64,000 bases of DNA from Massalongia carnosa (Eukaryota). Shown here piece after piece: positions 1 to 64,000 of the stretch. The translations under genes and the position numbers were made by a program. The stretch is from contig OZ287072.1 in the NCBI GenBank assembly GCA_965645245.1, positions 2,542,001 through 2,606,000 on the forward strand. The letters are read 5' to 3'. Below the pieces are notes generated by a model. The model saw only the letters and a list, made by a program, of their open reading frames with translations. It searched no databases and had not been told where the DNA came from. Positions within the stretch are counted from its first letter, which is position 1, and each line of letters opens with the position of its first letter.

Positions 1-185
1 GTAAAAACATGGCTCGAAACAGACCCGAATTTCGTGTTGGAAGAAGATGGCGATTCAGGACATGGATCGGGGAAGGACGAGCATGGGCTAAAATACTACT
101 TCAACTGCCCTCGTTCTCCTGGTCTTTCTCCTATCGAAAATTGGTGGCAGGTGCCCAAACAACGGGTAGGTCGTCAACCTCATTG
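1..185 (+). pseudogene. Tc1/mariner-type DDE transposase fragment (catalytic C-terminal part), cut off by the copia LTR
   Basis: Frame 1 from base 1 reads VKTWLETDPNFVLEEDGDSGHG..HGLKYYFNCPRSPGLSPIENWWQVPKQRVGRQPH, matching the second-Asp motif and the SPDLxPIEN motif of Tc1-like transposases; not in the ORF track. Confidence 0.75.
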
Positions 186-350
186 TGTAGAAGTATGAGG
201 TTATTCATTTTTGTTATATTAATGATTCTATAACTCTGTCCTTCTAAAGTCTAAAATCATCCAAGTCCAGGATGCGTGCCGCATACCGGAATAGGTCTAC
301 TGTTACACGTGACCATAATAATGTCTAGCGCCATAGGTTGGAATCCAACA
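186..350 (-). repeat. 3' LTR of copia A (165 bp)
   Basis: Direct repeat of 5605-5767; adjacent to the PPT (CCCCCCC on + strand). Confidence 0.95.
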
Positions 351-504
351 CCCCCCCACAAGCTATGCGCTAGCTACGTAAGAATCGCCCACGCTAACGA
401 ATCGATTTTTATCTCGTTATTTTTTGGAAGAATCAGCAGCTGTTGGTTGCATCGGTTCATTGGTAGGTTGTGGCTCCAGGTAGTGTGGCTGTGCTGATTT
501 GGCT

Positions 505-3500
505 CTAGGTCATCTGCATCTGTTCGACAAAGGTGTGGAACTTTGCGTGCGTTAGAGCCTTCGTCAGGCCGTTGGCGATCATCTCCCCAGTTGGCACGTA
601 GGTCAACTCGATTCTCTTTGCCTCCACCTCGTCTCGGATGTAATGGTGCTGGATATCGATGTGTTTGGTCCTGGCATGGAATACTGGGTTGTGTGCCAGA
701 GCAAGAGATCCTTGGTTGTCACCTTTGAGTGAAACAGTGGGGTCTCCGTCGCTGGGCTTGAGGCTGTTGAGGTCTCTGTTGATCGCTTGTACGCACGAGT
801 TCTTGTTGGAGACCTTGATCTCAGCATGCTGTTGGTCCGCTTCCAACACCCCAAGCTCTGTGAGGAGTAGACGAAGCCAGGTGGCTTCTTTGGCGGTCAG
901 CGTGAGTGCGATGTATTCCGCTTCTGTGGAAGAGAGAGCAACTATTAATTGCCTTTTAGAGCACCAGCTTATCGGTCCCCCGTTCAGCATAAAGATGAAA
1001 CCGGATGTTGACTTCCGGCTGTCCTTGTCACCTGCTCAATCCGAGTCCGAATAGCCTTCGATTTTCAGTTCTTCATCCCCCCCATAGGTTACGCCTCGAT
1101 GTTTCGAGCCCTTGAGGTATTTGAGGATGGTTTTGACTGCTTCGGTGTGCTGATGGCTCGGGTTCTTGGCAAAGCGACTTACGAGGGACGTGGCGAAGGC
1201 AATATCTGGTCTGGTCTCTACCATGGAGAACATTATGGACCCCGTCATTCCTTGGTATCTCTCCTTCTCTGGTGGTGAGGCTTCTCCTTCCTCGCGTTGG
1301 GAGAGTGGCACAGATTCTTTCATCGGGGTGTTGACGGGGTTGGCTTTGTCAAGATGGAATCTCTCCAACACTTTTTCGATGTAGGCCGGTTGAGACAGTT
1401 TGATGGTTCGTTGCTTTCGATCCCGATCTATTCTCAATCCTAGGTAAAAGCTGATGGGACCCATATCTGACATAGAGAATGCAGCTGTGAGTTCTGCTTT
1501 GACTCGCTTGATTATCCCACTGTCCTTTAGCGCCAATCTTGATGTCATCTACGAAGACGCTGAGTATGGGGCCTTTCAGCCCTGCACCCGATACGAATAT
1601 ACTGTGGTCTGCGTGGATGCGTTTCAAGCCTAATTTCTTGAGGAGGAAGGCTAAAAAGCGTTCGTACCAGAGGCGGGGAGATTGTTTGAGGCCGTAGATA
1701 GCTTTCAACAGTTTGCAAAACATATTCTTTGTGGCTTCTGTCTCAGTTCCCTTTGGAATCTCCATATATATCAGTTGATCAATGAGGCCATAGAGAAAAG
1801 CCGTTTTTACGTCCATCTGGTCGATGTCCAGGTCGAAGAAGGCGGCAAGGGCGAACAGGGTTCTGAAGGCCATTGACTTCACCACGGATGCGTAGGTTTG
1901 ATCGAAATCAACACCAAACTGTTATAGGTACCTTTTGATAACCCATCTGGCTTTGAATCTAGATACCTTGCCTTCGACATCACGTTTGACCTTGTACACC
2001 CACTTCCCCCCCAGAGGTCGATGACCTGACTCCATCTCGTTCTTTGGTATGAGAACCCAGGTCTTGTTTTCGTGTAGAGAGTCTATTTCTTCTTTCATTG
2101 CCTGTGCCCACTGCGAGGCGTGGGGGCATTGCATTGCCCTGTTGTATGACTCAGGTTCTTCGACATCTAATTGGGTGGCAAGGACGTAGTCTCCATTACT
2201 TTGGGCGTTGGCCTGAATGAGCCTCTAAGTTAAGATTCTGTATGGGTCGTCGTCTGCGTCATGACCGTCCTCCTCGCATTCGATGTTTGTCAGGAACGCG
2301 TTTGCTTTTTCCTCCGAGTTGTGTTCCCAGTCAAGGTCTAGCAGCTTGCTGAGATGTACTATCAGATCTTGATCTTGAGCCTTTTGTGTAGGCCTAATCA
2401 TTCGGCCAGACCGAGACTTCCTTGTCTCCGTAGTTTCATTTGACGCTCCAGTAGTTTCATCTCTAGTAGTGACCTTTCGGCCCTTCCTAGGGGTTACTTT
2501 GCTGGGAGTTGACTCGCTTGCACCTGTTGCATTGTTGACCTTTCGGCCTACATCCAACATCTGTGTGTCGCTCGTCGCCTCGTCATCGTCATCGGAGAGT
2601 AAGAAACCTGAGAAGGTGGGAGTGTTTTTGTATTCAGGAAGCTCGGTGGACGTCTTGGCCTCGTAGTCTTCAAAGATTCTGAGATCTTTGATGCGAATGT
2701 CTTTGTTCTGTTCTCGGATGTGGACTCTGTAGATTGTGTGACCATCGTATCCAACAAGAGTACCGCGTAAGGCTCGTGGGTTCCACTTCTCAGACTTTAA
2801 GGCTCGTTCCTCTTCGTGTAGGAGAACGTACACTGTCGAGCCTAACACTCGGAGGTGTTGGATATCTGGGTGGATTTTCTACTGTGCATGGTAGGGGTTG
2901 TCTCCACCTAAAGCCTTCGTGTGGCGAACGTTTTTGACGTACGTCATCGCAAGAACAATTTCAGGCCACAGCTCGTCATCAAGGCTTCCCTCTAGGATTG
3001 TCGCTCTTGTCATATCCATGATGGTTCTTCCCATTCGTTCTGACACGCCGTTTTGTTCCTGAGAGTACGGTGCTGAGGGTTCAAAAGTGATGCCCTTCTT
3101 CGCAAACCATTCCTCTACCCTTTTGCTCTGCAGTTCTGATCCATAGTCTGAACGTAGGCGTTCGACTAGTCTCCCCTTGTGTGACCTGGTTTTGCAGAGG
3201 TTGTAGAAGGTCTTGAGACATTTGAACCAATCGCTTTTCCGGGCACCAGTGTACACTTCGGTATATCGCGTGAAGTCATCCGTAAATGTGAAGAAGTATC
3301 TCTCTCCTCCAAAACCAACAGGGTTGATGGGACCTACTAGGTCTGTGTGTATAAACTGGTACGCCTCGCTTGCTCGTTTCTGAGGCTCGTGGCGGTTGTA
3401 GATTTTTGTGGCTTTCGCACGTTGGCAGCTGTCACACTCGTACTTTTCTGAGTCGTCCACGTAGTCGATCTCGAGTTTGTGGAGATGTTGCTTCAGTGAG

Positions 3501-4033
3501 GGGAAGTTGAGGTGGCCGAGTCGTTTGTGCCAGGTGGTGAGAGGGAGTTTTGATGAGGTGGTGGTCCTGTAGGCGTGTGGTGGCCACTCGAACGTATTGT
3601 CGTCGATCTGCTTTAGATGAGTTGCAGAGACAGAGAGGTTGAGAGGGTGAAGAAGGAAGCTGGTCCTCCACCTTTCGGCGTAAGCCAGAGTTTCCTTTGT
3701 TCTTCTATCATAGAGTGTCTCGTTCTCATTATCATAGAAAATTCCATGAATGTTGAGAAGGCCGAGGCTGACAAGATTAGAAGGACTGTGGGGAAGGAAA
3801 AACACGTTGTTCAGGTTCAGGATCACTCCTTCGCGACCGTCTTTCAGGCTGAGGCGAAGGCGCACCTTTCCACGGCCTGGTGAAACCCCATCTGCAGTTG
3901 AGCCTCCGATCTGGGTAGGCTTTTCGTGGTACTCAGTCATCAAGCTTCGATCATTGCACACGTGCACGTCCGCCGCGCTGTCAACCAGCCAGGAAGCGTC
4001 TCTCGGCCCTTTGACCGCTAGCACCTTTGGTTG
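505..4033 (-). pseudogene. pol: copia A pol (protease, GAG-pre-integrase/integrase, RT, RNase H) with stops and frameshifts
   Basis: WLVDSAA protease; WHKRLGH..CDSC and HTDLVGP..SDYGSE..QNGVSER integrase; [46 protein letters not shown] RNase H; split over ORFs 2879-4024, 2225-2848, 1922-2134, 1349-1885, 1036-1548, 505-990. Confidence 0.95.
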
Positions 4034-4990
4034 TCAACTTTCGCGGGACGGGGTCTCGGAAGGGCTCTCTGTCTGGCTTTGGAGGTTTTGCCTAGAGCCT
4101 TTTGTTCTCATCTGGTGCAGCGAGTGTTTTGGCCGAAGTTCGGGGTATCTCAGGAAACAACGGTCTGTGTAGTGCTGTGTATTTCCCTTCTTGATGTAAT
4201 CTGGGTTTGTGCAGGTCCCCGGGGGTGCTCGATTACTAGGCTTTGGTGGTTTGGAGGTGAAGAGTGCCGATTGTTTGGGTGTGCCGGATTGTCCTGGAGT
4301 TTGGTCGTTCTCTTTCCTGATTTCTGCAAACCGGATAAGCTTTTTAGTGCTCTCGGCGATGTTTGTGTTCCCCATTTTCCACTCTGTCTCCATCATGGAG
4401 ACGATCCCCGAGTATTCGTTTCCCATTCCAGTGAGCAGTCCTGCCTGCAGGAGTACCTCGGCTCCTTTTGCGGGAATCTCGGAATCAGTGGGAATGAGGC
4501 CGCACACAGTGTCGTAGGCCTCTTGGTATTTGCTGCAATATTCGTGAATGTCTGTGCAGTCCGATAGTCGTAATTTGGTGGTCTCCAGGATGAGTCGCGA
4601 GATGCTCATTGGAGAGATGTGCTGAAATTTCGTTTGTAGGGTTTCCCACATTTCCTTGGCCTCTTTGCCCTCGATAGCTGCTTGGTGTTTGGAGGCTACC
4701 GAGTTTTTGATGATGCCCTCCGCTTTGCTCAGGGAGGCTCGGTGCTCTTTAATTTCGGTGGAGAGGGCAGTCCAGAGTGCTTGGGCCGTCATTTCGGTGG
4801 GTTTGAAGCCCATGGCTATGATGTCCGATCTGACGGACTCCTTCGTTGGCTCTGGCTTTCCGGTGACTGCCCAGGCGCAGTTCTTCTGCTTGAGCTCTCC
4901 CAGAATGTAGGATCGCCATAATGTATAGTTCTCGGAGCCTTGGAGAATGATGCGGGGAGCCTTCTCCTGCTCTTCTCGTCGGTCTGACAT
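4034..4990 (-). CDS. gag: copia A Gag
   Basis: Open frame from ATG at 4990 (MSDRREEQEK..ENYTLWRS..AKEMWETLQTKF) with a degenerate Zn-knuckle (CTNPDY..HYTDRC), ending in TGA in frame with pol. Confidence 0.85.
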   Translation of the reverse strand: MSDRREEQEKAPRIILQGSENYTLWRSYILGELKQKNCAWAVTGKPEPTKESVRSDIIAMGFKPTEMTAQALWTALSTEIKEHRASLSKAEGIIKNSVASKHQAAIEGKEAKEMWETLQTKFQHISPMSISRLILETTKLRLSDCTDIHEYCSKYQEAYDTVCGLIPTDSEIPAKGAEVLLQAGLLTGMGNEYSGIVSMMETEWKMGNTNIAESTKKLIRFAEIRKENDQTPGQSGTPKQSALFTSKPPKPSNRAPPGTCTNPDYIKKGNTQHYTDRCFLRYPELRPKHSLHQMRTKGSRQNLQSQTESPSETPSRES

Positions 4991-5070
4991 TTTGTGGTTT
5001 TTTGGGCGAAGATTTCTCAACGCCTTTGGGTTGTAGGAAGGTGGGTTGCCTTGTAGCTGTTGTGGTATGC

Positions 5071-5365
5071 GAGCGTCTTCGCTTCGTAACCTTTGGTATA
5101 TGAGCAAGTTCTCCGCCTCGTAGCCTTCGGTATGTGAGCGTTCTGCTTCGTATGAGCGTCTTCGCCTCGTAGCCGTCTGGTATGTGAGCGTCTTCGCTTC
5201 GTAACCTTTGGTATATGAGCAAGTTCTCCGCCTCGTAGCCTTCGGTATGTGAGCGTTCTGCTTCGTATGAGCGTCTTCGCCTCGTAGCCATCTGGTATGT
5301 GAGCGTTTGCCTCGTAGCCTTTGGTATATGAGCGTTCTACTTCGTATCCTTTCAGTATGTGGGCG
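5071..5365. repeat. Tandem repeat in the copia A leader: ~30-bp monomers forming a duplicated 115-bp unit
   Basis: GAGCGTCTTCGCTTCGTAACCTTTGGTATATGAGCAAGTTCTCCGCCTCGTAGCC... starts at both 5071 and 5186. Confidence 0.9.
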
Positions 5366-5604
5366 TAGCACTCTTCCTATCTATTGTGGTAGGTGGTCAG
5401 GCGCATTGGCTTGATTCCACACCGCCATTTCAGAATTGGCTCCTTTTGGTAGCCAAGTGGTCTTAACCCTCCTGCCTCAAACCATTCCTCCTTTTCGGGT
5501 AGGAAGTTCTTCGTTCTAGGTGCTTTGCTCTGGGGGGTGTGGGGTATTTGTGGCCTGTCGCTAGCGAAGATTAATGAGCTTATGCGCTGGCCGGGCTCAT
5601 AACC

Positions 5605-5767
5605 TGTAGAAGTATGAGGTTATTCATTGTTGTTATATTTATGATTCTATGACTCTACTTCTAAGGTCTGAAATCCTCCTAGTCCAGGATGCGTGCCGCA
5701 TACCGGAATAGGTCTACTGTTACACGTGACCATAATAATGTCTAGCGCCATAGGTTGGTATCCAACA
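5605..5767 (-). repeat. 5' LTR of copia A (163 bp)
   Basis: TG..CA direct repeat of 186-350, abutting the PBS. Confidence 0.95.
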
Positions 5768-6222
5768 TCACCCATCATCACGAAAGCTCGCTCTGCAGTT
5801 GTTTAGGGTGCCCTCGGACGGTTCGCGGGACCCGTGTTGGATGAATCTATCGCCCGAGCACTTTTGTCGGAGCATCTCGTATCGGTGCAATTTTCGGAGC
5901 ATCTCGAACAACATGAGTGTCTTGAACGAGTTCGGTAAACTCGGGTCATGGGGCGGTTTCCTTGTCGTGGACGTACTGATCGGTCAAGCTTGTCGCAGGT
6001 ACGATTAAGATCTTCGTTCGCAACGGTTCTCGGTCCGAATACGGACCGTCATCCATGAAGGCCTTGTCGCCAGATGTCCCATGGCTATCATCAAACAGCT
6101 CGATGCCTTGGTCAATGATAGCCCGGATCCAAACGTGGCAGAATTCGCAGCTCAGAGAAACCCACCTGGGACTACTCGTCACGAACACCAACGCATTTGG
6201 ATCGATGCATTCCGTAATGTTC

Positions 6223-6257
<35 letters not shown>

Positions 6258-7274
6258 TTCTCATTTCGATACGTCCGTGATTGCCGACCGACTCACGCGA
6301 GCAAAGTGATTCGGAGGGCGAGAGATGCAAACACCGACCATGGTGAAAGTCTTGCAACCGAACGCGAGGCAGCATCAGTTCTCCTGTCCTCCCAACCCTG
6401 TTGTCTCCAAGCGCTAGGATCGGTTTAAAGTGAAGAGAGAGGCGAAGGGAGCATCATCGAAGCGCTGATGTGGATCACCAGTCATCGTTCTAGTTACTCT
6501 GTACTATTCTTTGATCGTTGTTTTTGGCCATAACGATATCATTGCATTTCTTTGAGATGGTTGCGGATCATGTGTGGATGTTCGAGGACGCTTGCCAGGA
6601 TCCACGAATCACGGCTTTGTGTTGTATGACTAATACATGACTAATGCATTAGCGAAAGCGCCTCCACAACCCGTTTCATTTCCTTTTCTGACCATGAAAC
6701 ACTCAACCCGGCGCGTGGGCGCGTGGGGGCTCAACTTGTCTCTTTTGTCTCTCTTGTCTTTCCTTTCTGGTCGCAATCTGATCAGCGACGCAGGCCTCGA
6801 CAATACACGATTCCTGATTCGGATTGTGAACCCCTCCTCCCAACGCTGCATCGCAAATTGCTTCTGCAGGTACGTAAAAGCGTGAATTCATCCCTCTCGA
6901 CTCTATCCTTACTCGGTACGCATGTATAAATGATTAGGAGGAACGTCGGGGCGGAAGGCTTGTCCCAAGTGGTGTACTATTGATTCATATTCATGCGAGG
7001 GGCGGTGCAACCAACGGTCTATCAGATCGGTCCCATTGGCGGTTCAGCCGCCGAGTGTAGATGAACGCATTGCGTCCAGGATCGTTATCAGTAGTATTTC
7101 GTTCTGGCCCCCAATGCGACCGAAAAAAGGAGATAGGAGGCAGGAGGAGGTAGGAGGAGGTAGGAGAGACACTTAAAAGGTCGAGTCTTTCGTTTTGCGA
7201 TGGCGATATCTTACAAACCATCACTCGAACTTCTCTCGCTAGTGTGCTCGAACTCCTACCAAGATTGATTCATC

Positions 7275-8023
7275 ATGCCTTTCTTCCTATCTGCGACACT
7301 TGCAACGCTCGTGCTACTGCCGATGCATGCCTTGACCCAGAACACCGTTCCGGACCTTGGAATCCTCCAGTTGATGACACCAACGCTGCATGCCAGCCAG
7401 TTCCCCCTAGACGCTGTACGTATAGATTTCCTTCACTTTCCCTCAACCCACCTAAGAAATCCCCCTAATTCCTTCGCTAGATCGAAACCCTCTCGGCCGA
7501 CGCCATCACGTTCTTTGGCAATTACCGAGATATCGACACCTTTAACCTCGCCTCGGCCGTAGAGGTCGCCGTCCTCTCCGCCGGCCCCAACGTCAACAAA
7601 CTCGCTGCGGACTCCGGTCCCCTCGCCACCATCTACTTCAAGGACGCCATGACCTCCCTCCTGGACGACCCCACGGCGTACCTAACCCGGCTTCACGCCT
7701 CGGCCTCGCCGTGGCCGTTCTCGTCCGCCATGATGTCGCAGGCGAGCGGCATTCTCCTCGGCTACGAATCCCTGGTCAGCCGCGACCTACTCAAAGCCAC
7801 CAACGTCCCCACCGTGACGCCGGGGATACGCATCAACGTGGGCGCGGGAGCGGTGGCCAAGGGAGCCACCGCCACCGCCACCGCCACCGCTGGGAATGCT
7901 GGTGGCACACCATCCACCTCAACCTCCAAGGGAATGGGCATCCCGGCGGCGACGGGGAACCCACAGCTTGTGGTCGCCGCGGCGGCGGCGGTCGCGGGTG
8001 TGATGGGCATCATTGCGCTGTAG
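7275..8023 (+). CDS. Secreted, probably GPI-anchored protein (~227 aa; exons 7275-7415 and 7481-8023)
   Basis: Signal peptide MPFFLSATLATLVLLPMHALTQ; intron GTACGT..CTAAT..TAG (7416-7480) joins it in frame to ORF 7649-8023; Ala/Thr/Ser-rich stalk and hydrophobic C-terminus (STSKGMG..VVAAAAAVAGVMGIIAL). Confidence 0.85.
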
Positions 8024-9205
8024 TTTAATCGTTCTCGACCGTGCAAGTTATGATATCTGTACATATACATTGTGAATGCATTTCTTTGCCCGACCGCCTG
8101 CTCGACTGACGCTCGGATCCCCGTGACCGATCAACGTTGGAAATCCGTCATCCATACATCGAATCATTCGATCTTTTTCTCATCGCTCGAGCTGTTCATA
8201 ATTCTAACCCCCAGTCCTAAACCCCAACCTTTTCCGTCTCATCTTGAACCCCGTCAACCTACTGTACCTAAACCCTCATTCCAATCTTCAAGCCTCCCCC
8301 ACATACCTACACCAAACCATCCCATATTATGTATGTACGGGATAATCACCCCCACAAACCGCCAAATCCTCCGCCACATCTTCCCTCTTTTTCTCCCTTT
8401 CTTTATATACATCTATATCTATGTGTATATATATATATAACAGCAAACAACCAATCCACCAACAAACATTTCCCTTCCAAAAAAAAAAAACCACCGTAGT
8501 CACACATCCGCACCAAACCATCAACATCAACATCACGATGTGTCGCGATTAGGGTTTTTGTTTTTTTTACTTAATTTATGCATAGCGTGACAGAAGATTC
8601 CGGGCGAATGAGAGGGAAAGAGTGAAGATCGATTGTTTATTGATTTATTGATTCGGGCAAGGGAGAGAGCTGATGGGTCTGGTCTGGTCTGGAAGTGTTT
8701 GATGATGATGATGATGATGATGATAATTAATGATTAAAGAGCAGGAGGAGAGAGGGGGTTGGGGAGTTTTGAGGAGTTGCCTTGATTGATTGATTGCATC
8801 TCGTTCGTTCTTTCTTCTTTTCTGTAATTGTAGTCAACATTTATTGATTTATGGTTTTTTATTCGTAATTAATTCCCTAGGGCTTATTGTTATATCTACT
8901 CGAGTACTCTGTTACTCGGCAATGGATTTTGGGGGGGGGGTTGTTTTTCTCGCAATGCATAAAGTTCCAGGTGAGGGGAGTTTTGTTGGATGTGTGAAGA
9001 CTAACGGACGGAGTAATATAATATGTAGTAATAGTAATATGATGATACTTAGTTGAACGAGTGTGAGAGAATTACAAGATCTCGACGGAAAAAAAACGCT
9101 TTTCCTTTCTTTTCGGAAACGGGGCTAAAACAATTCCAAATCCTGTTCAGTGACATAACGGGGAGTTCTTCATTGCGGGGGTTTGTGTTTGTTGTCACAG
9201 CGGAC

Positions 9206-10030
9206 TTAACAGCTCCCGTCACGAACAATGACGTTGTAACCCTTCCGGTCGAAAAACTGGCCCTTGGTACGCCGGATCCCACGTCCAATACCGTACGTGC
9301 AGTCGTTGCCAATGAGCGCAGCGTAAGCTCCCATGTCGTTGGTGGGTTGTTGTGCGTTGTTACTCTGCCGGAGAGGCAATACATATTAATAACATGTCCA
9401 GTATCTGTGGATCTCTATCTAGAAAGGACTCACCGTGCACCACCAGATTGCCGAGTTATAGGAGCAGCTAATCTGGCCACAGCTGCCTGGACTCATGGAT
9501 AACCTGTCCGACCCAGGGAATCCGCGTAGATAGTTGGCTCCATCACTGATAGCTCCGGCGTCCCCCGCTCCGAACTGCGGAGGCCAGGTGCAGTGATTAT
9601 AGCCATCCTGCTAGGGTTAGCTTGCGTTGGGTCCAGGATTTATGAGGGGCTTACCCATCCGGATGTTGATCCTGCATCTCTCTTGACAATAGGAGCTTCT
9701 TTCATCACGGAGTTGTAGTCGGGATTTATGGCTTGAATATGTGGGAGGACTTTCTGTTCATGGATTTTAGTCTCTCAATCATTGTTGGCAAGGGGATTAT
9801 GCTTCTATACTTCCAGGGTTCCGGTAAAGTTTGTCGGCGTGCCGTCGGCGGCTGTCACGTGCCAGTTGACTTCACCTACGGGATAGGGAAGCCCTGCAGT
9901 ACCAGTGGCCGCTGCGGAGACCTGTTTGGGCCGTTCTGTTAGCAGGTGGCTTTCGGAGATAGAAAACACGCACAAGTTGGGCACTTAGAGCTAGACTCGC
10001 AAGGACAACCGAAGTCTTGAAGGCCGACAT
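9206..10030 (-). CDS. Small secreted 6-Cys protein (~200 aa, 5 exons), effector-like
   Basis: Exons 10030-9974, 9921-9811, 9753-9655, 9610(or 9607)-9434, 9364-9206 joined by phase-0 GT..AG introns give MSAFKTSVVLASLALSAQLVSAA..IVKR|DAG..NHC..ISDGANYLRG..PGSCGQISCSYNSAIWWC..IGNDC..KGQFFDRKGYNVIVRDGSC*; signal peptide and Kex2 KR site. Confidence 0.88.
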
Positions 10031-12731
10031 GGTTGTAGGGAAGTTTGCGAGTAACTAATTGAAATCAAGCTTTGTGAGAGTGAATAGTTGAAATCAAGCT
10101 TTGTGAGAGTGAACGATTGATATCAAGCTGGGGAAAGTGGATGATTGAGGAAGAAACTGTGGGAATTTCAACAGATTTTATAGATGGTGATCAAGGCATG
10201 AGGATAGAACGCGTCTCGCAGACCTACGAGCGGAATGTAAGAACCACTTACAGCTGGCCAAACGTAGCAAGCTGGAGAAGTAAGCTTTATCGTTCATCGC
10301 GTCGTATCGTTCTCAGACGGAGACATCTTTCTTCATGGATATGCCATATACCAATGAAGACTTGTTGCCTACACTTCAGCCTTGACGTAGTTCGCGTCGT
10401 GCAGTCGTTCGAGAGACATTCTAGTTCAAGCCCATGGACCATTTGCGGAATTCCTTGCGAACTAGAGCATGGGTCTTATGAGTCGTTTGATCATCCGCCC
10501 CGACTACGTAAGTCGCCTGTTGCTTGTTATTGGTCAGGCGCATGGCTGACATCAGCCGCGGGTAGGCCTGAGGAGGGGTTTATAGCGTAGCTCTCGCTTT
10601 ATATATTTCATGCAGTGCAGGAGGCTGAGAGGTGCAGTCTTGCGAGATAGAAAGGCTGGGCTGACGTTGGATGGCGGATGATCGCGTCCCTTAGGCGCCC
10701 AGCGAGTAACTCTATTCTGTACGTTTTGTCAGATTTGTTGACGGTCAAAGAGCTAGTTCCCTCTAAACAACCCTATAAACAATCACGAGAAGAATTTTTA
10801 CTTGCCCCTACCCACATCCTCTATCTGCGGTCATCATGAATCTTGCCCCTCTCGCTGTCTATCAGCTCCCAATCGAAAAACGTTGCGATCACTGAATGGA
10901 TAGACAGAGTTGCGACCGAGGAAAGGTTCGTTCGGTCTCATGGGCAGAAACGCTCACATGAAGTCTTCAGAATTGATGCGAATATGTCGGACTGCTAGAT
11001 CAGCCTTAGTTATCCCGCAGAGCCGCTTTCTATCACATCACGAGTATTTACGACAGCGTACATCATGGCATCGTTTGTGACAATCATAGCACTTTTGAGT
11101 AATCGGTTCTACCGAGTCTTCATACTCCGTACCGAGTACCTTGCTGATCCTCAGTTCATGTACAAGTACCAAGAACAACCCCTCCACACAACAACTTCCG
11201 CCCCCCCCCTCCAAACAAGCCTTTGATGCCTGCGGAACGAGACCACGTGCACCAACCAAAGACCACCCCGACAGTATGCACCTTACCTGTTCTTGTCACC
11301 TGTTTGGTGTGAGATCGTTGAAAGCTGTGATGCTCCCCACCCCGCCTTTACGGCCCGTAATTGATACTTTCATGATTACGCGAGCCTAGTTCTCCAAAGG
11401 CAGAGGAATATAGGAAGTTGTTCGGATGCTACTGACTTTCGTGCGGCTTTTTTGACGACTTGCGCATTCATTGTTATTACTAAGACTTCTATCAAAGATT
11501 ATACACAGCATATACGAAGTTTTCAAATGCTAATCAAACTGCTTCGACAATTCAACATGAGTATATGATCGACCATCCAACAACGCATATATTCTTCACC
11601 CTAAAATATGCGCAGATAGATTGAGTGTGAGGCGGTTCAAATCAATGAGAGTGTATAGACTGTTTGTTTCACTTTGTTTGAGATTGAGGTTGGGCTTGTT
11701 GAGGGGTGAGTGGGATTATTTGTCAATATCTGAGTCGATAAGGTCAGTTGGAGAGGTTGAGGTAGGAGCGCAAGCGGAGGATGCGGATGACCCAACAAGT
11801 TGCACGTCAGGAAAGTAGCCATGATTGTAACAACGACATATGAACTTGTGAGATTGGTTTTGGCGCTGGCAACGTCAATTCTACTGAGGGCTTTGTCGAA
11901 GACGACATAGACTAATTTGAGCGCGGAAGTTCCTAGGTGGAAACCCGAATGGTCTAGAACTATAGTATACAGTCCTGGGTTCCCGGTAGAACATTTAAAG
12001 ACAAAGTTTAGTGGGAAAAAGGATGTTTGACGAGTTATGCGCCAAGCTCATTCTTGGATTGAACATCAATTCCGATACAGGCACGGAGATCAAAGTATGG
12101 GTAATCTTGTAACTGGAGGTTTCAAAATTGTCAGTGACTCCAAATTGAAGACGTTTCGAAAAATCCAGAACTGTGAGAGCGGGAAGCAACACATACTATA
12201 ATGAAACTTCTCGATACCTACGCCGCCGGAAGAGAATGTTATCTGTACTGAGTCTACAGATATTCAAAAGTTCGTCAAGACGAAGTCCCTGGATAACGGC
12301 CTGATATTGATTAGCTTCTGGTTAATGCCGAATGATACTTGCTGATACATAACTGAAGATGCTATTATACTCCTGATCGAGTTTGAGTATTAGCATTGCC
12401 TAGACATGATGGCATGGACCTTACTCTTGTAAATATACCGCGGTTTGTTAGCAGACTGTCTAAGATGTTTACGATTTTCATTGCATTTCATGTTCGTTGT
12501 ATTACTGCATAAGCCTTGCAGATGAAGCCATGGTGGAAGTTGCTTGAGGTACGATTAACTATGCCTTGTGAAAACAGTCGTATGCTGCCGGTCTCAAGGA
12601 GAATTTGTGAAACACCGATCACTTGTGAATATCCATCAGGAGATATAGATGTCTACGCATCTAGCTTTTTCTCTCTCTTCTTTCCAGTTTCACAAGGTGC
12701 AATATAACCGCTTTACAAATGTTGAAGCGAA

Positions 12732-15700
12732 TTGGTTAATCAATACATAGTCATGGCCTCTACTTCAAACCCCCCAGTTGAGGTTTATAGGCAGGAACAA
12801 TACTGGCAGCATGAAGAACTTGATGAGACTGAGACTTCAATCCCTCCGCGTGATACGAATGAGCGAGTCAGGAGCTGGGAGACAGGAGACACACTTTCTG
12901 CCGGCCATTATCCTTACTCCATCGACGACAAGATCGTGTGAAAACCTGTCACATTGAAAGTACCCTGTCTAGCCTCTACGGCAGTTTTCTTACTAGTTTG
13001 GATTGGCATCCTTGAGTTTCTTTCTCAGATGTGCCTTCGAAATGACGGCATTGTTTTTGCCGCGTCACTGGATGCTTTTTCGAAAGCTGCTACCTTCTCA
13101 TCAACTTATCTTCCAACTATTGTTGCTATAATATTGAGCGTCATGTGGAGTTGGGTGGATTTGGATACCAAGAGGCTAGAGCCATATTTTCAGATGTCTA
13201 AACCAGGAGGAGCGTCGGCTGCTGATTCCATTCTATTGCACTATCCATTTGACTTCGTGGCCGTTGCCCCTGTGAAAGCCTTCAAGCAACGGTATTACAT
13301 CATAACCCTTCGCCGTCTGCCTCTGCTAATGCTTGCCTAAAGCCATTGGTCTGTCTTCTGCTCGGGTATGGTCACGACCATCATATTCTGGGGCATATCT
13401 CCTTTGCAGGGTGCCGTTTTCAATACGAGAATGGTGGAAAAGAAAAGTTCAGGATTGGGACATCTATACGGAGGACTCTCGTCTATCACAGAGCATGCTT
13501 TGGGATTAAATCTAAGCTTTATACCGAAAGCTTATGATTTTGTATGGATCAATCAAAGTCTCCCTCCATTACAACTTCGGATGCCGCCTAAATATCTTTC
13601 TTGATAGACGAGAATTTCGACAGTAGTTCTCCCAACAGCGGCTCTCCGAACAGGACTCTTATCGCGAGGACGTCCATGCTCAGTACAAGTATACAATGTT
13701 TGCCAGCCAGGGATTACAACACTAGCTCGCTTGAATTCGATACCATTAAACTTTCCAGCTCTTCGATGATCTACAATGTGGACGGTCAGTTTGGACGCAG
13801 TGGTAAAATGACGGTTTTCCCTACTTCTTGTTAGGATGATGAATATTGCTTTTGGTACGTTGGATATCAAGACGATATAGAAAATTCTTCATCAAGCATG
13901 AGCTGCCCGGTAAATTCATCGGGCTTGTATCTTGCTTTTATTGGATCTCCATTCGGAGAACACATTACAGCCGAATTTTGCCAAGCTAGCTATTGGATTC
14001 AAGATGTTATTCTCACAGTTGCAGAACATGACATGGCTGTTGTTTCCTCAACGCTACTCGCTTCACCAGTGAAGCTTAGCTATGATGACTTCAATCCGAC
14101 TAGCTTTCAATCTATACTATGGATAGGCAAACCAGATATCTCGACAAAATTTCCACCGAAGGTCGATCTCAGGGATGAAATACGTCATCTGGACATGAAC
14201 TGGAGACTTCACACTTTGAACATTAATCTTCAGGGCTCCTTTACGGCTGGTTTTGCTTGAATCAACGACCGATAATTTCCAAAGACTAAAAATTTCATTA
14301 GTAATCATTCAGAATTCGAACGGCGTTTGTTTTTCTTTGCAGTGTAGTCGGTGTGGGAAAGTATCAGAGCGACTCTCCTATCATCGAACCGATCAGTCAT
14401 GTCGATCGTCATTCCGGATCGTTTTCAATGAGATTTTCTCCCGCCCATTTTATCTTGGACCAATCACTGGCTTCATTTTTGTGATACTTCTTTTGGGAAT
14501 GATAGTTGCATTAATGACGCTGAAAATCTTAATCAAGTATCAAAATGGCCTTCCATACCTTATAAGAACGAGGTTGCTGTACAGGTTGTCCTTAGCTATG
14601 TTCCGGTGATATTCTCGACTTTTTTGGAACCGTATTGGATGCTTTTGAATCGGATGTTATGTCTTCTTCAGCCATTTGAAGAATTGAAAAGTTGTCGAGC
14701 CAAAGCCAAGCATTCCCTGGATTTACGTTACTCATCGCTACCTCCATCACTAGCTCTCTGGCGCGCTTTACGGGCAAAGCATCATTTATTGGCAGCAGTC
14801 TGTTCAATTTCACCCTTAGCTAATGTATTGACAGTTGGTCTGGGAGCACTTCTGAACCCAGACGCTGCATTTTCCGAGACTGATATGACTCTTAAAGCCA
14901 AAAGCAAGCCAGTCTTCAACTCAACCGCACTGGTAATAGCGTCGAGGGATACTAGCTTCCAAGATTTCTTCTATGTAACTGCAAATAACCTATCGGCGAA
15001 TACGAGTCTCCCTCCATGGACTTCCAAAGAGACGTACTTCCTACCAGCGGTCTTGGATATCAGTTATCCGGCCGAAGTCACTCTAAACACTTATGGGTTC
15101 CATGTTGGTCTCTCTTGTAATGAAGTTGCTGTCAATAAAGATATTCACCGAAGCCGAACTTTCTCATTCAATATAACCGTCATCAAACCAGACGGACGAA
15201 ACGTTGAATGCTACCTTAATCATTATGATTACGAAGAATCACAAATTGATCTATTCGGGCTTGAAGGATATGAGGATCTTACCCCAATTTTTGCGTATAA
15301 TGCAGATGCATCTGCTGATGACGCTGCTACATGTTACTCAACCTTGTCTGTCGTGTATCAGCGTGGGCTTGGAAAATCTTCCTCTAATGTTTCAGCTATC
15401 TTCACTACAACATCGAGTTTATGCCTTGTTTGTCAGCCTACTCTCGAGATTTCGAATTATTCCGTGCAGCTGTCACAGTCAGGCCATGTCATATCGTCAG
15501 TCCGCCAAAATCAACCATCAAATAACTTATCCGAGTACTTAGCTATACCGCAAAACGTCTCCGGTTTTTATCTTAATCCCAATTGGCTAATATCGCAGAA
15601 CTTCAGAGCTAATCAAGATGATTTGATGGAATATGCTCCTTTGCACAACGATTCATTTGCATCTCGATGGTTCCCGTATCTCGTATGCGTGATCTTGAGA

Positions 15701-16160
15701 TCCAGGGATACAGTCAATACTTCATTACCTGCACCATCCGCTTCTACAGTTATACCGGCAGTGTCTGCGTTGTATAGCCAGCTATCAGCTGCGATCATTT
15801 CATTGAATAGCGAGCTTTTTTCCCCCTTTCCAGCCTCCGAGGGCGTAACCATCTCCGCCACTATAAGAACCTCAGAAACGCGCGTTTTCATGTCCGATGT
15901 CATGTTCTACGTATGTAGCATCGTTCTAATCCTCGACGTGCTCGTTGCCATTGCGTACTACTGGTACCGGCCGCAGCAAATTCTGCCGTACATGCCGACG
16001 ACTATAGCCAGCCTAATATGCACATTCGAAGGCAGCAGTCTCGCAGCTGCAGGCGGAATATGGGATGCCTCATGGCTTTTTGGATTCGGCAAATTCACCG
16101 GTATGGACGGTAAGCTGAGAGTGGGCATCGAGAGGTAGCCATTTGTGCAGCCGTTACCTA
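12732..16160 (+). pseudogene. DUF3433-type multi-pass membrane protein pseudogene
   Basis: Two DUF3433-like repeats (YLPTIVAIILSVMWSWVDLDTKRLEPYFQMSKPGGASA..; FLEPYWMLLNRMLCLLQPFEEL..LDLRYSSLPP) broken into many ORFs by stops, frameshifts and an apparent internal deletion. Confidence 0.75.
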
Positions 16161-16459
16161 AGTGCCTCCAGCCAAGGGACGAGGATAAGGGTGTGAAGAA
16201 AGTGAAGAACATGAAGAATGTTAAAACGAGTTCTTCAACTCCTGATCATCAAGAACACGGCGTTAAAGTTCAAAAAAATGAAGATTTACGATACTCGAAC
16301 AGACTTCTTCCCCCCCCCCAAAAAAACAGAGCAATGTTAAAAGGCTTAAACAAAGTCAATTTTCGAAATCTCGAAACCTCATTTATTTATGTGAAAGACT
16401 ATTTAAAAAAAAATTGAAAAAAAAAGATTTAAACTTCATATTTAAAACCACAATTTCAC

Positions 16460-18163
16460 CATCGGTCCTCCTCCTTCTACACCATCGGTCCTCACCGTGG
16501 GGCGACCGTCAAACATATAGATTTGCTCCTATCTCTTCGCATCAAAACAATGCTAATTTAACGCGTTCACACGCGTCGCAGACGTACGTACGGAAGAGGA
16601 TACGAAGGCCAACCGCCGGGGGGTCGAATGCTCGCGTCCCTGCACCATACTTCTAAGGGTTCAAGTCCCTTCATGCAGTCATCAGCTGGAAGAAGATGTG
16701 GACCAAAGGAGCCGCATCATCCCCCACCCGGACACAGTCGACACGCGCTCTAGCTCCTGAGAGTTCAAGTCTCCCCATGCAGTCATCAGCTGGGATCAAC
16801 AGAACGCGTAAAGGCACCGGGGCGAATGCTGTCACCTCAAGAAAACTCCATCTCGGAGCAGAATAACAATATCCCATTTAACAGGCCTGGCCTGTTAAAC
16901 AAAATCGAGGAAAACACAGAGTCACAAAACACATAGTCATCAATCACACGTTGTACAAAGCACACAATCACAGCACACAGTCACAAACACACAGTCACAA
17001 AACACACAGTCACAAAACACACAGTCACAAATCAATAACACGTCCCTGTGAAGGAGGTTCTGCGGGGGCTCGTTAAGGCAGATCTGCACCCCGTTAATAT
17101 CGGAGTACATATTTTAAGAGGTTCAAGTCCTTTCTAGCAGTCATCAGCTGAAAATAATGCATTTTGACACGGGCATGGTGTGGATTTGACACGGGCAGAC
17201 CTCGATGGATCACAAAACGAATGAAAAGAGTTCAGCGGAACTTCGTTAATATTGTTCTCGAAGATCTCGTTAATAAGATTTTCATAGACCTCGTTAACAA
17301 CGTTCGATCATACTCTTAAAGGTTCAAGTCCTTTCATGCAGTCATCGGCTGAAAGCTAGAGACGTACGACACGGGTCAGCTATGTCTATCACACGGGTCT
17401 CCTTCGTCTACAACACGGAGCCCTCCGGCTGAAAGAAATAAAACATATAGACACATAGTGTAGGGTCACACCCTACACGATACAAGGGATTTGGGTTATG
17501 AAAACCATCCGATTGATGGCTACCGTGAGCAACACGGCCCGAACCGGAGTCGTACCGGGGATGGTAGAGGCAACCTAGTCATCAAATAGGACACCCTTGG
17601 GACAAGAAGAGGGCAATATACGAGGAACCCGTTAATTGATAACAGTCTAGGCCCTGAGCTAATAGACGAATTTCAAACGAGCACTCCTCCGAGTTGTCCT
17701 CGACTCGTTTTGGTTAGTAGAGACGGGAAATCGATACTATACTGCCTGGTCAGGAGCATAGTGGTCGAAATCCCTGCGAGACATGGTCGGTTCATAAACG
17801 GGAGACCTTTATGAATAACGCGAAGTGGGCATAAAAAACCCGTGAGGCGTGGTATGCAATGGCGGCCACCGTACGGAGACCGTCTGCATAGCCCGAGAGG
17901 ACAGTATGCGCATGTCGGTTTATATAGAGCAGGGAATGTCTATCTCGCTCGTAACGAGACCCCGTCGGTTCGCCAGCGCATGGGCTACGGCTAGACTCGC
18001 CCTTGATATATGCTTAAGGAGTAAACTGGGTTTGACCTGGGCGAAAGGGACGTCGTTCACCCCAATCGTAGAATTCATCAATAGTCTTGGGCCGTAAAAC
18101 GCACCAGTGAGATGAACGAAAACTGGGATAGAGGCTTCACGAAGGAGATGTCAACTCTATTTT
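16460..18163 (+). ncRNA. Retrocopy of a putative large structured non-coding RNA (identity unknown, possibly Pol III)
   Basis: No credible ORF; four GTTCAAGTC B-box/T-arm modules; many hairpins with GNRA/UNCG loops and nested long-range helices; ends in hairpin + TTTT at the LINE junction; no T5 run on + strand. Confidence 0.6.
16910..17031. repeat. ~15-bp C/A-rich tandem repeat (CACACAGTCACAAAA)n
   Basis: Four near-perfect and several degenerate copies. Confidence 0.85.
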
Positions 18164-18170
18164 ATCATTC

Positions 18171-21100
18171 TTAGAAAAGGCAAAGAGAACAAACTTTCGT
18201 CAAGAAATCAATAAGGCCACCGAAACGCCTCAGGGCGAGATGCTTAGGGGCAGTCCCCCCCCGACCGTCCCCCTGTGTAAATCTTTGCTAGTAAACAGCC
18301 ATTTCACTGCTCATCCAGGGTGCGTACAAGCTAGTAATGCAACTGCCAACAGCACATTAAACTCTTTTCGGTTTAAATCGTATGACGTATTTATTGCTAC
18401 TAATAATTACCCTACTCGGTCTGATAAAGCATACCCTCACCCTCACCCTCACCCTCATCCTCACCCTCACTTACCATTTGCCCTTGCCCTAACCCTTTGC
18501 CCTCTCTAAATCTCTCCTTCCACTTATGCTATACCTCATATTATATATTTTACTACTTCTCATCGCGATGAAGTTCGATTCCACTTCTTTGGATGCACGA
18601 AAGCAACATGCCATTGCCCTTCTGTCCTCACCTCACCTTCTTCCTCCGCAAGAGAATGAGTTATTTGCGTCTTGGAAGGAGGCAAAGACTCGTCTTCAAG
18701 ACTATGCCTTCATTCAAGGCTTCGCGTTGATCACAGAAACTCACGATAAGAAAAACCATTTAGTCGTATTAGACTACACACGCCACCACAAAAGAGTTAG
18801 AAACACTAGAAAAGTAAGGGAGGAAGACCGGATGCGAGCCAATACCAAAGTTTCGTTCAATGAGTGCCCTTATCGCCTCCGTCTCAAAAAAAAAACAAAG
18901 ACAATGCATGGAGACTAATAGTTACTAACTCCGAGCACAATCATGAAATGGTCACTGATCCCTTTGCATTCAGAGAACACCATAGTAGGGACCCTGATCG
19001 AACAGATGCCCTAGATCAAGGGAAGAGTCTCCGTGCATCGTCAACCCAATATGGCCAAGCAGCGAGAATATTAGGAACCCAAGGACTCCGTCTGTCGAGG
19101 AGCGATTATTATAATCTCGCTCATTCGGAGGGAGCTCACACGCCTGAAGAAGAGCTTCTTTTTGCCTTGGGCTCGTTGAAAGACAGGGGCTTTCATGTAC
19201 GGTGTAAGGAAAAATATATTGTTAAGAATAATGTGCGTGAGAGACGGGTGATAGAACAAATTTTTTTTTGCAATGCGGAGCAAATTAGGCTGGGTCGACG
19301 TTTCGTGGTGGTTTTCTATTAGAAACCGATGCAACGTTCAATACTAATAAATTGAACTTGCCTTTATCCGTTTTGGTTGGAATCACTAACACCGACCTTT
19401 CGTTTCCCGTCGCTTATTGCTACATAACTTAATCCTACCTCAGGCAGCGCCGCCTCCATCTCTTTATAGTCTTAGCCAAAACGTGCGCGTCAGTCAAATT
19501 CTCTCTACTTCCTCTGCAACAACGCGAAGGTCTCGGGGTGTGGCGAAGAAATCAAAGGCTCGGTTGGAGTTGAGATCTCAGCAAAAAGTCGAGAAATCAG
19601 TCAAACAGGCTAGGGCTCAAGCGGGAAAGGAAACGGCGATGAGAAAGGTGGTTAAAACTAGAAAAGATGATGTATCGCAATTGGCTGACGAGTTTTTGGA
19701 GTTGAAGTCATCGCAATAGGTAGATTTGTAGATGTTGAATACACTTAGTCAGTAACAGCAACATTATTAATACGTAGTTTAACTGCTAGCTTGTACGCAC
19801 CCTGGATGAGCAGTGAAATGGCTGTTTACTAGCAAAGATTTACACAGGGGGACGGTCGGGGGGGGACTGTCCCTAAGCATCTCGGCCTCAGGGACTATGG
19901 CGGCTAGCGAAATGGGCCAAAGACAAAAGTCATCAATCTAGAGAAGTATCCAAAATGCCGATGCTAAAATTCAATGACCAAGTAGCAGACACGTTTGACC
20001 AAAAAGCCGAAATGCTGAAAGGTGTCTTCTTTCCCGCACCACCACCGGCCGACCTAAGCGACATAGAAGGATCCTTCTATCCTACATCGCCGCACTGCCC
20101 AATAATCATCACCAAGTCAGAAGTATCGACGGCCCTGAGTCGGCTCAAGTCCGATAAGGCACCGGGCCCAGACGGCATATCTAACGGAATACTCAAAGCA
20201 TGCAGCGAAATAATTGTCGAACTACTAACACCTCTGTTTCAAGCGTGCGTCACACACTCGTACCACCCGCGGGCCTTCAAAATGGCAAACACCATAGCGC
20301 TGAAAAAATAGGCAAAGGAGACTATACCACGCCGAAAGCCTACCGACCAATTGCACTGCTCAACACGCTCAGTAAAGTTATGGAATCCATCATTGGATCG
20401 AAAATAACCTATCTAGCGGAAAAACACCGGCTCCTACCCGACACACAGATGGGAGCAAGGAAGGGCAGATCCACAGAGTCAGCACTGGAACTGCTAACTG
20501 AACAGGTTCGCACGATTTGGGGACAGGGAAAAGACAAAGTAGCCACACTGCTAAGCATGGACGTCGCCGGCGCGTTCGATACGGTATCTCATCAACGACT
20601 AACGCACAACCTACGGAAAAGAAAAATTCCAAAATGGATCACCGACTGGTTAAACAGCTTTCTGAGCGATCGAAGCACCACTTTAGCAATAAATCGAAAA
20701 GTCACCGGGCGGTTTGCGGTAAGAACGGGTATCCCGCAGGGCTCTCCCCTGTCATCAATTCTTTACCTATTTTACAATGCAGATCTATTGGAAATATGTG
20801 ATCGACCAGGCAAAAATACAAGTGCCATAGGATTCGTAGACGACGCAAACATTTTGGCATATGGAAAAAGCACCGAGGAAAACTGCAAAACTCTAGAGGC
20901 AATACACAGACAATGTGAGACGTGGGCTTCCCGGCACGGGTCCGTATTCGCTCCGACGAAGTACGAACTCATACACTTGTCCAGAAATCCCAAAAGATTC
21001 AACATGACTGCATCCATCAATATTGCTAGCACCGAAATTGAACCTAAAACGGACATCAGAGTATTGGGCCTACAAATCGACACCAAATTGAAATGGGGAC

Positions 21101-22388
21101 CGCACGTTCGCAAAACGCAAGAGAAAATGGTCAAAAAATCCATGGCATTGACAAAAATTTCCACATCAACCTGGGGTGCCACCTTCGCCAAGGCAAGGCA
21201 GGTGTACAGTGCCGTGGTGCGTCCGGCCATGACATATGGGTCAACCGTATGGCACATGCCCAAAGAAGTCAAAAAGTCAAAAACGTCAACGAGCAAGCTC
21301 TCCGTCATGCAAAACAATTGCCTTCGCACCATTGCCTTCGCACCATAGCCGGTGCCTTTAAAGCCACTCCCATCTCAGTACTAGAAGCAGAGACATTCAT
21401 AACGCCCATAGACACGCATCTCGACATGCTACATGCACAGGCAAGGCACCGGCTCCGAGCCGGAGGCCAATTGAAGATCATATCCTCCGCATGCAACAAA
21501 ATAGCTGACAAACTTCGAGGCAAGGCAGGTCGCAAACGACTTCAAAAGCCCACCCCGGGAGAGCTGAAACACATCTGGGCCAAAAGCCTACTGATCGACT
21601 CAAAAATAGTTCAACCATCAAAGGCACACCCACCATGGTTCGAAGTCTACCCGGCGTGGCACCGTGAAGCTACCGTTGCGGCAACGGCCCGACACAAGCA
21701 GATGCAAACAATCAAAACACGACAAATGAAGGTCTGGAACGACTCGTGGTGCGCATATCAAAATCGCGCGTCATCGAACCCTCCATAGCACAATCAGTCC
21801 CACTGAGCAAAAAACGGCTGATAATACACACCAGCTAAAAAAGGCAGAAATCGCTCTAACAACACAAATCCGCACTGGCAAGATCGGGTTAGCTGACTTC
21901 CTCTACAAGCGACGGGTGCCCTCCGTCACCTCACCGGCCTTCTCATGTGGCTGGCACAGACAAACTCCAGAACATGTAATCATGTTCTGCAGACTTATTG
22001 ACAATAGAGAACAGATGTTTCGCGCCGCCGGCACGAGCGACTATCAGCAGCTGACCAAATCATCAAAAACTCTGAAGATACTAATTGCTTGGCTAATGAA
22101 AACAGGCTTATTGAATCAATTCTCACTAGCATCAACATTATTGTAAAATCAACAATAGTTGAACCTTTCTTTCTTTCTTCTCTTTTCACAAGGCATTACA
22201 GTTCCCACACGTCTTTTGCACTACGTCTCCCGCCCGACGTCGACCCGTAGTCACATCGGACGGGTATCAAGGGACATGATTTTTACACCTGTGAAAGGTT
22301 TTCCATGTAACATAACTTAGATAGCTTTGCCCGCATGGGCCGGCCTACGGCCGGTGTCATATCGGAATATGAATACATCATCATCATC
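18171..22388 (+). mobile_element. Tad1-clade LINE copy 1, 5'-truncated ORF2 (RT + C-terminal CCHC) with frameshifts
   Basis: KAKRTNFRQE..PQG|LWRLAKWAK joins across the MULE; KAPGPDG, YRPIALLNTLSK, GIPQGSPLS, FVDD, CGWHRQTPEHVIMFC; 3' hairpin CCGGCCTACGGCCGG and (ATC)n tail. Confidence 0.95.
18236..19884 (+). mobile_element. Mutator (MULE) element 1, internally deleted, inserted into the LINE
   Basis: 99-bp TIRs (18236-18334, 19786-19884); 9-bp TSD GCCTCAGGG (18227-18235, 19885-19893); transposase relic with FAR1-like region (CPYRL..HNH), ETDATFNTNKLNLPL..FPVAYC, then a jump to the C-terminus. Confidence 0.95.
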
Positions 22389-22675
22389 AAAACCACAATT
22401 TCACTTTTCTGTAATTTGCTTGTAATTATTAACAGTTTTGACGAAGCTGGTGAGAAGAGTTTTCAAAATTTTGATGAGATGTTTACTTATTGGTGCTGGC
22501 GCAAAAGGTGGTTGGGATGCAAAAGAAGTTGAACACGAGTACGTGCTGTTCGATCAATCTTTCATGTCATGCAATGCAGCGCTTCTTAACAGCAGACATT
22601 AAGATCAATTGCGAGAAAAGTGTTAACAAGATCTTTTGCGACGAACACATCTATGGAAAACAGCGATTAACCGTG

Positions 22676-24000
22676 TTAGAGAGCCAGAAACATCTTTACA
22701 ATGTTTTTCTTGATGTCTTCCCACTCTGAGCAACATCGCTCAGCACCTTTGAAGTGCTTACTAGCAGAAAGACCCTCCTTCGCAATGCGGAACAAGCATC
22801 TCGCAAATCGATACTGCGCGTCGTATGCCATCTTCACCCATTTCAGTCCCGCTTCGTCTTCGAAGATGTGCTTGAGTTGCTGTTGCTCCGACGTCTTTGG
22901 CATATCGTTCGCGCCCGAACACTCATATGGCCAAGTGCCCAAGTGATTAGAGTCCACATACGTGATGGTCGTTTCTGTTGTCATCCCAGAGCCACCACGG
23001 CGGTTCGCAAGCCACGACGCTGGGGGCGAAGACGGCTTCATCCCAATCCAGGATGCCTGTGATGGACAGGGAGCCGCTGTTTGATACTTGAGCCATAATG
23101 TTGGGTTGGTGCATGTCGGGTGTAAACACACCAGCAGTATCGATTTGGCGTATGACTTTGAGCATCGAATCGAATAGTTCAACTATATGATCTGGTTTAC
23201 CTGAGTTGAAGTCTAGAGCGTCTTGTCGCTAACAGCTTAGATGGCTTTCGTAAAATGTGAGGATAGATTCATGAGGCTCTTGAGGACTGGTGCTTGCAGA
23301 CGAAGTGACTATAGATCTATCCAGTAACTGTCCATTGCGCCGTTCTTTGAGTTCCAATGGGAGTATCTTGAAAGGTTTACCGACCGGCGTTGTTTCGAGA
23401 AAACCAGATACCGAAGATTCGAGCGTCAGCATGGTTCTCTGTATGTGGCCGAATTCTTGGGCGAATGTGCATCGTTGCTGATGATTGAGGTCATTCCAAA
23501 TGACCTTCAGATCGAAGCCCGGGATATGATGTTGGATCACGGACGGCTACTCCAGCGGATTTTGGGTGGTGAAGTCTTTCGCAAATATGAGTGGAACTAG
23601 CAGCGATGTATGTTGACGCACATAGTCAAGGATCGCAATAGAACGATCTTGTCGGGTATCATTGTGGGGTCGAGGCGTGCGCAACATCAGCTCACGATTC
23701 CCAAGACCGGATGACACCGGCGCTGTTAATGGAGTGATGCGGTTATAGTCACCTCCCTTGACCCGGTTGATGACAGGCACATCGGGTGCAGGCACAAGAG
23801 AGTGCAAAAAGCGATTCGCGCGGAGAAATTTCGCTGCCTTACCGCTTAATAGGCTGTTCTTGCGAATAGCAGAAGTGGGCCAAAGTTGCTGGCATAAGAC
23901 GAGGACGCGATCCTGGAAGCTGGGCCAGGGTTCCTGTTCTTCATATATGATCGTCGACGACTCAGAGCCGCAATCGGACTTTACGTCCGAGGAGGCTCGA
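22676..24000 (-). pseudogene. APH/choline-kinase-like phosphotransferase pseudogene
   Basis: STIIYEEQEPWPSFQDRVLVLCQQLWP, GGDYNRI, LMLRTPR, DMHQPNIM, ITGILDWDEAVFAP..PPWWLW across several broken ORFs. Confidence 0.75.
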
Positions 24001-25789
24001 CTACCGTCATCTTCGCAATCTGCTTGATCAACAAATTAACTAATCTTGGCGAGCGTTGCACCTTCGGTTAATGTGAGGCTGTTGATTGAGCCTTTTAGAG
24101 TCATGTTGCGTAACATGTGAGGTGTATAACGTGATTATGGAAAGATCTGTGATGGATTCCTAAGTAATTAAAGAAATATCAAGAAATATCAAGAATCGAA
24201 AGCTGAAGCTTATTTGATGATCTTTATTGTTTGTTTCAGAGGATAAAGAAATGTCATAGTTGATGAGAGGAAGAAATCAAAGACGCAAACAAGCTTGCAA
24301 CGAACGGAAATAACTCTTATCATATCACGGAAAATATCAATTGATCTCAAATCATTAACGCAATTATTTTATCACATTTCAAAGTGTTCAAACGATTGAA
24401 AACAAAGATGTTCTTTATTGTCTTCGTAGTTATTCTTCATTGTTGATGACATGAAATGAGGGAATTTTTCCTTCGACTCTGAAGTCAACAAGAGTATCAT
24501 GAAAACAAATCATTTGACAAAGAACTTGACACAAATCCATCTCGTCAATTGAAAATTTATTTGAGTTCTTTGTAAGTCCTTTAGAAGGAAAATATTATAA
24601 AAGCGTGTCTTGATTTTTTATTTTGAATAATTTTGTCCTTCCGAAATATCATTTCTTTATCGTCTTAGCTTTTTAGACTAAGCATCTATAAACGATCAGA
24701 TCTTGAAAAATCTCTTTCGTAATTATCAATCATGACGACGACTTATCACTTTCCTGGAGCAAAAGGCGGCTCAGGAAATTGTCGTTGTGTCGGTAAAGGA
24801 CATCACGTCTACTGCAAAACACATCAGGTTCTTTGCAAAACTTGCGGCTAAAAGCATATGAAGACAGATATGTCCCGACTGCGGGCGTTGATGTCGGCTT
24901 ATTGATATTCTTTTAAATGCAATCTTATCACGGGGACGATAGATAGATCATCGAATGATATTGCACGATTTGCACGAAACACTGCGATTGCGCAACTCGT
25001 TCGCGTATTTGATCTGGTTGAAACCATGAAAGAACGTTAATATCTAGACTCGTATTAATGTAGAGGCCTTGTTCGAGAACGCGATCAGATAATTGTAAGA
25101 GCTTGAGTGAAGATTTATCTGATCAAATAATCTTACCGCAATCGTCGACGTGATCAAGAATCCACAGCGATGTCCACGCGAGCGGTCCTGGATCCAAGGT
25201 CCTAGTTCTAAGCAAACTGATAGTTTGAAAGCATTTCCAACGCAGGTCTTTTTCTGGGAATGATAACATTTATCTCATGTATGTTGCTTTTATCGATGAT
25301 GTCGTGAACTTTCAGGAAGTCAACCTCACTGTAAATTCGTGCCTTTGCGACCCGTCGTATCGATCTTCCCGGCAAACCTTTGCTCTGATACTTTGCAGTC
25401 CTGACTCTATCCCTTGCGGGGTTTTCGCATTAATTGTCGACGTGAGGCGCGGGGCAGTTGAAGAGTAGCTCAATATGCCGTTGCATGCCCTGGATTTGCA
25501 TTGGTTACACCCACGTAGGCTCTGAACCCGACTACTTGTCTCCTTGCCTGCTTCCTGGACCTTCGATTTCTCTTCGCGGGCAGTATAGCAGGTAGCGTAG
25601 GTAGCTCGGAGCCTCCAACACACTTCTCTATCTGACATATGGTTGCCCTAGCGTTGAACTACCGAGTTCTATCCGCTAGAATATGCTTGAACCAACGCAC
25701 CAGACGATAAATATGAAAACTAGAAGATTGCATGCATTGGGTTGACAAGTACCATCTCCATAGTTTTAATCGAAGACCTATTATAAGGG

Positions 25790-26620
25790 TTAGTGGCAGG
25801 AAATGACCATCTTTGAGAATGAAATCTAAATTAAGATCGCCTCAGCGGTTGAGACAGAGTCAGACCCAATCCAGATTATTTTGCTTGATGACCATGATGA
25901 GGAAGATGTTGGACATAGTTATCACGGTTTATCGATCATCACGTGACAGTAAGTCAAACGACACGAGGAAACTTCTATATCCGGATGATATTCTGAAGCT
26001 CTTCGGAAGTTTGGCTCGTTATGCCATGCGTACAGGACGACTCGTCCGTAGCAATCCACGAATTCTCAAGCACAAGAGAACTTCATGTCAGCTTGCCTTC
26101 ATCCTTTGTTGCCGGCTCTGTTGTATGAATCACAAACGCATTTCTCGATATAGCGCAATCTCTTCTGACTCGCAATGATCCAGCATGAACAGAAAGAAGG
26201 ATTTGGAGTCGGCGGAACCTCCCAATCCGCAGAAAATAGTACAATTATCGTCATCGTCGGTCTGTAGCCGATTAAGCATAGCCAATGGAATCTGTTTTTC
26301 GTTGTTGGGCTGATACCGCTCTGATTGTCATCACTATCGAAGAGAAGAGCACTACTTTGGTTGTACGTAAACCTGTTGAGCCGCATCATCGCCATTATAA
26401 GGTCTTGCAGAGCTTGTGTGCATCGCTCTTCGACCATCGGCTTCGACTCCTCGCTATCAAATCAACAGTCTACAAGAAGATTGTTAAAACGGGCAACTGA
26501 TGCCAGGTACCAAAACCAGCTGACAGAGCAATTTGCGTCTACCCGGGCAAAAGAGATCTGCGTCGATGGCAAATTTGTATGGAGTCAGAAATCGCATCGG
26601 AAAAGGCAACCGATGAGATG
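25790..26620 (-). pseudogene. Highly degenerate gene remnant, possibly a second APH-like phosphotransferase
   Basis: Fragment ERCTQALQDLIMAMMRLNRFTYNQSSALLFD resembles the middle of fungal APH-like proteins; catalytic motifs not recoverable. Confidence 0.35.
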
Positions 26621-27693
26621 GGAATAGAAGCTTCTGGAATGGCTGGTGGACGGGCATAAATAGGAGCAGTTTACCCTACATAGTGGTAGAAAGTCAATCG
26701 TTTCTCCCAGTGTCTTGTGCATGTGAAAAGCTCGTTTGTCGAACTAGTTATGTCAACTGCCCAGTCCTACAATTCCGCCTGTTGCAGTCACAGTTCCAAC
26801 AAAAGTTGCGTCAACAAAACTTATCAAAATGTAAGGGCAATTGATCTCTTCGTCGAAAGAAATATGGAAGTACACTTCACGAACAAGAACAGTCGTTTCT
26901 CGCCTCATAAGGCACATTGTCTAAACTTCAGAGGTTAAAGCTTGAGCGACGCTGTCTTCAAACCGATCACGGTGGCTAGTTGCGGAATCTTGGCAACCGA
27001 CCGGAGGTCATCGGTAAATTTGGATACGAAAATAAATGTGATACCATCTTAACTCCGGCTCAGAGGTGATATTATAGTTGACTGAGCGATCTGTCGGGTA
27101 TTGAGAAGCCTTGCGACGCCTGCAAAACCGACGAGACGGATTGGGAGAGGTAGTTGAGACGTGTCATAGACCCGATATATTATATGAGAGTATAAGGGGA
27201 GGTGGAGTAGGAGCGTGGAAACGCATCAGACTAGCAAACGGATCAATGGCAAGGATTGGTGGTGCTCAGGGGAAAGGCAGGAGGGAAGCGCAGTAATATC
27301 AGCAAAGGCGGAGATGGGATTTGGATACAACTATTTGATGACTATAGTATTAGTATAAGAGGGCCATCCTGCCTTTAACTTTGGTCAGCTAAACCAAGTG
27401 CATCCTTATCTCTCTTCTGGATCTGCTTGACGCATCGCCGTTAGGCATGTAGTAAAGGCAAGCGCGAAAGCGTGATTATCCAGAGGGCTGGAGTGTTGGG
27501 CAATAAATCTGCATATAGCTGTTAATACAGTAATGTCATGAGCGGCGCAGGAAGGTGTGCGTACTATAACGATGTCATGAACTCGTAAATGTTGGATTGA
27601 GTGGATGGCTGCTGAATAGATGCGGTTTTAATGGTCTTATCGCTTTAGCATTTTGTATGAACACCGATCGTTGAAGTCATACTGTGAGTCAGC

Positions 27694-29108
27694 CTATTCG
27701 GTTATAATAGACCCTTCACCGACTCCGTTCTTAGGAGAGCTCTCTGCCTTTGCAATAGCGATGAATTGTTCTCTAAGCTTATCCTTGCGCGTCTTTGAGA
27801 CGCCGTAATCGAGAACATTGTGAATGTCTTTGCGAAAATCTCGCACATGAATATCATCAATCATCACGTAGTACCGAACCAAGTTCATGTGAAAGATAGA
27901 CACTCCATTCGCCCTCTTCTCATGCCAGTGAACATGGATCTTCGCGAACTGCGGAACCCAACTGCATGAGAAGGCAATATGTTCTTTGTCAGCCCCGGCT
28001 GGCTCAGCTTCTGTGTCTAGCGTGCCAGCTAGAACGGCCAGCTGTCTCTGCGCGGAGACTAGCGCGGCGCCGGAACGAATCGCTTGTGTTTCGGCGGATT
28101 CGATACTGTCTTGATTGCCTTTATTCTCAATCACGAACCAAGGATATTCAAGTCCAGGGGCCACTTCAATTAGAGCCGTCCCTGCGTCGCTCACGATCGG
28201 AAGGGTTAGGTCAGGACACTGAGAGATTTTCAGACCATACACGTAGTCTGGTTTCGGGTCCGAGAGCCCGAGTGTATTCCCAATAATTTGTAGGTGTCGA
28301 GGCAGAGCATTCTTGAGAAATTGACAGTCTGTCTTGTGATCGAGACCGTCTGTAGCGAAGAAAGTCTTCTTCTGCTCAAGAATTTCTCCTGCAGCGTCTC
28401 TCTTCCTTGTTGTTCCCCCATCTCTTGCTTTCTTGACTACCATCGGGACAAGCCCGTTGAAGAATGTCTTCTCATCCTTTGTCTTATTCTCACGCAGATA
28501 CTGTTTCACCTCTTTTGCTGAGTCATCTTTCATTCTAGAACCTCTGTTTCCTATGACTATCTCGAGGACAGTGGCCTGAAATTCGGGGTACTGGTCGAAA
28601 GCTTCTTCTATTTCAAACCACATGCCTTGTTTAGCGAGTGATGCGCGAACGTTTTCGTTGTTGGATCTCGACTTGTTTGGGAAGGACGACGTGGAGGGGT
28701 TTGAAGAGCCAGTAGATTTTGAAGTAGACTTTGACTTTCCGGATTGAGGAGTGAATGGTGCCTGGTAGTGAGTCAGTCAGGCTCCACATTGGAAAGATTT
28801 CTACGCACATCGATAGTTTTGCGGCCACGCTTGGTGGGTGAGGGTAAGGATGAGGTTATTGGATCCATCGCGTTGCAAGATATCCCCCTCAAGGCTGCAC
28901 GGGGGAGTTGCCGACGTGTACGCCGTCGCTTGCTAGAGTCGATTACATCTATGTCGCATTCTTCGATATGGCTCAGTCGCCTCTTTCGAGAGGTGCAAGG
29001 TGACTTTGAAGGAGTAGAAGGCGTCAATGGCGCTAAGGTGGGTGAGGCGTGAGAATCAACACGAGAGAGCCAGTGAATGACGCTCTCAGATACTGCCGTT
29101 GAGCTCAT
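27694..29108 (-). pseudogene. Fungal protein with a C-terminal PD-(D/E)XK nuclease-like domain (DUF7924-like), one frameshift near 28775
   Basis: Low-complexity N-terminus (28773-29108) continues in a shifted frame (THYQAPFTPQSGKSKS..LAKQGMWFE) into ORF 27694-28623 with PKPDYVYGL..PWFVIENKG..AETQAIRSGAALV. Confidence 0.6.
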
Positions 29109-30409
29109 GTGGCAAATTATCGAAAGCGCATGGAACTCGATCTTTTAGATCGTGTGGCGTTGAAGAAATTCTATTAGAGAAGAAACCTGTGGTGTAATGT
29201 CTTGTTTACAATATTTCCGCGAGGTTAGTAGCGCGGAATTGATCCCAATCGTCAACAAGTATGACCCTAGTCCCCAGCAAGCTGATGCCTTTTAAACTTG
29301 CGTTATACCGCTTCTGAATCTTATGTGTCATTTTTTTCATATTTCTGGCATGCGCACCCTATGGCGTATATATTAAATAATCCTCCAATCGGTTCTCGAT
29401 CTTGTGTATTAATGTTTAGGTTCGCAGTGAGCGCGCCCCGCAGCGTACGCGATCAAAAACCCTTCAATTGCCGTTTCCTCTTCCTCCACCATTAGGCCTA
29501 GCCCTGATCAAGTGCATCGCCGCATTTGCCTCCATTGCTGTTTATTTATTGAAGAAATCACGTAACCCCTCCATCACATCCACGACGTAGAAATTTCTAA
29601 TGCCCATAATCCTGAGTCCCAAGAGCTTCGTCCATGTCGACCGCAAAGCTGGCGATCTTTTCGAGCAACTTCACGAGTCAGAAGCATGAAGGTCTCATAG
29701 AGTCGGCCGTAGGGATTGTGGATGACGGTATAGGGACGCCCAGGCTCATCAGGCCGGCCCTATGAAAGTGCATCAGCGACGTATCAGATGAGGGGTGTGT
29801 AGCTGACCTCAAGACTGATCACCGCGAAAGACCGCATATAGGGCGTTATCACGAGCTGTGCCTCCTGACCTTTCCTCATTTCGGTCGGTAGCCTCTTGTT
29901 GTAAGTTCCTACAGTCGTGAGCCGCCATCGGCTTTGTCGCAAGAGGCCGAATAGTGGAGCTACGTACCCGCAGAAGGCACGAGTCATGACTATCACGTCC
30001 TCGAGCCAGAAGGTAGTTTTGGCATCAGCCATGGCGTGAAAGCGGTAGTAGGTGATGAACGTAATTGATGATTGTACCGCTAAAGCTTGGGCAGGTTGAG
30101 GATGGAACTGTGATGGAAGGGGTGTTAGTTGCAAAGGGGCTGACCGTGATGATGAACGGTAGATGTGAATAATCGCTGTGCCGCTGGAACTCGAGTCGGT
30201 TGAAGATTGAATGTTCACGCAAGATGGAGGCTCCTGTAAGGAGAGATTACTGCTTGGGTGGAAGGTAGGATGAAAGAAGAATGAAAGTTTTGTGAAATAA
30301 GTAATGGATGAAGATTTTTTTGCCCCAATCCTCATAACGGCGGAGACGACACCGAGAATCCACCAAATATGACCCAAAAGCTCTCAACATGTCACTTCTC
30401 GTCGCCATA

Positions 30410-32425
30410 TCACTGATTACTCAGGGATTGTAGAACGATTTCCCTTTGCTTTTCCGGCATTTGGAGCACCTGCCTCAATAACTCTTCTTTATCCCCCTTT
30501 AGTAGCGCCGCAACGTCTGATAAGACCCTTTCACGAGACCTCTCGCTATTCTCCTCATTCGAACTCGGCCCTGTATGTGATATGTCAAAGCTATACTCAC
30601 TCACAGTTAGGCTCTGCCTACCCTCGCCCAAAGTGAACGTAGCCTTCAGCTGCCCGTCGTACGAGTATACCTCAGCAGTACGTTCACGTGGTTCTACCAC
30701 AATTTGAACAATATGATTTTGAAGCTCGATGTCTATCGTTCGACCAGACTGGTATTAGCGCAAAGGCACATCTCATCACAGGATTAGGATTAAACTCGCC
30801 TTGAATTTCGATGTCCTGAAGCTTAGATCTAGGACAGAAATTGAGGATGATGTAGTCGTCCAGAATATTCCATGTTCGATATTTGCCCTCTGGTCCGAAT
30901 CGATATGCATGCTCTGAGATCTGCGCCTTACTACCTGACTGAAGGATTTCAACCCCCCATTTCTTGTTATAAATGTAGAAGTCAATCCTTCCATTTGTGG
31001 AATGAGTATATTCGGACAAGATCGGTAAATGATGGAGCTGATAATGAAGACACCGGTACATCTCGTTTTGAAATGCCGATTTGGGGACCGTCCAGCCATT
31101 ACCGGACTCCGCACGCCGGGTCTGTATGGCAGACGGACTAAATCCTTGGATGGCACTCAGGGACACCTGCAAAGGAGTAAGATTTTGAGGAGTTAAAGCC
31201 GGATCAGGCCCTGGAAAGAGTCGTCTATAAGCGACTCTAAACAACAGTCAGTATAGACACTAGAATTTGGGAGGTAACGTATGTACCTCCGATGGATTGG
31301 AGACGCAAAAATATAAGTGACTTCCTGGTCTCCAGGCCGGGCCGACTCTGTGTGGAGAAAACCCATTCTATGGCAAAATGAAAGTGCGTCGTATCCGGTT
31401 TGTGATCGAGTAAGGCCGCAGGGTTGTCTCGCTACTGCCTCCATCGCTCGAACCACGTTAGGAAATTTAATGTCGCCGTGATGGTGCCCTATTAAAGCTT
31501 TGACACAAAAGCGTTCGGCATCTTTCGTCCAGACTCCTCTGCCCTAACGTTCAAGCTCACCCATAAAGCCGTCTTGGTCAGTGACGATGTCATGACAGAT
31601 CTCGGGCGTCCATGTTCTCGATAGCCGGATTTAGCTCTCTAGCTATAAAATGGTTATCAGCATAAGGCGCTTCGTGACGAAATCTGTAATCAGTCACCTA
31701 AGGAAAGCGGAATTCAAAATACACCAGAATCAACCAAATCATGCCGGGATGGCCACCGGTCGCCTCATGAATGTACTGGCACACACTATTCGCGAGTTTA
31801 TATTTGTTTGTGATCGCCCATTTAGTGACAACAGTGGTAGTGTCCTTCGATGTAAACAAAATGTGTGACTGACCATTGGCAGAAGGACGAAGCTCAATGC
31901 GCTGTTCTGGATCGAGCTTCATAGCTTCGGATTGGACATTCCCGATGCGCCCTGTTAACATCCCGGTCGAACCGTACACACACACTAGCACGAACAGTGG
32001 GCTTGATCTGGTATTTCTGTTTTTCAGGTGGCCGTACCAGAAATCGTGTTCGGGATACGAGTTCTGTGCCTCGTCTAGTAAGTATATCAACCTTGCTTTG
32101 GATTATGGGCGCGGTGATAGGCATTTTCTCGACGATAGCTCTGTGTTGCTCGATTAAGATACGGCTTACATTCGAGGCCATCGCGCCCTTCTTCGTCCTT
32201 GCGCTGCCAAATGATCCACACAGGCTCGAGAGAAGGATACTGGTACAGAATATGTCGACCTAGTAAGTGAAGCAGAGTCGTCTTACCGACCTGTGGAGTT
32301 GCACGAATGATGACCACTTTTCTTTCGAACACCAACTTCAAAGTAGCATCAATAAGCTCTTCTCTGCCGCATATATAATCACAATTTGGGTCCCACATGG
32401 CAGGCTGAGCATTATGTTCATCCAT
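30410..32425 (-). pseudogene. Crinkler-like P-loop NTPase plus PD-(D/E)XK restriction-endonuclease-fold protein, disrupted
   Basis: Walker A RATPQVGKTT, Walker B YLLDEAQ, TGGHPG motif, FASPIHRR, then FQNEMYRCL..ILSEY..GRIDFYI..WGVEIL; introns, a 1-nt frameshift near 32098 and in-frame stops. Confidence 0.7.
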
Positions 32426-32986
32426 GTCGTGATCACAGAAAGTACATGCGTTGGCTGATGGGAAAAATGAGCCTTGTGGGCAGGGACACTCGTTGCACGG
32501 CCAGTGAAGAATCGAGTTATCAGGAGGCTTACGTGTTGACTCCGCAGGTGGGACTAATGCGATGTTGGGATGTTTGTTGACTTTGCCGGAATAAGAAGAG
32601 AGAAGCTGTTGCGTCAGTTTCTTGGAAGCGGTCGTGAGGTGCGACTGTTGAGTTAAATAGGTAGGTAATAGTATGTGTGGGAAGGATTGATTATTCTATC
32701 TAGGTGGCTATCTACTATGTTTATATAGCTAGATAGATGAGAGATGAATAAGATAGAGAGCAGGCACAGCGGCAGGGCAGGTTTGCCTTGAATCTCCCTG
32801 CCGTACCACCTCATTACCTAGCCGTGTGCGGATCACTTGAGACGTTATTCCCAAGCCGTTATGTTGCCGTCTGGCACGGCACATAGGATGGCTGTCTCAT
32901 CTAACAGCGATGGCTTCTTTGCCTTGGGGGATTTAGTAATAAGAGATTTTTGATTGGATTTTCCAAGAGTAGAGGCGTAGCCAGTG

Positions 32987-34529
32987 CGAGTAGATTCGGG
33001 ACAGACCCCATCTGGCAGACCCCTCGTAAAGTTCTACTGCTTATTAGGACTAGCTTAAGCCTCACCCTCACACTAAATTAATAGTCCATCTACTAATGCA
33101 ACGTCCCCCCGCAAGCTTCATATACCCAGTCACTTGCAACATTACTTTGCTGTAGCCAATTCAAACATCACACGTAGCTAGCCTCGGATTATTTGATGAG
33201 GGGTAATCATCCCATATACGCTGCGGGAGAGGGAGGGGCGGAGCCGGAAGAGGATAAGGAAGAGGATAAGGAGGAGGTATGGGGGAGGGTGAGGATGAGA
33301 TGGAAGAGGAGGATGAGGAGGAGATGGGAGAGGAGGATGAGCAGGAGGTGAGAAGAAGGAAAGGCGAAGGGGGAGAAGTGAAGAAGGACGGTGATAGATA
33401 TCGCCGCAGTGGAGTTGATATGATGCAATCTGCAGCATTTGAGTCAATGGATTTGCACAAATCAATGGAAAATTCATATCGAGATGAGGAGTATGCTCGA
33501 GCATACGTAGCAAACAGCGCCAAATTCAATCAACAATGGCTGGAAAGGGAGTCGGCTAGATCTCTTATCCCAACAACTTTCCCTGATGAAATCCGACCGA
33601 AGGAAAACCTCAGGTGGAAAAAGGGAGGAAGTCGTCGGCGTGCTTACACTGGCCGCGAGGCAGCTGAGGCAGATGAGGCCAATCAGCGACGTGCTAGGTT
33701 TAGGGACTCGATTGAACAAGGGAGAAGGCGACGGCATGATAAACTGCGTGAAAGCGATGAAAACGAGAGTGTGATTAGCGATGGTAAAAACCCACGATAT
33801 AAGCAAATCGACGCAACGCGGCTAACATATGATGTAGTAGATTTGACTGAAGATGCGGTCATTGTCTCCGACGACGATGACCTGCATTATGTAGACACTC
33901 AGCCGATTCCCGATCCTTCTACGAGTCTCACACTTCCTTCGAATGACAACGATGCATCTTCAACGTGTTCCGACTCGTTTGAAGATATTGATAAAGTACT
34001 GACGAAACATAGCCAAAAAGTCTCATCTCAAACGGCCCCGTCCCTTTATAATCTTAGGCAAAACCTCCGCCTCAGTCAGTTGCCTGTTACTTCGTCTGCC
34101 ACAACGCGAAGGTCTCGGGGTGTAGCCAAAAGCTCTGTTGGAGTTGGAGTCTCAGCGAAAGGCTAAGCAAGCAGATAAACAGGCTAGGGCCGAAGCGAAG
34201 AAGCAGGCGGCAGCTATGAAGTTTGCTAGGACTATGAAGCCTAGAAAGGAGGAGGTTTCGCAACTGATTGATGAGTTTTCAGAGTTGAGGTCATCGCAAT
34301 GAGTTGTATATATTAGTAATGAAACAGTAGAGTGTAATAGGTGTGACTTTTTCATACAGTCAATCTGGATATAACGACTTATCAGCTAGGTATATGAAGC
34401 TTGCGGGGGGGACATTGCATTAGTAGATGGACTATGAATTTAGTGTGAGGGTGAGGCTTAAGCTAGTCCTAATAAGCAGTAGAACTTTACGAGGGGTCTG
34501 CCAGATGGGGTCTGTCCCGAATCTACTCG
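32987..34529 (+). mobile_element. Mutator-derived element 2 (non-autonomous, keeps only the transposase C-terminus)
   Basis: ~140-bp TIRs (32987-~33126, ~34389-34529) starting CGAG like element 1; C-terminus TTRRSRGVAK..EVSQLIDEFSELRSSQ homologous to 19440-19719; flanks lack a TSD. Confidence 0.88.
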
Positions 34530-34770
34530 GCGCACACATGTTGGCCTTGTCTAATCGCTCGATGTAATCACGAACAGCTTGTTCTTGCTCATCCGTCAGA
34601 GCTTTGTTGGTACTAGGTCGACTGCTTTTGGAGTTGCCTCCATTCCATCGTTTTTGAACCGTACGAGGGGCAACGTCAAAAGCTATGGCTACAGCTCGAC
34701 AATTAGTATACAAGCCATCGTGTAACACACTGTCAATTCGATCCCCGATAGCTGAATATGAATTGACCAT
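34530..34770 (-). pseudogene. Fot1/pogo transposase N-terminal HTH fragment, truncated by MULE element 2
   Basis: MVNSYSAI..NCRAVAIAFDVAPRTVQKRWNG..NKALTDEQEQAVRDYIERLDKAN (psq-like HTH and start of a CENP-B HTH). Confidence 0.7.
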
Positions 34771-37189
34771 GATGTTGTTGATTGTTGACTTGTCGAAGTT
34801 GAGGTGTAAAATGTTGAAAATGCGTCTTTGAGCCGGTAAGCACTGAGGGGTGCTCTCTGCATTCCGAAAGTGGTCTAGCACGATTAATGTTTTAGATTTT
34901 AATAGTCAAGCGAGGGCAACCGAGTTACTTTTAGACTGTGCCAAAACGAATGCAATTCAATTTAACTAATTAAAACGTGTTGATTGAAGTTGAATCCTCA
35001 ATAACATAGAAAGTCTTCTATGTCTTGGATTATTGTAACTCTTCAGCCCCGTTAAGTGCGAAAGCATTAGAATAAATATGACCTTGGGGGGGCATTGGCC
35101 CTAGCCTGACTCAATGAGGAATTCCCTCGATCCGACCTTGATTTCTCAATAGAAGGATATCATTTAACCTCGTGAGATGATGGGAGGTGTCAGACTCCAA
35201 AAGTTCCAACAATAGAAAAATCACCCGTGGAAAGAGACTCTTGCAAATCAGCAACGAGAAGAAATCGCTCGCAGTCGTTTGCAAAGTTTCTCGGAATCGA
35301 GACCTTTAGCAACGAGCGAACTAGATGGCGTCAGGTCTCGCTGATCGAGGCTTGGGAACTCGGTGGAGTGACTGCTGTGGCTGTTGCCCGATGCGCGGAT
35401 GGAATACATATCTACTGGTTAGTTATTAATGGCCTTGGACGTGTACTCGTGAAACGAAGTGGCTTGATCGATCGCAACTGAATAGGAGCACCAATGGAAA
35501 GAGGTAAAAAGCGACTACGATGATAAAACACGTATCATAATCATTGTGCTCGAGGATTCCTTAATTCCGACAACCTCTACCCTGAGATCCTTCATTGATG
35601 GAAAGGCTAGGAGGAGCGCTATCTCTGAAGAAGTCCAGCCGGCCGCAATGAGAAAGACTAGGATACATAAGATATTAAACCAAACAAGATGAGCGTATAC
35701 GCTAACTTTTGCGTCTATTTAGGATCCCTTATTATGCAGTTCCCTTTCGTGCTCAATCGAATAAACCTATTGCCAACTGTTATCGCTATGATAGCGGACC
35801 CCCTCACGCTGCTTAGCGCCCTGGGCAATCCTGAAAATCACAGACGTTACATTTCAGGCTGCCTCTGACAAAGCCAAATATGTCGCAATAAATATTTGGG
35901 GTAAGTATTTTGCTACTGTAGTTAACTTCAAGCAGCCGTCAAGGAAGTCGTTAATAGAAGTCTGCAGACACAGCCATTCAAAGAATCTCAGAGAGCCAGT
36001 ATAACATCGAGATCGCGATAATTTTTATAGCGTTGAAAGCGTGAACTTATGGCCTAGACGGAGATCCTCTAACAAGTCAACAAGAAACGAGGCGGAAGCA
36101 CTGCGCAAAGAGTTCCACCATACAGATACCGATGCTTCTAACCGCATAATACCCCTGCACAGCTACCTAATGAGTGAGAATAGAGTTGATTCCAGCGACC
36201 CCTCTAACGGGTACTTTGCGGTAGTTAAGGACAAGCTCTTTCGACGTCTCGACTCGAAAAATCACTTCTACGTTCAGCATTACTATGACTCGCTCATCGT
36301 ATGTTTCTTGAAGCTCGTTCTGATTTAAGTGATCGCCTTCCACTTCCGATGCCGTGCGCTCGAGAAGTCAGACGAGAAGCGCATCAACCAATGGGCCAAG
36401 GATCTCCTAGCAAATCTTAGGAAGCAGAAAGGAAAAGTACTTAGCCTCATTGCCGGACTCATACTGAAGCTGAAACCAAGTTTCGAAGAGCCCGCCGTCT
36501 CCAGAGGACACTGATGGCCTCACGCATGGCGTTAAGAACAAGTACTCCTCTCACCCGGGGCGACCACGAAAGGCCAAGCCCTTGGAAGGAGTAGAAATTC
36601 GCGTCTCTACTTCTAGTTTTTGTTGATCGCGCCCCAAACCCTCAAACTTGGACGGAGAAGTTCGCCAAAATCGATCAGAACAAGAACCCCGAGCAATGGA
36701 ATGCCCGTGAATAGGAAGAGACCCTCTGTTTCACAAAGATCATCTGTCGCATCACTCAAGAACCAATTTGCTTGGAGAGGAACAAGCTTAAGGTAAGCCA
36801 GACCGACAACGAATACAATAGGATTAAGTTCAAGGTCCTCCTGATTAAGAAGAACACGAAGCCTATCTTTGAGATTCATGGAGTGCTTGGGAACGACGCT
36901 AAGTAGCTGAAGACCAATTATTTTGCGTATAATTGTATCAGGGATAGGTTTGTTCTGATTCTTAGAAGATAAAAGTACTACCGCCGGAAAGCCGGAAGGA
37001 TCGACATATTATTTTTTGGATTTGTTGATTTGTTGAAAAACAGTTAGATTCCAATGAACCGAAAGCAAAATTAGATATGCTTTGGTAGATTTTTGTTCAT
37101 TTAATTATTTGATTTATTTACGTTATGTAAATTATAATATGTTAAATTTATAAAATAACAGAGCGCTTGACCTTGCAGCACAGAGAAGC

Positions 37190-37846
37190 TTGGACATCGA
37201 GGTGCAAATCCTCCACATTCTCGGCGCGCATCCTCGGATCATCAAGTTCAAGGGCGGTGACGCCCAGCAAGGCCTACGTCTCGAAAACCCGGTCAACGGA
37301 AATGTGGCGCAGAATCTCCATCACGCGAGTCTGTCCCAGAAGTTGAAATGGTCACAGCAAGTCGCGGAGGCCGTGGCCTATATCCATAGCCGAGGAGTTC
37401 TTCACTGTGACATCCACACGCATAATCTCCTCCCTTTCGATGCAGAAAATGTAGAACTCGCCGACTTCCAGGGCCGACATCTTTTTCCGGACAGGAGCAT
37501 GCATCTTGATGGCTACCCGTCGGAAAACATCAAGTCATGGATGCTCCGCCACGATGCGAATCACACCGATCAGAAGACCGACATATCTGCCCTGGGCTCC
37601 GCTATTTACGAGATCATGCAAGGCCACGAACCCTTCCTAGAGCTGGATCCTCGTGACGATGAGTCGGAAATCCTAGCGCGATTCGAATCGACTCGCTTTC
37701 CTTCGTTGAGGCCTGATTGAGGAGGCGACGTTGTGCGGGATTGCTGGATGGGGAATTACGGGTCGGCTAGTGAAGTCTGTCAAGACTTGGCTGAGCTTGC
37801 AGAAAAAGCCTCCGAGGATAAACGTAAGGAGTTAGAATATAATTAG
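37190..37846 (+). pseudogene. Protein kinase-like pseudogene, N-terminally truncated
   Basis: EVQILHILGAHPRII, YIHSRGVLHCDIHTHNLL, LADFQG, KTDISALGSAIYEIMQGHEPF; TGA at 37718 followed in frame by GGDVVRDCWMGNYGSASEV; AT-rich tract upstream. Confidence 0.75.
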
Positions 37847-38787
37847 GGGTCAAGAGCTTTGAAAGGTAATCGGTGCGACCACAAACAAACATGAGTATGT
37901 AACCCACGCGTCTGTACAGTAGCTCAGGTATAGTTGTTTCTTCTTATGACGATCTTTCAGAAAAACATAATACTGGCCAGCGAATGCTTCGATCAGCACA
38001 GTTATACATTCTCTTTCCCGATCTCATACACTATCCAATTGTAATTCCTCGCAATTCTGATACCTTGATTAACCATTCGTAATGCTTTTCACACTCACTA
38101 TACGCCTTGTAACTGTGAGCGAAGATTCGGGACATCATTTAGCCAAAACTTACAGGCAATTCAGCATTTAAGACATTCCCCCAGAGACGGTGCTTTTGCC
38201 TAGATTATTTTCCTTCGTCCTAGTGCATTGAGGCGTTCCGGCCACTTGACACGGCCGCAGGTCGTAATGGGTGATAATATGTTTTGGTGAAGCGGTACAG
38301 TTCCTGTAAATCTAGAGTATACTTGATTTAGCTACACACGTCTGTCTAGATCTCCGGCGCTGCAGCCCCGACCGGACAAGTCATTCTTTGGTATGAACGT
38401 CTCTCTCCAACACATGTCAGCAAGGCTTGGGTTTGTTGGAAGATATTCCAGCAACAGATCGTGACGATAGCTTTGATAAGATGCTTTCAATTGCTTTGTC
38501 GAGTAGTCAGATTTTAGAAACTGACAACCGGTCAACGAGTTGTGATAGCATTTCTAATAGGTATATCCCTTCTAATACTGTTGACGTTTCACAAAGTTAG
38601 AAAGCCGCTCGCGTAACAGCTGGAACCTACTTTGGGCTTCAGCTGCTCAGCCTCGTTCTAAAATCTGTTCGTCAACATATTAACCGTTACGTTCGCGGAG
38701 TCTTCCACACTTGGCCGGTCATTAGCTTTGAAATGCAAAGAGCAGAAGCAACACGCACGACCTATGTGAGTATGAAAAGCCGTCGAC

Positions 38788-41700
38788 ATGGGCTTACGGG
38801 TTTTATATCCATCAAAAGACGCTGGGAAGTCGGAGGTCATCAAGGCTGAGTGAGCCTTTATACATCGCCGCTCCTGTAACATACCGATATACTTACGTCT
38901 TCTACTCAGTATCGTTGCGGTTCATGGCCTCAATGGAGACCCGAAGAACACTTGGACGAGCCGTCAGACGAATGCCTTCTGGCTCAAAGACTTCCTTCCA
39001 CACGACGTACCTAATGCTCGGGTCATGACATTTGGATACAATGCTGATGCGGCATTCGGGAACACCACTGCAGATATCATAGATCATGCAAGGAGTTTGC
39101 TTAGCGGTCTGATTGATAAGCGCGAGGAAGATGATGTGGGTTGCCGATATTCATTAGATCCTGAAGACGCTAAGGCTAAGATATTTCTTAGGAGCTGCGC
39201 CGTCCTATTATATTTGTCGGACATTCGCTCGGCGGAATAGTGATTAAACAAGTCAGTGCTAAGTTTGATCAAGAGGCGTGTGTCTAATGTTGCGTAATCC
39301 AGGCGTTGTTTCAGGCAAAACTTGAGCATCGATACAGCAGCATCAGCGAGTCCACAATCGGGATTGTGTTTCTGGGAACTCCTCATCGGGGAAGCGAAAA
39401 AGCAGCATACGGAAAGGTTCTTGCAACTCTTGCTACGGCTGTTCTGAACAAATCATCGCCACGCCTTGTCAATGCTTTGCAAGTGAACAGTGAGGCGTTG
39501 ATGTCACTTACGACCAACTTTAGATTTCAGCTACCAAAATATCAGGTGTATAGCTTCTACGAGATGAAGCCAATGAAGATGCTTACTACTTTGGTAAGCA
39601 CCAAGATGAGAACTTTGCTTATAAATATAAACTTGACCAACAGAACAATTTTTACTAGATCGTGGAAAAACATTCTGCACTGTTAGAGATCGACGGAGAA
39701 GAACAGATTCCAGTGGACGCAAACCACGAAGAGATGTGCAAGTTCATGGAGCGCGAGGACGACGTATATGAGAAGCTTTTCAAGAGGGTTCGTAGGATGA
39801 TAAAGCAACAAGATAGCGTTCCTTCAAATAAATCCTGTACGTAGATTCAACCAAAGTACTCATTTAAAATGATTTTGCATATATGTTTTGCTCATGTGAA
39901 ACTAGATCTTTGCAGTTTCTCGTCCTATAACAAGCATTACTGTGTTCCTCTCAACCTAAGTACGATATTTACTGGCCGTGATGACTTAATTCAAAACATC
40001 TCTGAAGGGTGTTTACCCTTCGACAATGAAAAAATGCCTTCTAAGCAGAAAAGGTTTGTTTTGTTTGGCCTAGGAGGCTCAGGAAAGACTCAAGCCTGTC
40101 TTAAATTCGCTCAAGATTATCGGGAAAGGTAAGTGGTTAAACCCGAGAGCTTTCGGGCTTGTGTCTGTTACAGGACTGATGCTGAAGGTTAGGTTTTGGG
40201 GTATCTTCTGGATCGATGCGAGTAGCTACATTACAGCTCAACAAGGGTTTTTGGAAATATCTCGAACATGTGGAGTGAAAGAGGACCCTAAGGCTATAAG
40301 ACAATGGTTGTCGAATATTCAAGATCCCTGGCTGCTGATAATTGACAACGCCGATGACCCGTCTCTAGACGTCTCCGACTTCTTTCCGACAGGCAATAGA
40401 GGCTCCATCCTGCTCACTACTCGCAATCCTGACTGTAAGATCCACTCAACTGTAGGCTCGTGCAAGCTCGGACAACTGAACATGGACGAGGCCGTGACGC
40501 TTCTGTTGAAAGCTGCTGGGGCGGAAGATACAGCTGATGAGGATGCACGAAGGAAGGCAAAGCCTGTAATCCAGACGTTGGGCTTTTTGGCGCTTGCAAT
40601 CACTCAAGCCGGCGCATATATACGGCGGGGTCTCTGTAGCATCGAAGAATACTGTGACGTGTACACCCGTCGTCGGCAAAAACTGCTAAGGCATCGATCA
40701 GTTCAAGCGAGCTCCGATTATAAATATAGCGTGTACACGACCTGGGAGATCTCCATCGAAGCAATCGAGAAGAAGCGTGACGAGACTTCTCATAATGCTA
40801 TGGAACTCCTTCGAATATTTAGCTTCTTGCATTACGATGGGATTACCGAAGACATATTTGAGCAGGCGTGGAGAAATAACTATAAGAGAGAAGACTCGTT
40901 TCAAGACATAATTCATATGTTTTACATACAACCCCAACAAAAAGCAGGAGATTGGGATCCAACAATGATTCGAGAAGCGGCAGATCTTCTTGCGTCGTTC
41001 TCACTTATAAATTTAGGTAGAGAGAGAGATACTAAAAGGATTGATGAAACGGGGCGTCGCATGTCAATGCATCCATTGGTACATGTGTGGGCCAGAGACC
41101 GACTCTCGGAAGATCTTCAGAGATGTTCCTGGATAATAACCAGTTCCACCCTAGCTGCTACCATGTCTTGGGAATATGCGCTGACCGACTATCGCTTCCG
41201 ACGGTCTTTGCTGCCTCATATCGAGTCTTGCATAAGTCTTTGCAGAGATAAGCCGTTTCTTGACGAATACTCAGAGCTCAATCGTGTTAGTGTGGCGGAG
41301 GGGTTTGTGTTGGCGTTTCGTGAGAATGGCCGGCTGCAGGAGGCAATGGAATTGGGAGAAAAGGTGTTGAAGGCACGTCAGAGGACGCAGGGAAGCGAAC
41401 ATCCGGACACTCTCAGGACGATGAACAGTCTTGCAATTAGTCATAGCGATTTAGGACGCAAAAAGGAGGCAATGGAATTGCAAGAAAAGGTGTTGGAGGC
41501 ACGTCAGAGGACGCTGGGAAGCGAACATCCGGACACTCTCAGGACGATGAACAGTCTTGCAATTAGTCATAGCGATTTAGGACGCAAACAGGAGGCAATG
41601 GAATTGAAAGAAACGGTGTTGAAGGCACATCAGAGGACGCTAGGAAGCGAACATCCGGACACTCTCAGGACGATGAACAATCTTGCAAATAGTTATAGCG

Positions 41701-42911
41701 ATTTAGGACGCGAACAGGAGGCAATGGAATTGAACGAAACAGTGTTGAAGGCACGTCAGAGGACGCTGGGAAGCGAACATCCGGACACTCTCATAACGAT
41801 GAACAATCTTGCAAATAGTTATAGCGATTTAGGACGCAAACAGGAGGCAATGGAATTGAACGAAACAGTGTTGAAGGCACATCAGAGGACGCTAGGAAGC
41901 GAACATCCGGACACTCTCAGGACGATGAACAATCTTGCAAATAGTTATAGCGATTTAGGACGCAAACAGGAGTCAATGGAATTGAACGAAACAGTGTTGA
42001 AGGCACGTCAGAGGACGCAGGGAAGCGAACATCCGGACACTCTTTATACGATGAACAGTCTTGCAATTAATTATAGCGATTTAGGACGCAAACAGGAGGC
42101 AATGGAAGTGCAAGAAACGGTGTTGGAGGCACGTCAGAGGACGCTGGGAAGCGAACATCCGGACACTCTCAGAACGATGAATAGTCTTGCAATTAGTCAT
42201 AGCGATTTAGGACGCAAACAGGATGCAATGGAATTGAACGAAACGGTGTTGAAGGCACGTCAGAGGACGCTGGGAAGCGAACATCCGGACACTCTCGGGA
42301 CAATGAACAATCTTGCAAATAGTTATAGCGATTTAGGACGCAAACAGGGGGCAATGGAATTGAACGAAACAGTGTTGAAGGTACGTCAGAGGACGCTAGG
42401 AAGTGAACATCCGGACACTCTCTGTACGATGAACAATCTTGCAAATAGTTATAGCGATTTAGGACGCAAACAGGAGGCAATGGAATTGAAAGAAAAGGTG
42501 TTGAAGGCATGTCAGCGGACGCTAGGAAGCGAACATCCGGACACTCTTTATACGATGAACAGTCTTGCAATTAATTATAGTGATTTAGGACGCATACAGG
42601 AGGCAATGGAATTGCAAGAAACGGTGTTGGAGGCACGTCAGAGGACGCTGGGAAGCGAACATCCGGACACTCTCAGGACGATGAACAATCTTGCAAATAG
42701 TTATAGCGATTTAGGACGCAAACAGGAGGCAATGGAATTGAACGAAACAGTGTTGAAGGCACGTCAGAGGACGCTGGGAAGCGAACATCCGGACACTCTC
42801 ATAACGATGAACAATCTTGCAAATAGTTATAGAGATTTAGGACGCAAACAGGAGGCACTGGAATTGGATGAAAAGGTGTTGAAGGCACGTCAGAGGACGC
42901 TGGGAAGCTAA
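38788..42911 (+). CDS. Fungal NLR: SesB-like alpha/beta-hydrolase, NB-ARC, TPR repeats (multi-exon)
   Basis: Spliced N-terminus DIVAVHGLNGD..FWLKDFLP..ARVMTFGYNA..IIFVGHSLGGIVIKQ..IVFLGTPHRGS..VDANHEEMCKF; P-loop GLGGSGKT, WLLIIDNADD, LTTRN, LALAITQAG, MHPLVH; twelve 42-aa HPDTL repeats. Confidence 0.92.
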
Positions 42912-43075
42912 CATCCGGACACTCTTAAAGTGATGGACGACCTTGCTGTTAGTTATTATGGTTTTTGACGTAAACAGGAGGCAGTAAATTTGATAGAAGA
43001 GACGCTGAAAGCAAGTCAAAAGACGTTGGGAAGTGAATATTCAACTACCCTTCGTGCGATGAACAATCTTGCGGA
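41335..43075 (+). repeat. 126-bp tandem array encoding TPR units (12 translated, ~2 beyond a premature stop)
   Basis: Near-identical GGAAGCGAACATCCGGACACTCTC.. units every 126 bp. Confidence 0.95.
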
Positions 43076-43489
43076 TTTTAAGCAGGAGGATCTAAAGTGT
43101 GATCTATCAATCATGTGAACGATGCATGCCTCCTCGAGCGTACTTCCCAATCCAGGCAATTCCGAATTCTGCGGTCGTCGTCATGTCGAAAACCGCACGA
43201 GCTTCAACTATCCCAGATCGAGCCGATACAGTAGATGTTAGTAGATCGCTTGATAATTCAGCTATGAGGCGTGCGTTGACGACACATTGAAATAGTCTCC
43301 TTCACAATACAAGACCTTTTTTTCTTGATCATGCTCAAAGTACGGTAGCTTCGATCAGTAATGTATTTCACTGGCTTTCTTCTCATGGCTGCGCCGATAA
43401 CTCACACTTTGCACATGGGAATCGTCATACGAACACATCCAAAGCGCAACAGTTCGCGGAAGCAAAATACAAACGCCAAAAAGAAATCA

Positions 43490-43908
43490 ATGAGGTCAAC
43501 GCCGCCGGTCATCAACCACCTTCTCCCGTTTTAATCATGCAAGGTCGTAGAATAATGCAGAACTGGTTCCAAGAAGGGCTGCCCACGGGGACTCTGATTG
43601 AAGTATCAGAAAGTGGGTACATCACCGATGAAATAGCCATTGAAGTTTTGAAGCACTTCATTGCGAATACAAACTTGGGGCCTACAAAGCAGTGGAAATT
43701 GATGCTCATAGATAATCATAGGACTCATTGCACCCCTGAGTTTATAAAGCTTGCCAGTTAAAATCACATTCGCCCTCTCCCCCTGATACCACATCTGACT
43801 CATTGTATGCAACCCCTTGATATGGGCGTATTTCAACCCTATAAGCATTGGCATGATAAGGCTATCCAAGATGTCCTTGCAGAGTTCAACACTGAGAATA
43901 ATGAGAAT
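43490..43908 (+). pseudogene. Fot1/pogo DDE_1 transposase fragment
   Basis: SESGYITDEIAIEVLKHF..LMLIDNHRTH..*..HLTHCMQPLDMGVFQPYK. A probable element end with doubled CTACGCAGACCGCTT lies at 46681-47221. Confidence 0.8.
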
Positions 43909-44079
43909 GATGAGGGTGATGAGGGTGATGAGGGTGATGAGGGTGATGAGGGTGATGAGGGTGATGAGGGTGATGAGGGTGATGAGGGTGATGAGGGTGA
44001 TGAGGGTGATGAGGGTGATGAGGGTGATGAGGGTGATGAGGGTGATGAGGGTGATGAGGGTGATGAGGGTGATGAGGGT
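43909..44079. repeat. (GATGAGGGT)19 perfect minisatellite
   Basis: 171 bp of perfect 9-mers, read as (DEG)n in the transposase frame. Confidence 0.97.
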
Positions 44080-44157
44080 GATGAGGATGAGCAGTTTAAC
44101 TTTTATCAAGGGGGGTTATCGTCAGACTAGGAGTTAATATTAGAACGCGCAATTGAT

Positions 44158-46369
44158 GAAGATGATGATGATGTATTCATACTCCGATATGACACCGGCC
44201 GTAGGCCGGCCCATGCGGGCAAAGCTATCTAAGTTATGTTACATGGAAAACCTTTCACAGGTGTAAAAACCATGTCCCTTGATACCCATCCGATGTGACT
44301 ACGGGTCGACGTCGGGCGGGAGAGGCAGTGCAAAAGACGTGTGGGAACTGTAATGCCTTGTGAAAAGAGAAGAAAGAAAGAAAGGTTCAACTATTGTTGA
44401 TTTTACAATAATGTTGATGCTAGTGAGAATTGATTCAATAAGCCTGTTTTCATTAGCCAAGCAGTTAGTATCTTCAGAGTTTTTGATGATTTGGTCAGCT
44501 GCTGATAGTCGCTCGTGCCGGCGGCGCGAAACATCTGTTCTCTATTGTCAATAAGTCAGCAGAACATGATTACATGTTCTGGAGTTTGTCTGGGCCAGCC
44601 ACATGAGCAGGCCGGTGAGGTGACGGAGGGCACCCGTCGCTTGTAGAGGAAGTCAGCTAACCCGATCTTGCCAGTGCGGATTTGAGTTGTTAGAGCGCTT
44701 TCTGCCTTTTTTAGCGGCGTGTGTATTTTCAGCCGTTTTTTGCTCAGTGGGACTGATTGTGCTATGGAGGGTTCGATGACGCGATTTTGATATGCGCACC
44801 ACGAATCGTTCCAGACCTTCATTTGTCGTGCTTTGATTGTTTGCATCTGCTTGTGTCGGGCCGTTGCCGCAACGGTAGCTTCGCGGTGCCATGCCGGGTA
44901 GACTTCGAACCATGGTGGGTGTGCCTTTGGTGGTTGAACTATTTTTGAGTCGATCAGTAGGCTTTTGGCCCAGATGTGTTTCAGCTCTCCCGGGGTGGGC
45001 TTTTGAAGTCGTTTGCGACCTGCCTTGCCTCGAAGTTTGTCAGCTATTTTGTTGCATGCGGAGGATATGATCTTCAATTGGCCTCCGGCTCGGAGCCGGT
45101 GCCTTGCCTGTGCTTGTAGCATGTCGAGATGCGTGTCTATGGGCGCTATGAATGTCTCTGCTTCTAGTATTGAGATGGGAGTGGCTTTAAAGGCACCGGC
45201 TATGGTGCGAAGGCACTTGTTTTGCATGACGGAGAGCTTGCTCGTTGACGTTTTTGACTTTTTGACTTCTTTGGGCATGTGCCATACGGTTGACCCATAT
45301 GTCATGGCCGGACGCACCACGGCACTGTACACCTGCCTTGCCTTGGCGAAGGTGGCACCCCAGGTTGATGTGGAAATTTTTGTCAATGCCATGGATTGTT
45401 TGACCATTTTCTCCTGCGTTTTGCGAACGTGCGGTCCCCATTTCACTTTGGTGTCGATTTGTAGGCCCAATACTCTGATGTCCGTTTTAGGTTCAATTTC
45501 GGTGCTAGCAATATTGATGGATGCAGTCATGTTGAATCTTTTGGGATTTCTGGACAAGTGTATGAGTTCGTACTTCGTCGGAGCGAATACGGACCCGTGC
45601 CGGGAAGCCCACGTCTCACATTGTCTGTGTATTGCCTCTAGAGTTTTGCAGTTTTCCTCGGTGCTTTTTCCATATGCCAAAATGTTTGCGTCGTCTACGA
45701 ATCCTATGGCACTTGTGTTTTTGCCTGGTCGATCACATATTTCCAATAGATCTGCATTGTAAAATAGGTAAAGAATGGATGACAGGGGAGAGCCCTGCGG
45801 GATAACCATTCTTACCGCAAACCGCCCGGTGACTTTTCGATTTATTGCTAAAGTGGTGCTTCGATCGCTCAGAAAGCTATTTAACCAGTCGGTGATCCAT
45901 TTTGGAATTTTTCTTTTCCGTAGGTTGTGGGTTAGTCGTTGATGTGATACCGTATCGAACGCGCCGGCGACGTCCATGCTTAGCAGTGTGGCTACTTTGT
46001 CTTTTCCCTGTCCCCAGATCGTGTGAACCTGTTCAGCTAGCAGTTCCAGTGCTGACTCTGTGGATCTGCCCTTCCTTGCTCCCATCTGTGTGTCGGGTAG
46101 GAGCCGGTGTTTTTCCGCCAGATAGGTTATTTTCGATCCAATGATGGATTCCATAACTTTACTGAGCGTGTTGAGTAGTGCAATTGGTCGGTAGGCTTTC
46201 GGCGTGGTATAGTCTCCTTTGCCTATTTTTTTCAGCGCTATTGTGTTTGCCATTTTGAAGGCCCGCGGGTGGTACGAGTGTGTGACGCACGCCTGAAACA
46301 GAGGTGTTAGTAGTTCGACAAGTATTTCGCTGCATGCTTTGAGTATTCTGTTAGATATGCCGTCTGGGT
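44158..46369 (-). mobile_element. Tad1-clade LINE copy 2, 5'-truncated
   Basis: Very similar to copy 1; TSD AACGCGCAATTGAT at 44144-44157 and 46370-46383; (ATC)n tail; RT frame open from PDGISNRIL to CSCGWPRQTPEHVIMFC. Confidence 0.96.
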
Positions 46370-46696
46370 AACGCGCAATTGATATATATCTACTTTTTAA
46401 TAATATTTGCAAATGAGGTTGAAAATAAAGCAAATGAAGGTTGCAAATAATGATGAGACGACGTCGCAAATGAGTTGTAAGTAGGTGATAAAACTGGTGA
46501 AATTGGAAAAAATATAATGCATTCCCGGTTGATAAATGAGCAGTTAGGATGTGCAGTTGATATCTATCTATGGTATGAATAATAACATCTAACGGTCGTA
46601 GGTTGCGGCCGAGAAGTGTTGCAAAAAGCTGCAAAATAGGTGGTAAAATGGGTGAATTTAGACAAAGCCTGAAATTGAAACTACGCAGACCGCTTG

Positions 46697-47200
46697 TGTC
46701 AGGGGACTGGATTGGATGGTCAAGCTTTCTAATTGACTGAGTCTATAGCTACAGCTAGGCTAGATTGGCTATTCAAGACGTCGGACAAGGAGCTAGAACT
46801 TTCGAGGCTCGTCCCCTTCTTTTATATCTGTTCCTTACCTCCTTACCCCTTTGTTTCCTTGATATTCGATGTCTCCTATTCATCTCCTTTTCCTAAGTTA
46901 ATATGAAGACACCTAATGGGGACCGGGTAATTATGGTTTCGAAGATCGGAGGCGGAGCCGTACTCGATCTAACCGCATCGAGAAAGGTTGGAACAGCGCG
47001 CACTGACCAATGAAGCTGTGGTAGGTCCAATGAACCCGCGGTAGTTCCAATGAACCTGCGTTAGGTCCAATGAACCTGCGGTAGGTCCAATGAACCTGCA
47101 GTAGCTCCAATAAACCTGCGGTACGGTAGGTAGGGACAGGATAGAGGGGGCAACTACGGATAAGGCCGAGATCTTTTTGGTTCGAAGCCGTTTCATGACA
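46697..47200. mobile_element. Solo LTR (504 bp) with an internal 20-bp tandem repeat
   Basis: TGTCA..TGACA ends; 5-bp TSD GCTTG (46692-46696, 47201-47205); GTAGGTCCAATGAACCTGCG-like unit x5 at ~47021-47120. Confidence 0.88.
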
Positions 47201-47527
47201 GCTTGCCTACGCAGACCGCTTTCCCCGATTAGAGATGGTACATACACCTCGTATTGAGGCAGCTAAGCGAGGCCGACGATTATATTCGACAATTGTGTGT
47301 CTTTTAAATATGGAACACTACTTGCATCGACGATCGCAAACAGCGACGGTTATCAATTTAATCTTGATAAGAATTATTCTCAATCTAATTCTGACTACTT
47401 AGCATAAGTCGAATAGAGGCAAAGAATATACGATGAGTTTACTTACTGGTCATCATCGTCGCATTTTTAACATGCTACGAATAGTTCTCGAGATCTTTGA
47501 TGCGCTATTGGACTGATTATTAAAAAG

Positions 47528-50500
47528 TGTTGAATATCCAATTCCTACCAGCACAATGAATACCTATCAGTACGATGAACATAGCACCTACGGCTGTCCT
47601 AGTTGGACAGATCATCTACGGAAACCGTAGATGCCGCATTAGGCTTACTCCTAAGATAAGATAAGATCACCTCGCTTAGAAGGGGGTGACCAGTAATAGG
47701 AAAAGATTGCTGCCTAGCAACTCTTCATCCTTAACATCACGGTCATACATACCTTTATTATTACATAGCCATATAGCCATAGTCATATACCTATTTCAAC
47801 AGGTTATGAGCCCGGAAGGGTGCTATCGATTTAAACTAATCGAAACTTTTAATCCGCAGCTTCGCAGTGCAATCAGCTAAGCATCGTTCCTATTCAATGA
47901 ATCGTAGACACATGACTAAAATCTTTCTGTGTCTTTAGAAACGATCCCTTAAATCACATCAATCAGTTCTCTCTTCTGTACACAGCGATTTCTTGTCAGA
48001 AGCACAAAAACTGCGTGTTAGAAAGAGCATGAACACATTGATCGTACTACACTCAAGCCCTCGGACACCAAAGAGCTTGCTAAGCTCGATGGTCGAAGGC
48101 ACTCAAGTCCTCGGACACCAAAGAGCTTACTAAGCTCGATAATCGAAGGCACTCAAGTCCTCGGACACCAAAGAGCTTGCTAAGCTCGATGGTCGAAGGC
48201 ACTCAAGTCCTCGGACAGCAAAGAGCTTGCTAAGCTCGATGGTCGAAGGCACCCAAGTCCTCGGACACCAGAAGAGCTTGCTATGCTCGCTGGTCGAAGG
48301 CACTTAAGTCCTCGGACACCAGAAGAGCTTGCTAAGCTCGATGGTCGAAGGCACCCAAGTCCTCGGACACCAGAAGAGCTTGCTATGCTCGCTGGTCGAA
48401 GGCACTTAAGTCCTCGGACACCAAAGAGCTTGCTAAGCTCGCTGGTCGAAGGCACTCAAGTCCTCGGACACCAAAAGAGCTTGCTAAGCTCGATGGTCGA
48501 AGGCACTCAAGTCCTCGGACACCAAAAGAGCTTGCTATGCTCGATGGTCGAAGGCACTCAAGTCCTCGGACACCAAAGAGCTTGCTAAGCTCGATGGTCG
48601 AAGGCACTCAAGTCCTCGGACAGCAAAGAGCTTGCTAAGCTCGATGGTCGAAGGCACTCAAGTCCTCGGACAGCAAAGAGCTTGCTAAGCTCGATGGTCG
48701 AAGGCGCTCAAGTCCTCGGACACCAAAGAGCCCGCTAAGCTCGATGGTCGAAGGCGCTCAAGTCCTCGGACACCAAAGAGCCCGCTAAGCTCGATGGTCG
48801 AAGGCACCGAAGTCCTCGGACACCAAAGAGCTCGCTAAGCTCGATGGTCGAAGGCAAAAACAAGTATATTGCTGGCCCTGAGCGCCCAATTGGTTCAAAA
48901 ATCATCAAAGCGTCAGTTCACCCGTGGTTGAGTTCTGGACACGCAAAAAATACAAAATCCCTCGGACATCAAAGAGCTTAGTAAACTCATTGATCGAAGG
49001 CACAAAGACATTTCTTTTTGGCAATTATGCCTCCTTAAGGCACTAGATGAGATTGTGCGGCAGTTGCCTCTTATTATTTAACCGGCCTAAGGCCGGTTAA
49101 ATCAAATTGGAATAACCCTGCGCTCAATTTGCTTTTGGTCAATTGGACCCTTGAAAAAGCCGGAGTTGAAATTCTCATCATGGCAAACAAGCATGTTAAG
49201 CAAACAGGTTTCTCTGTTAAGACATCAAAGTGGACACTGGCTAAGGAGGGACTGTTTTTTCCTTGTCTATAAGAAAGGTCACAGATCCACATTCTTTCAG
49301 TCACTACTAAGTTTCTCGCCTTGTTCAATTGCTCCCCATTCTCCCATTATGTCTATCATAGATACGTCACATCTTTTGGAGAAAGCCGAAAGATATTCGG
49401 CATGGGCAAGCTATACGAAGGGCGTTCTGCTCAAGAACAACTGCGAAGGAGCCATTCTGGAGAATCAATCAGAAATCACCGCTGAAACCATCAAGGAAGG
49501 TTTAATACAAGCAGGCTTCGACGCCAAAGGTCTTTCAGTCAGCATCTTGGTAAAAGAACTGCGTGACTAGAAGAATAGACAGAAGGCCGAGATGACCAAG
49601 GCTATAGGAATCATTCACGGATTAGTTGCGGAGTGCCATTACAGCCTCATCGACAACAAGAATGTGGCAGAAATGTGGAAAATCCTGAAGGATAGATTCC
49701 AAGATATAGCACCAATGAGCATCAGCGACATCATTCTGAAGGTTAGTTCCAAGAAGATGACCGACTTCGAGACGACCAGTCTATACTGTGCATATTACGA
49801 GAGCGCTTTAAACAAGATTAAAGGAATGCTGGACGACAAGGCCAAAGTGGATGTGCATACCGTGGAGTTTATGCTTAAGGGAATGATGCTGGGTAACACC
49901 AGACGTCTATTCCCCATTGATAGCCCAACTTCGACGAGATTGAACATACGAAACCACAAACCTGTCGGAAGCAATGAAGACCATTATTGCTTATTATGTC
50001 AACATGAAAATCACCAAGGCACTTCATATCAGCACACCTGACTCAAGAGGTCGAGCCCCATCAGGGAACTGCACCTTCTCTTAATGTGTCAAGAGAAAGA
50101 ACACTCGTCATTGGCTAGATACCTGTTTGCAGAAGTTTCCACAGTTAAAAAGACATAGAAGTTCGCTCGAATCCGGAAGAGCAAAGGAACAAAAGACTAC
50201 CTCGTTAGAAACGAAGGCGGACTTATCTCATACATCAACCAACATTTCAACGACCATTGACACTCCAGATTTGAGGATGCATTTGAGCAAAGTGGACGAG
50301 GATACCTATCAAGGACTGGACGTCATTATCTGTTAAATCAAAACTCACTACATGGCATGGAAGGCTTGGTCATCTCAACATAGCAACGTGTCGAAAATAT
50401 CTGAAAACGCTAGACATAACGTACGATGACGATATCAACCACGGTTGGTTTTGCCATGCATGCGAAATGGGAAAAGCCAAAAAGATATACAACCGAACAC

Positions 50501-53094
50501 GGCAAGAGAAGGCCACAGAGCTCTTTCAAAAGATAAACTCTGACCTAGTGGGACTAATCAAGCCATCAGGACTTCTTGAAGAACTTTACCTCTTCACTTT
50601 CACCTGTGATGCTAGCAGATACACTCATGTCTATACCGGACACAAGAAGAGTGAATGGTTTGATCACTTGTTGACATACTACAGCATGGCTCAAAACAAA
50701 TCCGGAGAGGCTAAACTCATAAGCAGTTTTCGCACTGACTTCGGCGCGGAGCTTCGCAGTCACAAGTCAGACGTTTGGTCCTTGGAACAAGGCATAACGT
50801 TTGAAACAGCTTCTCCATACTCTCAAGATGAAAACGGAGTCGCGGAACGAATGGGCAGAACCATCATAGACATGACAAGATGCAGTGTCATTGCCGGAGA
50901 CATTCCAGACTACTTGTGGGCAGAAGTGGTTCTAGCCATGGTTCACACCAAGAACGTCAGACCAACCAACGCCTTAGCAGGTAAAACCCCGTATGAGATC
51001 TTCGAGAAGTCACCTAAGCTGGATCACCTGAGAATTCTCGGATCTACAGTCTATGCATTAATTCACGAAGAAGAGCGAAAAGGAATAAACAGCAAGGCTG
51101 TTTAAAATTTCTCCGAGAGCTCAGAAAGGAATCCTGTGTGGATATGACAGAAGCACCATCTATCGCGTCTTTATGGAAAAAGACTACAAGGTCATCAGGG
51201 TCAAGAACTTACGAATTCATGAAGACGCCACATTCAAAGATAGGACCGATCTACCCACGTACGACTCAACATATCATCGAGCAATGAACTCCAAATACGC
51301 AAACGAATGGAGTCAGTCTGGGTAATGGATGAGATCAAAAGTCTGCTGGAGAATAAAACCTGGGATACATTACCTACCGAGTCCATGGAACCCGAACATA
51401 TAGTCTTAAGTGGCAAATGAGTATTCAAGCTGAAACGGGACGTAAATGAAAAGATCGTTCGCTTTAAAGCCAGATGGGTTTTCAAGGATATCTCCAACAA
51501 TACTGAGTAGATTTCGATCAAACCTTTGCATCTATGGCCAAACAATGGCTTTTCGCTTGCTACTCGCGTTAGCTGCTCATCATTATCTGCACATCGAGCG
51601 ACTGGATATAGTGACAGCTTTTCTGAACGGTCTCATTATCAACTCATCTATGTCCACATGCCGAAAGGATATGACACAGCTGGCATGGTGTGTAGGTTGA
51701 ACAAAGCCCTGTACGGTTTGAACAGTCTCCGCGTCCCGGGTATGAACAGTCTCCGCGTCCCTGGTATGAACGACTGTCAGCTTTTCTATTGAGCAAATTA
51801 GGATTGGAGAAACTCCACGCAGATCATAACATTTTCGTCACACCTCAAGGGATAAAAGGACACATTGTTACCTCTTTCGTTGACGATTTGAACATCATAG
51901 GCCCAAAGGGTTCCCCGATGATCACAGAAGTCAAGAAACAGCTCAAGCTAGCTTTCAAGATGGTAGACATGGGACCAATCAGCTACTATCTAGGCCTTAA
52001 ATTCGAACGAGATCGAGTCAACAAAACCATAAAGCACTCCCATGCGAGAAGGCTGTCTCTTCATCAATGAATTTCAGGACTCCGACAAGGACATAAAGCA
52101 AGATCAAACCATGGTCGGATCCATCACGTTCGCAATGATAGAAACCAGGCCAGACATAGCTTTCGCAACGTCCGTAATCAGTCGAAATGCAAAGAATCCA
52201 GGCAAAACACATATGGAAGCGGCCAAACACATTCTCAGATACCTTAGCGGTACCAAGAATAGAGACATCACCTTCGACAAATAGCAGCGAAAATCCAACT
52301 GGGGTTATGTGTTCATGCTGAACAATGGACCAATAAGCTGGTGTTCCAAAAGACAAATAACCGTCACATTGTCATCAACCGAAGCAGAGTATATGGCACT
52401 CACCTTAGCAGCAAAGGAGGCAACATGGCTACGTTTACTGATGACCGAACTCGGATTGATGACTTCTGATGACGGATCCCCGACAATAAACGTGTTAAGA
52501 GGAGAAGGCACAATTGCATTGAAAGGCGACAATCAAAGCGCCATAGCACTGGCCAATAACCCCGTATTACACTCCAGGACCAAGCATATCGACATTCAGC
52601 ACTACTTCATACGAAACGAGGTGCTAGAAGGAAGAATCGACCTCACCTATGTTCCGACCGAAGACATGATTGCAGATGGACTGACAAAAACCCTCATGCA
52701 CGTCAAGTTCTTCTCCTTTATCAGACAGCTCAACATGGACAAACAGACATGAGAGTTAAAGAAGTTCAACCACGGTTGAATCCACGATGGAAACAAGTAC
52801 TGGTAGGACTTGAGGGGGGGTGTTGAATATCCAATTCCTACCAGCACAATGAATACCTATCAGTACGATGAACATAGCACCTACGGCTGTCCTAGATGGA
52901 CAGATCATCTACGGAAACCGTAGATGCCGCATTAGGCTTACTCCCAAGATAAGATAAGATCACCTCGCTTAGAAGGGGGTGACCAGTAATAGGAAAAGAT
53001 TGCTGCCTAGCAACTCTTCATCCTTAACATCACGGTCATACATACCTTTATTATTACATAGCCATATAGCCATAGTCATATACCTATTTCAACA
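47528..53094 (+). mobile_element. Ty1/copia LTR retrotransposon B, coding region decayed
   Basis: 274-bp LTRs 47528-47801 and 52821-53094; TSD AAAAG; PBS GGTTATGAGCCCGG 47802-47815; PPT 52812-52820; gag, IN, RT and RH fragments with many stops and deletions. Confidence 0.97.
48050..48856. repeat. ~50-bp tandem array (~16 units) in the copia B leader
   Basis: AAGAGCTTGCTAAGCTCGATGGTCGAAGGCACTCAAGTCCTCGGACACCA head to tail; each unit has the hairpin GAGCTT-GCT-AAGCTC. Confidence 0.95.
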
Positions 53095-54114
53095 AAAAGA
53101 CCAATTTAAGATTTACTAGATAGATTGATGCGACTGAAAAGTTAAATATGTTTCTCGTCTACGTCGGTCAAGGTGTTTCGTATCGTTTGATATCTGAATG
53201 ATTCGGGCACAGTCTCGATATCGTCAGTAGAGTCTTTAAAGAGGTCTTGTACGCACTTATCACGCTGCATAAACGTACTGTAAAGATACCTCAGTCGAAT
53301 ACTTCATTGTCGTCTCCTATAGCTGGAAATCCAAAATATTATCCCTTCTTAAAGGATTGTATTGGGGCGTTGAATGATTCTCATATATCAGCTTTTGTTC
53401 CATTATCGAAACAGGCCGCTTGGAGGAATCGCAAAGGCTTTATATCTCAAAATGTATTAGCTGCGTGCGATATAGATATGAATTTCGTTTATATACTTGC
53501 TGGATGAAAGAGAACTGCTCATGATGAAAGAGTCTTGAGTGCTGCTATCAATAAAGGGGTTGTCACCCAGTCAGGCTAATACTATCTCGTCGACGCTGGA
53601 TACTCGAACACTCTCATGAATTTGATCCCCTATCGAGGCGTCAGATATCATCTCAAAGAACAGGCACAGCAGGCATCGAAATCACAGATCAAGCAAGAGC
53701 TGTTTAATCTTCGTCATTCGTTGTCATGGTCCTAGCCTGACATAAGGCTGAGATGGTAGGAGGGATCACGGGAGCACGCGAGGCTAGCGCGACACCCGGT
53801 GCAGATATTTCTAGCGAGTCGCGCACAATGATTCTGTTCTTCTTTGTAGATAAATTTTGGTTTAATAGCGGTTGATTAGAATCGACGACAGCTTCCTTAC
53901 ACAATTTATCTACCTACCTATTAGTATTCTTTCTTCCAGAACTTCCAGTAGGGACGAGGTCCCGTTCCAGCAACTTTCTTCCAGATAGGGTGAAAACCCG
54001 TTCCAGTAACTTTCCAGACTGATCGTTTGTGCGAATCCAAACCGACCCAAATTCCAGAACTTCCAGAACTTTTAGAATCAGGGAATCAAGCTTTCCCACT
54101 TTCAGAATCCAGTC

Positions 54115-55761
54115 ATGAGCTCAAAAACACCCATGACGGCGAGAAAGGCCGTAGCCCCTTCCGCAGAGGCTCAGACCGGCCCAGCATTTAACACCCGCGC
54201 TCGTTCCGTCTCCCGACATTCGTCTCGCTCGGATAGCAGCATGCCGGGAACGTTTGAAGACTCCGAATTAGCTCAGAACGAACAGATTCAAGAAACCACG
54301 GAGGGGACGTGGGTAAAAACCCCAAGAGCAGGACGTGAAAAAGAAAAAGAGTTTTTTCAGAAGATCGATGTCTCCGATCATCCATATTACGAGAAGGATG
54401 CCGCAGAACATCCGTCCCACGTTGCAGCACACAATTTGAAGGAATTGCAGAGCATCTTGCGAGACGAGAATGAAGGACCCCGATGGTATGACTTCCTCGC
54501 GAGAGCACTCGAATACGACAAGACCCTATTAAACAAATACATCTCCTTGCAGGGCGACCTGGAGAAGCTTGGCGAGGCCAAAAATATCAACAGACGTTAC
54601 AAACAAGTACATGAACGTCTCATCGCGGAAAAAGACGATGCCGAACGAGAGGCCCTTCTCGCGCAAGAAGAACTATCGCATAGAGATATCGAATTGGAGA
54701 CAATGACTATAGCAAAAGAGAGATTACAGAAAGAGAGAGACTCCCTGATCCGCCAGTTAGCGGAAACACGGGAAACACCACGTCATCAACGAGAAGATAC
54801 CGTTACTACCCAAAGCACCAACGCCAACCCCCAGAATTGGCGACCCCGTGGTATAAACCCTAGCAAGCCACTGAAAGGCGAGGACTCGGAGGAGTATAGC
54901 CCTTGGGCGTACTCCGTCCGCAATAAACTGAAGATAGATGCACCCCTCTACGCCGATGAGAACGAAAAGGTCGGTTACGCGCTGTCTCAAATGGAAGCGC
55001 CGATCTTCGGGGCTATGCACTCTTGGATAGCGGATATGGGAGACTCACTATCGGCCGACGCTTTATTCGAAGATATAGAGCACTATATGGGCATTCACCT
55101 CCAGAGCCGCGACGCCAAGAAAGAACTCCTCACCATCACCATGAAAGGGGGCGAAAGCGTCAGCGAGTATTATCACCGAATCTTCAAGCTATGGCAGAAA
55201 ACCAAAACTCCCGTTGACGAGCGAATTGAGAAGTTCCTCGTGACGTTAAAGCCTAGCATCTCCAACTCTCTCATGGGTTCAGTCTTTACTGATTTCCGCC
55301 CTTTACTTGACGAAGCACGAAGAATCGAAGACCGCCGCAAAGATGTGGCGCACCACTTTCCTCGTCCTGATAAACCAGCCGCAACGAAGAACTCCGGCCA
55401 ACGAAGCAACTTCTCCGGCGGACAATCCTCAAATCAGTCCTCCGGTGGAAAGTCAGCCTCATTCTCCACCAATCAAACCAGCTCCAAGGAATCCCATGAT
55501 CGGCCGAATGCGAAGCTGATGCCAACAATAGTCAAACCGGCCGGTTGGGTAGGCACATGGTACGATCCAGACCCAAACCCAAAGAAGCTGAAGGATGACG
55601 AACGTGAGTCCCTCTCCCATCAACGCCGATGCTGGGCATGCAGGGGATCAGGACATCGAGGAAACGATACCATTTGTCCTCAATACAGGAACAAGAACCT
55701 GAGCACCATGAGGACAGTAGAAACAGATTCGGGAGCGGAATCTGAGGCGGGAAAAGCCTAG
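54115..55761 (+). CDS. gag: gypsy A Gag (548 aa, intact)
   Basis: Coiled-coil, capsid-like region (MKGGESVSEYYHRI) and Zn-knuckle CWACRGSGH..C. Confidence 0.88.
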   Translation: MSSKTPMTARKAVAPSAEAQTGPAFNTRARSVSRHSSRSDSSMPGTFEDSELAQNEQIQETTEGTWVKTPRAGREKEKEFFQKIDVSDHPYYEKDAAEHPSHVAAHNLKELQSILRDENEGPRWYDFLARALEYDKTLLNKYISLQGDLEKLGEAKNINRRYKQVHERLIAEKDDAEREALLAQEELSHRDIELETMTIAKERLQKERDSLIRQLAETRETPRHQREDTVTTQSTNANPQNWRPRGINPSKPLKGEDSEEYSPWAYSVRNKLKIDAPLYADENEKVGYALSQMEAPIFGAMHSWIADMGDSLSADALFEDIEHYMGIHLQSRDAKKELLTITMKGGESVSEYYHRIFKLWQKTKTPVDERIEKFLVTLKPSISNSLMGSVFTDFRPLLDEARRIEDRRKDVAHHFPRPDKPAATKNSGQRSNFSGGQSSNQSSGGKSASFSTNQTSSKESHDRPNAKLMPTIVKPAGWVGTWYDPDPNPKKLKDDERESLSHQRRCWACRGSGHRGNDTICPQYRNKNLSTMRTVETDSGAESEAGKA

Positions 55762-58700
55762 TCCTTGATCGAAATCGCGATCAGGGGCGTGCAAACAAGG
55801 AGGTTGTTAATGGGAACGGTGACACTGAAACGAAAATGGTTAGGGTCTCTACTTGTGCTGTCCGCGATACTGAAAAGTAAATCGAGGACAAACATTTAGT
55901 TTTTAAAACTAGCATAGCTGGAATTAAACCCCGTTTACTTATCGATAATGGAAGTGAAGCTGAACTCATTGACGAATCCTTTGTGCGTAAACACAAATTG
56001 AAAACCTCCAAACTGGATAAGAAGGTGAAACTTACTTTGGGAAATGGAGAGGTGGTACAGCTCCTCTCGAAGGCCACCTTGATCGACGTGAAAATCGGAG
56101 ATCACGAAGAGCAAGTCTTATGTTATTTGGCAAAACTAGAAGCGTATGCAGTCATTTTAGGGGATGGATGGCTGCAAACAAATAACCCAATGATCAATTG
56201 GAAAGAGAGAACGATGAAGTTCAACTCATCAGATTGTCTTGAAAAGGGATGTCTTGCACGGGGGATAACATACACCGAATTCGCTGTGGGAAGCAAGGTT
56301 AAGAATAGGATCGAGCCTAAAGAAGACATCGAAGTCCTTCCAGCCAACGCAAAACACTTCTTCCGAATGGCCAGAAAGAAGGATCACAACGGATACCTAT
56401 GGATTCCCCGAGAAACAAAGAAGGCCTTGTGCGCAACTACCACCGGCGCAGTGACATCAGGAGATTACGACAAGTTCATGAAGGGAAAACCGGAATACAC
56501 CCGAGAGGAGTTGTTGAAGAGAGTTCCAGCAGCTTATCACAGCGTAATAGATGTTTTCATGAAGCACAAGGCAGATGAACTGCCTGAACATCGGAAGGAA
56601 GATCATCAGATAAATCTCGAGGCAGGAAAAGAAGCTCTGTACGTAAGGAACTATAAACCCATGTCAGAACAAGAATTGGAAGCGGTTAAGAAATACATTG
56701 ACGAGCATCTGGGAAAAGGCTTCATCCGTCCTAGTTCTTCAAGCGCAGCAGCCCCCGTTCTTCTAGTTAGAAAACCAGGGGGTGGTCTAAGATTCTGCGT
56801 GGATTATAGAGCCTTGAACTCCATTACGATCAAGAACAGATATCCAATACCGTTGATAAATGAAACATTGGGAAAACTATCACAGGCCAAGAAGTTCACG
56901 AAACTCGATGTGATTACCGCGTTCAATCGTATGAGAATGAAAGAAGGTCACGAGTGGCTCACGGCTTTTAACTAGTTCGTCTATGGCGAGAGCTAGTGTG
57001 GGACCGATGCTATTCGGCTACCAGCGGATTCGGCTACCAGCGGATCGGCTACCAGCGGTTCTCCACGCATGACAGGGACAACAGGTGATACAAAATCCGG
57101 ACCTCTTCGGTTTTGCACGGTTATCCGCCAGGAGCTGGTTCGGGTAACGACGGGGGGTTGGATAGGGAAGGATGGATGACAGGGGGGAGATGGAGGCTAT
57201 ATAGAGGGCCAAAGCAGTCCTACATCTCCTCATCATCTCGGATTCGGAGGTAGCACTGCATAGTAGTTTTTGACCCGCCCACCCACTCCAGGTCTCAGCC
57301 GCAGAGGTAGAGGGAGTATCCACCGCGATCTGCACCAAGGCCCGAAAGGGGGCGCTAAGTAGAGGCGCCGGCGAGAGTGACGGCGCCAGCGAGGTGCAGA
57401 TCGCTGTGTTTCCGCCAACCTTAGAAATAGAAGCAATACGAGGTCACATGAACTAGTACTAGATATGGTCAGTTCGAATATCTGGTGATGCCATTCGGCC
57501 TTTGCAACGCTCCAGGAACTTTTCAAAGTTTCATCAACGACACAGTCAGAGAATACTTAGACGTTTTCTGCACGGCGTATTTGGACGACGTCCTAATTTA
57601 CAGCGAAAATGAAGAAGAGCATTCCGAACAAGTGCTAAAAGTCCTAACTCGATTGAAAGACAAAAGACTGCAAGTGGACATAGACAAATGCGAATTCTCT
57701 GTGACGGAGATAAAGTATCTTGGATTGATAGTCACCACCGAAGGAATAAAAATGGACTCGGAGAAAATTGAGGCGATTCTGAAATGAGAGACCCTAGGCT
57801 CCGTAAAAGACGTGCAAGCATTTTTAGGCTTTGCGAATTTTTATCGACGATTTATATCGAGATTTTCGCAACGGACGAGATCGTTAACAGAGTTAACAAA
57901 AGGCGAACAAATAACGACGAAATTAGGAAAGAAACGAACCAAGTATAATTCGTTCGTCTGGTCTGAAGATTGTCAAAAGGCCTTCGAAGATTTAAAAATT
58001 GCGTTCACTACCGCTCCCGTCTTAGCACATTACGATCCGGCCCTGGAAACATGGGTCGAGACTGACTCTTCAAATTTCGTCAGCGCCGGAGTACTCTCTC
58101 AAATGCACGATGGAGTACTGAAACCTGTAGCCTAATTTTCCAAGAAGATGACCCCTGCCGAGTGTAATTATATGGATTATGATAAGGAACTCCTCGCTAT
58201 TGTAAAGAGCTTCGAAGTCTGGCGCCCCGAGGTTGCAAGTGCTGCTCCTGATAAACCTGTTAAAGTATACACCGATCACAAGAACTTAGAGCATTTCATG
58301 ACCACGAAGCAGCTGAACAGAAGACAAGCCAGATGGGCCGACTTTTTCTCCGAATTTAATTTCAAGATAATGTATCGACCGGGGAAGCAAGGAGAGAAAC
58401 CGGACACGCTGACCCGACGCTCTCAAGATCTCCCGAAGGGATTCGAAGATATCAGAGAACAACATCAATTTCAACCGTTGTTGCAGGAGCATCAATTAGA
58501 TGACGATATACGTAAAGCGTTAAAAGTTGTGTTCTACGCGAACACAGCAGGCGACGACGATCACGATAACGATCAAGACGATCGAAGCGAAATCACCGAG
58601 GAAGACGCAACGGAATCAGAAGAACCCAACGCAGAACATATATCAGGGACCGATGAGACCGAGAACCCGATAACGAAGACTTTAGAGGAACTAATCGAAG

Positions 58701-59485
58701 AAGCTTACGAAAGAGATGAAACGGTACAAGACATAATAGCGGCAAAGAAAAAGGAACTGAGAAAACTCTCATTGAACCTCATCAAAAGAGGAATAAAGTT
58801 AGCAATGGGGGACCTCAAAATAGAGAACGACAAGTTGTATGTCAAAGGAAGACTATACGTACCAAATCACGAGTCACTGCAGTTACATTTACTGCAAAAG
58901 CACCACGAACCCCATTACAGGGCCATCTAGGATACAAGAGTATGTATCAAACAATAAGAGAAAATTACTTCTGGTTCGAAATGAAAGAGCATTGCAAGAG
59001 ATACGCAGTGAACTGTTCCGTATGTCGAAGATCAAAAGCATACAACGACAAAAAGCAAGGTCTCTTGAACCCTCTTCCGATCCCGAACAGAAAATGGATG
59101 GACATATCGTTGGACTTCGTTGAATTTCTACCATAATGCCGAAGACGAAACAGAGTCTATCAACACATATTAGTGATAGTAGATCGTTTAACGAAAAGAC
59201 GATTATACGAACCACTAACCTCTCTCTCCACTGACGAACTGATGGACGCAATGTCCAGAAGATTATTCTCCTCCTACGGATTTCCTATATCAACAGTCAA
59301 CGATCGCGGTAGTCAACTAACCGCCCACCTTTGGAAAAGAGTTTGCGAAAGATACGGTGTTAAAATAAAGTTCTCTTCCGCACATCACCCCGAAACAGAC
59401 GGTCAAACAGAAAACGCCAACAAGGTAATGAAGAACTACCTTCGAGCATACGTAAGTTATACACAAGACAATTGGGTGGACTATC
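55755..59485 (+). pseudogene. pol: gypsy A pol, with stops and a 485-bp insertion
   Basis: The -1 frame relative to gag carries PR-RT-RH-IN; stops include 55878 and ~57785. Confidence 0.9.
56972..57456. mobile_element. 485-bp non-coding insertion with CTAGTTC..GAACTAG ends and no TSD
   Basis: Removing it restores GCT TTT AA|T ACT AGA TAT GGT (AFNTRYG) in the RT. Confidence 0.85.
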
Positions 59486-59684
59486 TGTGAACCTAAGTGA
59501 TGATCTTAGGTGATGGCTCAGGGGCCTAAGGGATAGCATGGCCTTATTAGGCCTAGTGTGGGCTAGCTCGCCGCATATAATGTAATATTAGCTACTGAGA
59601 TAGAGCTTTCCTTCTAGACATTCATATTATCAAGAGTTCACCTCTATTCACGAACCTTACTAGGTTCAACAGTTATGAGCCCGG
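59486..59684 (+). mobile_element. copia C stub: 5' LTR (59486-59671) plus PBS
   Basis: TGTGAACCTA..TAGGTTCAACA terminal inverted repeat followed by GTTATGAGCCCGG. Confidence 0.85.
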
Positions 59685-60956
59685 ATTGATCTGCAATCAA
59701 TTCATCTTTCTATTAAATTCTGGAGACGTCATTAGCCACGTTTAACATTGCCACGATTAAGTGATAATTCACGATAATTGCAAATGAGATGGGTGATGAT
59801 GAAAAAAGGGGGTAGTTAAACTTTAATGGGGTAAACTCGCTTACACGTTGCGAGTTTTCTCTTCCCGCGTGCCTGTCAAATTGCGACTGGTGGAAAGAGG
59901 TCACCTTTTATCTTTGAAACATCACAACTTTTGCACCACCGCTTCATTTTCGATGATTTTAACTTCAGTCGAGTCCGCTGAATGATCTCTATCAGCTGAT
60001 AACTTATGAGCAAACAGTAGTAACTAGATGGTAACTGTGGAGCAGTTGAGGGAGAAGTACCGTCAGATTTTCGAGCAACTTCCGCCTGACCTTTCAATCA
60101 TCATATCATCATCAAAAGCGATTCGATTTTCTTTACATTATCTGAATGCGCTGACCGAGGTCTATAATTCAGTGACTAGTGAAACGCAGCCACCTTGTGT
60201 ATATTGCTATTCTAATGTTTGGGCAAAGTTCTGACCCTAGGGTGTGGCATGACACCGTTCGTGCGCCGTCCACGCAGGGTACGGAGCTGAATCGGGTAGG
60301 CTACGAGGTCCATGGACGCTGTAGAAGCGAACCCCGGGGTCAAAACATACTCCATTTATCTAAGCGACAGACTGTGTAGAAGAGGGTGGGTGGGAGAAAC
60401 AGCGAGTGTTGATGAAGAGAAAGAAAGAGGTGGAGAGGTGGAACAGGTGAAGGGTTTTCACCTCCCTGCTAGCGTCCGGCTCTATCCAGCTCACACGCCG
60501 GGTGCCGCCCGTCACGGTAACAAAGTTTTATGCATTTCAGATTTGATGATTTTCGATTTGATTTTCGATGATTTGGAGCTAGAAAATAAGCGATCGGGTT
60601 AAATAGGGTTCGGGCAGCTACGTCAACCCTCTCGGACGCCGACATTATATATCTGACATCCGACCCGATTGCCAGCCTACTTAGATCGTATGAAAATATA
60701 TAAAAGCATTTTATATCTACAATTTTTCAACTTAAAAGATACACTCAATCAAAATTGTCTTCGATAGGGATTTAATAAGATACATTAGTTATTTAGACTA
60801 CTCTAACGATTCTGGAGAGATTAAAATCGAGTATTGAAATTATTCATTCGACCTCTTTAACCTCTCGTTTCTCAACACCGCCACCGCAAATGGAATTTTC
60901 CACTATCATTCACTTCTTTGATTCAAAGTAAACTTCTAGTCATGAAGTTTCAAACC

Positions 60957-61415
60957 CTAGCAGTTGCTGGTTTGGACCTGCGCAGCATTGCAGCCAGTCC
61001 CAGCCGTAGTCTGGCAATCATCAATTAACATAAGTTGAAGCTGCTTCGCCGTAGGTCAATGATATATGATGGGACTTACCGCAGAATCCTCGATGATACA
61101 GCAGAAAATATCAGCCGGGGGGCACTGTCCGGGGGCGGCTGTGTTGGTATCTAATCCTCGCAGAGTTGGTCAGCTTTTGAGCCGTCATAACCCCAATTTA
61201 GGAAGAAGGTTTTGGCCACGATTGAACGCACAAGCAGAGCAGCCAGACTTCGTATTGCCCACATTGATGCCGCCTCCAGAACAGCAAAACAGCTGTGTGC
61301 CAGAGCTCGGGCAGTAGTACTTCGAGCAGGTATCCCCGTTGCGTTTTTCAAGCGGTGTCGCCATGACAGCGAAGGGCGCGGCCAGGAGAATGAGATGAAG
61401 AAGTTTGGACTGCAT
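60957..61415 (-). CDS. Hydrophobin-like small secreted protein, 102 aa, 10 Cys (3 exons)
   Basis: Exons 61415-61232, 61150-61080, 61010-60957 (introns GTGCGT..GCTGAC..TAG and GTAAGT..CAG) give MQSKLLHLILLAAPFAVMATPLEKRNGDTCSKYYCPSSGTQLFCCSGGGINVGNTKSGCSAYTNTAAPGQCPPADIFCCIIEDSATTAGTGCNAAQVQTSNC*. Confidence 0.85.
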
Positions 61416-62536
61416 TATTAATGTGCTGGATGAAGCTGGAAGAAAGTGTCTCGAGAAATGGATTAATTGAAATGTGTTTTCTTTTCGATCTGGGACTTGC
61501 TCGATCTAGGACTTGCGGTTTGTGATGAGTGGATTTGGGGGTAATACCTATGCCTTTAAGTATTTTTCTCCTCTCATCCTTCATCATCCCTCTTTCGTTA
61601 TCATATGTTATGAAGTGTGGCAATCAGAATGCCCTACGATCCAGTTCAACCGCACATTCACTTTCGCGCAGCACTCCCCAAGAAAGTTTAAAAAAATCAA
61701 CTAACTCTAAGTTACATCATTAAATCGGCGTTATTTAGAGACCCTAATGCTCTCAATTCCCACAAATCTATGATTGCAGTGTCACTCGGAAAGTCCTCTG
61801 ATCAATTTCATACGCACATTTCACTTTCGCGGAGCACTTCCGAAGAAAGTAAAAAAAAACAAGTCTAAGTTGCATCGTTGCAACCCCACCCGCACACACT
61901 CGAGGATGGGCCGCCCATGGCAAGAATCTACCCCCTCTCTCCACAAACCCAACAATCTACGAAAGAGGCGCTCAAGTGGTTGTTTCTCTCTCTGGCGATG
62001 TGGCGACTCTGTTCTCGACCTGTCTATGCATGCGTGTGCTAACTCAGATAAGGTTTGTCGAAGAGCGCGGATGTTCGGACATAATCTTGACATCATGACT
62101 TCCACATCAAAAACAAAAAAACCTTGGTGGCCATGACACCCGTGACTGCTGGATCTTGCATAGGTAATCTCAATTTTCACTTCACGTTGCAGGCGATTAT
62201 AAAGAACGAGCATTACACCAAATTAATTTTATATAACATGCATCAAGCGGGAGCGGGAGCTACGAACATCATAACTGCAAGCGATCCACGCTTCGAGCAT
62301 CATTCGTACGAACGCCGCCTTTGCAACGTGAGCGATTTTCGTTCCTGGCAATCCTTGTATACTCTTGCATTATGCATTCGCCGCGCATATCCATTTTTGG
62401 AGGAGTAATCGATTTGTCATCTCGATCTTGACGTCAAGAGATTCGCTGATAATATCATGAATCATCACGCTCTGCCCGAGCAAAGTCAGTTGCGGACATT
62501 TGATGTTTCTACGAAGACCCTGATCGGGGAACCTCG

Positions 62537-63805
62537 TTGATGGCTTGTACGCTCAACATGTTGCAGTCAGGAAGCCACGGTTCTTGCGATCTATCGATGC
62601 AACAAACTGCGTACGCCGGGCATTGCTTTTTCCGGACTCGTGAATTTGTCAATATGGACGCGTTTTGTACCAAACTGCAATTGGCCTTCGGTGATCCTGA
62701 TAAAAAGCAACTGCACAAAGGGAACTGCGACAGCTTAGACAAAAGATTAAAGAGTTCTATCTATACTTATCCGACTATCAGCGCCTCGTTCCGGACACAG
62801 GCTTCGATGATGAAGCCAAACGTTCTATCCTTCTGAACGGTCTCAGCGATGAGTTAAAATCCGCCCTAATCACTGTGGACCTACCCGCCTCTCTGGACGA
62901 CACCATACAAGTTCTTCAGAAGATTGATAATCGGTTCCGCTCCGTTCAAGCATCGCTCCGCAAACCATTTTCATATGGCTCATCTCGTTCTTCCTCCGCT
63001 CCGTCCACTCCGACTACCAAGACCTCTTCCAGTCCAACCACTCCCGTTCCTAGACCCGCTCCCACCCCATCCGCGGACTCGGATGTCATGGACCTGTCGA
63101 CCTCCAGACGCCGTGGCCCCATCACACCGGCAGAAAGATCGCGCCGCACGAACGAGGGACTATGCATGTACTGTGGAGGATCCGGACATTTCGCTAATGC
63201 CTGCCCGGTCTCCAAAGGAAAATCTAGAATGAAGACATATGAACTGAGCTCGATAACTCCGGAGGAGGAAAAAGCTCAGTCTTCGGCCTAAGTGGCAGCC
63301 GAAGACATGTATCGGAAGGATCTATTTCGATTTCGGCATTTTCTCTGTCCAAAGAACCTCTATCCGAAGAAAAGTGGATGGAAGGCATTTGGTTGTGTCT
63401 CTCGTTGTTTCCATAGGAAAAATCAGACTCAAGACTTATGCATTGATTGATTGTGGAGCATCTGGATTTGCCTTTGTAGATTCTTCGTTCGCGCACTACC
63501 ACCGCATACTCCTCGCCCCCATGAAGAAACCCCGTATCCTTGAACTCGCAGACGGTCGTCCCGTGTCGTCTGGAAAACTTACCCACCTTGTCCATTTGAA
63601 CGTTGACATCGCCTCCCATTCTGAACCCGCCAACCTTCTCGTCACCAGTCTCGGTCACTATCCCATAGTTCTCGGCATTAAATGGCTGCAAAGTCACGAT
63701 GTCAGCATACGATGGGCCATGAACTCCCTCAATTTCATCTCGCCTCATTGCCGTCAGCACTGTCTTAACGTCCACGCCCTTGAAAAAAAAACTGGCAACG
63801 TGTAA
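62537..63805 (+). mobile_element. Ty3/gypsy B fragment (gag C-terminal half plus protease)
   Basis: LQLAFGDPDKK, MDLS..RGPIT..ERSRR..GLCMYCGGSGHFANAC, ALIDCGASGFAFVD..IVLGIKWLQSHD; frameshifted, no LTR identified. Confidence 0.88.
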
Positions 63806-64000
63806 GCGAGCTTGCCCCACTAAATTTTACCCCTTTTTATCAACATTTCACCTTTACATTGCGATAACCAGTCAATTGAAAGCTATTTACATCAAATTAA
63901 TGACCAGTCATGGCCCCCTCAGCTGAGATGACGTCCTTTAGCCGTTGAGGCATTGATCGTACTCTCTCATTAATAAACTCCTGACTGACTGTCGCCCAGC

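Follow-up and report, generated by a model that had tools for sequence, protein, structure and literature searches.

How does a non-coding segment of 1.7 kb come to lie directly in front of a LINE that has lost its 5' part, with both of them enclosed by the same target-site duplication (TSD)? This question is raised by a locus in a stretch of 64 kb, the whole of which is called the window in the following. It leads to a type of chimera named MINE (WEIRD + MGL), which was reportedly described in Magnaporthe by Fudal et al. in 2005. Gogvadze et al. 2007 (PMC2104539) list for Magnaporthe grisea/oryzae 31 MINEs consisting of a full-length, non-coding WEIRD and of MGL cut at 28 sites, with TSDs of 10–20 bp and a switch without microhomology. 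WEIRD has a length of 1113 nt and was reported to lack relatives in other genomes, and GCC*A/U is the consensus reported for the MGL switch site.

Results

The 16-mer AAAACCACAATTTCAC is present in the 64-kb window in two exact copies, at 16444–16459 and 22389–22404 (no strand assigned), and a scan tolerating up to two mismatches gave the same number of matches, which was reached in 0 of 100 shuffles. The direct repeat of 16 bp around 16460–22388, with its right copy after an (ATC)n tail, had already been noticed in an initial annotation and is confirmed as an exact pair. As a single TSD it encloses, in this order, a segment of 1715 nt that we call X, a 5'-truncated LINE ORF2 and an (ATC)4 tail (22377–22388, plus strand), which is directly followed by the right copy. 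The final three nucleotides of the left copy (CAC) can equally be assigned to the start of the terminal repeat unit of X. A TSD belonging to X alone, which had been named as one of the findings that would speak against a joint insertion, was not seen, as the 16-bp TSD bounds X and LINE together. Two contigs at the borders of the unit, one from run X3 that begins 13 letters before 22389 and leaves the LINE tail unmatched and one from run X2 that departs from the window at 16425, are not readable as an empty site.

X (16460–18174, plus strand) is a non-coding head similar in kind to WEIRD. No similarity to LINE ORF2 protein was found in it by tblastn, and its reading frames contain 17–33 stops each, which rules out a protein-coding X and is in line with the non-LINE, non-coding 5' segment postulated before. 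Rfam gave no match (E ≤ 1) in the window region 16000–23000 or in six relatives, and no tRNA was detected by ARAGORN in this part of the window or in seven loci. From 5' to 3', X is built of a terminal tandem repeat, one to four T-loop modules, a structured domain of ~700 nt and a defined end ...TTCTTRG. The terminal tandem units (16457–16502, plus strand) comprise CACCATCGGTCCTCCTCCTTCTA and a partial second unit, and their number differs among copies of X, as seen from joints that go back 37 and from loose ends before 16457; relatives (5' ends of L001, L004 and L007) also open with tandem repeats, the sequence of which is different. In the window there are four copies of the T-loop hairpin module (16655–16688, 16759–16792, 17117–17150 and 17318–17351, all on the plus strand) and, between the second and the third, a 15-nt tandem repeat (AAAACACACAGTCAC, 8.2 units, 16911–17031, plus strand). 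In copy 1 a 5-bp stem with the loop TTCAAGT is followed by a CAGTCATCAGCTG hairpin, with an outer stem around both. The TTCAAGT hairpin resembles a tRNA T-arm or B box, but locally only. The segment contains five T4 runs and zero T5 runs, a number that says nothing on Pol III, since chance alone would give ~0.6 T5 runs.

The LINE part starts at 18175, where a first piece of ORF2 (18175–18235, plus strand), identified by tblastn of P0001 and P0002, is entered within the codon of ~residue 352 of ~1120 amino acids. The remaining ORF2 with RT domain and C-terminal region (19894–22146, plus strand) is 95% identical to P0001; the frame is decayed and shifted across at least four frames, and the RT domain is recognised as RVT_1 with E = 7e-30. 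It is followed by the 3' UTR (22147–22376, plus strand), which is 97% identical to that of a second copy of the LINE in the window, and by the tail, the type of which is common to both copies. Relatives carry PF03372, PF14529 and PF00078, and CCHC knuckles are present in P0121, a relative of the ORF1 type. With RT, APE in relatives, a CCHC ORF1, tail and TSD, the LINE part is an APE-type non-LTR retrotransposon, putatively Tad1/I-like. The second copy (44161–46368, minus strand) is 97% identical to 20167–22388, 5'-truncated and headless, that is without X. It has a TSD of its own, (ATC)AATTGCGCGTT of 11–14 bp, and represents a plain truncated insertion, showing that the LINE family makes TSDs.

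ORF2 is interrupted by a nested element of 1649 bp (18236–19884, no strand assigned), which lies inside the same TSD-bounded unit. The initial annotation had described the unit as the segment followed by ORF2 begun mid-protein, and while the mid-protein entry stands, this element had been overlooked. Its terminal inverted repeats (107 bp, 97%) and a 9-bp TSD (GCCTCAGGG, 18227–18235 and 19885–19893) mark a MULE-like DNA transposon. No MULE transposase was found within it, and the only Pfam similarity is AFT/WRKY-like and sub-threshold (18.5 bits, cut-off 21.6); it is at best a non-autonomous Mutator-like derivative. The empty site (joint 18226→19885) is found in four of four runs, and the element is a later arrival that inserted after the retrotransposition event.

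The position at which X ends is seen best from contigs that leave the window there. A contig of 8164 nt from run X6 matches 16490–18174 and is unlike the window beyond that, the match of a 618-nt contig from run X2 likewise ends at 18174 with 85 letters further, and LINE contigs from X2 and X6 begin to match at 18175, upstream of which they carry the residues KSNDKKQKII, as in P0001. Thus, the true border is 18174|18175, where X contigs end and LINE contigs begin, and not ~18163/18171 as first assumed. Nor is there a linker: the TTTT and ATCATTC formerly assigned to one belong to TTTTATCATTCTTAG, which is the 3' end of X, and X of the relatives ends at the homologous position. The border is direct and shows neither poly(A) nor filler nor extended homology. 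By eye, the sequence after X in the X6 contig resembles the end of the ORF2 endonuclease domain. A splice-site reading of the fixed X end was also considered and rejected, since an end in TGG does not fit a splice acceptor and the sequence that follows X in the X6 contig lacks an initial GT.

Using a motif of X we retrieved seven metagenome loci (L001–L007), six of which contain X-like sequence with 67–77% identity; L002 has one hairpin module in common with X, nothing more, and was excluded from the X alignments. Four of the six run past the X end, and the contigs of L003 and L006 end at or before it and show no junction. The homologous X end is followed by ORF2 from residue ~685 in L004, ~712 in L007 and ~717 in L001 and by ORF1 from residue 302 of 499 in L005 (...CCTTGG|PFFKECQV); in the window it is joined to ORF2 residue ~352. 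A further joint in run X1 (18171→20540, ~residue 587) is weak, as it is seen in just one contig, the shorter side of which covers 25 letters. All six junctions with an identified partner are therefore at distinct LINE positions, none of them at the ORF1 start, and the X terminus at the junction is ...TTCTTAG, TTCTTGG or TCCTTGG in the window, L001, L004, L005 and L007. Other chimeras fused at different LINE positions had been predicted, and with six positions behind a constant 3' end of X they have been found. On the LINE side the window reads ...TCC|A, and the first letter is C in four of four metagenome junctions. Three of the latter (685, 712 and 717) cluster within ~32 residues, which could be a hot spot or the remnants of an older composite.

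Relatives of X are known from six metagenome contigs and from runs under several organism labels; scans of a genome contig collection and a viral contig collection with X motifs gave 0 matches, and a protein scan of the viral contig collection gave none. In runs X1, X2 and X3 the contig depth summed over X is 100–300 times as high as in the flanks. In run X1, which differs from the window flanks by 0–1 mismatches, it amounts to 1.5–4.8 × 10^5 versus 0.9–1.9 × 10^3 in the flanks, with 12,239 contig pieces over the repeat-rich stretch. At position 18134 the letter of the window accounts for a depth of 807 of 258,763 in this run, and the matches of 23 contigs with an alternative letter end at 18174. 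The source organism thus carries X as a high-copy repeat, and the junction of the window is at single-copy depth. In run X2 an X contig with a depth of 128, compared with ~5 in the flanks, runs unbroken 85 letters past the X end, suggesting one dominant successor of X there, which could be the 5' region of a native LINE or a chimera that was amplified.

The 3' domain of X (17466–18174, plus strand) is conserved in structure, with ~30 helices in alignment A1, a best-conserved core at 17778–17919 and a single-stranded tail ...TTTTATCATTCTTAG as its terminus. In the seven sequences of A1 compensatory changes occur in 74 of 185 pairs compared to 31.1 ± 3.7 in shuffles; the observed count was reached by 0 of 500 shuffles, and slid partners gave 11–18. 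Similarly, 94.7% of the alignment cells are paired versus 36–45% with slid partners. The T-loop hairpin module covaries across 16 instances. Because of the covariation in both the domain and the module, X can be regarded, from comparative sequence data, as a functional RNA rather than junk. The conserved structure of ~700 nt without a match in Rfam, preceded by repeated T-loop modules, is new.

Discussion

We propose that 16460–22388 is probably a MINE-type chimeric retroelement that was made by a template switch of the LINE RT and carries X as a LINE-dependent head. The single chimeric retrotranscript suggested in the initial annotation is supported by the one TSD, the fixed X end and the six LINE positions, and template switching is the best reading because in both MINE and U6-L1, too, a head with a constant end is joined to LINEs truncated at varying points. 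In the proposed course of events, the RT would have started from the target nick, where it was primed on the (ATC)n tail of the LINE RNA, and would have copied ~2.56 kb of this RNA, up to the ORF2 site now at 18175. It would then have jumped without homology to another RNA, X, entering it at the 3' end and copying it as far as the 5' end, after which the joined cDNA would have integrated with one 16-bp TSD; the MULE-like transposon would have entered the LINE part later. What we infer from this arrangement is the switch itself, the occurrence of X as a free RNA with its end at 18174 and a promoter supplied by X.

One might argue that X is nothing but the native 5' UTR, with structured domain and promoter, of a full-length LINE, and that the window and the relatives are internally deleted. 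Terminal tandem units and repeated modules are indeed typical of LINE 5' regions, X always adjoins LINE sequence and is accompanied by related LINEs in several organisms, and in the high-depth X2 contig X is followed by only one successor, of 85 nt. Where ORF2 is complete (1096–1152 amino acids), the contigs are mostly 5.0–5.8 kb long, a length that is no argument against such a 5' UTR because assemblers break at the X end anyway. However, none of the six identified junctions is at the ORF1 start and all are in coding sequence at different places, whereas random internal deletions would not hold one breakpoint, the exact 3' end of X, fixed. In addition, X was not found by blastn, motif or covariance model in six distant LINE loci of full-length type (ORF1 + ORF2, MAG contigs), a weak point as these are only 31–39% identical, and in the only studied precedent the WEIRD head is not part of MGL, according to PMC2104539. 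The 5' UTR, which the initial annotation had itself named as a competing explanation, is thus disfavoured and we consider it unlikely, also in a version in which ORF1 and part of ORF2 were lost because the RT jumped within one RNA, back to where the structured domain ends on its 3' side.

It is also rather improbable that no switch took place at this insertion and that the unit is the daughter of an older X-LINE master, transcribed from the X promoter and retrotransposed like any non-autonomous element via the LINE 3' end. The chimera retains the two LINE parts that recognition in trans requires, the 3' UTR and the tail, and for Magnaporthe PMC2104539 describes transcribed MINEs and six MINE pairs with a common junction. 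In run X1, however, the window variant at 18134 has single-copy depth (807), and the 23 other X contigs ending at 18174 make no family with the same junction visible, although rare copies may hide.

That X is the cDNA of a single-copy housekeeping ncRNA gene, captured by chance as U6 was for L1, would agree with a structure and sequence conserved across taxa and with the interpretation of WEIRD along such lines in 2007 (PMC2104539). Against this, X has no Rfam family and very many diverged copies, its terminal tandem repeats are TE-like and all of its identified copies are joined to LINEs, so that we regard such an origin as very unlikely. A site-specific, variably 5'-truncated LINE in a fixed site behind the X of a longer repeat, as for R1/R2, would equally produce a fixed X side with variable truncation, but it is contradicted by the TSD around both parts instead of the LINE alone, by the single-copy flank without a repeat of the X end after the LINE tail (likewise past the (AATC)n tail of L007) and by the second LINE copy at an unrelated site, and hardly deserves further consideration.

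With the template switch as preferred reading, the locus resembles MINE in that a full-length non-coding head of ~1–2 kb is fused directly to a variably 5'-truncated LINE, that the unit closes with the LINE tail and one TSD of 10–20 bp (16 bp here) and that the head is seen only on LINEs, in Magnaporthe and here. The two differ in the length of the head (1715 nt for X, 1113 nt for WEIRD), in the GCC*A/U consensus, which is not evident at the X-LINE junctions, and in copy number, which for X is apparently far above the 31 MINEs. Moreover, X has relatives elsewhere, a covarying structure of ~700 nt and T-loop modules, whereas WEIRD was reported without relatives. A comparison of X with two WEIRD primers (PMC3978060) gave 0 matches at up to three mismatches, which is a weak test as it covers the primers only. 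In a full-text literature search for MINE-like or composite LINE chimeras of fungi none was found beyond Magnaporthe. The rice blast fungus is thus the only organism from which this kind of chimera has been described to date, and relatives of X are fused to LINEs in other environmental fungi.

In mammals, U6-L1 and snRNA-L1 chimeras made by template switching are known. They have in common with the locus that the captured RNA is joined by a constant 3' end to a variably 5'-truncated LINE and that one TSD surrounds both (also summarised in PMC2104539). X differs from them as it is not a known snRNA or snoRNA (no Rfam match), measures 1.7 kb and is itself repeated and LINE-associated. SINEs have a tRNA, 5S or 7SL head, a Pol III promoter and a length of ~80–500 nt, with the hominid SVA as composite example. 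Like SINEs and SVA, X is non-coding, dependent on LINE proteins and linked to a 3' end recognisable for the LINE, but it has no tRNA, 5S or 7SL head, is 1715 nt long and carries a LINE portion that is long, recently coding and different per lineage instead of a fixed short tail. As the LINE piece differs in each lineage, the association of X and LINE has been re-made repeatedly and not inherited. LINE 5' UTRs with structured domains or monomers, such as the protein-binding 5' RNA of R2 or the monomers of mouse L1, are contiguous with the start of their own ORF. They share with X repeated 5' modules and conserved RNA structure 5' of LINE sequence, but X abuts internal ORF positions in six of six identified cases.

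X has the appearance of a retroelement module, either parasitic or co-evolving, with conservation across fungi. The earlier suggestion of an abundant cellular or parasitic RNA would accordingly be narrowed to its second half, with a high-copy and conserved module as the probable source, and a cellular housekeeping RNA would be dropped. As a more speculative idea, X might belong to a conserved and hitherto undescribed class of structured RNA retroelements, 5' hitch-hikers without a LINE-like 3' end, that spread only via jumps of the LINE RT from the (often broken) 5' ends of LINE RNAs onto the 3' end of X. The domain of ~700 nt would then recruit the LINE RNP and define or regenerate the 3' end by processing of X-LINE transcripts, cut at ...TTCTTRG| either by themselves or by an RNase, and the 5' modules would provide dead truncated LINEs with a promoter. 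We offer this only tentatively; if true, it would account for the absence of a solo WEIRD gene in Magnaporthe.

Since 2005–2007 MINE and WEIRD have been a single-species curiosity with a head of unknown origin, without relatives and without a solo gene. The same architecture is now seen in an unrelated fungal genome, with a head family that has been joined to the resident LINE again and again, at new positions, and the view can shift from chance capture of a cellular RNA to a dedicated LINE-dependent RNA parasite or partner that is testable. The locus offers a natural system for template jumping of non-LTR RTs and, with 17466–18174 and its core 17778–17919, a concrete RNA target for studies of structure, 3' end and cleavage. 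Standard TE annotation would wrongly split X-LINE into an 'unknown repeat' and a 'LINE fragment'.

Results and Discussion

Two exact copies of the 16-mer AAAACCACAATTTCAC are present in the window (16444–16459 and 22389–22404), the right one directly preceded by (ATC)4 at 22377–22388. None of 100 dinucleotide shuffles showed two matches, and the flanking repeat described in the initial annotation is thus real. Between the copies of this target-site duplication (TSD) lie a head segment, X (16460–18174, 1715 nt), LINE ORF2 sequence from 18175, a nested DNA transposon (18236–19884) and then the rest of ORF2, the 3' UTR and the tail. X contains 17–33 stops per frame in all six frames, shows no similarity to nine LINE ORF2 relatives in tblastn and matches neither Rfam nor tRNAs, as fits its earlier description as a 1.7-kb non-LINE, non-coding segment. 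The chimera is located in the 3' flank of a 568-aa open frame with a DUF3433 domain (14432–16138, E = 1.7e-19), which ends ~300 bp upstream of the insertion. At 16425, 18 nt ahead of the TSD, the locus is structurally polymorphic: one contig from run X2, a public sequencing run whose flanks equal those of the window, departs here from the window sequence and continues for 255 unrelated letters.

Within the LINE part a 387-aa ORF (20185–21348) was identified as RVT_1 reverse transcriptase (RT; E = 7e-30). Its best database relative is P0001 (95% identical), and P0002 (1120 aa, 80% identical) is one of the full-length relatives with endonuclease and RT domains. According to tblastn the window LINE begins at residue ~12 of P0001, which is about residue 352 of P0002, and since its ORF2 is broken across several frames this copy is dead. 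A second copy on the minus strand (44161–46368, 97% identical to the first) lacks X and is simply truncated at its 5' end, with a TSD of its own; (TGATGAGGG) x 20 (43908–44090, 99% matches) adjoins its insertion site.

The nested transposon is a non-autonomous MULE-like insert of 1649 bp (18236–19884) with ~100-bp terminal inverted repeats, seen as a 107-bp inverted repeat (18228–18334/19786–19892, 97% identical), and the 9-bp TSD GCCTCAGGG (18227–18235 and 19885–19893). Contigs without the insert exist in all four runs (joint 18226→19885, nine ambiguous letters), and Pfam gave a sub-threshold AFT/WRKY-like match alone. The element is a high-copy repeat in the runs examined, carries (ACCCTC)6 in its interior (18433–18470) and is 72% identical at 19456–19717 to window 34038–34300.

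To map the X–LINE junction we used Logan contigs from four public runs with X. A contig of 8164 nt from run X6 matches 16490–18174 (38 mismatches, 20 gap letters) before changing to unrelated letters, and a 618-nt contig from run X2 matches 17642–18174 with 85 letters beyond. LINE contigs of both runs begin to match at 18175, and upstream of this position they translate (by eye) to KSNDKKQKII, the N-terminal part of P0001. X therefore terminates 3' in ...TTTTATCATTCTTAG, and the LINE follows from the next base without filler. The TTTT and ATCATTC linker proposed before consequently belong to the X 3' end, and the LINE start moves from ~18171 to 18175.

X is a high-copy repeat. In run X1, whose flank contigs show 0–1 mismatches to the window, summed contig depth reached 1.5–4.8 × 10^5 over X compared to 0.9–1.9 × 10^3 in the flanks (contig-derived sums, not copy numbers), a contrast also found in runs X2 and X3. 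Variant copies are many in X1, with 12,239 contig pieces placed, and the copy number of the head appears high. Its 5' end has a variable count of 23-nt units (joints going back 37; loose ends before 16457). The window's X–LINE junction is private: at 18134 the window's letter has a depth of 807 of 258,763 in X1, about single-copy level, and 23 contigs with the alternative letter cease matching 41 nt on, at 18174.

Using the most conserved motif of X, a 30-nt module present in four copies, we found seven metagenome contigs (L001–L007), while genome_contigs and viral_contigs gave 0 matches. All except L002 contain X-like sequence with 1–3 modules each and 67–77% identity to window X over blocks 17455–18090, and L001, L004 and L007 begin with terminal tandem repeats like window X. 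L003 ends exactly at the X terminus and L006 before it; the other four run past it, with LINE coding sequence directly after the homologous terminus (TTCTTGG or TCCTTGG). The LINE is entered at ORF2 residue ~685 in L004, ~712 in L007 (through the ORF2 end, 3' UTR and (AATC)n tail) and ~717 in L001, and at ORF1 residue 302 of the 499-aa relative P0121 (PFFKECQV...) in L005. Including the window (~352) and an X1 joint of weak support (18171→20540, residue ~587; a single contig whose shorter side spans 25 letters), all six junctions with an identified partner agree on the X side and, as the initial annotation had expected, differ on the LINE side.

The independent junctions of L001, L004 and L007, from different metagenomes, fall within ~100 nt just after the YxDD motif, and this region (~685–717) is possibly a hot spot where RT pauses or the RNA breaks. 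In the single-stranded 3' tail of X (18160–18174) ATCAT resembles one unit of the resident LINE (ATC)n tail (22377–22388); the X end of L007 holds TAATTC with (AATC)n as its own LINE tail, and that of L005, a contig without view of the LINE tail, TCAATC. The resemblance may be fortuitous or reflect tail mimicry.

A seven-sequence alignment of the X 3' domain (window 17466–18174 and six relatives) gave 185 pairs in RNAalifold. Compensatory double changes occur in 74 of them compared to 31.1 ± 3.7 in column shuffles (0/500 reach 74), for seven sequences in two or three clusters and a structure derived from the same alignment. Sliding the partners by 1–3 columns left 11–18 such pairs and lowered paired cells from 94.7% to 36–45%. 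The variable columns lack a three-base period (0.59, 0.55, 0.54) and every frame of all seven sequences has at least six stops. On this model X is predicted to be a structured RNA. The repeated module folds as a small three-way junction with a covarying outer stem, a covarying 5-bp T-stem (its five pairs form in 14–16 of 16 instances) and an invariant CAGU-CAUCA-GCUG hairpin; the UUCAAGU loop of the T-stem is T-loop-like. No known RNA family matched the X relatives, and a covariance model of the core (17778–17919), searched against the window, L002 and six distant LINE loci, matched nothing but the core itself.

A fixed non-coding RNA 3' end, many LINE truncation points, no filler and one TSD are the signature of RT template switching, and the chimera formation by LINE RT suggested in the initial annotation is thus probably correct. 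The main rival, that X is the 5' UTR of the LINE family and the chimeras are internal deletions, we consider unlikely: one breakpoint stays fixed and none of the six identified junctions lies at the ORF1 start, although a high-depth X contig in X2 has one dominant successor. The six LINE loci available for comparison came from MAG contigs and were only 31–39% identical. The window unit might possibly be the daughter of an older X–LINE chimera, against which stands the single-copy depth of its junction. Site-specific LINE insertion behind X is contradicted by the TSD.

For MINE from Magnaporthe, fusions of complete WEIRD (1.1 kb) to MGL with 28 different truncation sites are reported, with TSDs of 10–20 bp and without microhomology, solo WEIRD or WEIRD relatives elsewhere (PMC2104539). 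This anatomy is exactly that of the window unit, which, together with the template-switch signature, makes it likely that the unit is a MINE-type chimera with X as WEIRD-like head. By comparison with WEIRD primers, which did not match X, this is a second, apparently unrelated head family. Mechanism and architecture are already known from MINE and mammalian U6-L1, and our literature search found no description of comparable chimeras in other fungi. New are this second head family, its conservation in several fungi with repeated re-fusion to the resident LINE, its large covarying RNA domain with T-loop modules absent from Rfam, and its apparently high copy number. The boldest reading allowed is that heads of the X type live as dedicated hitch-hikers on LINEs, with a structured domain that defines the 3' end of the head itself.

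Eukaryotic (fungal-type) non-LTR LINEs with ORF1 and ORF2 were also found in contigs classed as bacterial, whether MAGs or genomes (L008–L013), one of them inside a 6.65-Mb 'chromosome' record, probably due to contamination or mis-binning. Elsewhere in the window, a 50-bp unit is repeated 16 times in tandem at 48050–48856 (94% matches), with a higher-order period of 152 bp. At 41337–42925 a 126-bp unit, equal to 42 codons, is repeated 12.6 times (92% matches) and looks like a highly regular array of TPR-type repeats as in fungal NLR-like genes.

Follow-up and report, generated by a model that had tools for sequence, protein, structure and literature searches.

The locus examined here raises the question whether the stretch 17455–18163 of a 64,000-nt window of Massalongia carnosa DNA (contig OZ287072.1, positions 2,542,001 to 2,606,000; all coordinates below are those of the window) encodes a structured RNA and, if so, to what kind of genetic unit this RNA belongs. 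The earlier note, made from the letters alone, had seen there a densely folded plus-strand RNA domain and had suggested a large ncRNA or ribozyme, possibly undescribed.

Fold of the 17455–18163 domain and of the modules upstream

We found that region 17455–18163 is a conserved folded RNA domain and that its structure, together with that of the T-loop modules located upstream, is kept by compensatory change on the plus strand. The helices named in the earlier note are present in the sequence where it had placed them. In the folding test that it had proposed, the plus strand reaches an MFE of −230.9 kcal/mol, with a z-score of −1.96 (1 of 20 shuffles as good) and of −2.0 upon repetition (2 of 100); the minus strand gives −2.18 (0 of 20) and −2.54 (1 of 100). 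The plus-strand value of about −2 is marginal and, since z is similar on both strands, folding energy neither marks the region out nor chooses the strand. It is covariation that carries the case and gives the decisive support for the fold, thermodynamics alone being weak.

The gathering of homologues, also proposed earlier, yielded six metagenome sequences in which the fold is kept through compensatory changes (alignment A1, seven sequences with the window). Five of the seven belong to one clade and are 70–85% identical, so that only about three to four independent lineages stand behind the covariation. On A1, pairing is kept in 88.8% of cases for the 75 pairs in 16 helices that the earlier note had derived from the window sequence only, compared with 26.4–50.3% when their partners are slid by 1–3 columns, and both-side change is seen in 27 pairs (1–8 after sliding), which bears out the densely folded domain. 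None of 500 shuffles reaches the observed value on four of five measures; the fifth, 'further pair types', was not significant (200 of 500 shuffles). A curated model comprises 196 pairs, 85 of which change on both sides versus 12–23 in the control. G-U cells outnumber A-C cells 53 to 6 (33:5 in a second count), an excess that points to an RNA on the plus strand, in agreement with the strand called before.

The helices supported on A1 are the hairpin at 17458, CCGT/ACGG, TCCCTGC/GCAGGGA, GACATG/CATGTC, TATGCA/TGCATA, TTCATAAA..GG-GAGA-CC..TTTATGAA, CC-GAGA-GG, TCGCCC/GGGCGA and ATAGAG/CTCTAT, and the presence of GNRA-type tetraloops in a large structured plus-strand domain was likewise confirmed. 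Some of the helices proposed earlier had to be given up: AAACGAG/CTCGTTT is not conserved (49% paired on A1), nor are GACGGG/CCCGTC, GG-TTCG-CC and C-TACG-G, whose partners lie within an insertion private to the window and one homologue (L006), and the consensus fold has no hairpin at CC-GTGA-GG. For some helices, alternative partners are equally well supported. Two long-range pairings given by RNAalifold, the ACACGGGC motif/GCCCG (138–142/747–751) and 129–133/875–879, were weakly supported and dropped from the curated model. The domain is composed of the following parts, all on the plus strand:

17458–17599: subdomain I, the 17458–17478 hairpin followed by a branched arm closed by CAAGGG/CCCTTG (17483–17488/17594–17599); helices 6–14 of the curated model
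17717–18014: core, helices 19–30, with long invariant single-stranded blocks (A1 columns)
17717–17777: hairpin arm of the core
17780–17785/17911–17916: GACATG/CATGTC, closing the multi-helix junction of the core, with four hairpins, two of them with GAGA tetraloop caps
17917–17924/18007–18014: GGTTTATA/TATATGCT, closing a further arm of the core
18036–18160: subdomain III, helices 31–35, including the terminal hairpin ATAGAG/CTCTAT (18128–18133/18155–18160)
18161–18174: unpaired 3' tail, which closes with ...TTAG (TTRG in all copies) and forms the invariant end at which the repeat described below is joined

The terminal hairpin is 100% paired, with both-side change in five of its six pairs. 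In turn, the pairing partner of TCCCTGC (17771–17777) is ambiguous and may be either 17717–17723 or 17929–17935.

Upstream of the domain, four plus-strand copies of a short module (repeat family D11, alignment A2) were detected:

16646–16692: module copy 1, an outer stem, a hairpin with the loop TTCAAGT, a CTTG/CATG linker and a CAGT-CATCA-GCTG hairpin
16750–16796: module copy 2
17108–17154: module copy 3
17309–17355: module copy 4, immediately upstream of the 3' domain

Alignment A2 pools 20 copies; its 13 pairs are 95.4% paired and nine of them show both-side change. The module hairpin has 5 bp and a 7-nt loop, UUCAAGU, which is invariant in 20 of 20 copies, whereas the stems covary. Mimics of the T-psi-C loop act as recruitment signals, e.g., box B of brome mosaic virus, and such loops are targets of Pus4/TRUB1. 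The 7-nt loop fits the Pus4/TRUB1 target motif GUUCNANNC, a likeness to these mimics in sequence and predicted hairpin only. What we take to be a perfect B-box-like or T-arm-like motif, GGTTCAAGTCC, occurs four times in the repeat unit.

The head as a repeat unit and its LINE partner

The domain is the 3' part of an ORF-less 'head' and not a free-standing ncRNA gene. Of the earlier proposal, a large structured plus-strand RNA without an Rfam match thus stands; the free-standing gene does not, as the domain makes up the 3' 40% of a repeat of ~1.7 kb fused to a LINE. The relevant features of the window are:

16445–16459, no strand: left target-site duplication AAACCACAATTTCAC, 15 nt (16 nt counting the preceding A)
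16460–18174, plus strand: non-coding head, a discrete repeat unit of 1,715 nt with sharp ends, as seen by comparing contigs of runs X6 and X7
16460–16500, plus strand: short tandem repeat at the 5' end of the head (CATCGGTCCTC... twice), with a copy number that varies between copies
16514–16521, plus strand: conserved TATA-like motif CATATAGA inside the head (ATATATAGAGCAGTA in homologues)
18175–18235, plus strand: initial 61 nt of the LINE body, which is truncated at its 5' end; the same piece occurs in X2 and X6 with other letters upstream
18236–19884, no strand: nested TIR (Mutator-like) element with an AFT/FAR1-like ORF, separate from the head
19894–22389, plus strand: rest of the LINE body with a decayed ORF2, an RVT_1 ORF at 20200–21348 and a (CAT)n tail ending ...CATCATCATCATCA
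22390–22404, no strand: right target-site duplication AAACCACAATTTCAC, the identical 15-mer after the LINE tail

Contigs of X6 and X7 match the window from 16461–16481 up to exactly 18174, with unrelated letters on either side. In run X1, where 6,106 contigs were aligned, summed depth rises from 762–1,712 (15500–16437) to 242,014–614,712 (16438–18179), exceeding that of the neighbouring gene by a factor of over 100, a measure that is not to be read as copy number. Instead of the single- or low-copy conserved locus typical of a stand-alone gene, we found unrelated flanks in X6 and X7 and very high depth in X1. The window holds no second head copy, and no similarity of the head to the LINE 3' region or to any other part of the window was detected. 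All six reading frames of the 3' domain are closed by at least six stops per frame in all seven sequences, and gap runs in the alignment are mostly not multiples of three (63+20 vs 18). The head has no long ORF; the only one of at least 80 aa (17849–18097) is without a Pfam match. The head starts of the copies coincide within the 5' tandem repeat, whose variability is seen in run contigs as joints that go back 37 and as an insertion behind 16489; other members of the family have their own 25–35-nt tandem repeats at this end. The TATA-like motif is present in the window and in five of the six loci shown (L001, L003, L004, L005 and L007) and absent from the shown part of L006. Across the family, the number of modules (2–4), the 5' tandem repeats, the length (about 1.2–1.7 kb) and lineage-specific insertions vary.

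A single 15-bp duplication encloses the head and the LINE in the window, the one copy in which this was checked, the metagenome contigs being cut. Together with the (CAT)n tail at the far end (22375–22389; the L007 element terminates in (TCAA)3), this indicates that both parts entered the site together as a single cDNA, through LINE target-primed reverse transcription. The LINE encodes an RVT_1 reverse transcriptase (Pfam E 6.9e-30), its upstream frames carry stops, and it shares 54–58% aa identity with the ORFs behind the heads in L001, L004 and L007. The same LINE also occurs without a head at 44161–46368, as a 5'-truncated copy flanked by its own 14-bp duplication. The LINE is continuous across the nested MULE, as the letters that follow 18235 in X2 and X6 resume in the window from 19894. 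The MULE has an inverted repeat (I6) of 117 nt and 94%, a 9-bp duplication GCCTCAGGG at 18227–18235 and 19885–19893, and an ORF with a Pfam AFT match (E 0.0021) whose 18.8 bits lie under the 21.6-bit cutoff.

Five junctions were found at different LINE positions, all of them following ...TTRG:

window: junction upstream of RT motif 1
L004: at AGFMDD
L007: at RCEEW
L001: at ARKHG
L005: a CCHC-knuckle ORF behind the head

The L005 downstream ORF has no Pfam match. Both X6 and X7 leave the window sequence right after 18174, and the 30 letters that follow in either have no window match within three mismatches; at the protein level, LINE likeness was seen in X7 only, where they translate as LLNCLGKIA and resemble LLNTLSKVM of the window LINE. 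These comparisons show that the head is a discrete ORF-less repeat and that its invariant 3' end meets one LINE family at internal points that differ between copies.

The window copy itself is a decaying insertion: two consensus pairs are broken by substitutions private to it, stops occur in the LINE frames and a MULE is nested within it. At both 17721 and 17920, four of four aligned runs have G, whereby the pairs 574–628 and 776–868, broken in the window, are restored. As these runs keep the pairing G at both sites, selection appears to act on a master copy and not on the copy in the window.

Homologues and known composite elements

In line with the earlier failure to match the domain to known RNAs, Rfam 15 covariance models gave no window match at gathering score, including those for group I/II introns, RNase P/MRP, telomerase RNA, SRP and small ribozymes (hammerhead/HDV/twister); at E ≤ 10 only chance matches appeared, SpR10 with 16.1 bits in the window and mir-582 in L002. 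Seven metagenome loci were found by a degenerate T-loop motif scan, and no match was obtained in the metagenomes for an exact 23-mer of the GAGA hairpin. Six of the seven loci hold a homologue of 17266/17463–17942 that is 61–67% identical, and two of these extend to 18172. The T-loop motif had no match among prokaryotes (one genome each of 185,579 species) or in IMG/VR. Our analysis shows that the partner RNA forms a diverged family in several fungal lineages, with a fold of about 200 base pairs and T-loop modules held by purifying selection.

The architecture is that of MINE of Magnaporthe grisea, for which PMC2104539 also cites Fudal et al. 2005 and names GenBank entries EF585235–EF585237. 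MINE (Mixed Interspersed Nuclear Element) combines the WEIRD RNA with the MGL LINE and joins a full-length 1.1-kb non-coding WEIRD to a 5'-truncated MGL between 10–20-bp direct repeats, with 28 junction sites among 33 elements, explained by template switching of the reverse transcriptase (Gogvadze et al., 2007; PMC2104539). In that paper the function of WEIRD was left open, nothing similar was reported from other genomes, no structure was described, and a donor-site motif GCC*A/U was given for MGL. Our literature search on WEIRD structure or MINE-like elements in other fungi returned this paper plus papers that use MINE as a marker only.

The window likewise has a long, full-length, ORF-less 5' part, a same-strand LINE that is 5'-truncated to a variable degree and runs to its own 3' tail, and a single 10–20-bp duplication around the whole; many LINE points are used at the junction, with a constant head side and a variable LINE side. 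The heads differ from the 1.1-kb WEIRD in length (about 1.2–1.7 kb) and, as far as WEIRD has been described, in forming several diverged lineages with a covarying fold and repeated T-loop modules. What is new here is that the structure is deeply conserved and that the head carries T-loop modules; the composite architecture was already known from Magnaporthe. Two published WEIRD primers (PMC3978060) had no window match within three mismatches, which excludes near-identity only, and one of them had no exact match in the metagenome loci.

Other known systems resemble the element in part. In mammalian U6-L1 and other snRNA-LINE chimeric retrogenes, which PMC2104539 attributes to a template switch in target-primed reverse transcription, the natural 3' end of a small-RNA copy likewise abuts a 5'-truncated LINE. 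Yet, U6, a housekeeping RNA, is short and conserved universally and has genes of its own, and the head exceeds 1 kb and is fast-evolving, modular and high-copy. Like SINEs (tRNA-related head, body and LINE-derived tail), the element is non-autonomous and ORF-less and takes its 3' part from a partner LINE; unlike them, it is 5–10 times longer, its LINE part is variable instead of a fixed short tail, and its large covarying RNA domain has no SINE counterpart. A tRNA-derived SINE (tRNA-like head, under about 700 nt) was considered and rejected: ARAGORN found no tRNA gene in the sequence, the head measures 1,715 nt and no convincing A box was seen by eye. The likeness to bacterial GOLLD/ROOL RNAs drawn earlier holds as a size analogy, extending to helix density and association with mobile DNA, and found no further support; the eukaryotic retroelement context, the absence of an Rfam match and the lack of the T-loop motif from the prokaryotes and IMG/VR searched set the head apart.

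Origin and role of the head RNA

We consider 17455–18163 to be, probably, the conserved folded 3' domain of a non-coding head RNA (16460–18174) of a MINE-type composite retroelement, copied by template switching, with the fold selected for a passenger role. That the head is transcribed, that a free head RNA exists and that its 3' end lies at the junction end are points we infer from the DNA. A LINE reverse transcriptase part-way along the LINE RNA would switch to a free head RNA at the 3' end of the latter and go on copying up to its 5' end, the same switch that PMC2104539 proposes for WEIRD-MGL and mammalian U6-L1. Variable junctions could in principle come about by other routes. The fold would be under selection for making the head a good passenger. 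At best guess, it may build a stable, non-polyadenylated RNA, with the terminal hairpin and tail presenting a defined acceptor 3' end; it may also bring the RNA to the LINE RNP or the ribosome, the T-arm-like modules being candidate docking sites; and, once inserted, the head may provide a truncated LINE that would otherwise be dead with signals for transcription. So far, LINE chimeras whose 5' partner is a long non-coding RNA have been described from a single fungus (PMC2104539). The present family is a testable system for asking which features of an acceptor are recognised by the LINE reverse transcriptase or RNP in template switching, by what route SINE-like elements originate and whether a large eukaryotic TE-borne RNA processes itself. 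It adds a large structured RNA family absent from Rfam and reveals no new cellular ncRNA gene.

The head could also be a cellular housekeeping structured ncRNA with a master gene elsewhere, its copies being accidental retropseudogene chimeras (cf. U6 captured by L1) and its fold unrelated to transposition. Covariation would then merely follow the master gene, and T-loop hairpins are frequent in cellular RNAs. We regard this as unlikely in view of the variation in module number, 5' repeats, length and insertions within the family, of 6,106 aligned contigs from one run and of the lack of a matching Rfam family. Moreover, the head diverges about as fast as the LINE (61–67% nt vs 54–58% aa in RT), and Magnaporthe has yielded no solo WEIRD gene (PMC2104539).

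A bolder form of the passenger reading makes the head a dedicated RNA-level LINE parasite, a new class of non-autonomous retroelement, with a catalytic or self-processing fold of ~900 nt and T-arm-like modules that would exploit tRNA-handling factors or the LINE RNP. The fold would cut chimeric transcripts exactly after ...TTRG or otherwise define that end; as cutting would regenerate free acceptor RNA from any chimera, the lack of a solo master gene would be explained. We deem this rather improbable. If this is true, the head would surpass in size every other conserved structured RNA known from a eukaryotic transposable element, might be a new ribozyme of large size and would explain the 20-year-old WEIRD puzzle.

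It is quite improbable that the head is the true 5' UTR and internal promoter of a full-length LINE, with the junctions representing internal deletions. The head does lie 5' of a same-strand LINE in all five copies with visible downstream DNA (window, L001, L004, L005 and L007), and its tandem 5' repeats and TATA-like motif resemble LINE 5' UTR monomers. However, the head side always ends at the same nucleotide (...TTRG) and the LINE side varies, which argues against internal deletions, as these would not respect one boundary. None of the five copies shows a head followed by an ORF1 start, a weak point as none of them is a full-length LINE. Full-length MGL and MINE are told apart in Magnaporthe, according to the description of these elements in PMC2104539. 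A stand-alone large ncRNA or ribozyme gene resident at the locus, as read earlier, is in keeping with the fold, which is real and conserved, has tetraloops and finds no Rfam counterpart, and is nevertheless scarcely credible for a repeat that has unrelated flanks in other runs, shares its target-site duplication with a LINE and carries private substitutions that break pairs.

Some minor observations concern the head sequence. Read on the minus strand, the invariant GTCATCAG gives CUGAUGA; a hammerhead was ruled out on the grounds that Rfam gives no match, the hairpin does not abut CUGAUGA and the RNA is on the plus strand. Group I-like 3'-splice-site hydrolysis was considered since every head ends in G, and neither an Rfam Intron_gpI match nor other support was found. 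The counts of T runs, examined for the avoidance that a Pol III transcript might show, give no indication either way: they are slightly below expectation (T5+, 2 observed vs 3.9 expected; T4+, 12 vs 18; neither significant), and A5+ runs are depleted, with 2 observed against 11.4 expected.

Covariation and folding of the 3' domain

The helices named in the earlier note within window positions 17455–18163, referred to here as the 3' domain, were found in the window as written there. The absence of a known RNA family also held: there were no Rfam matches at the gathering score and no tRNA or tmRNA in the window, and at E ≤ 10 the region 16500–19000 gave a single match, SpR10 (16.1 bits; gathering score 50), which is a chance hit. 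Folding energies compared with those of shuffles gave a weak signal of about -2 to -2.5, similar on both strands (+ strand, z -1.96 with 1/20 shuffles equally good and z -2.0 with 2/100; - strand, z -2.18 in the first shuffle set and z -2.54 with 1/100 equally good), and judged by thermodynamics alone the domain would be marginal.

An exact 23-mer scan of the JGI metagenomes returned no matches, and a degenerate scan with a 47-nt motif from the same RNA returned seven contigs (L001–L007). Six of them possess a homologue of 17266/17463–17942 with 61–67% identity, which in two extends to 18172, while the seventh (L002) has one solitary copy of the motif and no 3' domain. In the alignment of the window with the six loci (7 sequences, 1,089 columns, mean column identity 64%), long invariant blocks, including ATGGCGGCCAC, GAGACCGTCT, GAGAGGACAG, GCGCATGTCGGT, TAACGCGAAG, GAGACATGGTCGG, ATGCTTAAGGAGTAAAC and TTTGGTTAGT, are interspersed with stems changing on both sides. 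In every sequence, each of the six reading frames is broken by at least six stops; most gap runs have lengths not divisible by three, and the lone 82-aa ORF of the domain has no Pfam match.

The cleanest test of covariation is offered by the 75 pairs (16 helices) of the earlier note, which were taken from the window alone. On the alignment, 88.8% of their cells are paired vs 26.4–50.3% when partners are slid by 1–3 columns, and both sides change in 27 pairs vs 1–8. None of 500 shuffles attains the observed value on four measures; for 'further pair types' 200/500 do, which is not significant. Most of the helices are supported, but five fail: AAACGAG/CTCGTTT is 49% paired, GACGGG/CCCGTC, GG-TTCG-CC and C-TACG-G fall within an insertion that only the window and L006 have, and the CCGTG hairpin loses its fifth pair. 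RNAalifold predicted 207 pairs, with compensatory change in 86. Adding GACATG/CATGTC and CC-GAGA-GG and removing four weak helices gave a curated model of 196 pairs in 35 helices, 94.9% paired vs 37–44% slid, with both-side changes in 85 pairs vs 12–23 and 0/500 shuffles attaining the observed value on four measures (41/500 on a fifth). The structural observation is confirmed, more strongly than could be known from the window. G-U cells outnumber A-C cells (53 vs 6), which argues for a + strand RNA, as had been proposed.

Five of the seven sequences are mutually 70–85% identical, so that few independent lineages are represented. We noted two equally supported partners for TCCCTGC (17717–17723 or 17929–17935) and for GCAGGGA (17771–17777 or 18000–18004). 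Similarity or complementarity among four strands, GTAGAGA, TCCCTGC, GCAGGGA and CCCTT (17717–17777, 17929–17935, 18000–18004), allows two mutually exclusive pairing schemes with compensatory changes in each; the RNA could have a second fold, or the ambiguity could be an artefact of the small number of lineages. At 17721 and 17920 the window copy breaks two consensus pairs, and all four public sequencing runs compared (X1, X2, X6, X7) have G at both positions. Since these G residues restore the pairs and the LINE frames of the window contain stops, the copies under selection are apparently the active masters, not the one in the window.

The head as an ORF-less repeat unit

Part of 16500–18230 occurs in nine public runs, all without an entry as RNA, and we compared contigs of four with different organism codes. 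An 8,164-nt contig of X6 matches 16481–18174 with 38 other letters and 43 gap letters, both flanks being unlike the window, and contigs of X7 match from 16461/16469 up to 18174, where the flanks are likewise unrelated. In X1, 6,106 contigs aligned (2,485 at ≥99% identity, 2,353 at 95–99%, 1,133 at 90–95% and 135 at <90%), and the summed depth, which is not a copy number, is 762–1,712 across the gene next to the unit but 242,014–614,712 from 16438 on; such a jump marks a high-copy repeat. From the sharp ends, the unrelated flanks and this depth, we conclude that the 3' domain is the 3' 40% of an ORF-less unit of ~16460–18174, the head. Repeat analysis, with which blastn agrees, found no second copy of the domain within the window.

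Repeat analysis also located four copies of the 47-nt motif with GGTTCAAGTCC in the head, starting at 16646, 16750, 17108 and 17309. Aligned over 20 copies from the window and loci, this module folds three-way into an outer stem, a 5-bp hairpin whose loop UUCAAGU is invariant in 20/20 copies, a CUUG linker and a CAGU-CAUCA-GCUG hairpin. Its 13 pairs are 95.4% paired and 9 change on both sides (50 cells with both-side change vs 18.7 in shuffles and 5–14 slid). A tentative extra helix, CUCGU/ACGGG, would close the module between the CTCGTTAA and ACACGGGC motifs on either side; 76% of its cells are paired, and CG has become UA in 4 copies. The module hairpin resembles a tRNA T-arm or B box. The solitary module of L002 (1560–1659, ~95 nt, 71–75% identical to head modules) lies on a 2.5-kb contig between ordinary-looking ORFs, with neither 3' domain nor LINE nearby; it may be what is left of a decayed head, or modules could also occur outside heads.

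The head also contains a microsatellite-like CACAGTCACAAA(A) repeat (16920–17030), whose length differs among copies, with insertions after 16971 and after 16988 as well as a joint that goes back 45. Runs of at least five A are strongly depleted in heads of the window and loci (2 observed vs 11.4 expected; shuffle fraction at or below observed, 0.001), and depletion of T runs, examined as a test of Pol III-style avoidance, was not significant. A conserved TATA-like block (ATATATAGAGCAGTA; in the window, CATATAGA) is found at 16514–16521 and in the 5' regions of L001, L003, L004, L005 and L007, 55–190 nt into the head and 3' of family-specific 5' tandem repeats of 23–35 nt; lying internally, it is an odd feature for a retro-copied RNA.

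LINE partner and likeness to MINE

Downstream of the invariant head end ...TTRG, the oriented loci continue into same-strand LINE protein coding, at a different LINE point each time.

Junctions in the loci and elements interrupting the window LINE
L004, same strand: head, then AGFMDDVNILVWG (RT motif C)
L007, same strand: head, then RCEEWARRHGAKF
L001, same strand: head, then ARKHGATF
L005, same strand: head, then a CCHC-knuckle ORF with no Pfam match
18236–19884: Mutator-like TIR element (MULE) nested in the LINE, 9-bp duplication GCCTCAGGG
18228–18344 and 19776–19892: 117-nt inverted repeat pair (repeat analysis), the terminal inverted repeats of the MULE

ORFs following the heads of the loci are 54–58% identical to the RT region of the window. 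In the window, the head joins this LINE at a point 5' of RT motif 1. The start of the LINE occupies 18175–18235, and after the MULE it resumes at 19894, where the letters behind 18235 in X2 and X6 recur. In X7, the 30 letters after the head translate to LLNCLGKIA, resembling LLNTLSKVM of the window RT; those in X6 found no placement in the LINE. The LINE ends in ...CATCATCATCATCA at 22389, followed by AAACCACAATTTCAC, the identical 15-mer that precedes the head at 16445–16459. This single duplication around the pair implies that head and truncated LINE entered as one cDNA. A second, inverted RT-region copy (~44161–46368, - strand) is a head-less, 5'-truncated LINE of 98% identity, and its own 14-bp duplication ATCAATTGCGCGTT, bounding 46368 down to 44161, shows ordinary target-primed insertion by this LINE family.

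A comparable chimera is MINE of Magnaporthe grisea, in which a full-length copy of the 1.1-kb non-coding transcript WEIRD, of no known function, precedes a 5'-truncated MGL LINE (230–5,461 nt retained); direct repeats of 10–20 bp flank the element, and the 33 elements show 28 different chimerisation sites (Gogvadze et al., 2007; PMC2104539). The same study reports no solo WEIRD copy or similar sequence in other genomes, and proposes a template switch during LINE reverse transcription, like that of mammalian U6-L1 chimeras. The head–LINE unit agrees with MINE in every architectural feature compared. Two WEIRD primers printed in PMC3978060 are matched nowhere in the window at up to 3 mismatches, which speaks against near-identity only. 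Of the earlier interpretation, a large structured RNA absent from Rfam stands, but not as a free-standing gene: it is the head of a MINE-type LINE chimera. This element class is already known, from one fungus. The literature covered, light on subscription journals, yielded nothing on how WEIRD is structured or on elements of the MINE type in further fungi; as far as it was searched, neither the conserved fold nor the T-loop modules have been described before, nor has the spread across diverged lineages.

We suggest that a free head RNA whose 3' end is defined would serve as acceptor once the LINE reverse transcriptase quits its own template, and that the fold may be selected for promoting the template jump and renewed transcription of the product. 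As each new junction needs free head RNA and no solo gene is reported from Magnaporthe, the head may itself set where its 3' end falls, putatively out of chimeric transcripts. On this basis a bold reading is that the head would be a self-processing RNA.

Neighbourhood of the element

Upstream of the head lie ORFs with DUF3433, a fungal Pfam family, and downstream an AFT/FAR1-like ORF and an RVT_1 reverse transcriptase. The AFT/FAR1-like ORF, which scores below the Pfam cutoff, belongs to the MULE, as does (CACCCT)n low-complexity DNA including CCCTAACCCT; this MULE is itself high-copy in X1 and X2. Two direct repeat pairs (186–356 and 5605–5773; 47527–47801 and 52820–53094), ~5.3–5.4 kb apart and 93–99% identical, resemble the paired LTRs of two retrotransposons. 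Tandem arrays occupy 41211–43148, 43839–44135, 46987–47143 and 47950–48925, with units of 126 nt x 14 copies, (TGATGAGGG)n, 20 nt and 50/51 nt.

Follow-up and report, generated by a model that had tools for sequence, protein, structure and literature searches.

Box B of brome mosaic virus (BMV) RNA mimics the T-arm of tRNA and is modified in vivo. In published work, box B is a stem-loop with a bulge that must be present in cis for the virus’s own 1a protein to recruit the RNA (PMC5869524), and Pus4 binds BMV RNA (PMC5699540). The sequence modules analyzed here share with box B a TΨC-loop-like hairpin within the noncoding sequence of a self-copying RNA. Unlike box B they are DNA-encoded and belong to a LINE (non-LTR retrotransposon) rather than to an RNA virus, and their hairpin shares a three-way junction with a second hairpin, P3. 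They also differ from box B in occurring in one to five copies and on stalks with conserved loops of their own.

LINE 5’ UTRs are usually regarded as promoters with little conserved RNA structure. The R2 element carries an HDV-like ribozyme and a 5’ protein-binding motif. L1Tc has Pr77/L1TcRz, a structured 5’ RNA with a ribozyme and a role in cis. Like these RNAs the modules lie at the 5’ end of a LINE and appear to have a conserved structure; unlike them, they match no HDV-like or other Rfam ribozyme, and because they begin 183 nt inside the LINE they do not define its 5’ end. A T-loop motif and repeated units are features of the modules and not of the L1Tc and R2 5’ RNAs. In the mouse L1 5’ UTR, the monomers are described as tandem DNA promoter units of variable number. 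The modules are likewise tandem, variable-number units of a LINE 5’ UTR, but in contrast to the mouse monomers their RNA helices covary, with a G·U signature specific to one strand.

A T-loop motif is a hairpin with a G-C closing pair and a loop U-U-C-R-A-N-N corresponding to tRNA positions 54–60, and the B-box consensus is GGTTCRANTCC. As in tRNA genes, SINEs and B boxes, the modules contain GGTTCAAGTCC, the T-arm/B-box consensus, and their stem pairs as in a T-arm. Unlike tRNA they hold no cloverleaf, and the helix P1 joins the T-arm on the 5’ strand, whereas in tRNA the connection is on the 3’ strand. In the open-access literature and bioRxiv we found no publication on this motif or on any T-arm mimic in a LINE leader.

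Four modules in the 5’ UTR of a degenerate LINE

The window analyzed here is a stretch of 64,000 nt from Massalongia carnosa (GCA_965645245.1, contig OZ287072.1, 2,542,001–2,606,000 of the forward strand), and all positions refer to it (Table 1). Sequence inspection and a repeat search confirmed four modules at the positions given in an initial annotation, which had also quoted correctly the stems (AAGGG/CCCTT, GAG(AG)/CTC(CC), AGAGG/CCTTT and AAAGG/CCTTT), the loop TTCAAGT, the trailing GCAGTCATC(A/G)GCTG and, in three copies, the leading CATAYTYYT. The modules comprise ~47–60 nt each and are located on the + strand, 183–905 nt inside the LINE. The repeat search grouped them into a single 4-copy family of 47 nt (16646–16692, 16750–16796, 17108–17154 and 17309–17355) with 77–87% identity to the reference copy. 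The pattern TTCAAGTCYYYNNNNGCAGTCATC has four matches in the 64 kb, all on the + strand, with 0.00 expected from 100 shuffles, and a covariance model scored the four copies at 59–65.6 bits with the next best match at 10.9 bits.

Table 1. Positions of the LINE and its parts in the window (CM, covariance model; TSD, target-site duplication).
Feature	Positions	Strand	Evidence
5’ TSD copy, AAAACCACAATTTCAC	16444..16459	+	Exact 16-mer, only 2 occurrences in the window, 0 expected
5’-terminal short direct repeats, CACCATCGGTCCTC x2	16457..16496	+	Repeat search
Whole LINE insertion, 5.9 kb, coding part degenerate	16460..22388	+	TSD, RVT_1, tblastn, tail
Module 1: P1 + P2 AAGGG UUCAAGU CCCUU + P3 CAGU CAUCA GCUG	16642..16701	+	CM 65.6 bits, E 8e-22
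Module 2: GAGAG UUCAAGU CUCCC, P1 weak, P2 with a single A·C mismatch	16746..16805	+	CM 60.9 bits
15-nt tandem repeat AAAACACACAGTCAC x8.2, separating module 2 from module 3	16911..17031	+	TRF
Module 3, core	17104..17163	+	CM 59.0 bits; MFE fold
Module 4, core	17305..17364	+	CM 59.7 bits
~650-nt RNA domain of the 5’ UTR, conserved and structured, apparently non-coding	17440..18100	+	Nucleotide identity, RNAalifold
Fifth-module remnant: CGTTAAT..CAGTC.. retained, T-arm deleted	17628..17685	+	Alignment
Broken ORF2: EN-RT linker, reverse transcriptase, C-terminal Cys/His region	19877..22146	+	Pfam, tblastn, ORF list
3’ TSD copy	22389..22404	+	Perfect 16-bp match to the 5’ copy

The assignment to the LINEs is based on the TSD with a simple-repeat tail, an (ATC)n stretch directly preceding the 3’ TSD copy, and on an ORF with APE-type endonuclease (EN) and reverse transcriptase (RT), of which EN was seen in the relative L005 (L numbers designate related loci). 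An RVT_1 domain (Pfam, E 6.9e-30) lies within the ORF 20200–21348. Using the proteins of L005 and L008 as tblastn queries we matched the EN-RT linker, the RT and the C-terminus at 19877–21975, with 44–51% identity in the linker and RT core and less toward the C-terminus; the N-terminal part of EN was not found in this copy by tblastn with the relatives’ proteins. A MULE-like foreign piece sits within the element as well. With its broken ORFs, undetected EN N-terminus and MULE-like insert this LINE copy is decayed, and its modules are probably relics. The modules do not constitute the free-standing Pol III unit that had been considered before: they lie inside a TSD-bounded LINE, in the sense-strand 5’ UTR and upstream of the EN/RT coding sequence.

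Other family copies were compared with the window via contigs from sequencing runs. The DNA upstream of 16457–16461 differs between them, which places a common 5’ end there, and the family’s summed contig depth amounts to hundreds of times that of the flank. Contig joints further revealed that the copies differ in the number of CACCATCGGTCCTC repeats (joints going back 37) and of the 15-nt tandem repeat units.

A metagenome scan found the module at 35 loci (32 distinct contigs). LINE EN/RT matches were detected at 19 of the 35 loci (17 of the 32 distinct contigs), all 19 downstream of the module on the same strand and none opposite or upstream; the 16 loci without such a match are mostly short contigs. 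L005 carries four modules followed by Exo_endo_phos_2 and RVT_1 ORFs, and L008 contains RVT_1 and RNase_H. A 200-aa “ORF1” of L035, L007 and L022 turned out by tblastn to be the RT C-terminus. With the covariance model we collected 80 module copies from 30 sources. The units are arranged in tandem in variable number (1–5 copies) with periods of 116–183 nt, including 183-nt arrays, and they are retained in non-autonomous derivatives with different deletions (L008, L007/L022/L035, L001/L019/L024, L012 and L033). The exact module pattern had no match in 596 Gb of prokaryote genomes and none in IMG/VR.

Fold and covariation of the module

The module is a three-way junction of the helices P1, P2 and P3. 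The sequence of P1 varies between copies and its length is not fixed; P2 consists of a 5-bp stem with a UUCAAGU loop, which has the sequence pattern of the tRNA T-loop; the small hairpin P3 reads CAGU[CAUCA]GCUG and includes a U·G pair (U-A in L003). In most cases the junction caps a long, irregular stalk in which one to three asymmetric internal loops are conserved (5’ CGUUAAKAC / 3’ ACACGGGCA). The spacers between the modules, previously taken to be unrelated, do contain common elements: nested CGTTAA.. / ..ACACGGG motifs pair across the module, and the 15-nt tandem repeat occupies 16911–17031.

The copies of the window fit this architecture to different degrees. The MFE fold of 16596–16745 recovers P1, P2 and P3 of module 1 plus an outer stem. 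Module 3 has a stalk of ~17063–17203 with two nested internal loops (CGUUAA.. / ..ACACGGGCA), and the MFE fold of 17058–17207 equals the full nested architecture. A junction U that is near-invariant elsewhere, and is the family majority, has been lost at 17116 of this copy. For modules 2 and 4 the MFE fold did not recover the model structure. Module 4 has three CGTTAA motifs upstream (~17241–17300) and three ACACGG motifs downstream (~17370–17425); its P1 is weakened, and the family-majority G at 17353 restores a C-G pair. Where the window holds the fifth-module remnant, L005, L006, L029 and L033 have a full module (alignment columns ~224–330).

Across 50 distinct modules 83.8% of the cells pair, compared to 74.0±0.8% in shuffles (0 of 500 as high) and 40.5–52.7% with the partners slid; for P1 the pairing expected by chance is already high because a pyrimidine-rich strand faces a purine-rich one. 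Altogether 139 cells were altered on both sides versus 57.7±10 in shuffles, counts that are not independent events because many copies are close relatives (183-nt family). In P2, 97.2% of the cells are paired, four of the five stem pairs have changed on both sides, and 28 different strand combinations occur, one of them a transversion swap (GATGG/CCATC). The earlier suggestion of a stem covarying around an invariant 7-nt T-loop is thereby borne out. In P3 a C:G pair became G:C in two copies and U·G became U-A in L003, the covariation depending on these two copies of the one locus L029. The extended stalk is 77.6% paired in comparison to 34–49% when slid, and 26 of its 36 pairs have changed on both sides.

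G·U pairs outnumber A·C combinations in P2 (25:4), in P3 (52:2) and in the inner four pairs of P1 (12:5). This large excess of G·U over A·C fits a fold that belongs to the sense-strand (+) RNA. Folding of single sequences gave no thermodynamic excess, neither for 71-nt windows on either strand (z +0.14 to +1.04) nor for 150-nt windows of the four modules (z −1.59 to −0.11). The invariance of the loop and of P3 is partly an effect of ascertainment, because the pattern used to collect homologues fixed both; in a looser search only 30 of 66 distinct module copies lie outside the exact pattern. Two tertiary contacts were considered and rejected: a J23–T-loop pseudoknot (CUUG/CAAG) is implausible on steric grounds and J23 lacks conservation, and the P3 loop has no complementarity to the T-loop for kissing.

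From these comparisons we infer that the modules are very probably repeated cis-acting structured RNA units of the sense-strand 5’ UTR of a LINE from a fungus that is probably lichen-associated. A LINE requires an internal promoter, and tandem units of variable number with periods of 116–183 nt at the 5’ end, together with the invariant CAGCTG and TGACTG-like motifs, might also be expected of Pol II promoter or enhancer units acting at the DNA level, like those of the mouse L1 5’ UTR, with the invariant parts as transcription-factor sites (e.g. an E-box, CAGCTG). Such sites, however, predict neither compensatory changes in inverted repeats nor an asymmetry of G·U over A·C, and we regard this explanation as improbable. 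A role as promoter monomer could coexist with a role of the RNA.

Resemblance to tRNA, B boxes and processing signals

By sequence the modules have the features of a T-loop motif, G UUCAAGU C with a G-C closing pair. Among the 50 distinct copies this pair is invariant, as are six loop positions out of seven, and the loop C (C21) is present in at least 90%. In every module of the window the loop with its closing pair, GUUCAAGUC, fits the Pus4 consensus GUUCNANNC, as a Pus4/TruB substrate would; this consensus is described as “consistent with a T-loop-type structure” (PMC5699540). The term tRNA mimic used in the initial annotation is apt for the P2 hairpin, a selected T-arm look-alike whose stem covaries. 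As had been predicted, ARAGORN reported no full tRNA in the window; it also found no tRNA gene in 31 related loci, and the only tRNA part is the T-arm-like hairpin.

In principle the T-arm sequence could come from a tRNA gene, so that the modules would be decayed tRNA or SINE fragments or a functionless chance repeat. This case, named beforehand as the one that would overturn the annotation, is almost certainly wrong: no copies are expected by chance, covariation is strong, other tRNA parts are missing, and the 80 copies in 30 sources always have the same context and orientation.

A second possibility concerns the DNA itself. The modules could be B boxes, i.e. TFIIIC sites (ETC-like) from which Pol III would transcribe the leader, or which would insulate the LINE promoter from silencing. 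Modules 1, 3 and 4 match the consensus GGTTCRANTCC with their GGTTCAAGTCC (in module 2 the outer positions are A..T), as do 37 of the 50 distinct copies, which have GG..CC, and there are several copies per element. In 11 of the 50 copies, however, the consensus G:C beside the loop has been replaced by A:U, so that pairing rather than base identity is kept. The covariation of P1, P3 and the stalk and the excess of G·U over A·C serve no TFIIIC binding, and inspection by eye revealed no A box at the spacing of tRNA genes, ~30–60 nt upstream. That the + strand has no T5 run had been put forward in favor of Pol III. The absence itself holds for 16460–19158, the first + strand T5 being 2.7 kb into the LINE, but it carries no weight for Pol III, since chance predicts just 0.75 T5 starts over the first 1.64 kb; T5–T9 runs occur further inside the 5.9-kb element, and ARAGORN reports no tRNA. 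We consider a B-box function of the modules to be quite improbable.

A similarly low probability is assigned to RNA processing, in which the leader would be cut, or the 5’ end of the LINE RNA set, by way of the modules, either because RNase P or RNase Z recognizes them as tRNA mimics or because they are a new self-cleaving ribozyme. A T-arm mimic stacked on P1 would resemble an acceptor/T minihelix, 5’ ribozymes exist in other LINEs (L1Tc, R2), and the tandem 183-nt arrays recall ribozyme satellites. Against this, the 5’ end of the element lies 183 nt upstream of module 1 and is common to many copies with different flanks, and among the loose ends listed none is at a module. Nor does the connectivity match that of tRNA, the insertion being on the 3’ strand of the stack, and P1 has no fixed length. 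None of the Rfam ribozyme models (hammerhead, hairpin, HDV-like, twister, pistol and hatchet) had a match at E<=10, be it in the window region or in eight loci. The initial annotation had also proposed that a precursor is cut into separate RNAs. Genomic family copies, however, run intact from the common 5’ end (16457–16461) through all modules, so the RNA that was reverse transcribed was uncut at the modules. Overall, the Pol III/B-box and the precursor-cutting readings are weakly supported or disfavoured.

Searching Rfam as a whole returned no match at gathering score in the window, with only noise at E<=10 (snoR32, E 7.8; SpR10, E 2.1), and no match in eight related loci. Three further candidates were discarded. 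A hammerhead core (CUGAUGA on the minus strand) and hairpin-ribozyme-like loops noticed by eye (A|GUC, GUUAAUAC, AACAC) have an unfit topology and no counterpart in Rfam. For a minus-strand cluster of C/D snoRNAs there was one noise match (snoR32, E 7.8), and the excess of G·U over A·C indicates the + strand.

The downstream domain and a putative role of the leader

Downstream of the modules, the region 17440–18100 has 67–88% nucleotide identity to most loci in HSPs of 34–499 nt (67–76% for HSPs >100 nt). RNAalifold on 10 sequences predicted 120 pairs, 55 of them with compensatory changes. No reading frame of this region was consistent across the loci, coding matches being short and in shifting frames, and Rfam gave no match at E<=10. 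The module and the ~650-nt domain are two candidate RNA families that are new relative to Rfam. Judged by covariation, the modules and the domain, which ends at the start codon, together form a predicted folded leader of ~1.6 kb.

We tentatively propose that the T-arm mimic acts as a repeated protein-recruitment platform, an idea we hold to be possible rather than probable. T-arm mimic and repeated internal loops would jointly provide multivalent recognition of the full-length LINE RNA. The putative partner could be a protein encoded by the element or a host T-arm-binding factor, e.g. a Pus4-type pseudouridine synthase, and binding might single out the LINE RNA for assembly into RNPs, for translation or for reverse transcription over its full length, by analogy with BMV box B and the protein-binding RNA at the 5’ end of R2. 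For the explanation as a whole, our estimate of about 0.55 is a compromise between the very probable structured leader RNA and this less certain recruitment mechanism.

If the modules are such a recognition or translation element, they would give access to the mechanism of cis preference, by which a LINE marks full-length RNA of its own, and would be the second natural case of T-arm mimicry by a selfish replicator, after the bromovirus box B. A more far-reaching and rather doubtful reading is that the T-loop junctions and the ~650-nt domain constitute an undescribed large functional RNA needed in cis by the fungal LINE family, which would hijack tRNA machinery (Pus4, TFIIIC, export or translation factors) and/or contain an IRES-like or catalytic domain ending at the start codon. 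If true, this would be the first LINE leader known to contain a mimic of the tRNA T-arm. The recruitment proposal and this reading alike concern a multi-copy fungal LINE family with a leader of ~1.6 kb, whose helices covary as the primary sequence changes; between module-bearing elements the RT proteins are only ~45–55% identical.

The repeated modules and their host element

The four modules described in the initial annotation, each holding a T-arm-like hairpin, were found again on re-reading the region and form one direct-repeat family of four 47-nt copies with 77–87% identity to the reference copy. The pattern TTCAAGTCYYYNNNNGCAGTCATC matches four times in the 64-kb window, always on the + strand, compared to 0.00 matches expected from 100 shuffles. 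A covariance model built from aligned copies detects 80 copies in 30 sources; modules 1–4 score 59.0–65.6 bits and the next best match in the window 10.9 bits. As anticipated by the initial annotation no full tRNA is present (ARAGORN, 0 tRNA in the window), and Rfam gave no match in the window at gathering score. The absence of T5 runs, which had been noted as fitting Pol III transcription, is to be expected by chance (0.75 expected).

The DUF3433 ORF and the lichen metagenomes among the public sequencing runs containing this stretch identify the window as fungal. The modules lie in a single insertion of a multi-copy non-LTR (LINE) retrotransposon spanning 16460–22388. A 16-mer occurs exactly twice, its second copy being immediately preceded by an (ATC)n tail. 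When contigs of four public runs were compared over 16300–18100, the summed contig depth jumped at 16457–16461 from 966 and 823 to 329,018 in run X1, from 81 and 64 to 6,245 in X2 and from 0 to 1,038 in X5; upstream of this point loose contig ends vary between the contigs listed. The two 16-mer copies, the tail and the depth jump with differing flanks thus mark a target-site duplication around the LINE. On the sense strand of the LINE the modules lie at positions 183–905. This copy has a decayed coding part: using proteins of relatives, tblastn located the linker between endonuclease (EN) and reverse transcriptase (RT), the RT and the C-terminus at 19877–21975, and did not find the N-terminal part of the endonuclease. 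A FAR1/MULE-transposase-like piece occupies the place expected for the latter and could be an insertion or template switch. The second LINE copy of the window carries no modules. Copy number differs among family copies in contigs both for short direct repeats at the LINE’s extreme 5’ terminus and for a 15-nt tandem repeat separating modules 2 and 3. A TATA-like motif is located upstream of the modules, ~55 nt from the 5’ end (CATATAGA), and upstream of the first module in the metagenome loci L007, L014, L020, L022, L025 and L035 (ATATATAGAGCAGTACCCCAT); it might belong to an internal promoter.

Features of the window
Feature	Position	Strand	Remarks
DUF3433 ORF	ends 16138		upstream of LINE
Target-site duplication, 16-mer AAAACCACAATTTCAC	16444–16459 and 22389–22404
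Short direct repeats	16457–16496
TATA-like motif	16514–16521		inside LINE
Module copies 1–4	16646–16692, 16750–16796, 17108–17154, 17309–17355	+
15-nt tandem repeat	16911–17031
Large leader domain	17440–18100	+
Fifth-module remnant	17628–17685	+	CGTTAAT and CAGTC.. kept, T-arm hairpin deleted; inside large domain
FAR1/MULE-transposase-like ORF piece	18493–19322	+	weak Pfam AFT match, E 0.002; inside LINE
RVT_1 reverse-transcriptase ORF	20200–21348	+	module strand, downstream of modules
916-aa ORF	40161–42911
126-nt repeat	41337–42925		12.6 copies, 92% matches
9-nt repeat	43908–44090		perfect, x20
Second, related LINE copy	46361–44574	minus	692-aa open frame, 5’-truncated
20-nt array	47007–47123		5.8 copies
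50-nt tandem array	48050–48856		16 copies, 94% matches

Fold of the module

We aligned 50 distinct module copies, many of them close kin, without gaps over 60 columns. The structure tested comprises the helix P1 (8 pairs), one junction U, the T-arm-like hairpin P2 (5 pairs closing the loop UUCAAGU), a junction of 4 nt whose last base is G, and the small hairpin P3 (CAGU, loop CAUCA, GCUG), directly followed by the 3’ strand of P1. Standard pairs fill 83.8% of the cells versus 74.0±0.8% with shuffled partners (0 of 500 shuffles as high) and 40.5–52.7% when partners are slid by 1–3 columns. Changes on both sides affect 139 cells versus 57.7±10 in shuffles. P2 is 97.2% paired and covaries in 4 of its 5 pairs; among its 28 distinct strand combinations are GGAAG/CTTCC and, as a transversion swap, GATGG/CCATC. 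In P1, U-A and C-G exchange freely at the inner four pairs; overall only 67.8% of P1 is paired, as bulges blur its outer part in the ungapped alignment. Homologues were gathered with a pattern in which P3 and the loop were fixed (a looser search gave 66 distinct copies, just 30 of them outside the exact pattern), and P3 is almost invariant, its support being C:G to G:C in two L029 copies and U·G to U-A in L003. The stalk beyond P1 also holds in 18 longer sequences: helices CUCGU/ACGGG and UGG/CCA flank an asymmetric loop UAAUAC/AC, complemented by an outer stem, with 77.6% pairing versus 34–49% when slid and both-side changes in 26 of 36 pairs.

G·U pairs far exceed A·C (25:4 in P2, 52:2 in P3, 12:5 in inner P1), which indicates that the selected fold belongs to the sense RNA of the LINE on the + strand, neither to duplex DNA nor to the antisense strand. 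The initial annotation had proposed B boxes, i.e. TFIIIC sites, and such a second, DNA-level role would agree with the B-box sequence of three of the four window modules. However, 11 of 50 copies have A:U in place of the B-box G:C beside the loop, and TFIIIC binding leaves both the covariation elsewhere in the fold and the strand asymmetry unexplained. Promoter monomers, acting as DNA alongside the RNA role, are plausible but do not predict compensatory changes.

Single-sequence folding gave no excess stability (z +0.14 to +1.04 in one set, -1.59 to -0.11 in another). MFE folds of modules 1 and 3 and of L010 reproduced the model, those of modules 2 and 4 and of L029 did not. In the contig comparison, the bases held by most family copies bring back the junction U at 17116 and a P1 pair at 17353; the window copy is thus a slightly damaged instance of the family. 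Where the window has the fifth-module remnant, L005, L006, L029 and L033 have an intact module.

Relatives and the structured leader

Relatives were obtained from a single scan of metagenome contigs with GTTCAAGTCYYYNNNNGCAGTCATCRGCTG, which matches 35 loci on 32 distinct contigs; there were 0 matches in 596 Gb of prokaryote genomes and in IMG/VR. Many loci carry two or three modules at a spacing of 116–183 nt or longer. LINE EN/RT sequence was detected by tblastn in 19 loci (17 contigs), in all 19 downstream on the module strand; the other 16 loci, mostly on short contigs or with the module near a contig end, gave no match. Debris or chance was rejected given the shuffles, the covariation, the 80 copies in 30 sources and this constant arrangement. 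In L005, Exo_endo_phos_2 and RVT_1 ORFs come after four modules, and L008 contains RVT_1 and RNase_H. Sequence similarity between these two begins 168 nt before the first module, matching the 183-nt offset in the window. The initial annotation had alternatively suggested precursor processing; processing sites or a ribozyme are, however, at odds with a template RNA that clearly keeps all modules plus 183 nt upstream of them, and no known ribozyme model matches.

Many relatives are differently deleted derivatives with a retained leader, joined to the RT C-terminus or only the last ~60 aa; EN is absent in some. Head-to-tail 183-nt repeats of module and two-layer stalk (2–3 or more copies) occur in L001, L002, L011, L013, L019, L021, L026, L027 and L033, and most loci of this subfamily are internally deleted with only the end of ORF2 left.

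Downstream of module 4, 17447–17607 and 17709–18089 show 67–88% identity to most loci (67–76% over alignments >100 nt). For 10 sequences of this large domain RNAalifold predicted 120 pairs, 55 with compensatory changes; many positions are invariant. Six-frame comparison with relatives revealed only short matches in shifting frames, and Rfam no match at E≤10. The domain terminates at the ORF start in relatives, with the ATG at its end in L008, and some relatives contain an additional module inside it. The modules are thus part of a ~1.6-kb structured leader, of whose two RNAs the large domain may be the more important.

Possible role of the modules

At the level of sequence comparison, these data demonstrate that a LINE 5’ UTR contains a repeated, conserved RNA fold on its sense strand, in which one arm matches a tRNA T-loop and its closing pair in sequence. 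The modules might be units recognized by a protein that is encoded by the element itself or is a T-arm binder of the host. Their repetition would increase avidity, and binding could mark full-length LINE RNA for RNP assembly, translation or complete reverse transcription. Precedents are the R2 5’ protein-binding RNA and bromovirus box B, a T-arm mimic. Box B, a bulged stem-loop, is required in cis when 1a recruits the RNA (PMC5869524). Leader retention by independently deleted derivatives is consistent with a cis requirement.

We found no description of the motif in open-access papers and bioRxiv, and Rfam holds no family for the modules or the large domain. Cis-acting structured retroelement RNA with tRNA mimicry is a known kind; the form seen here, within the leader of a LINE, seems to be new.

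Elsewhere in the window, the 50-nt and 20-nt arrays occupy non-coding DNA on the upstream side of the truncated LINE copy. The 126-nt (42-codon) repeat lies inside the 916-aa ORF, and the 9-nt repeat follows just downstream of this array.
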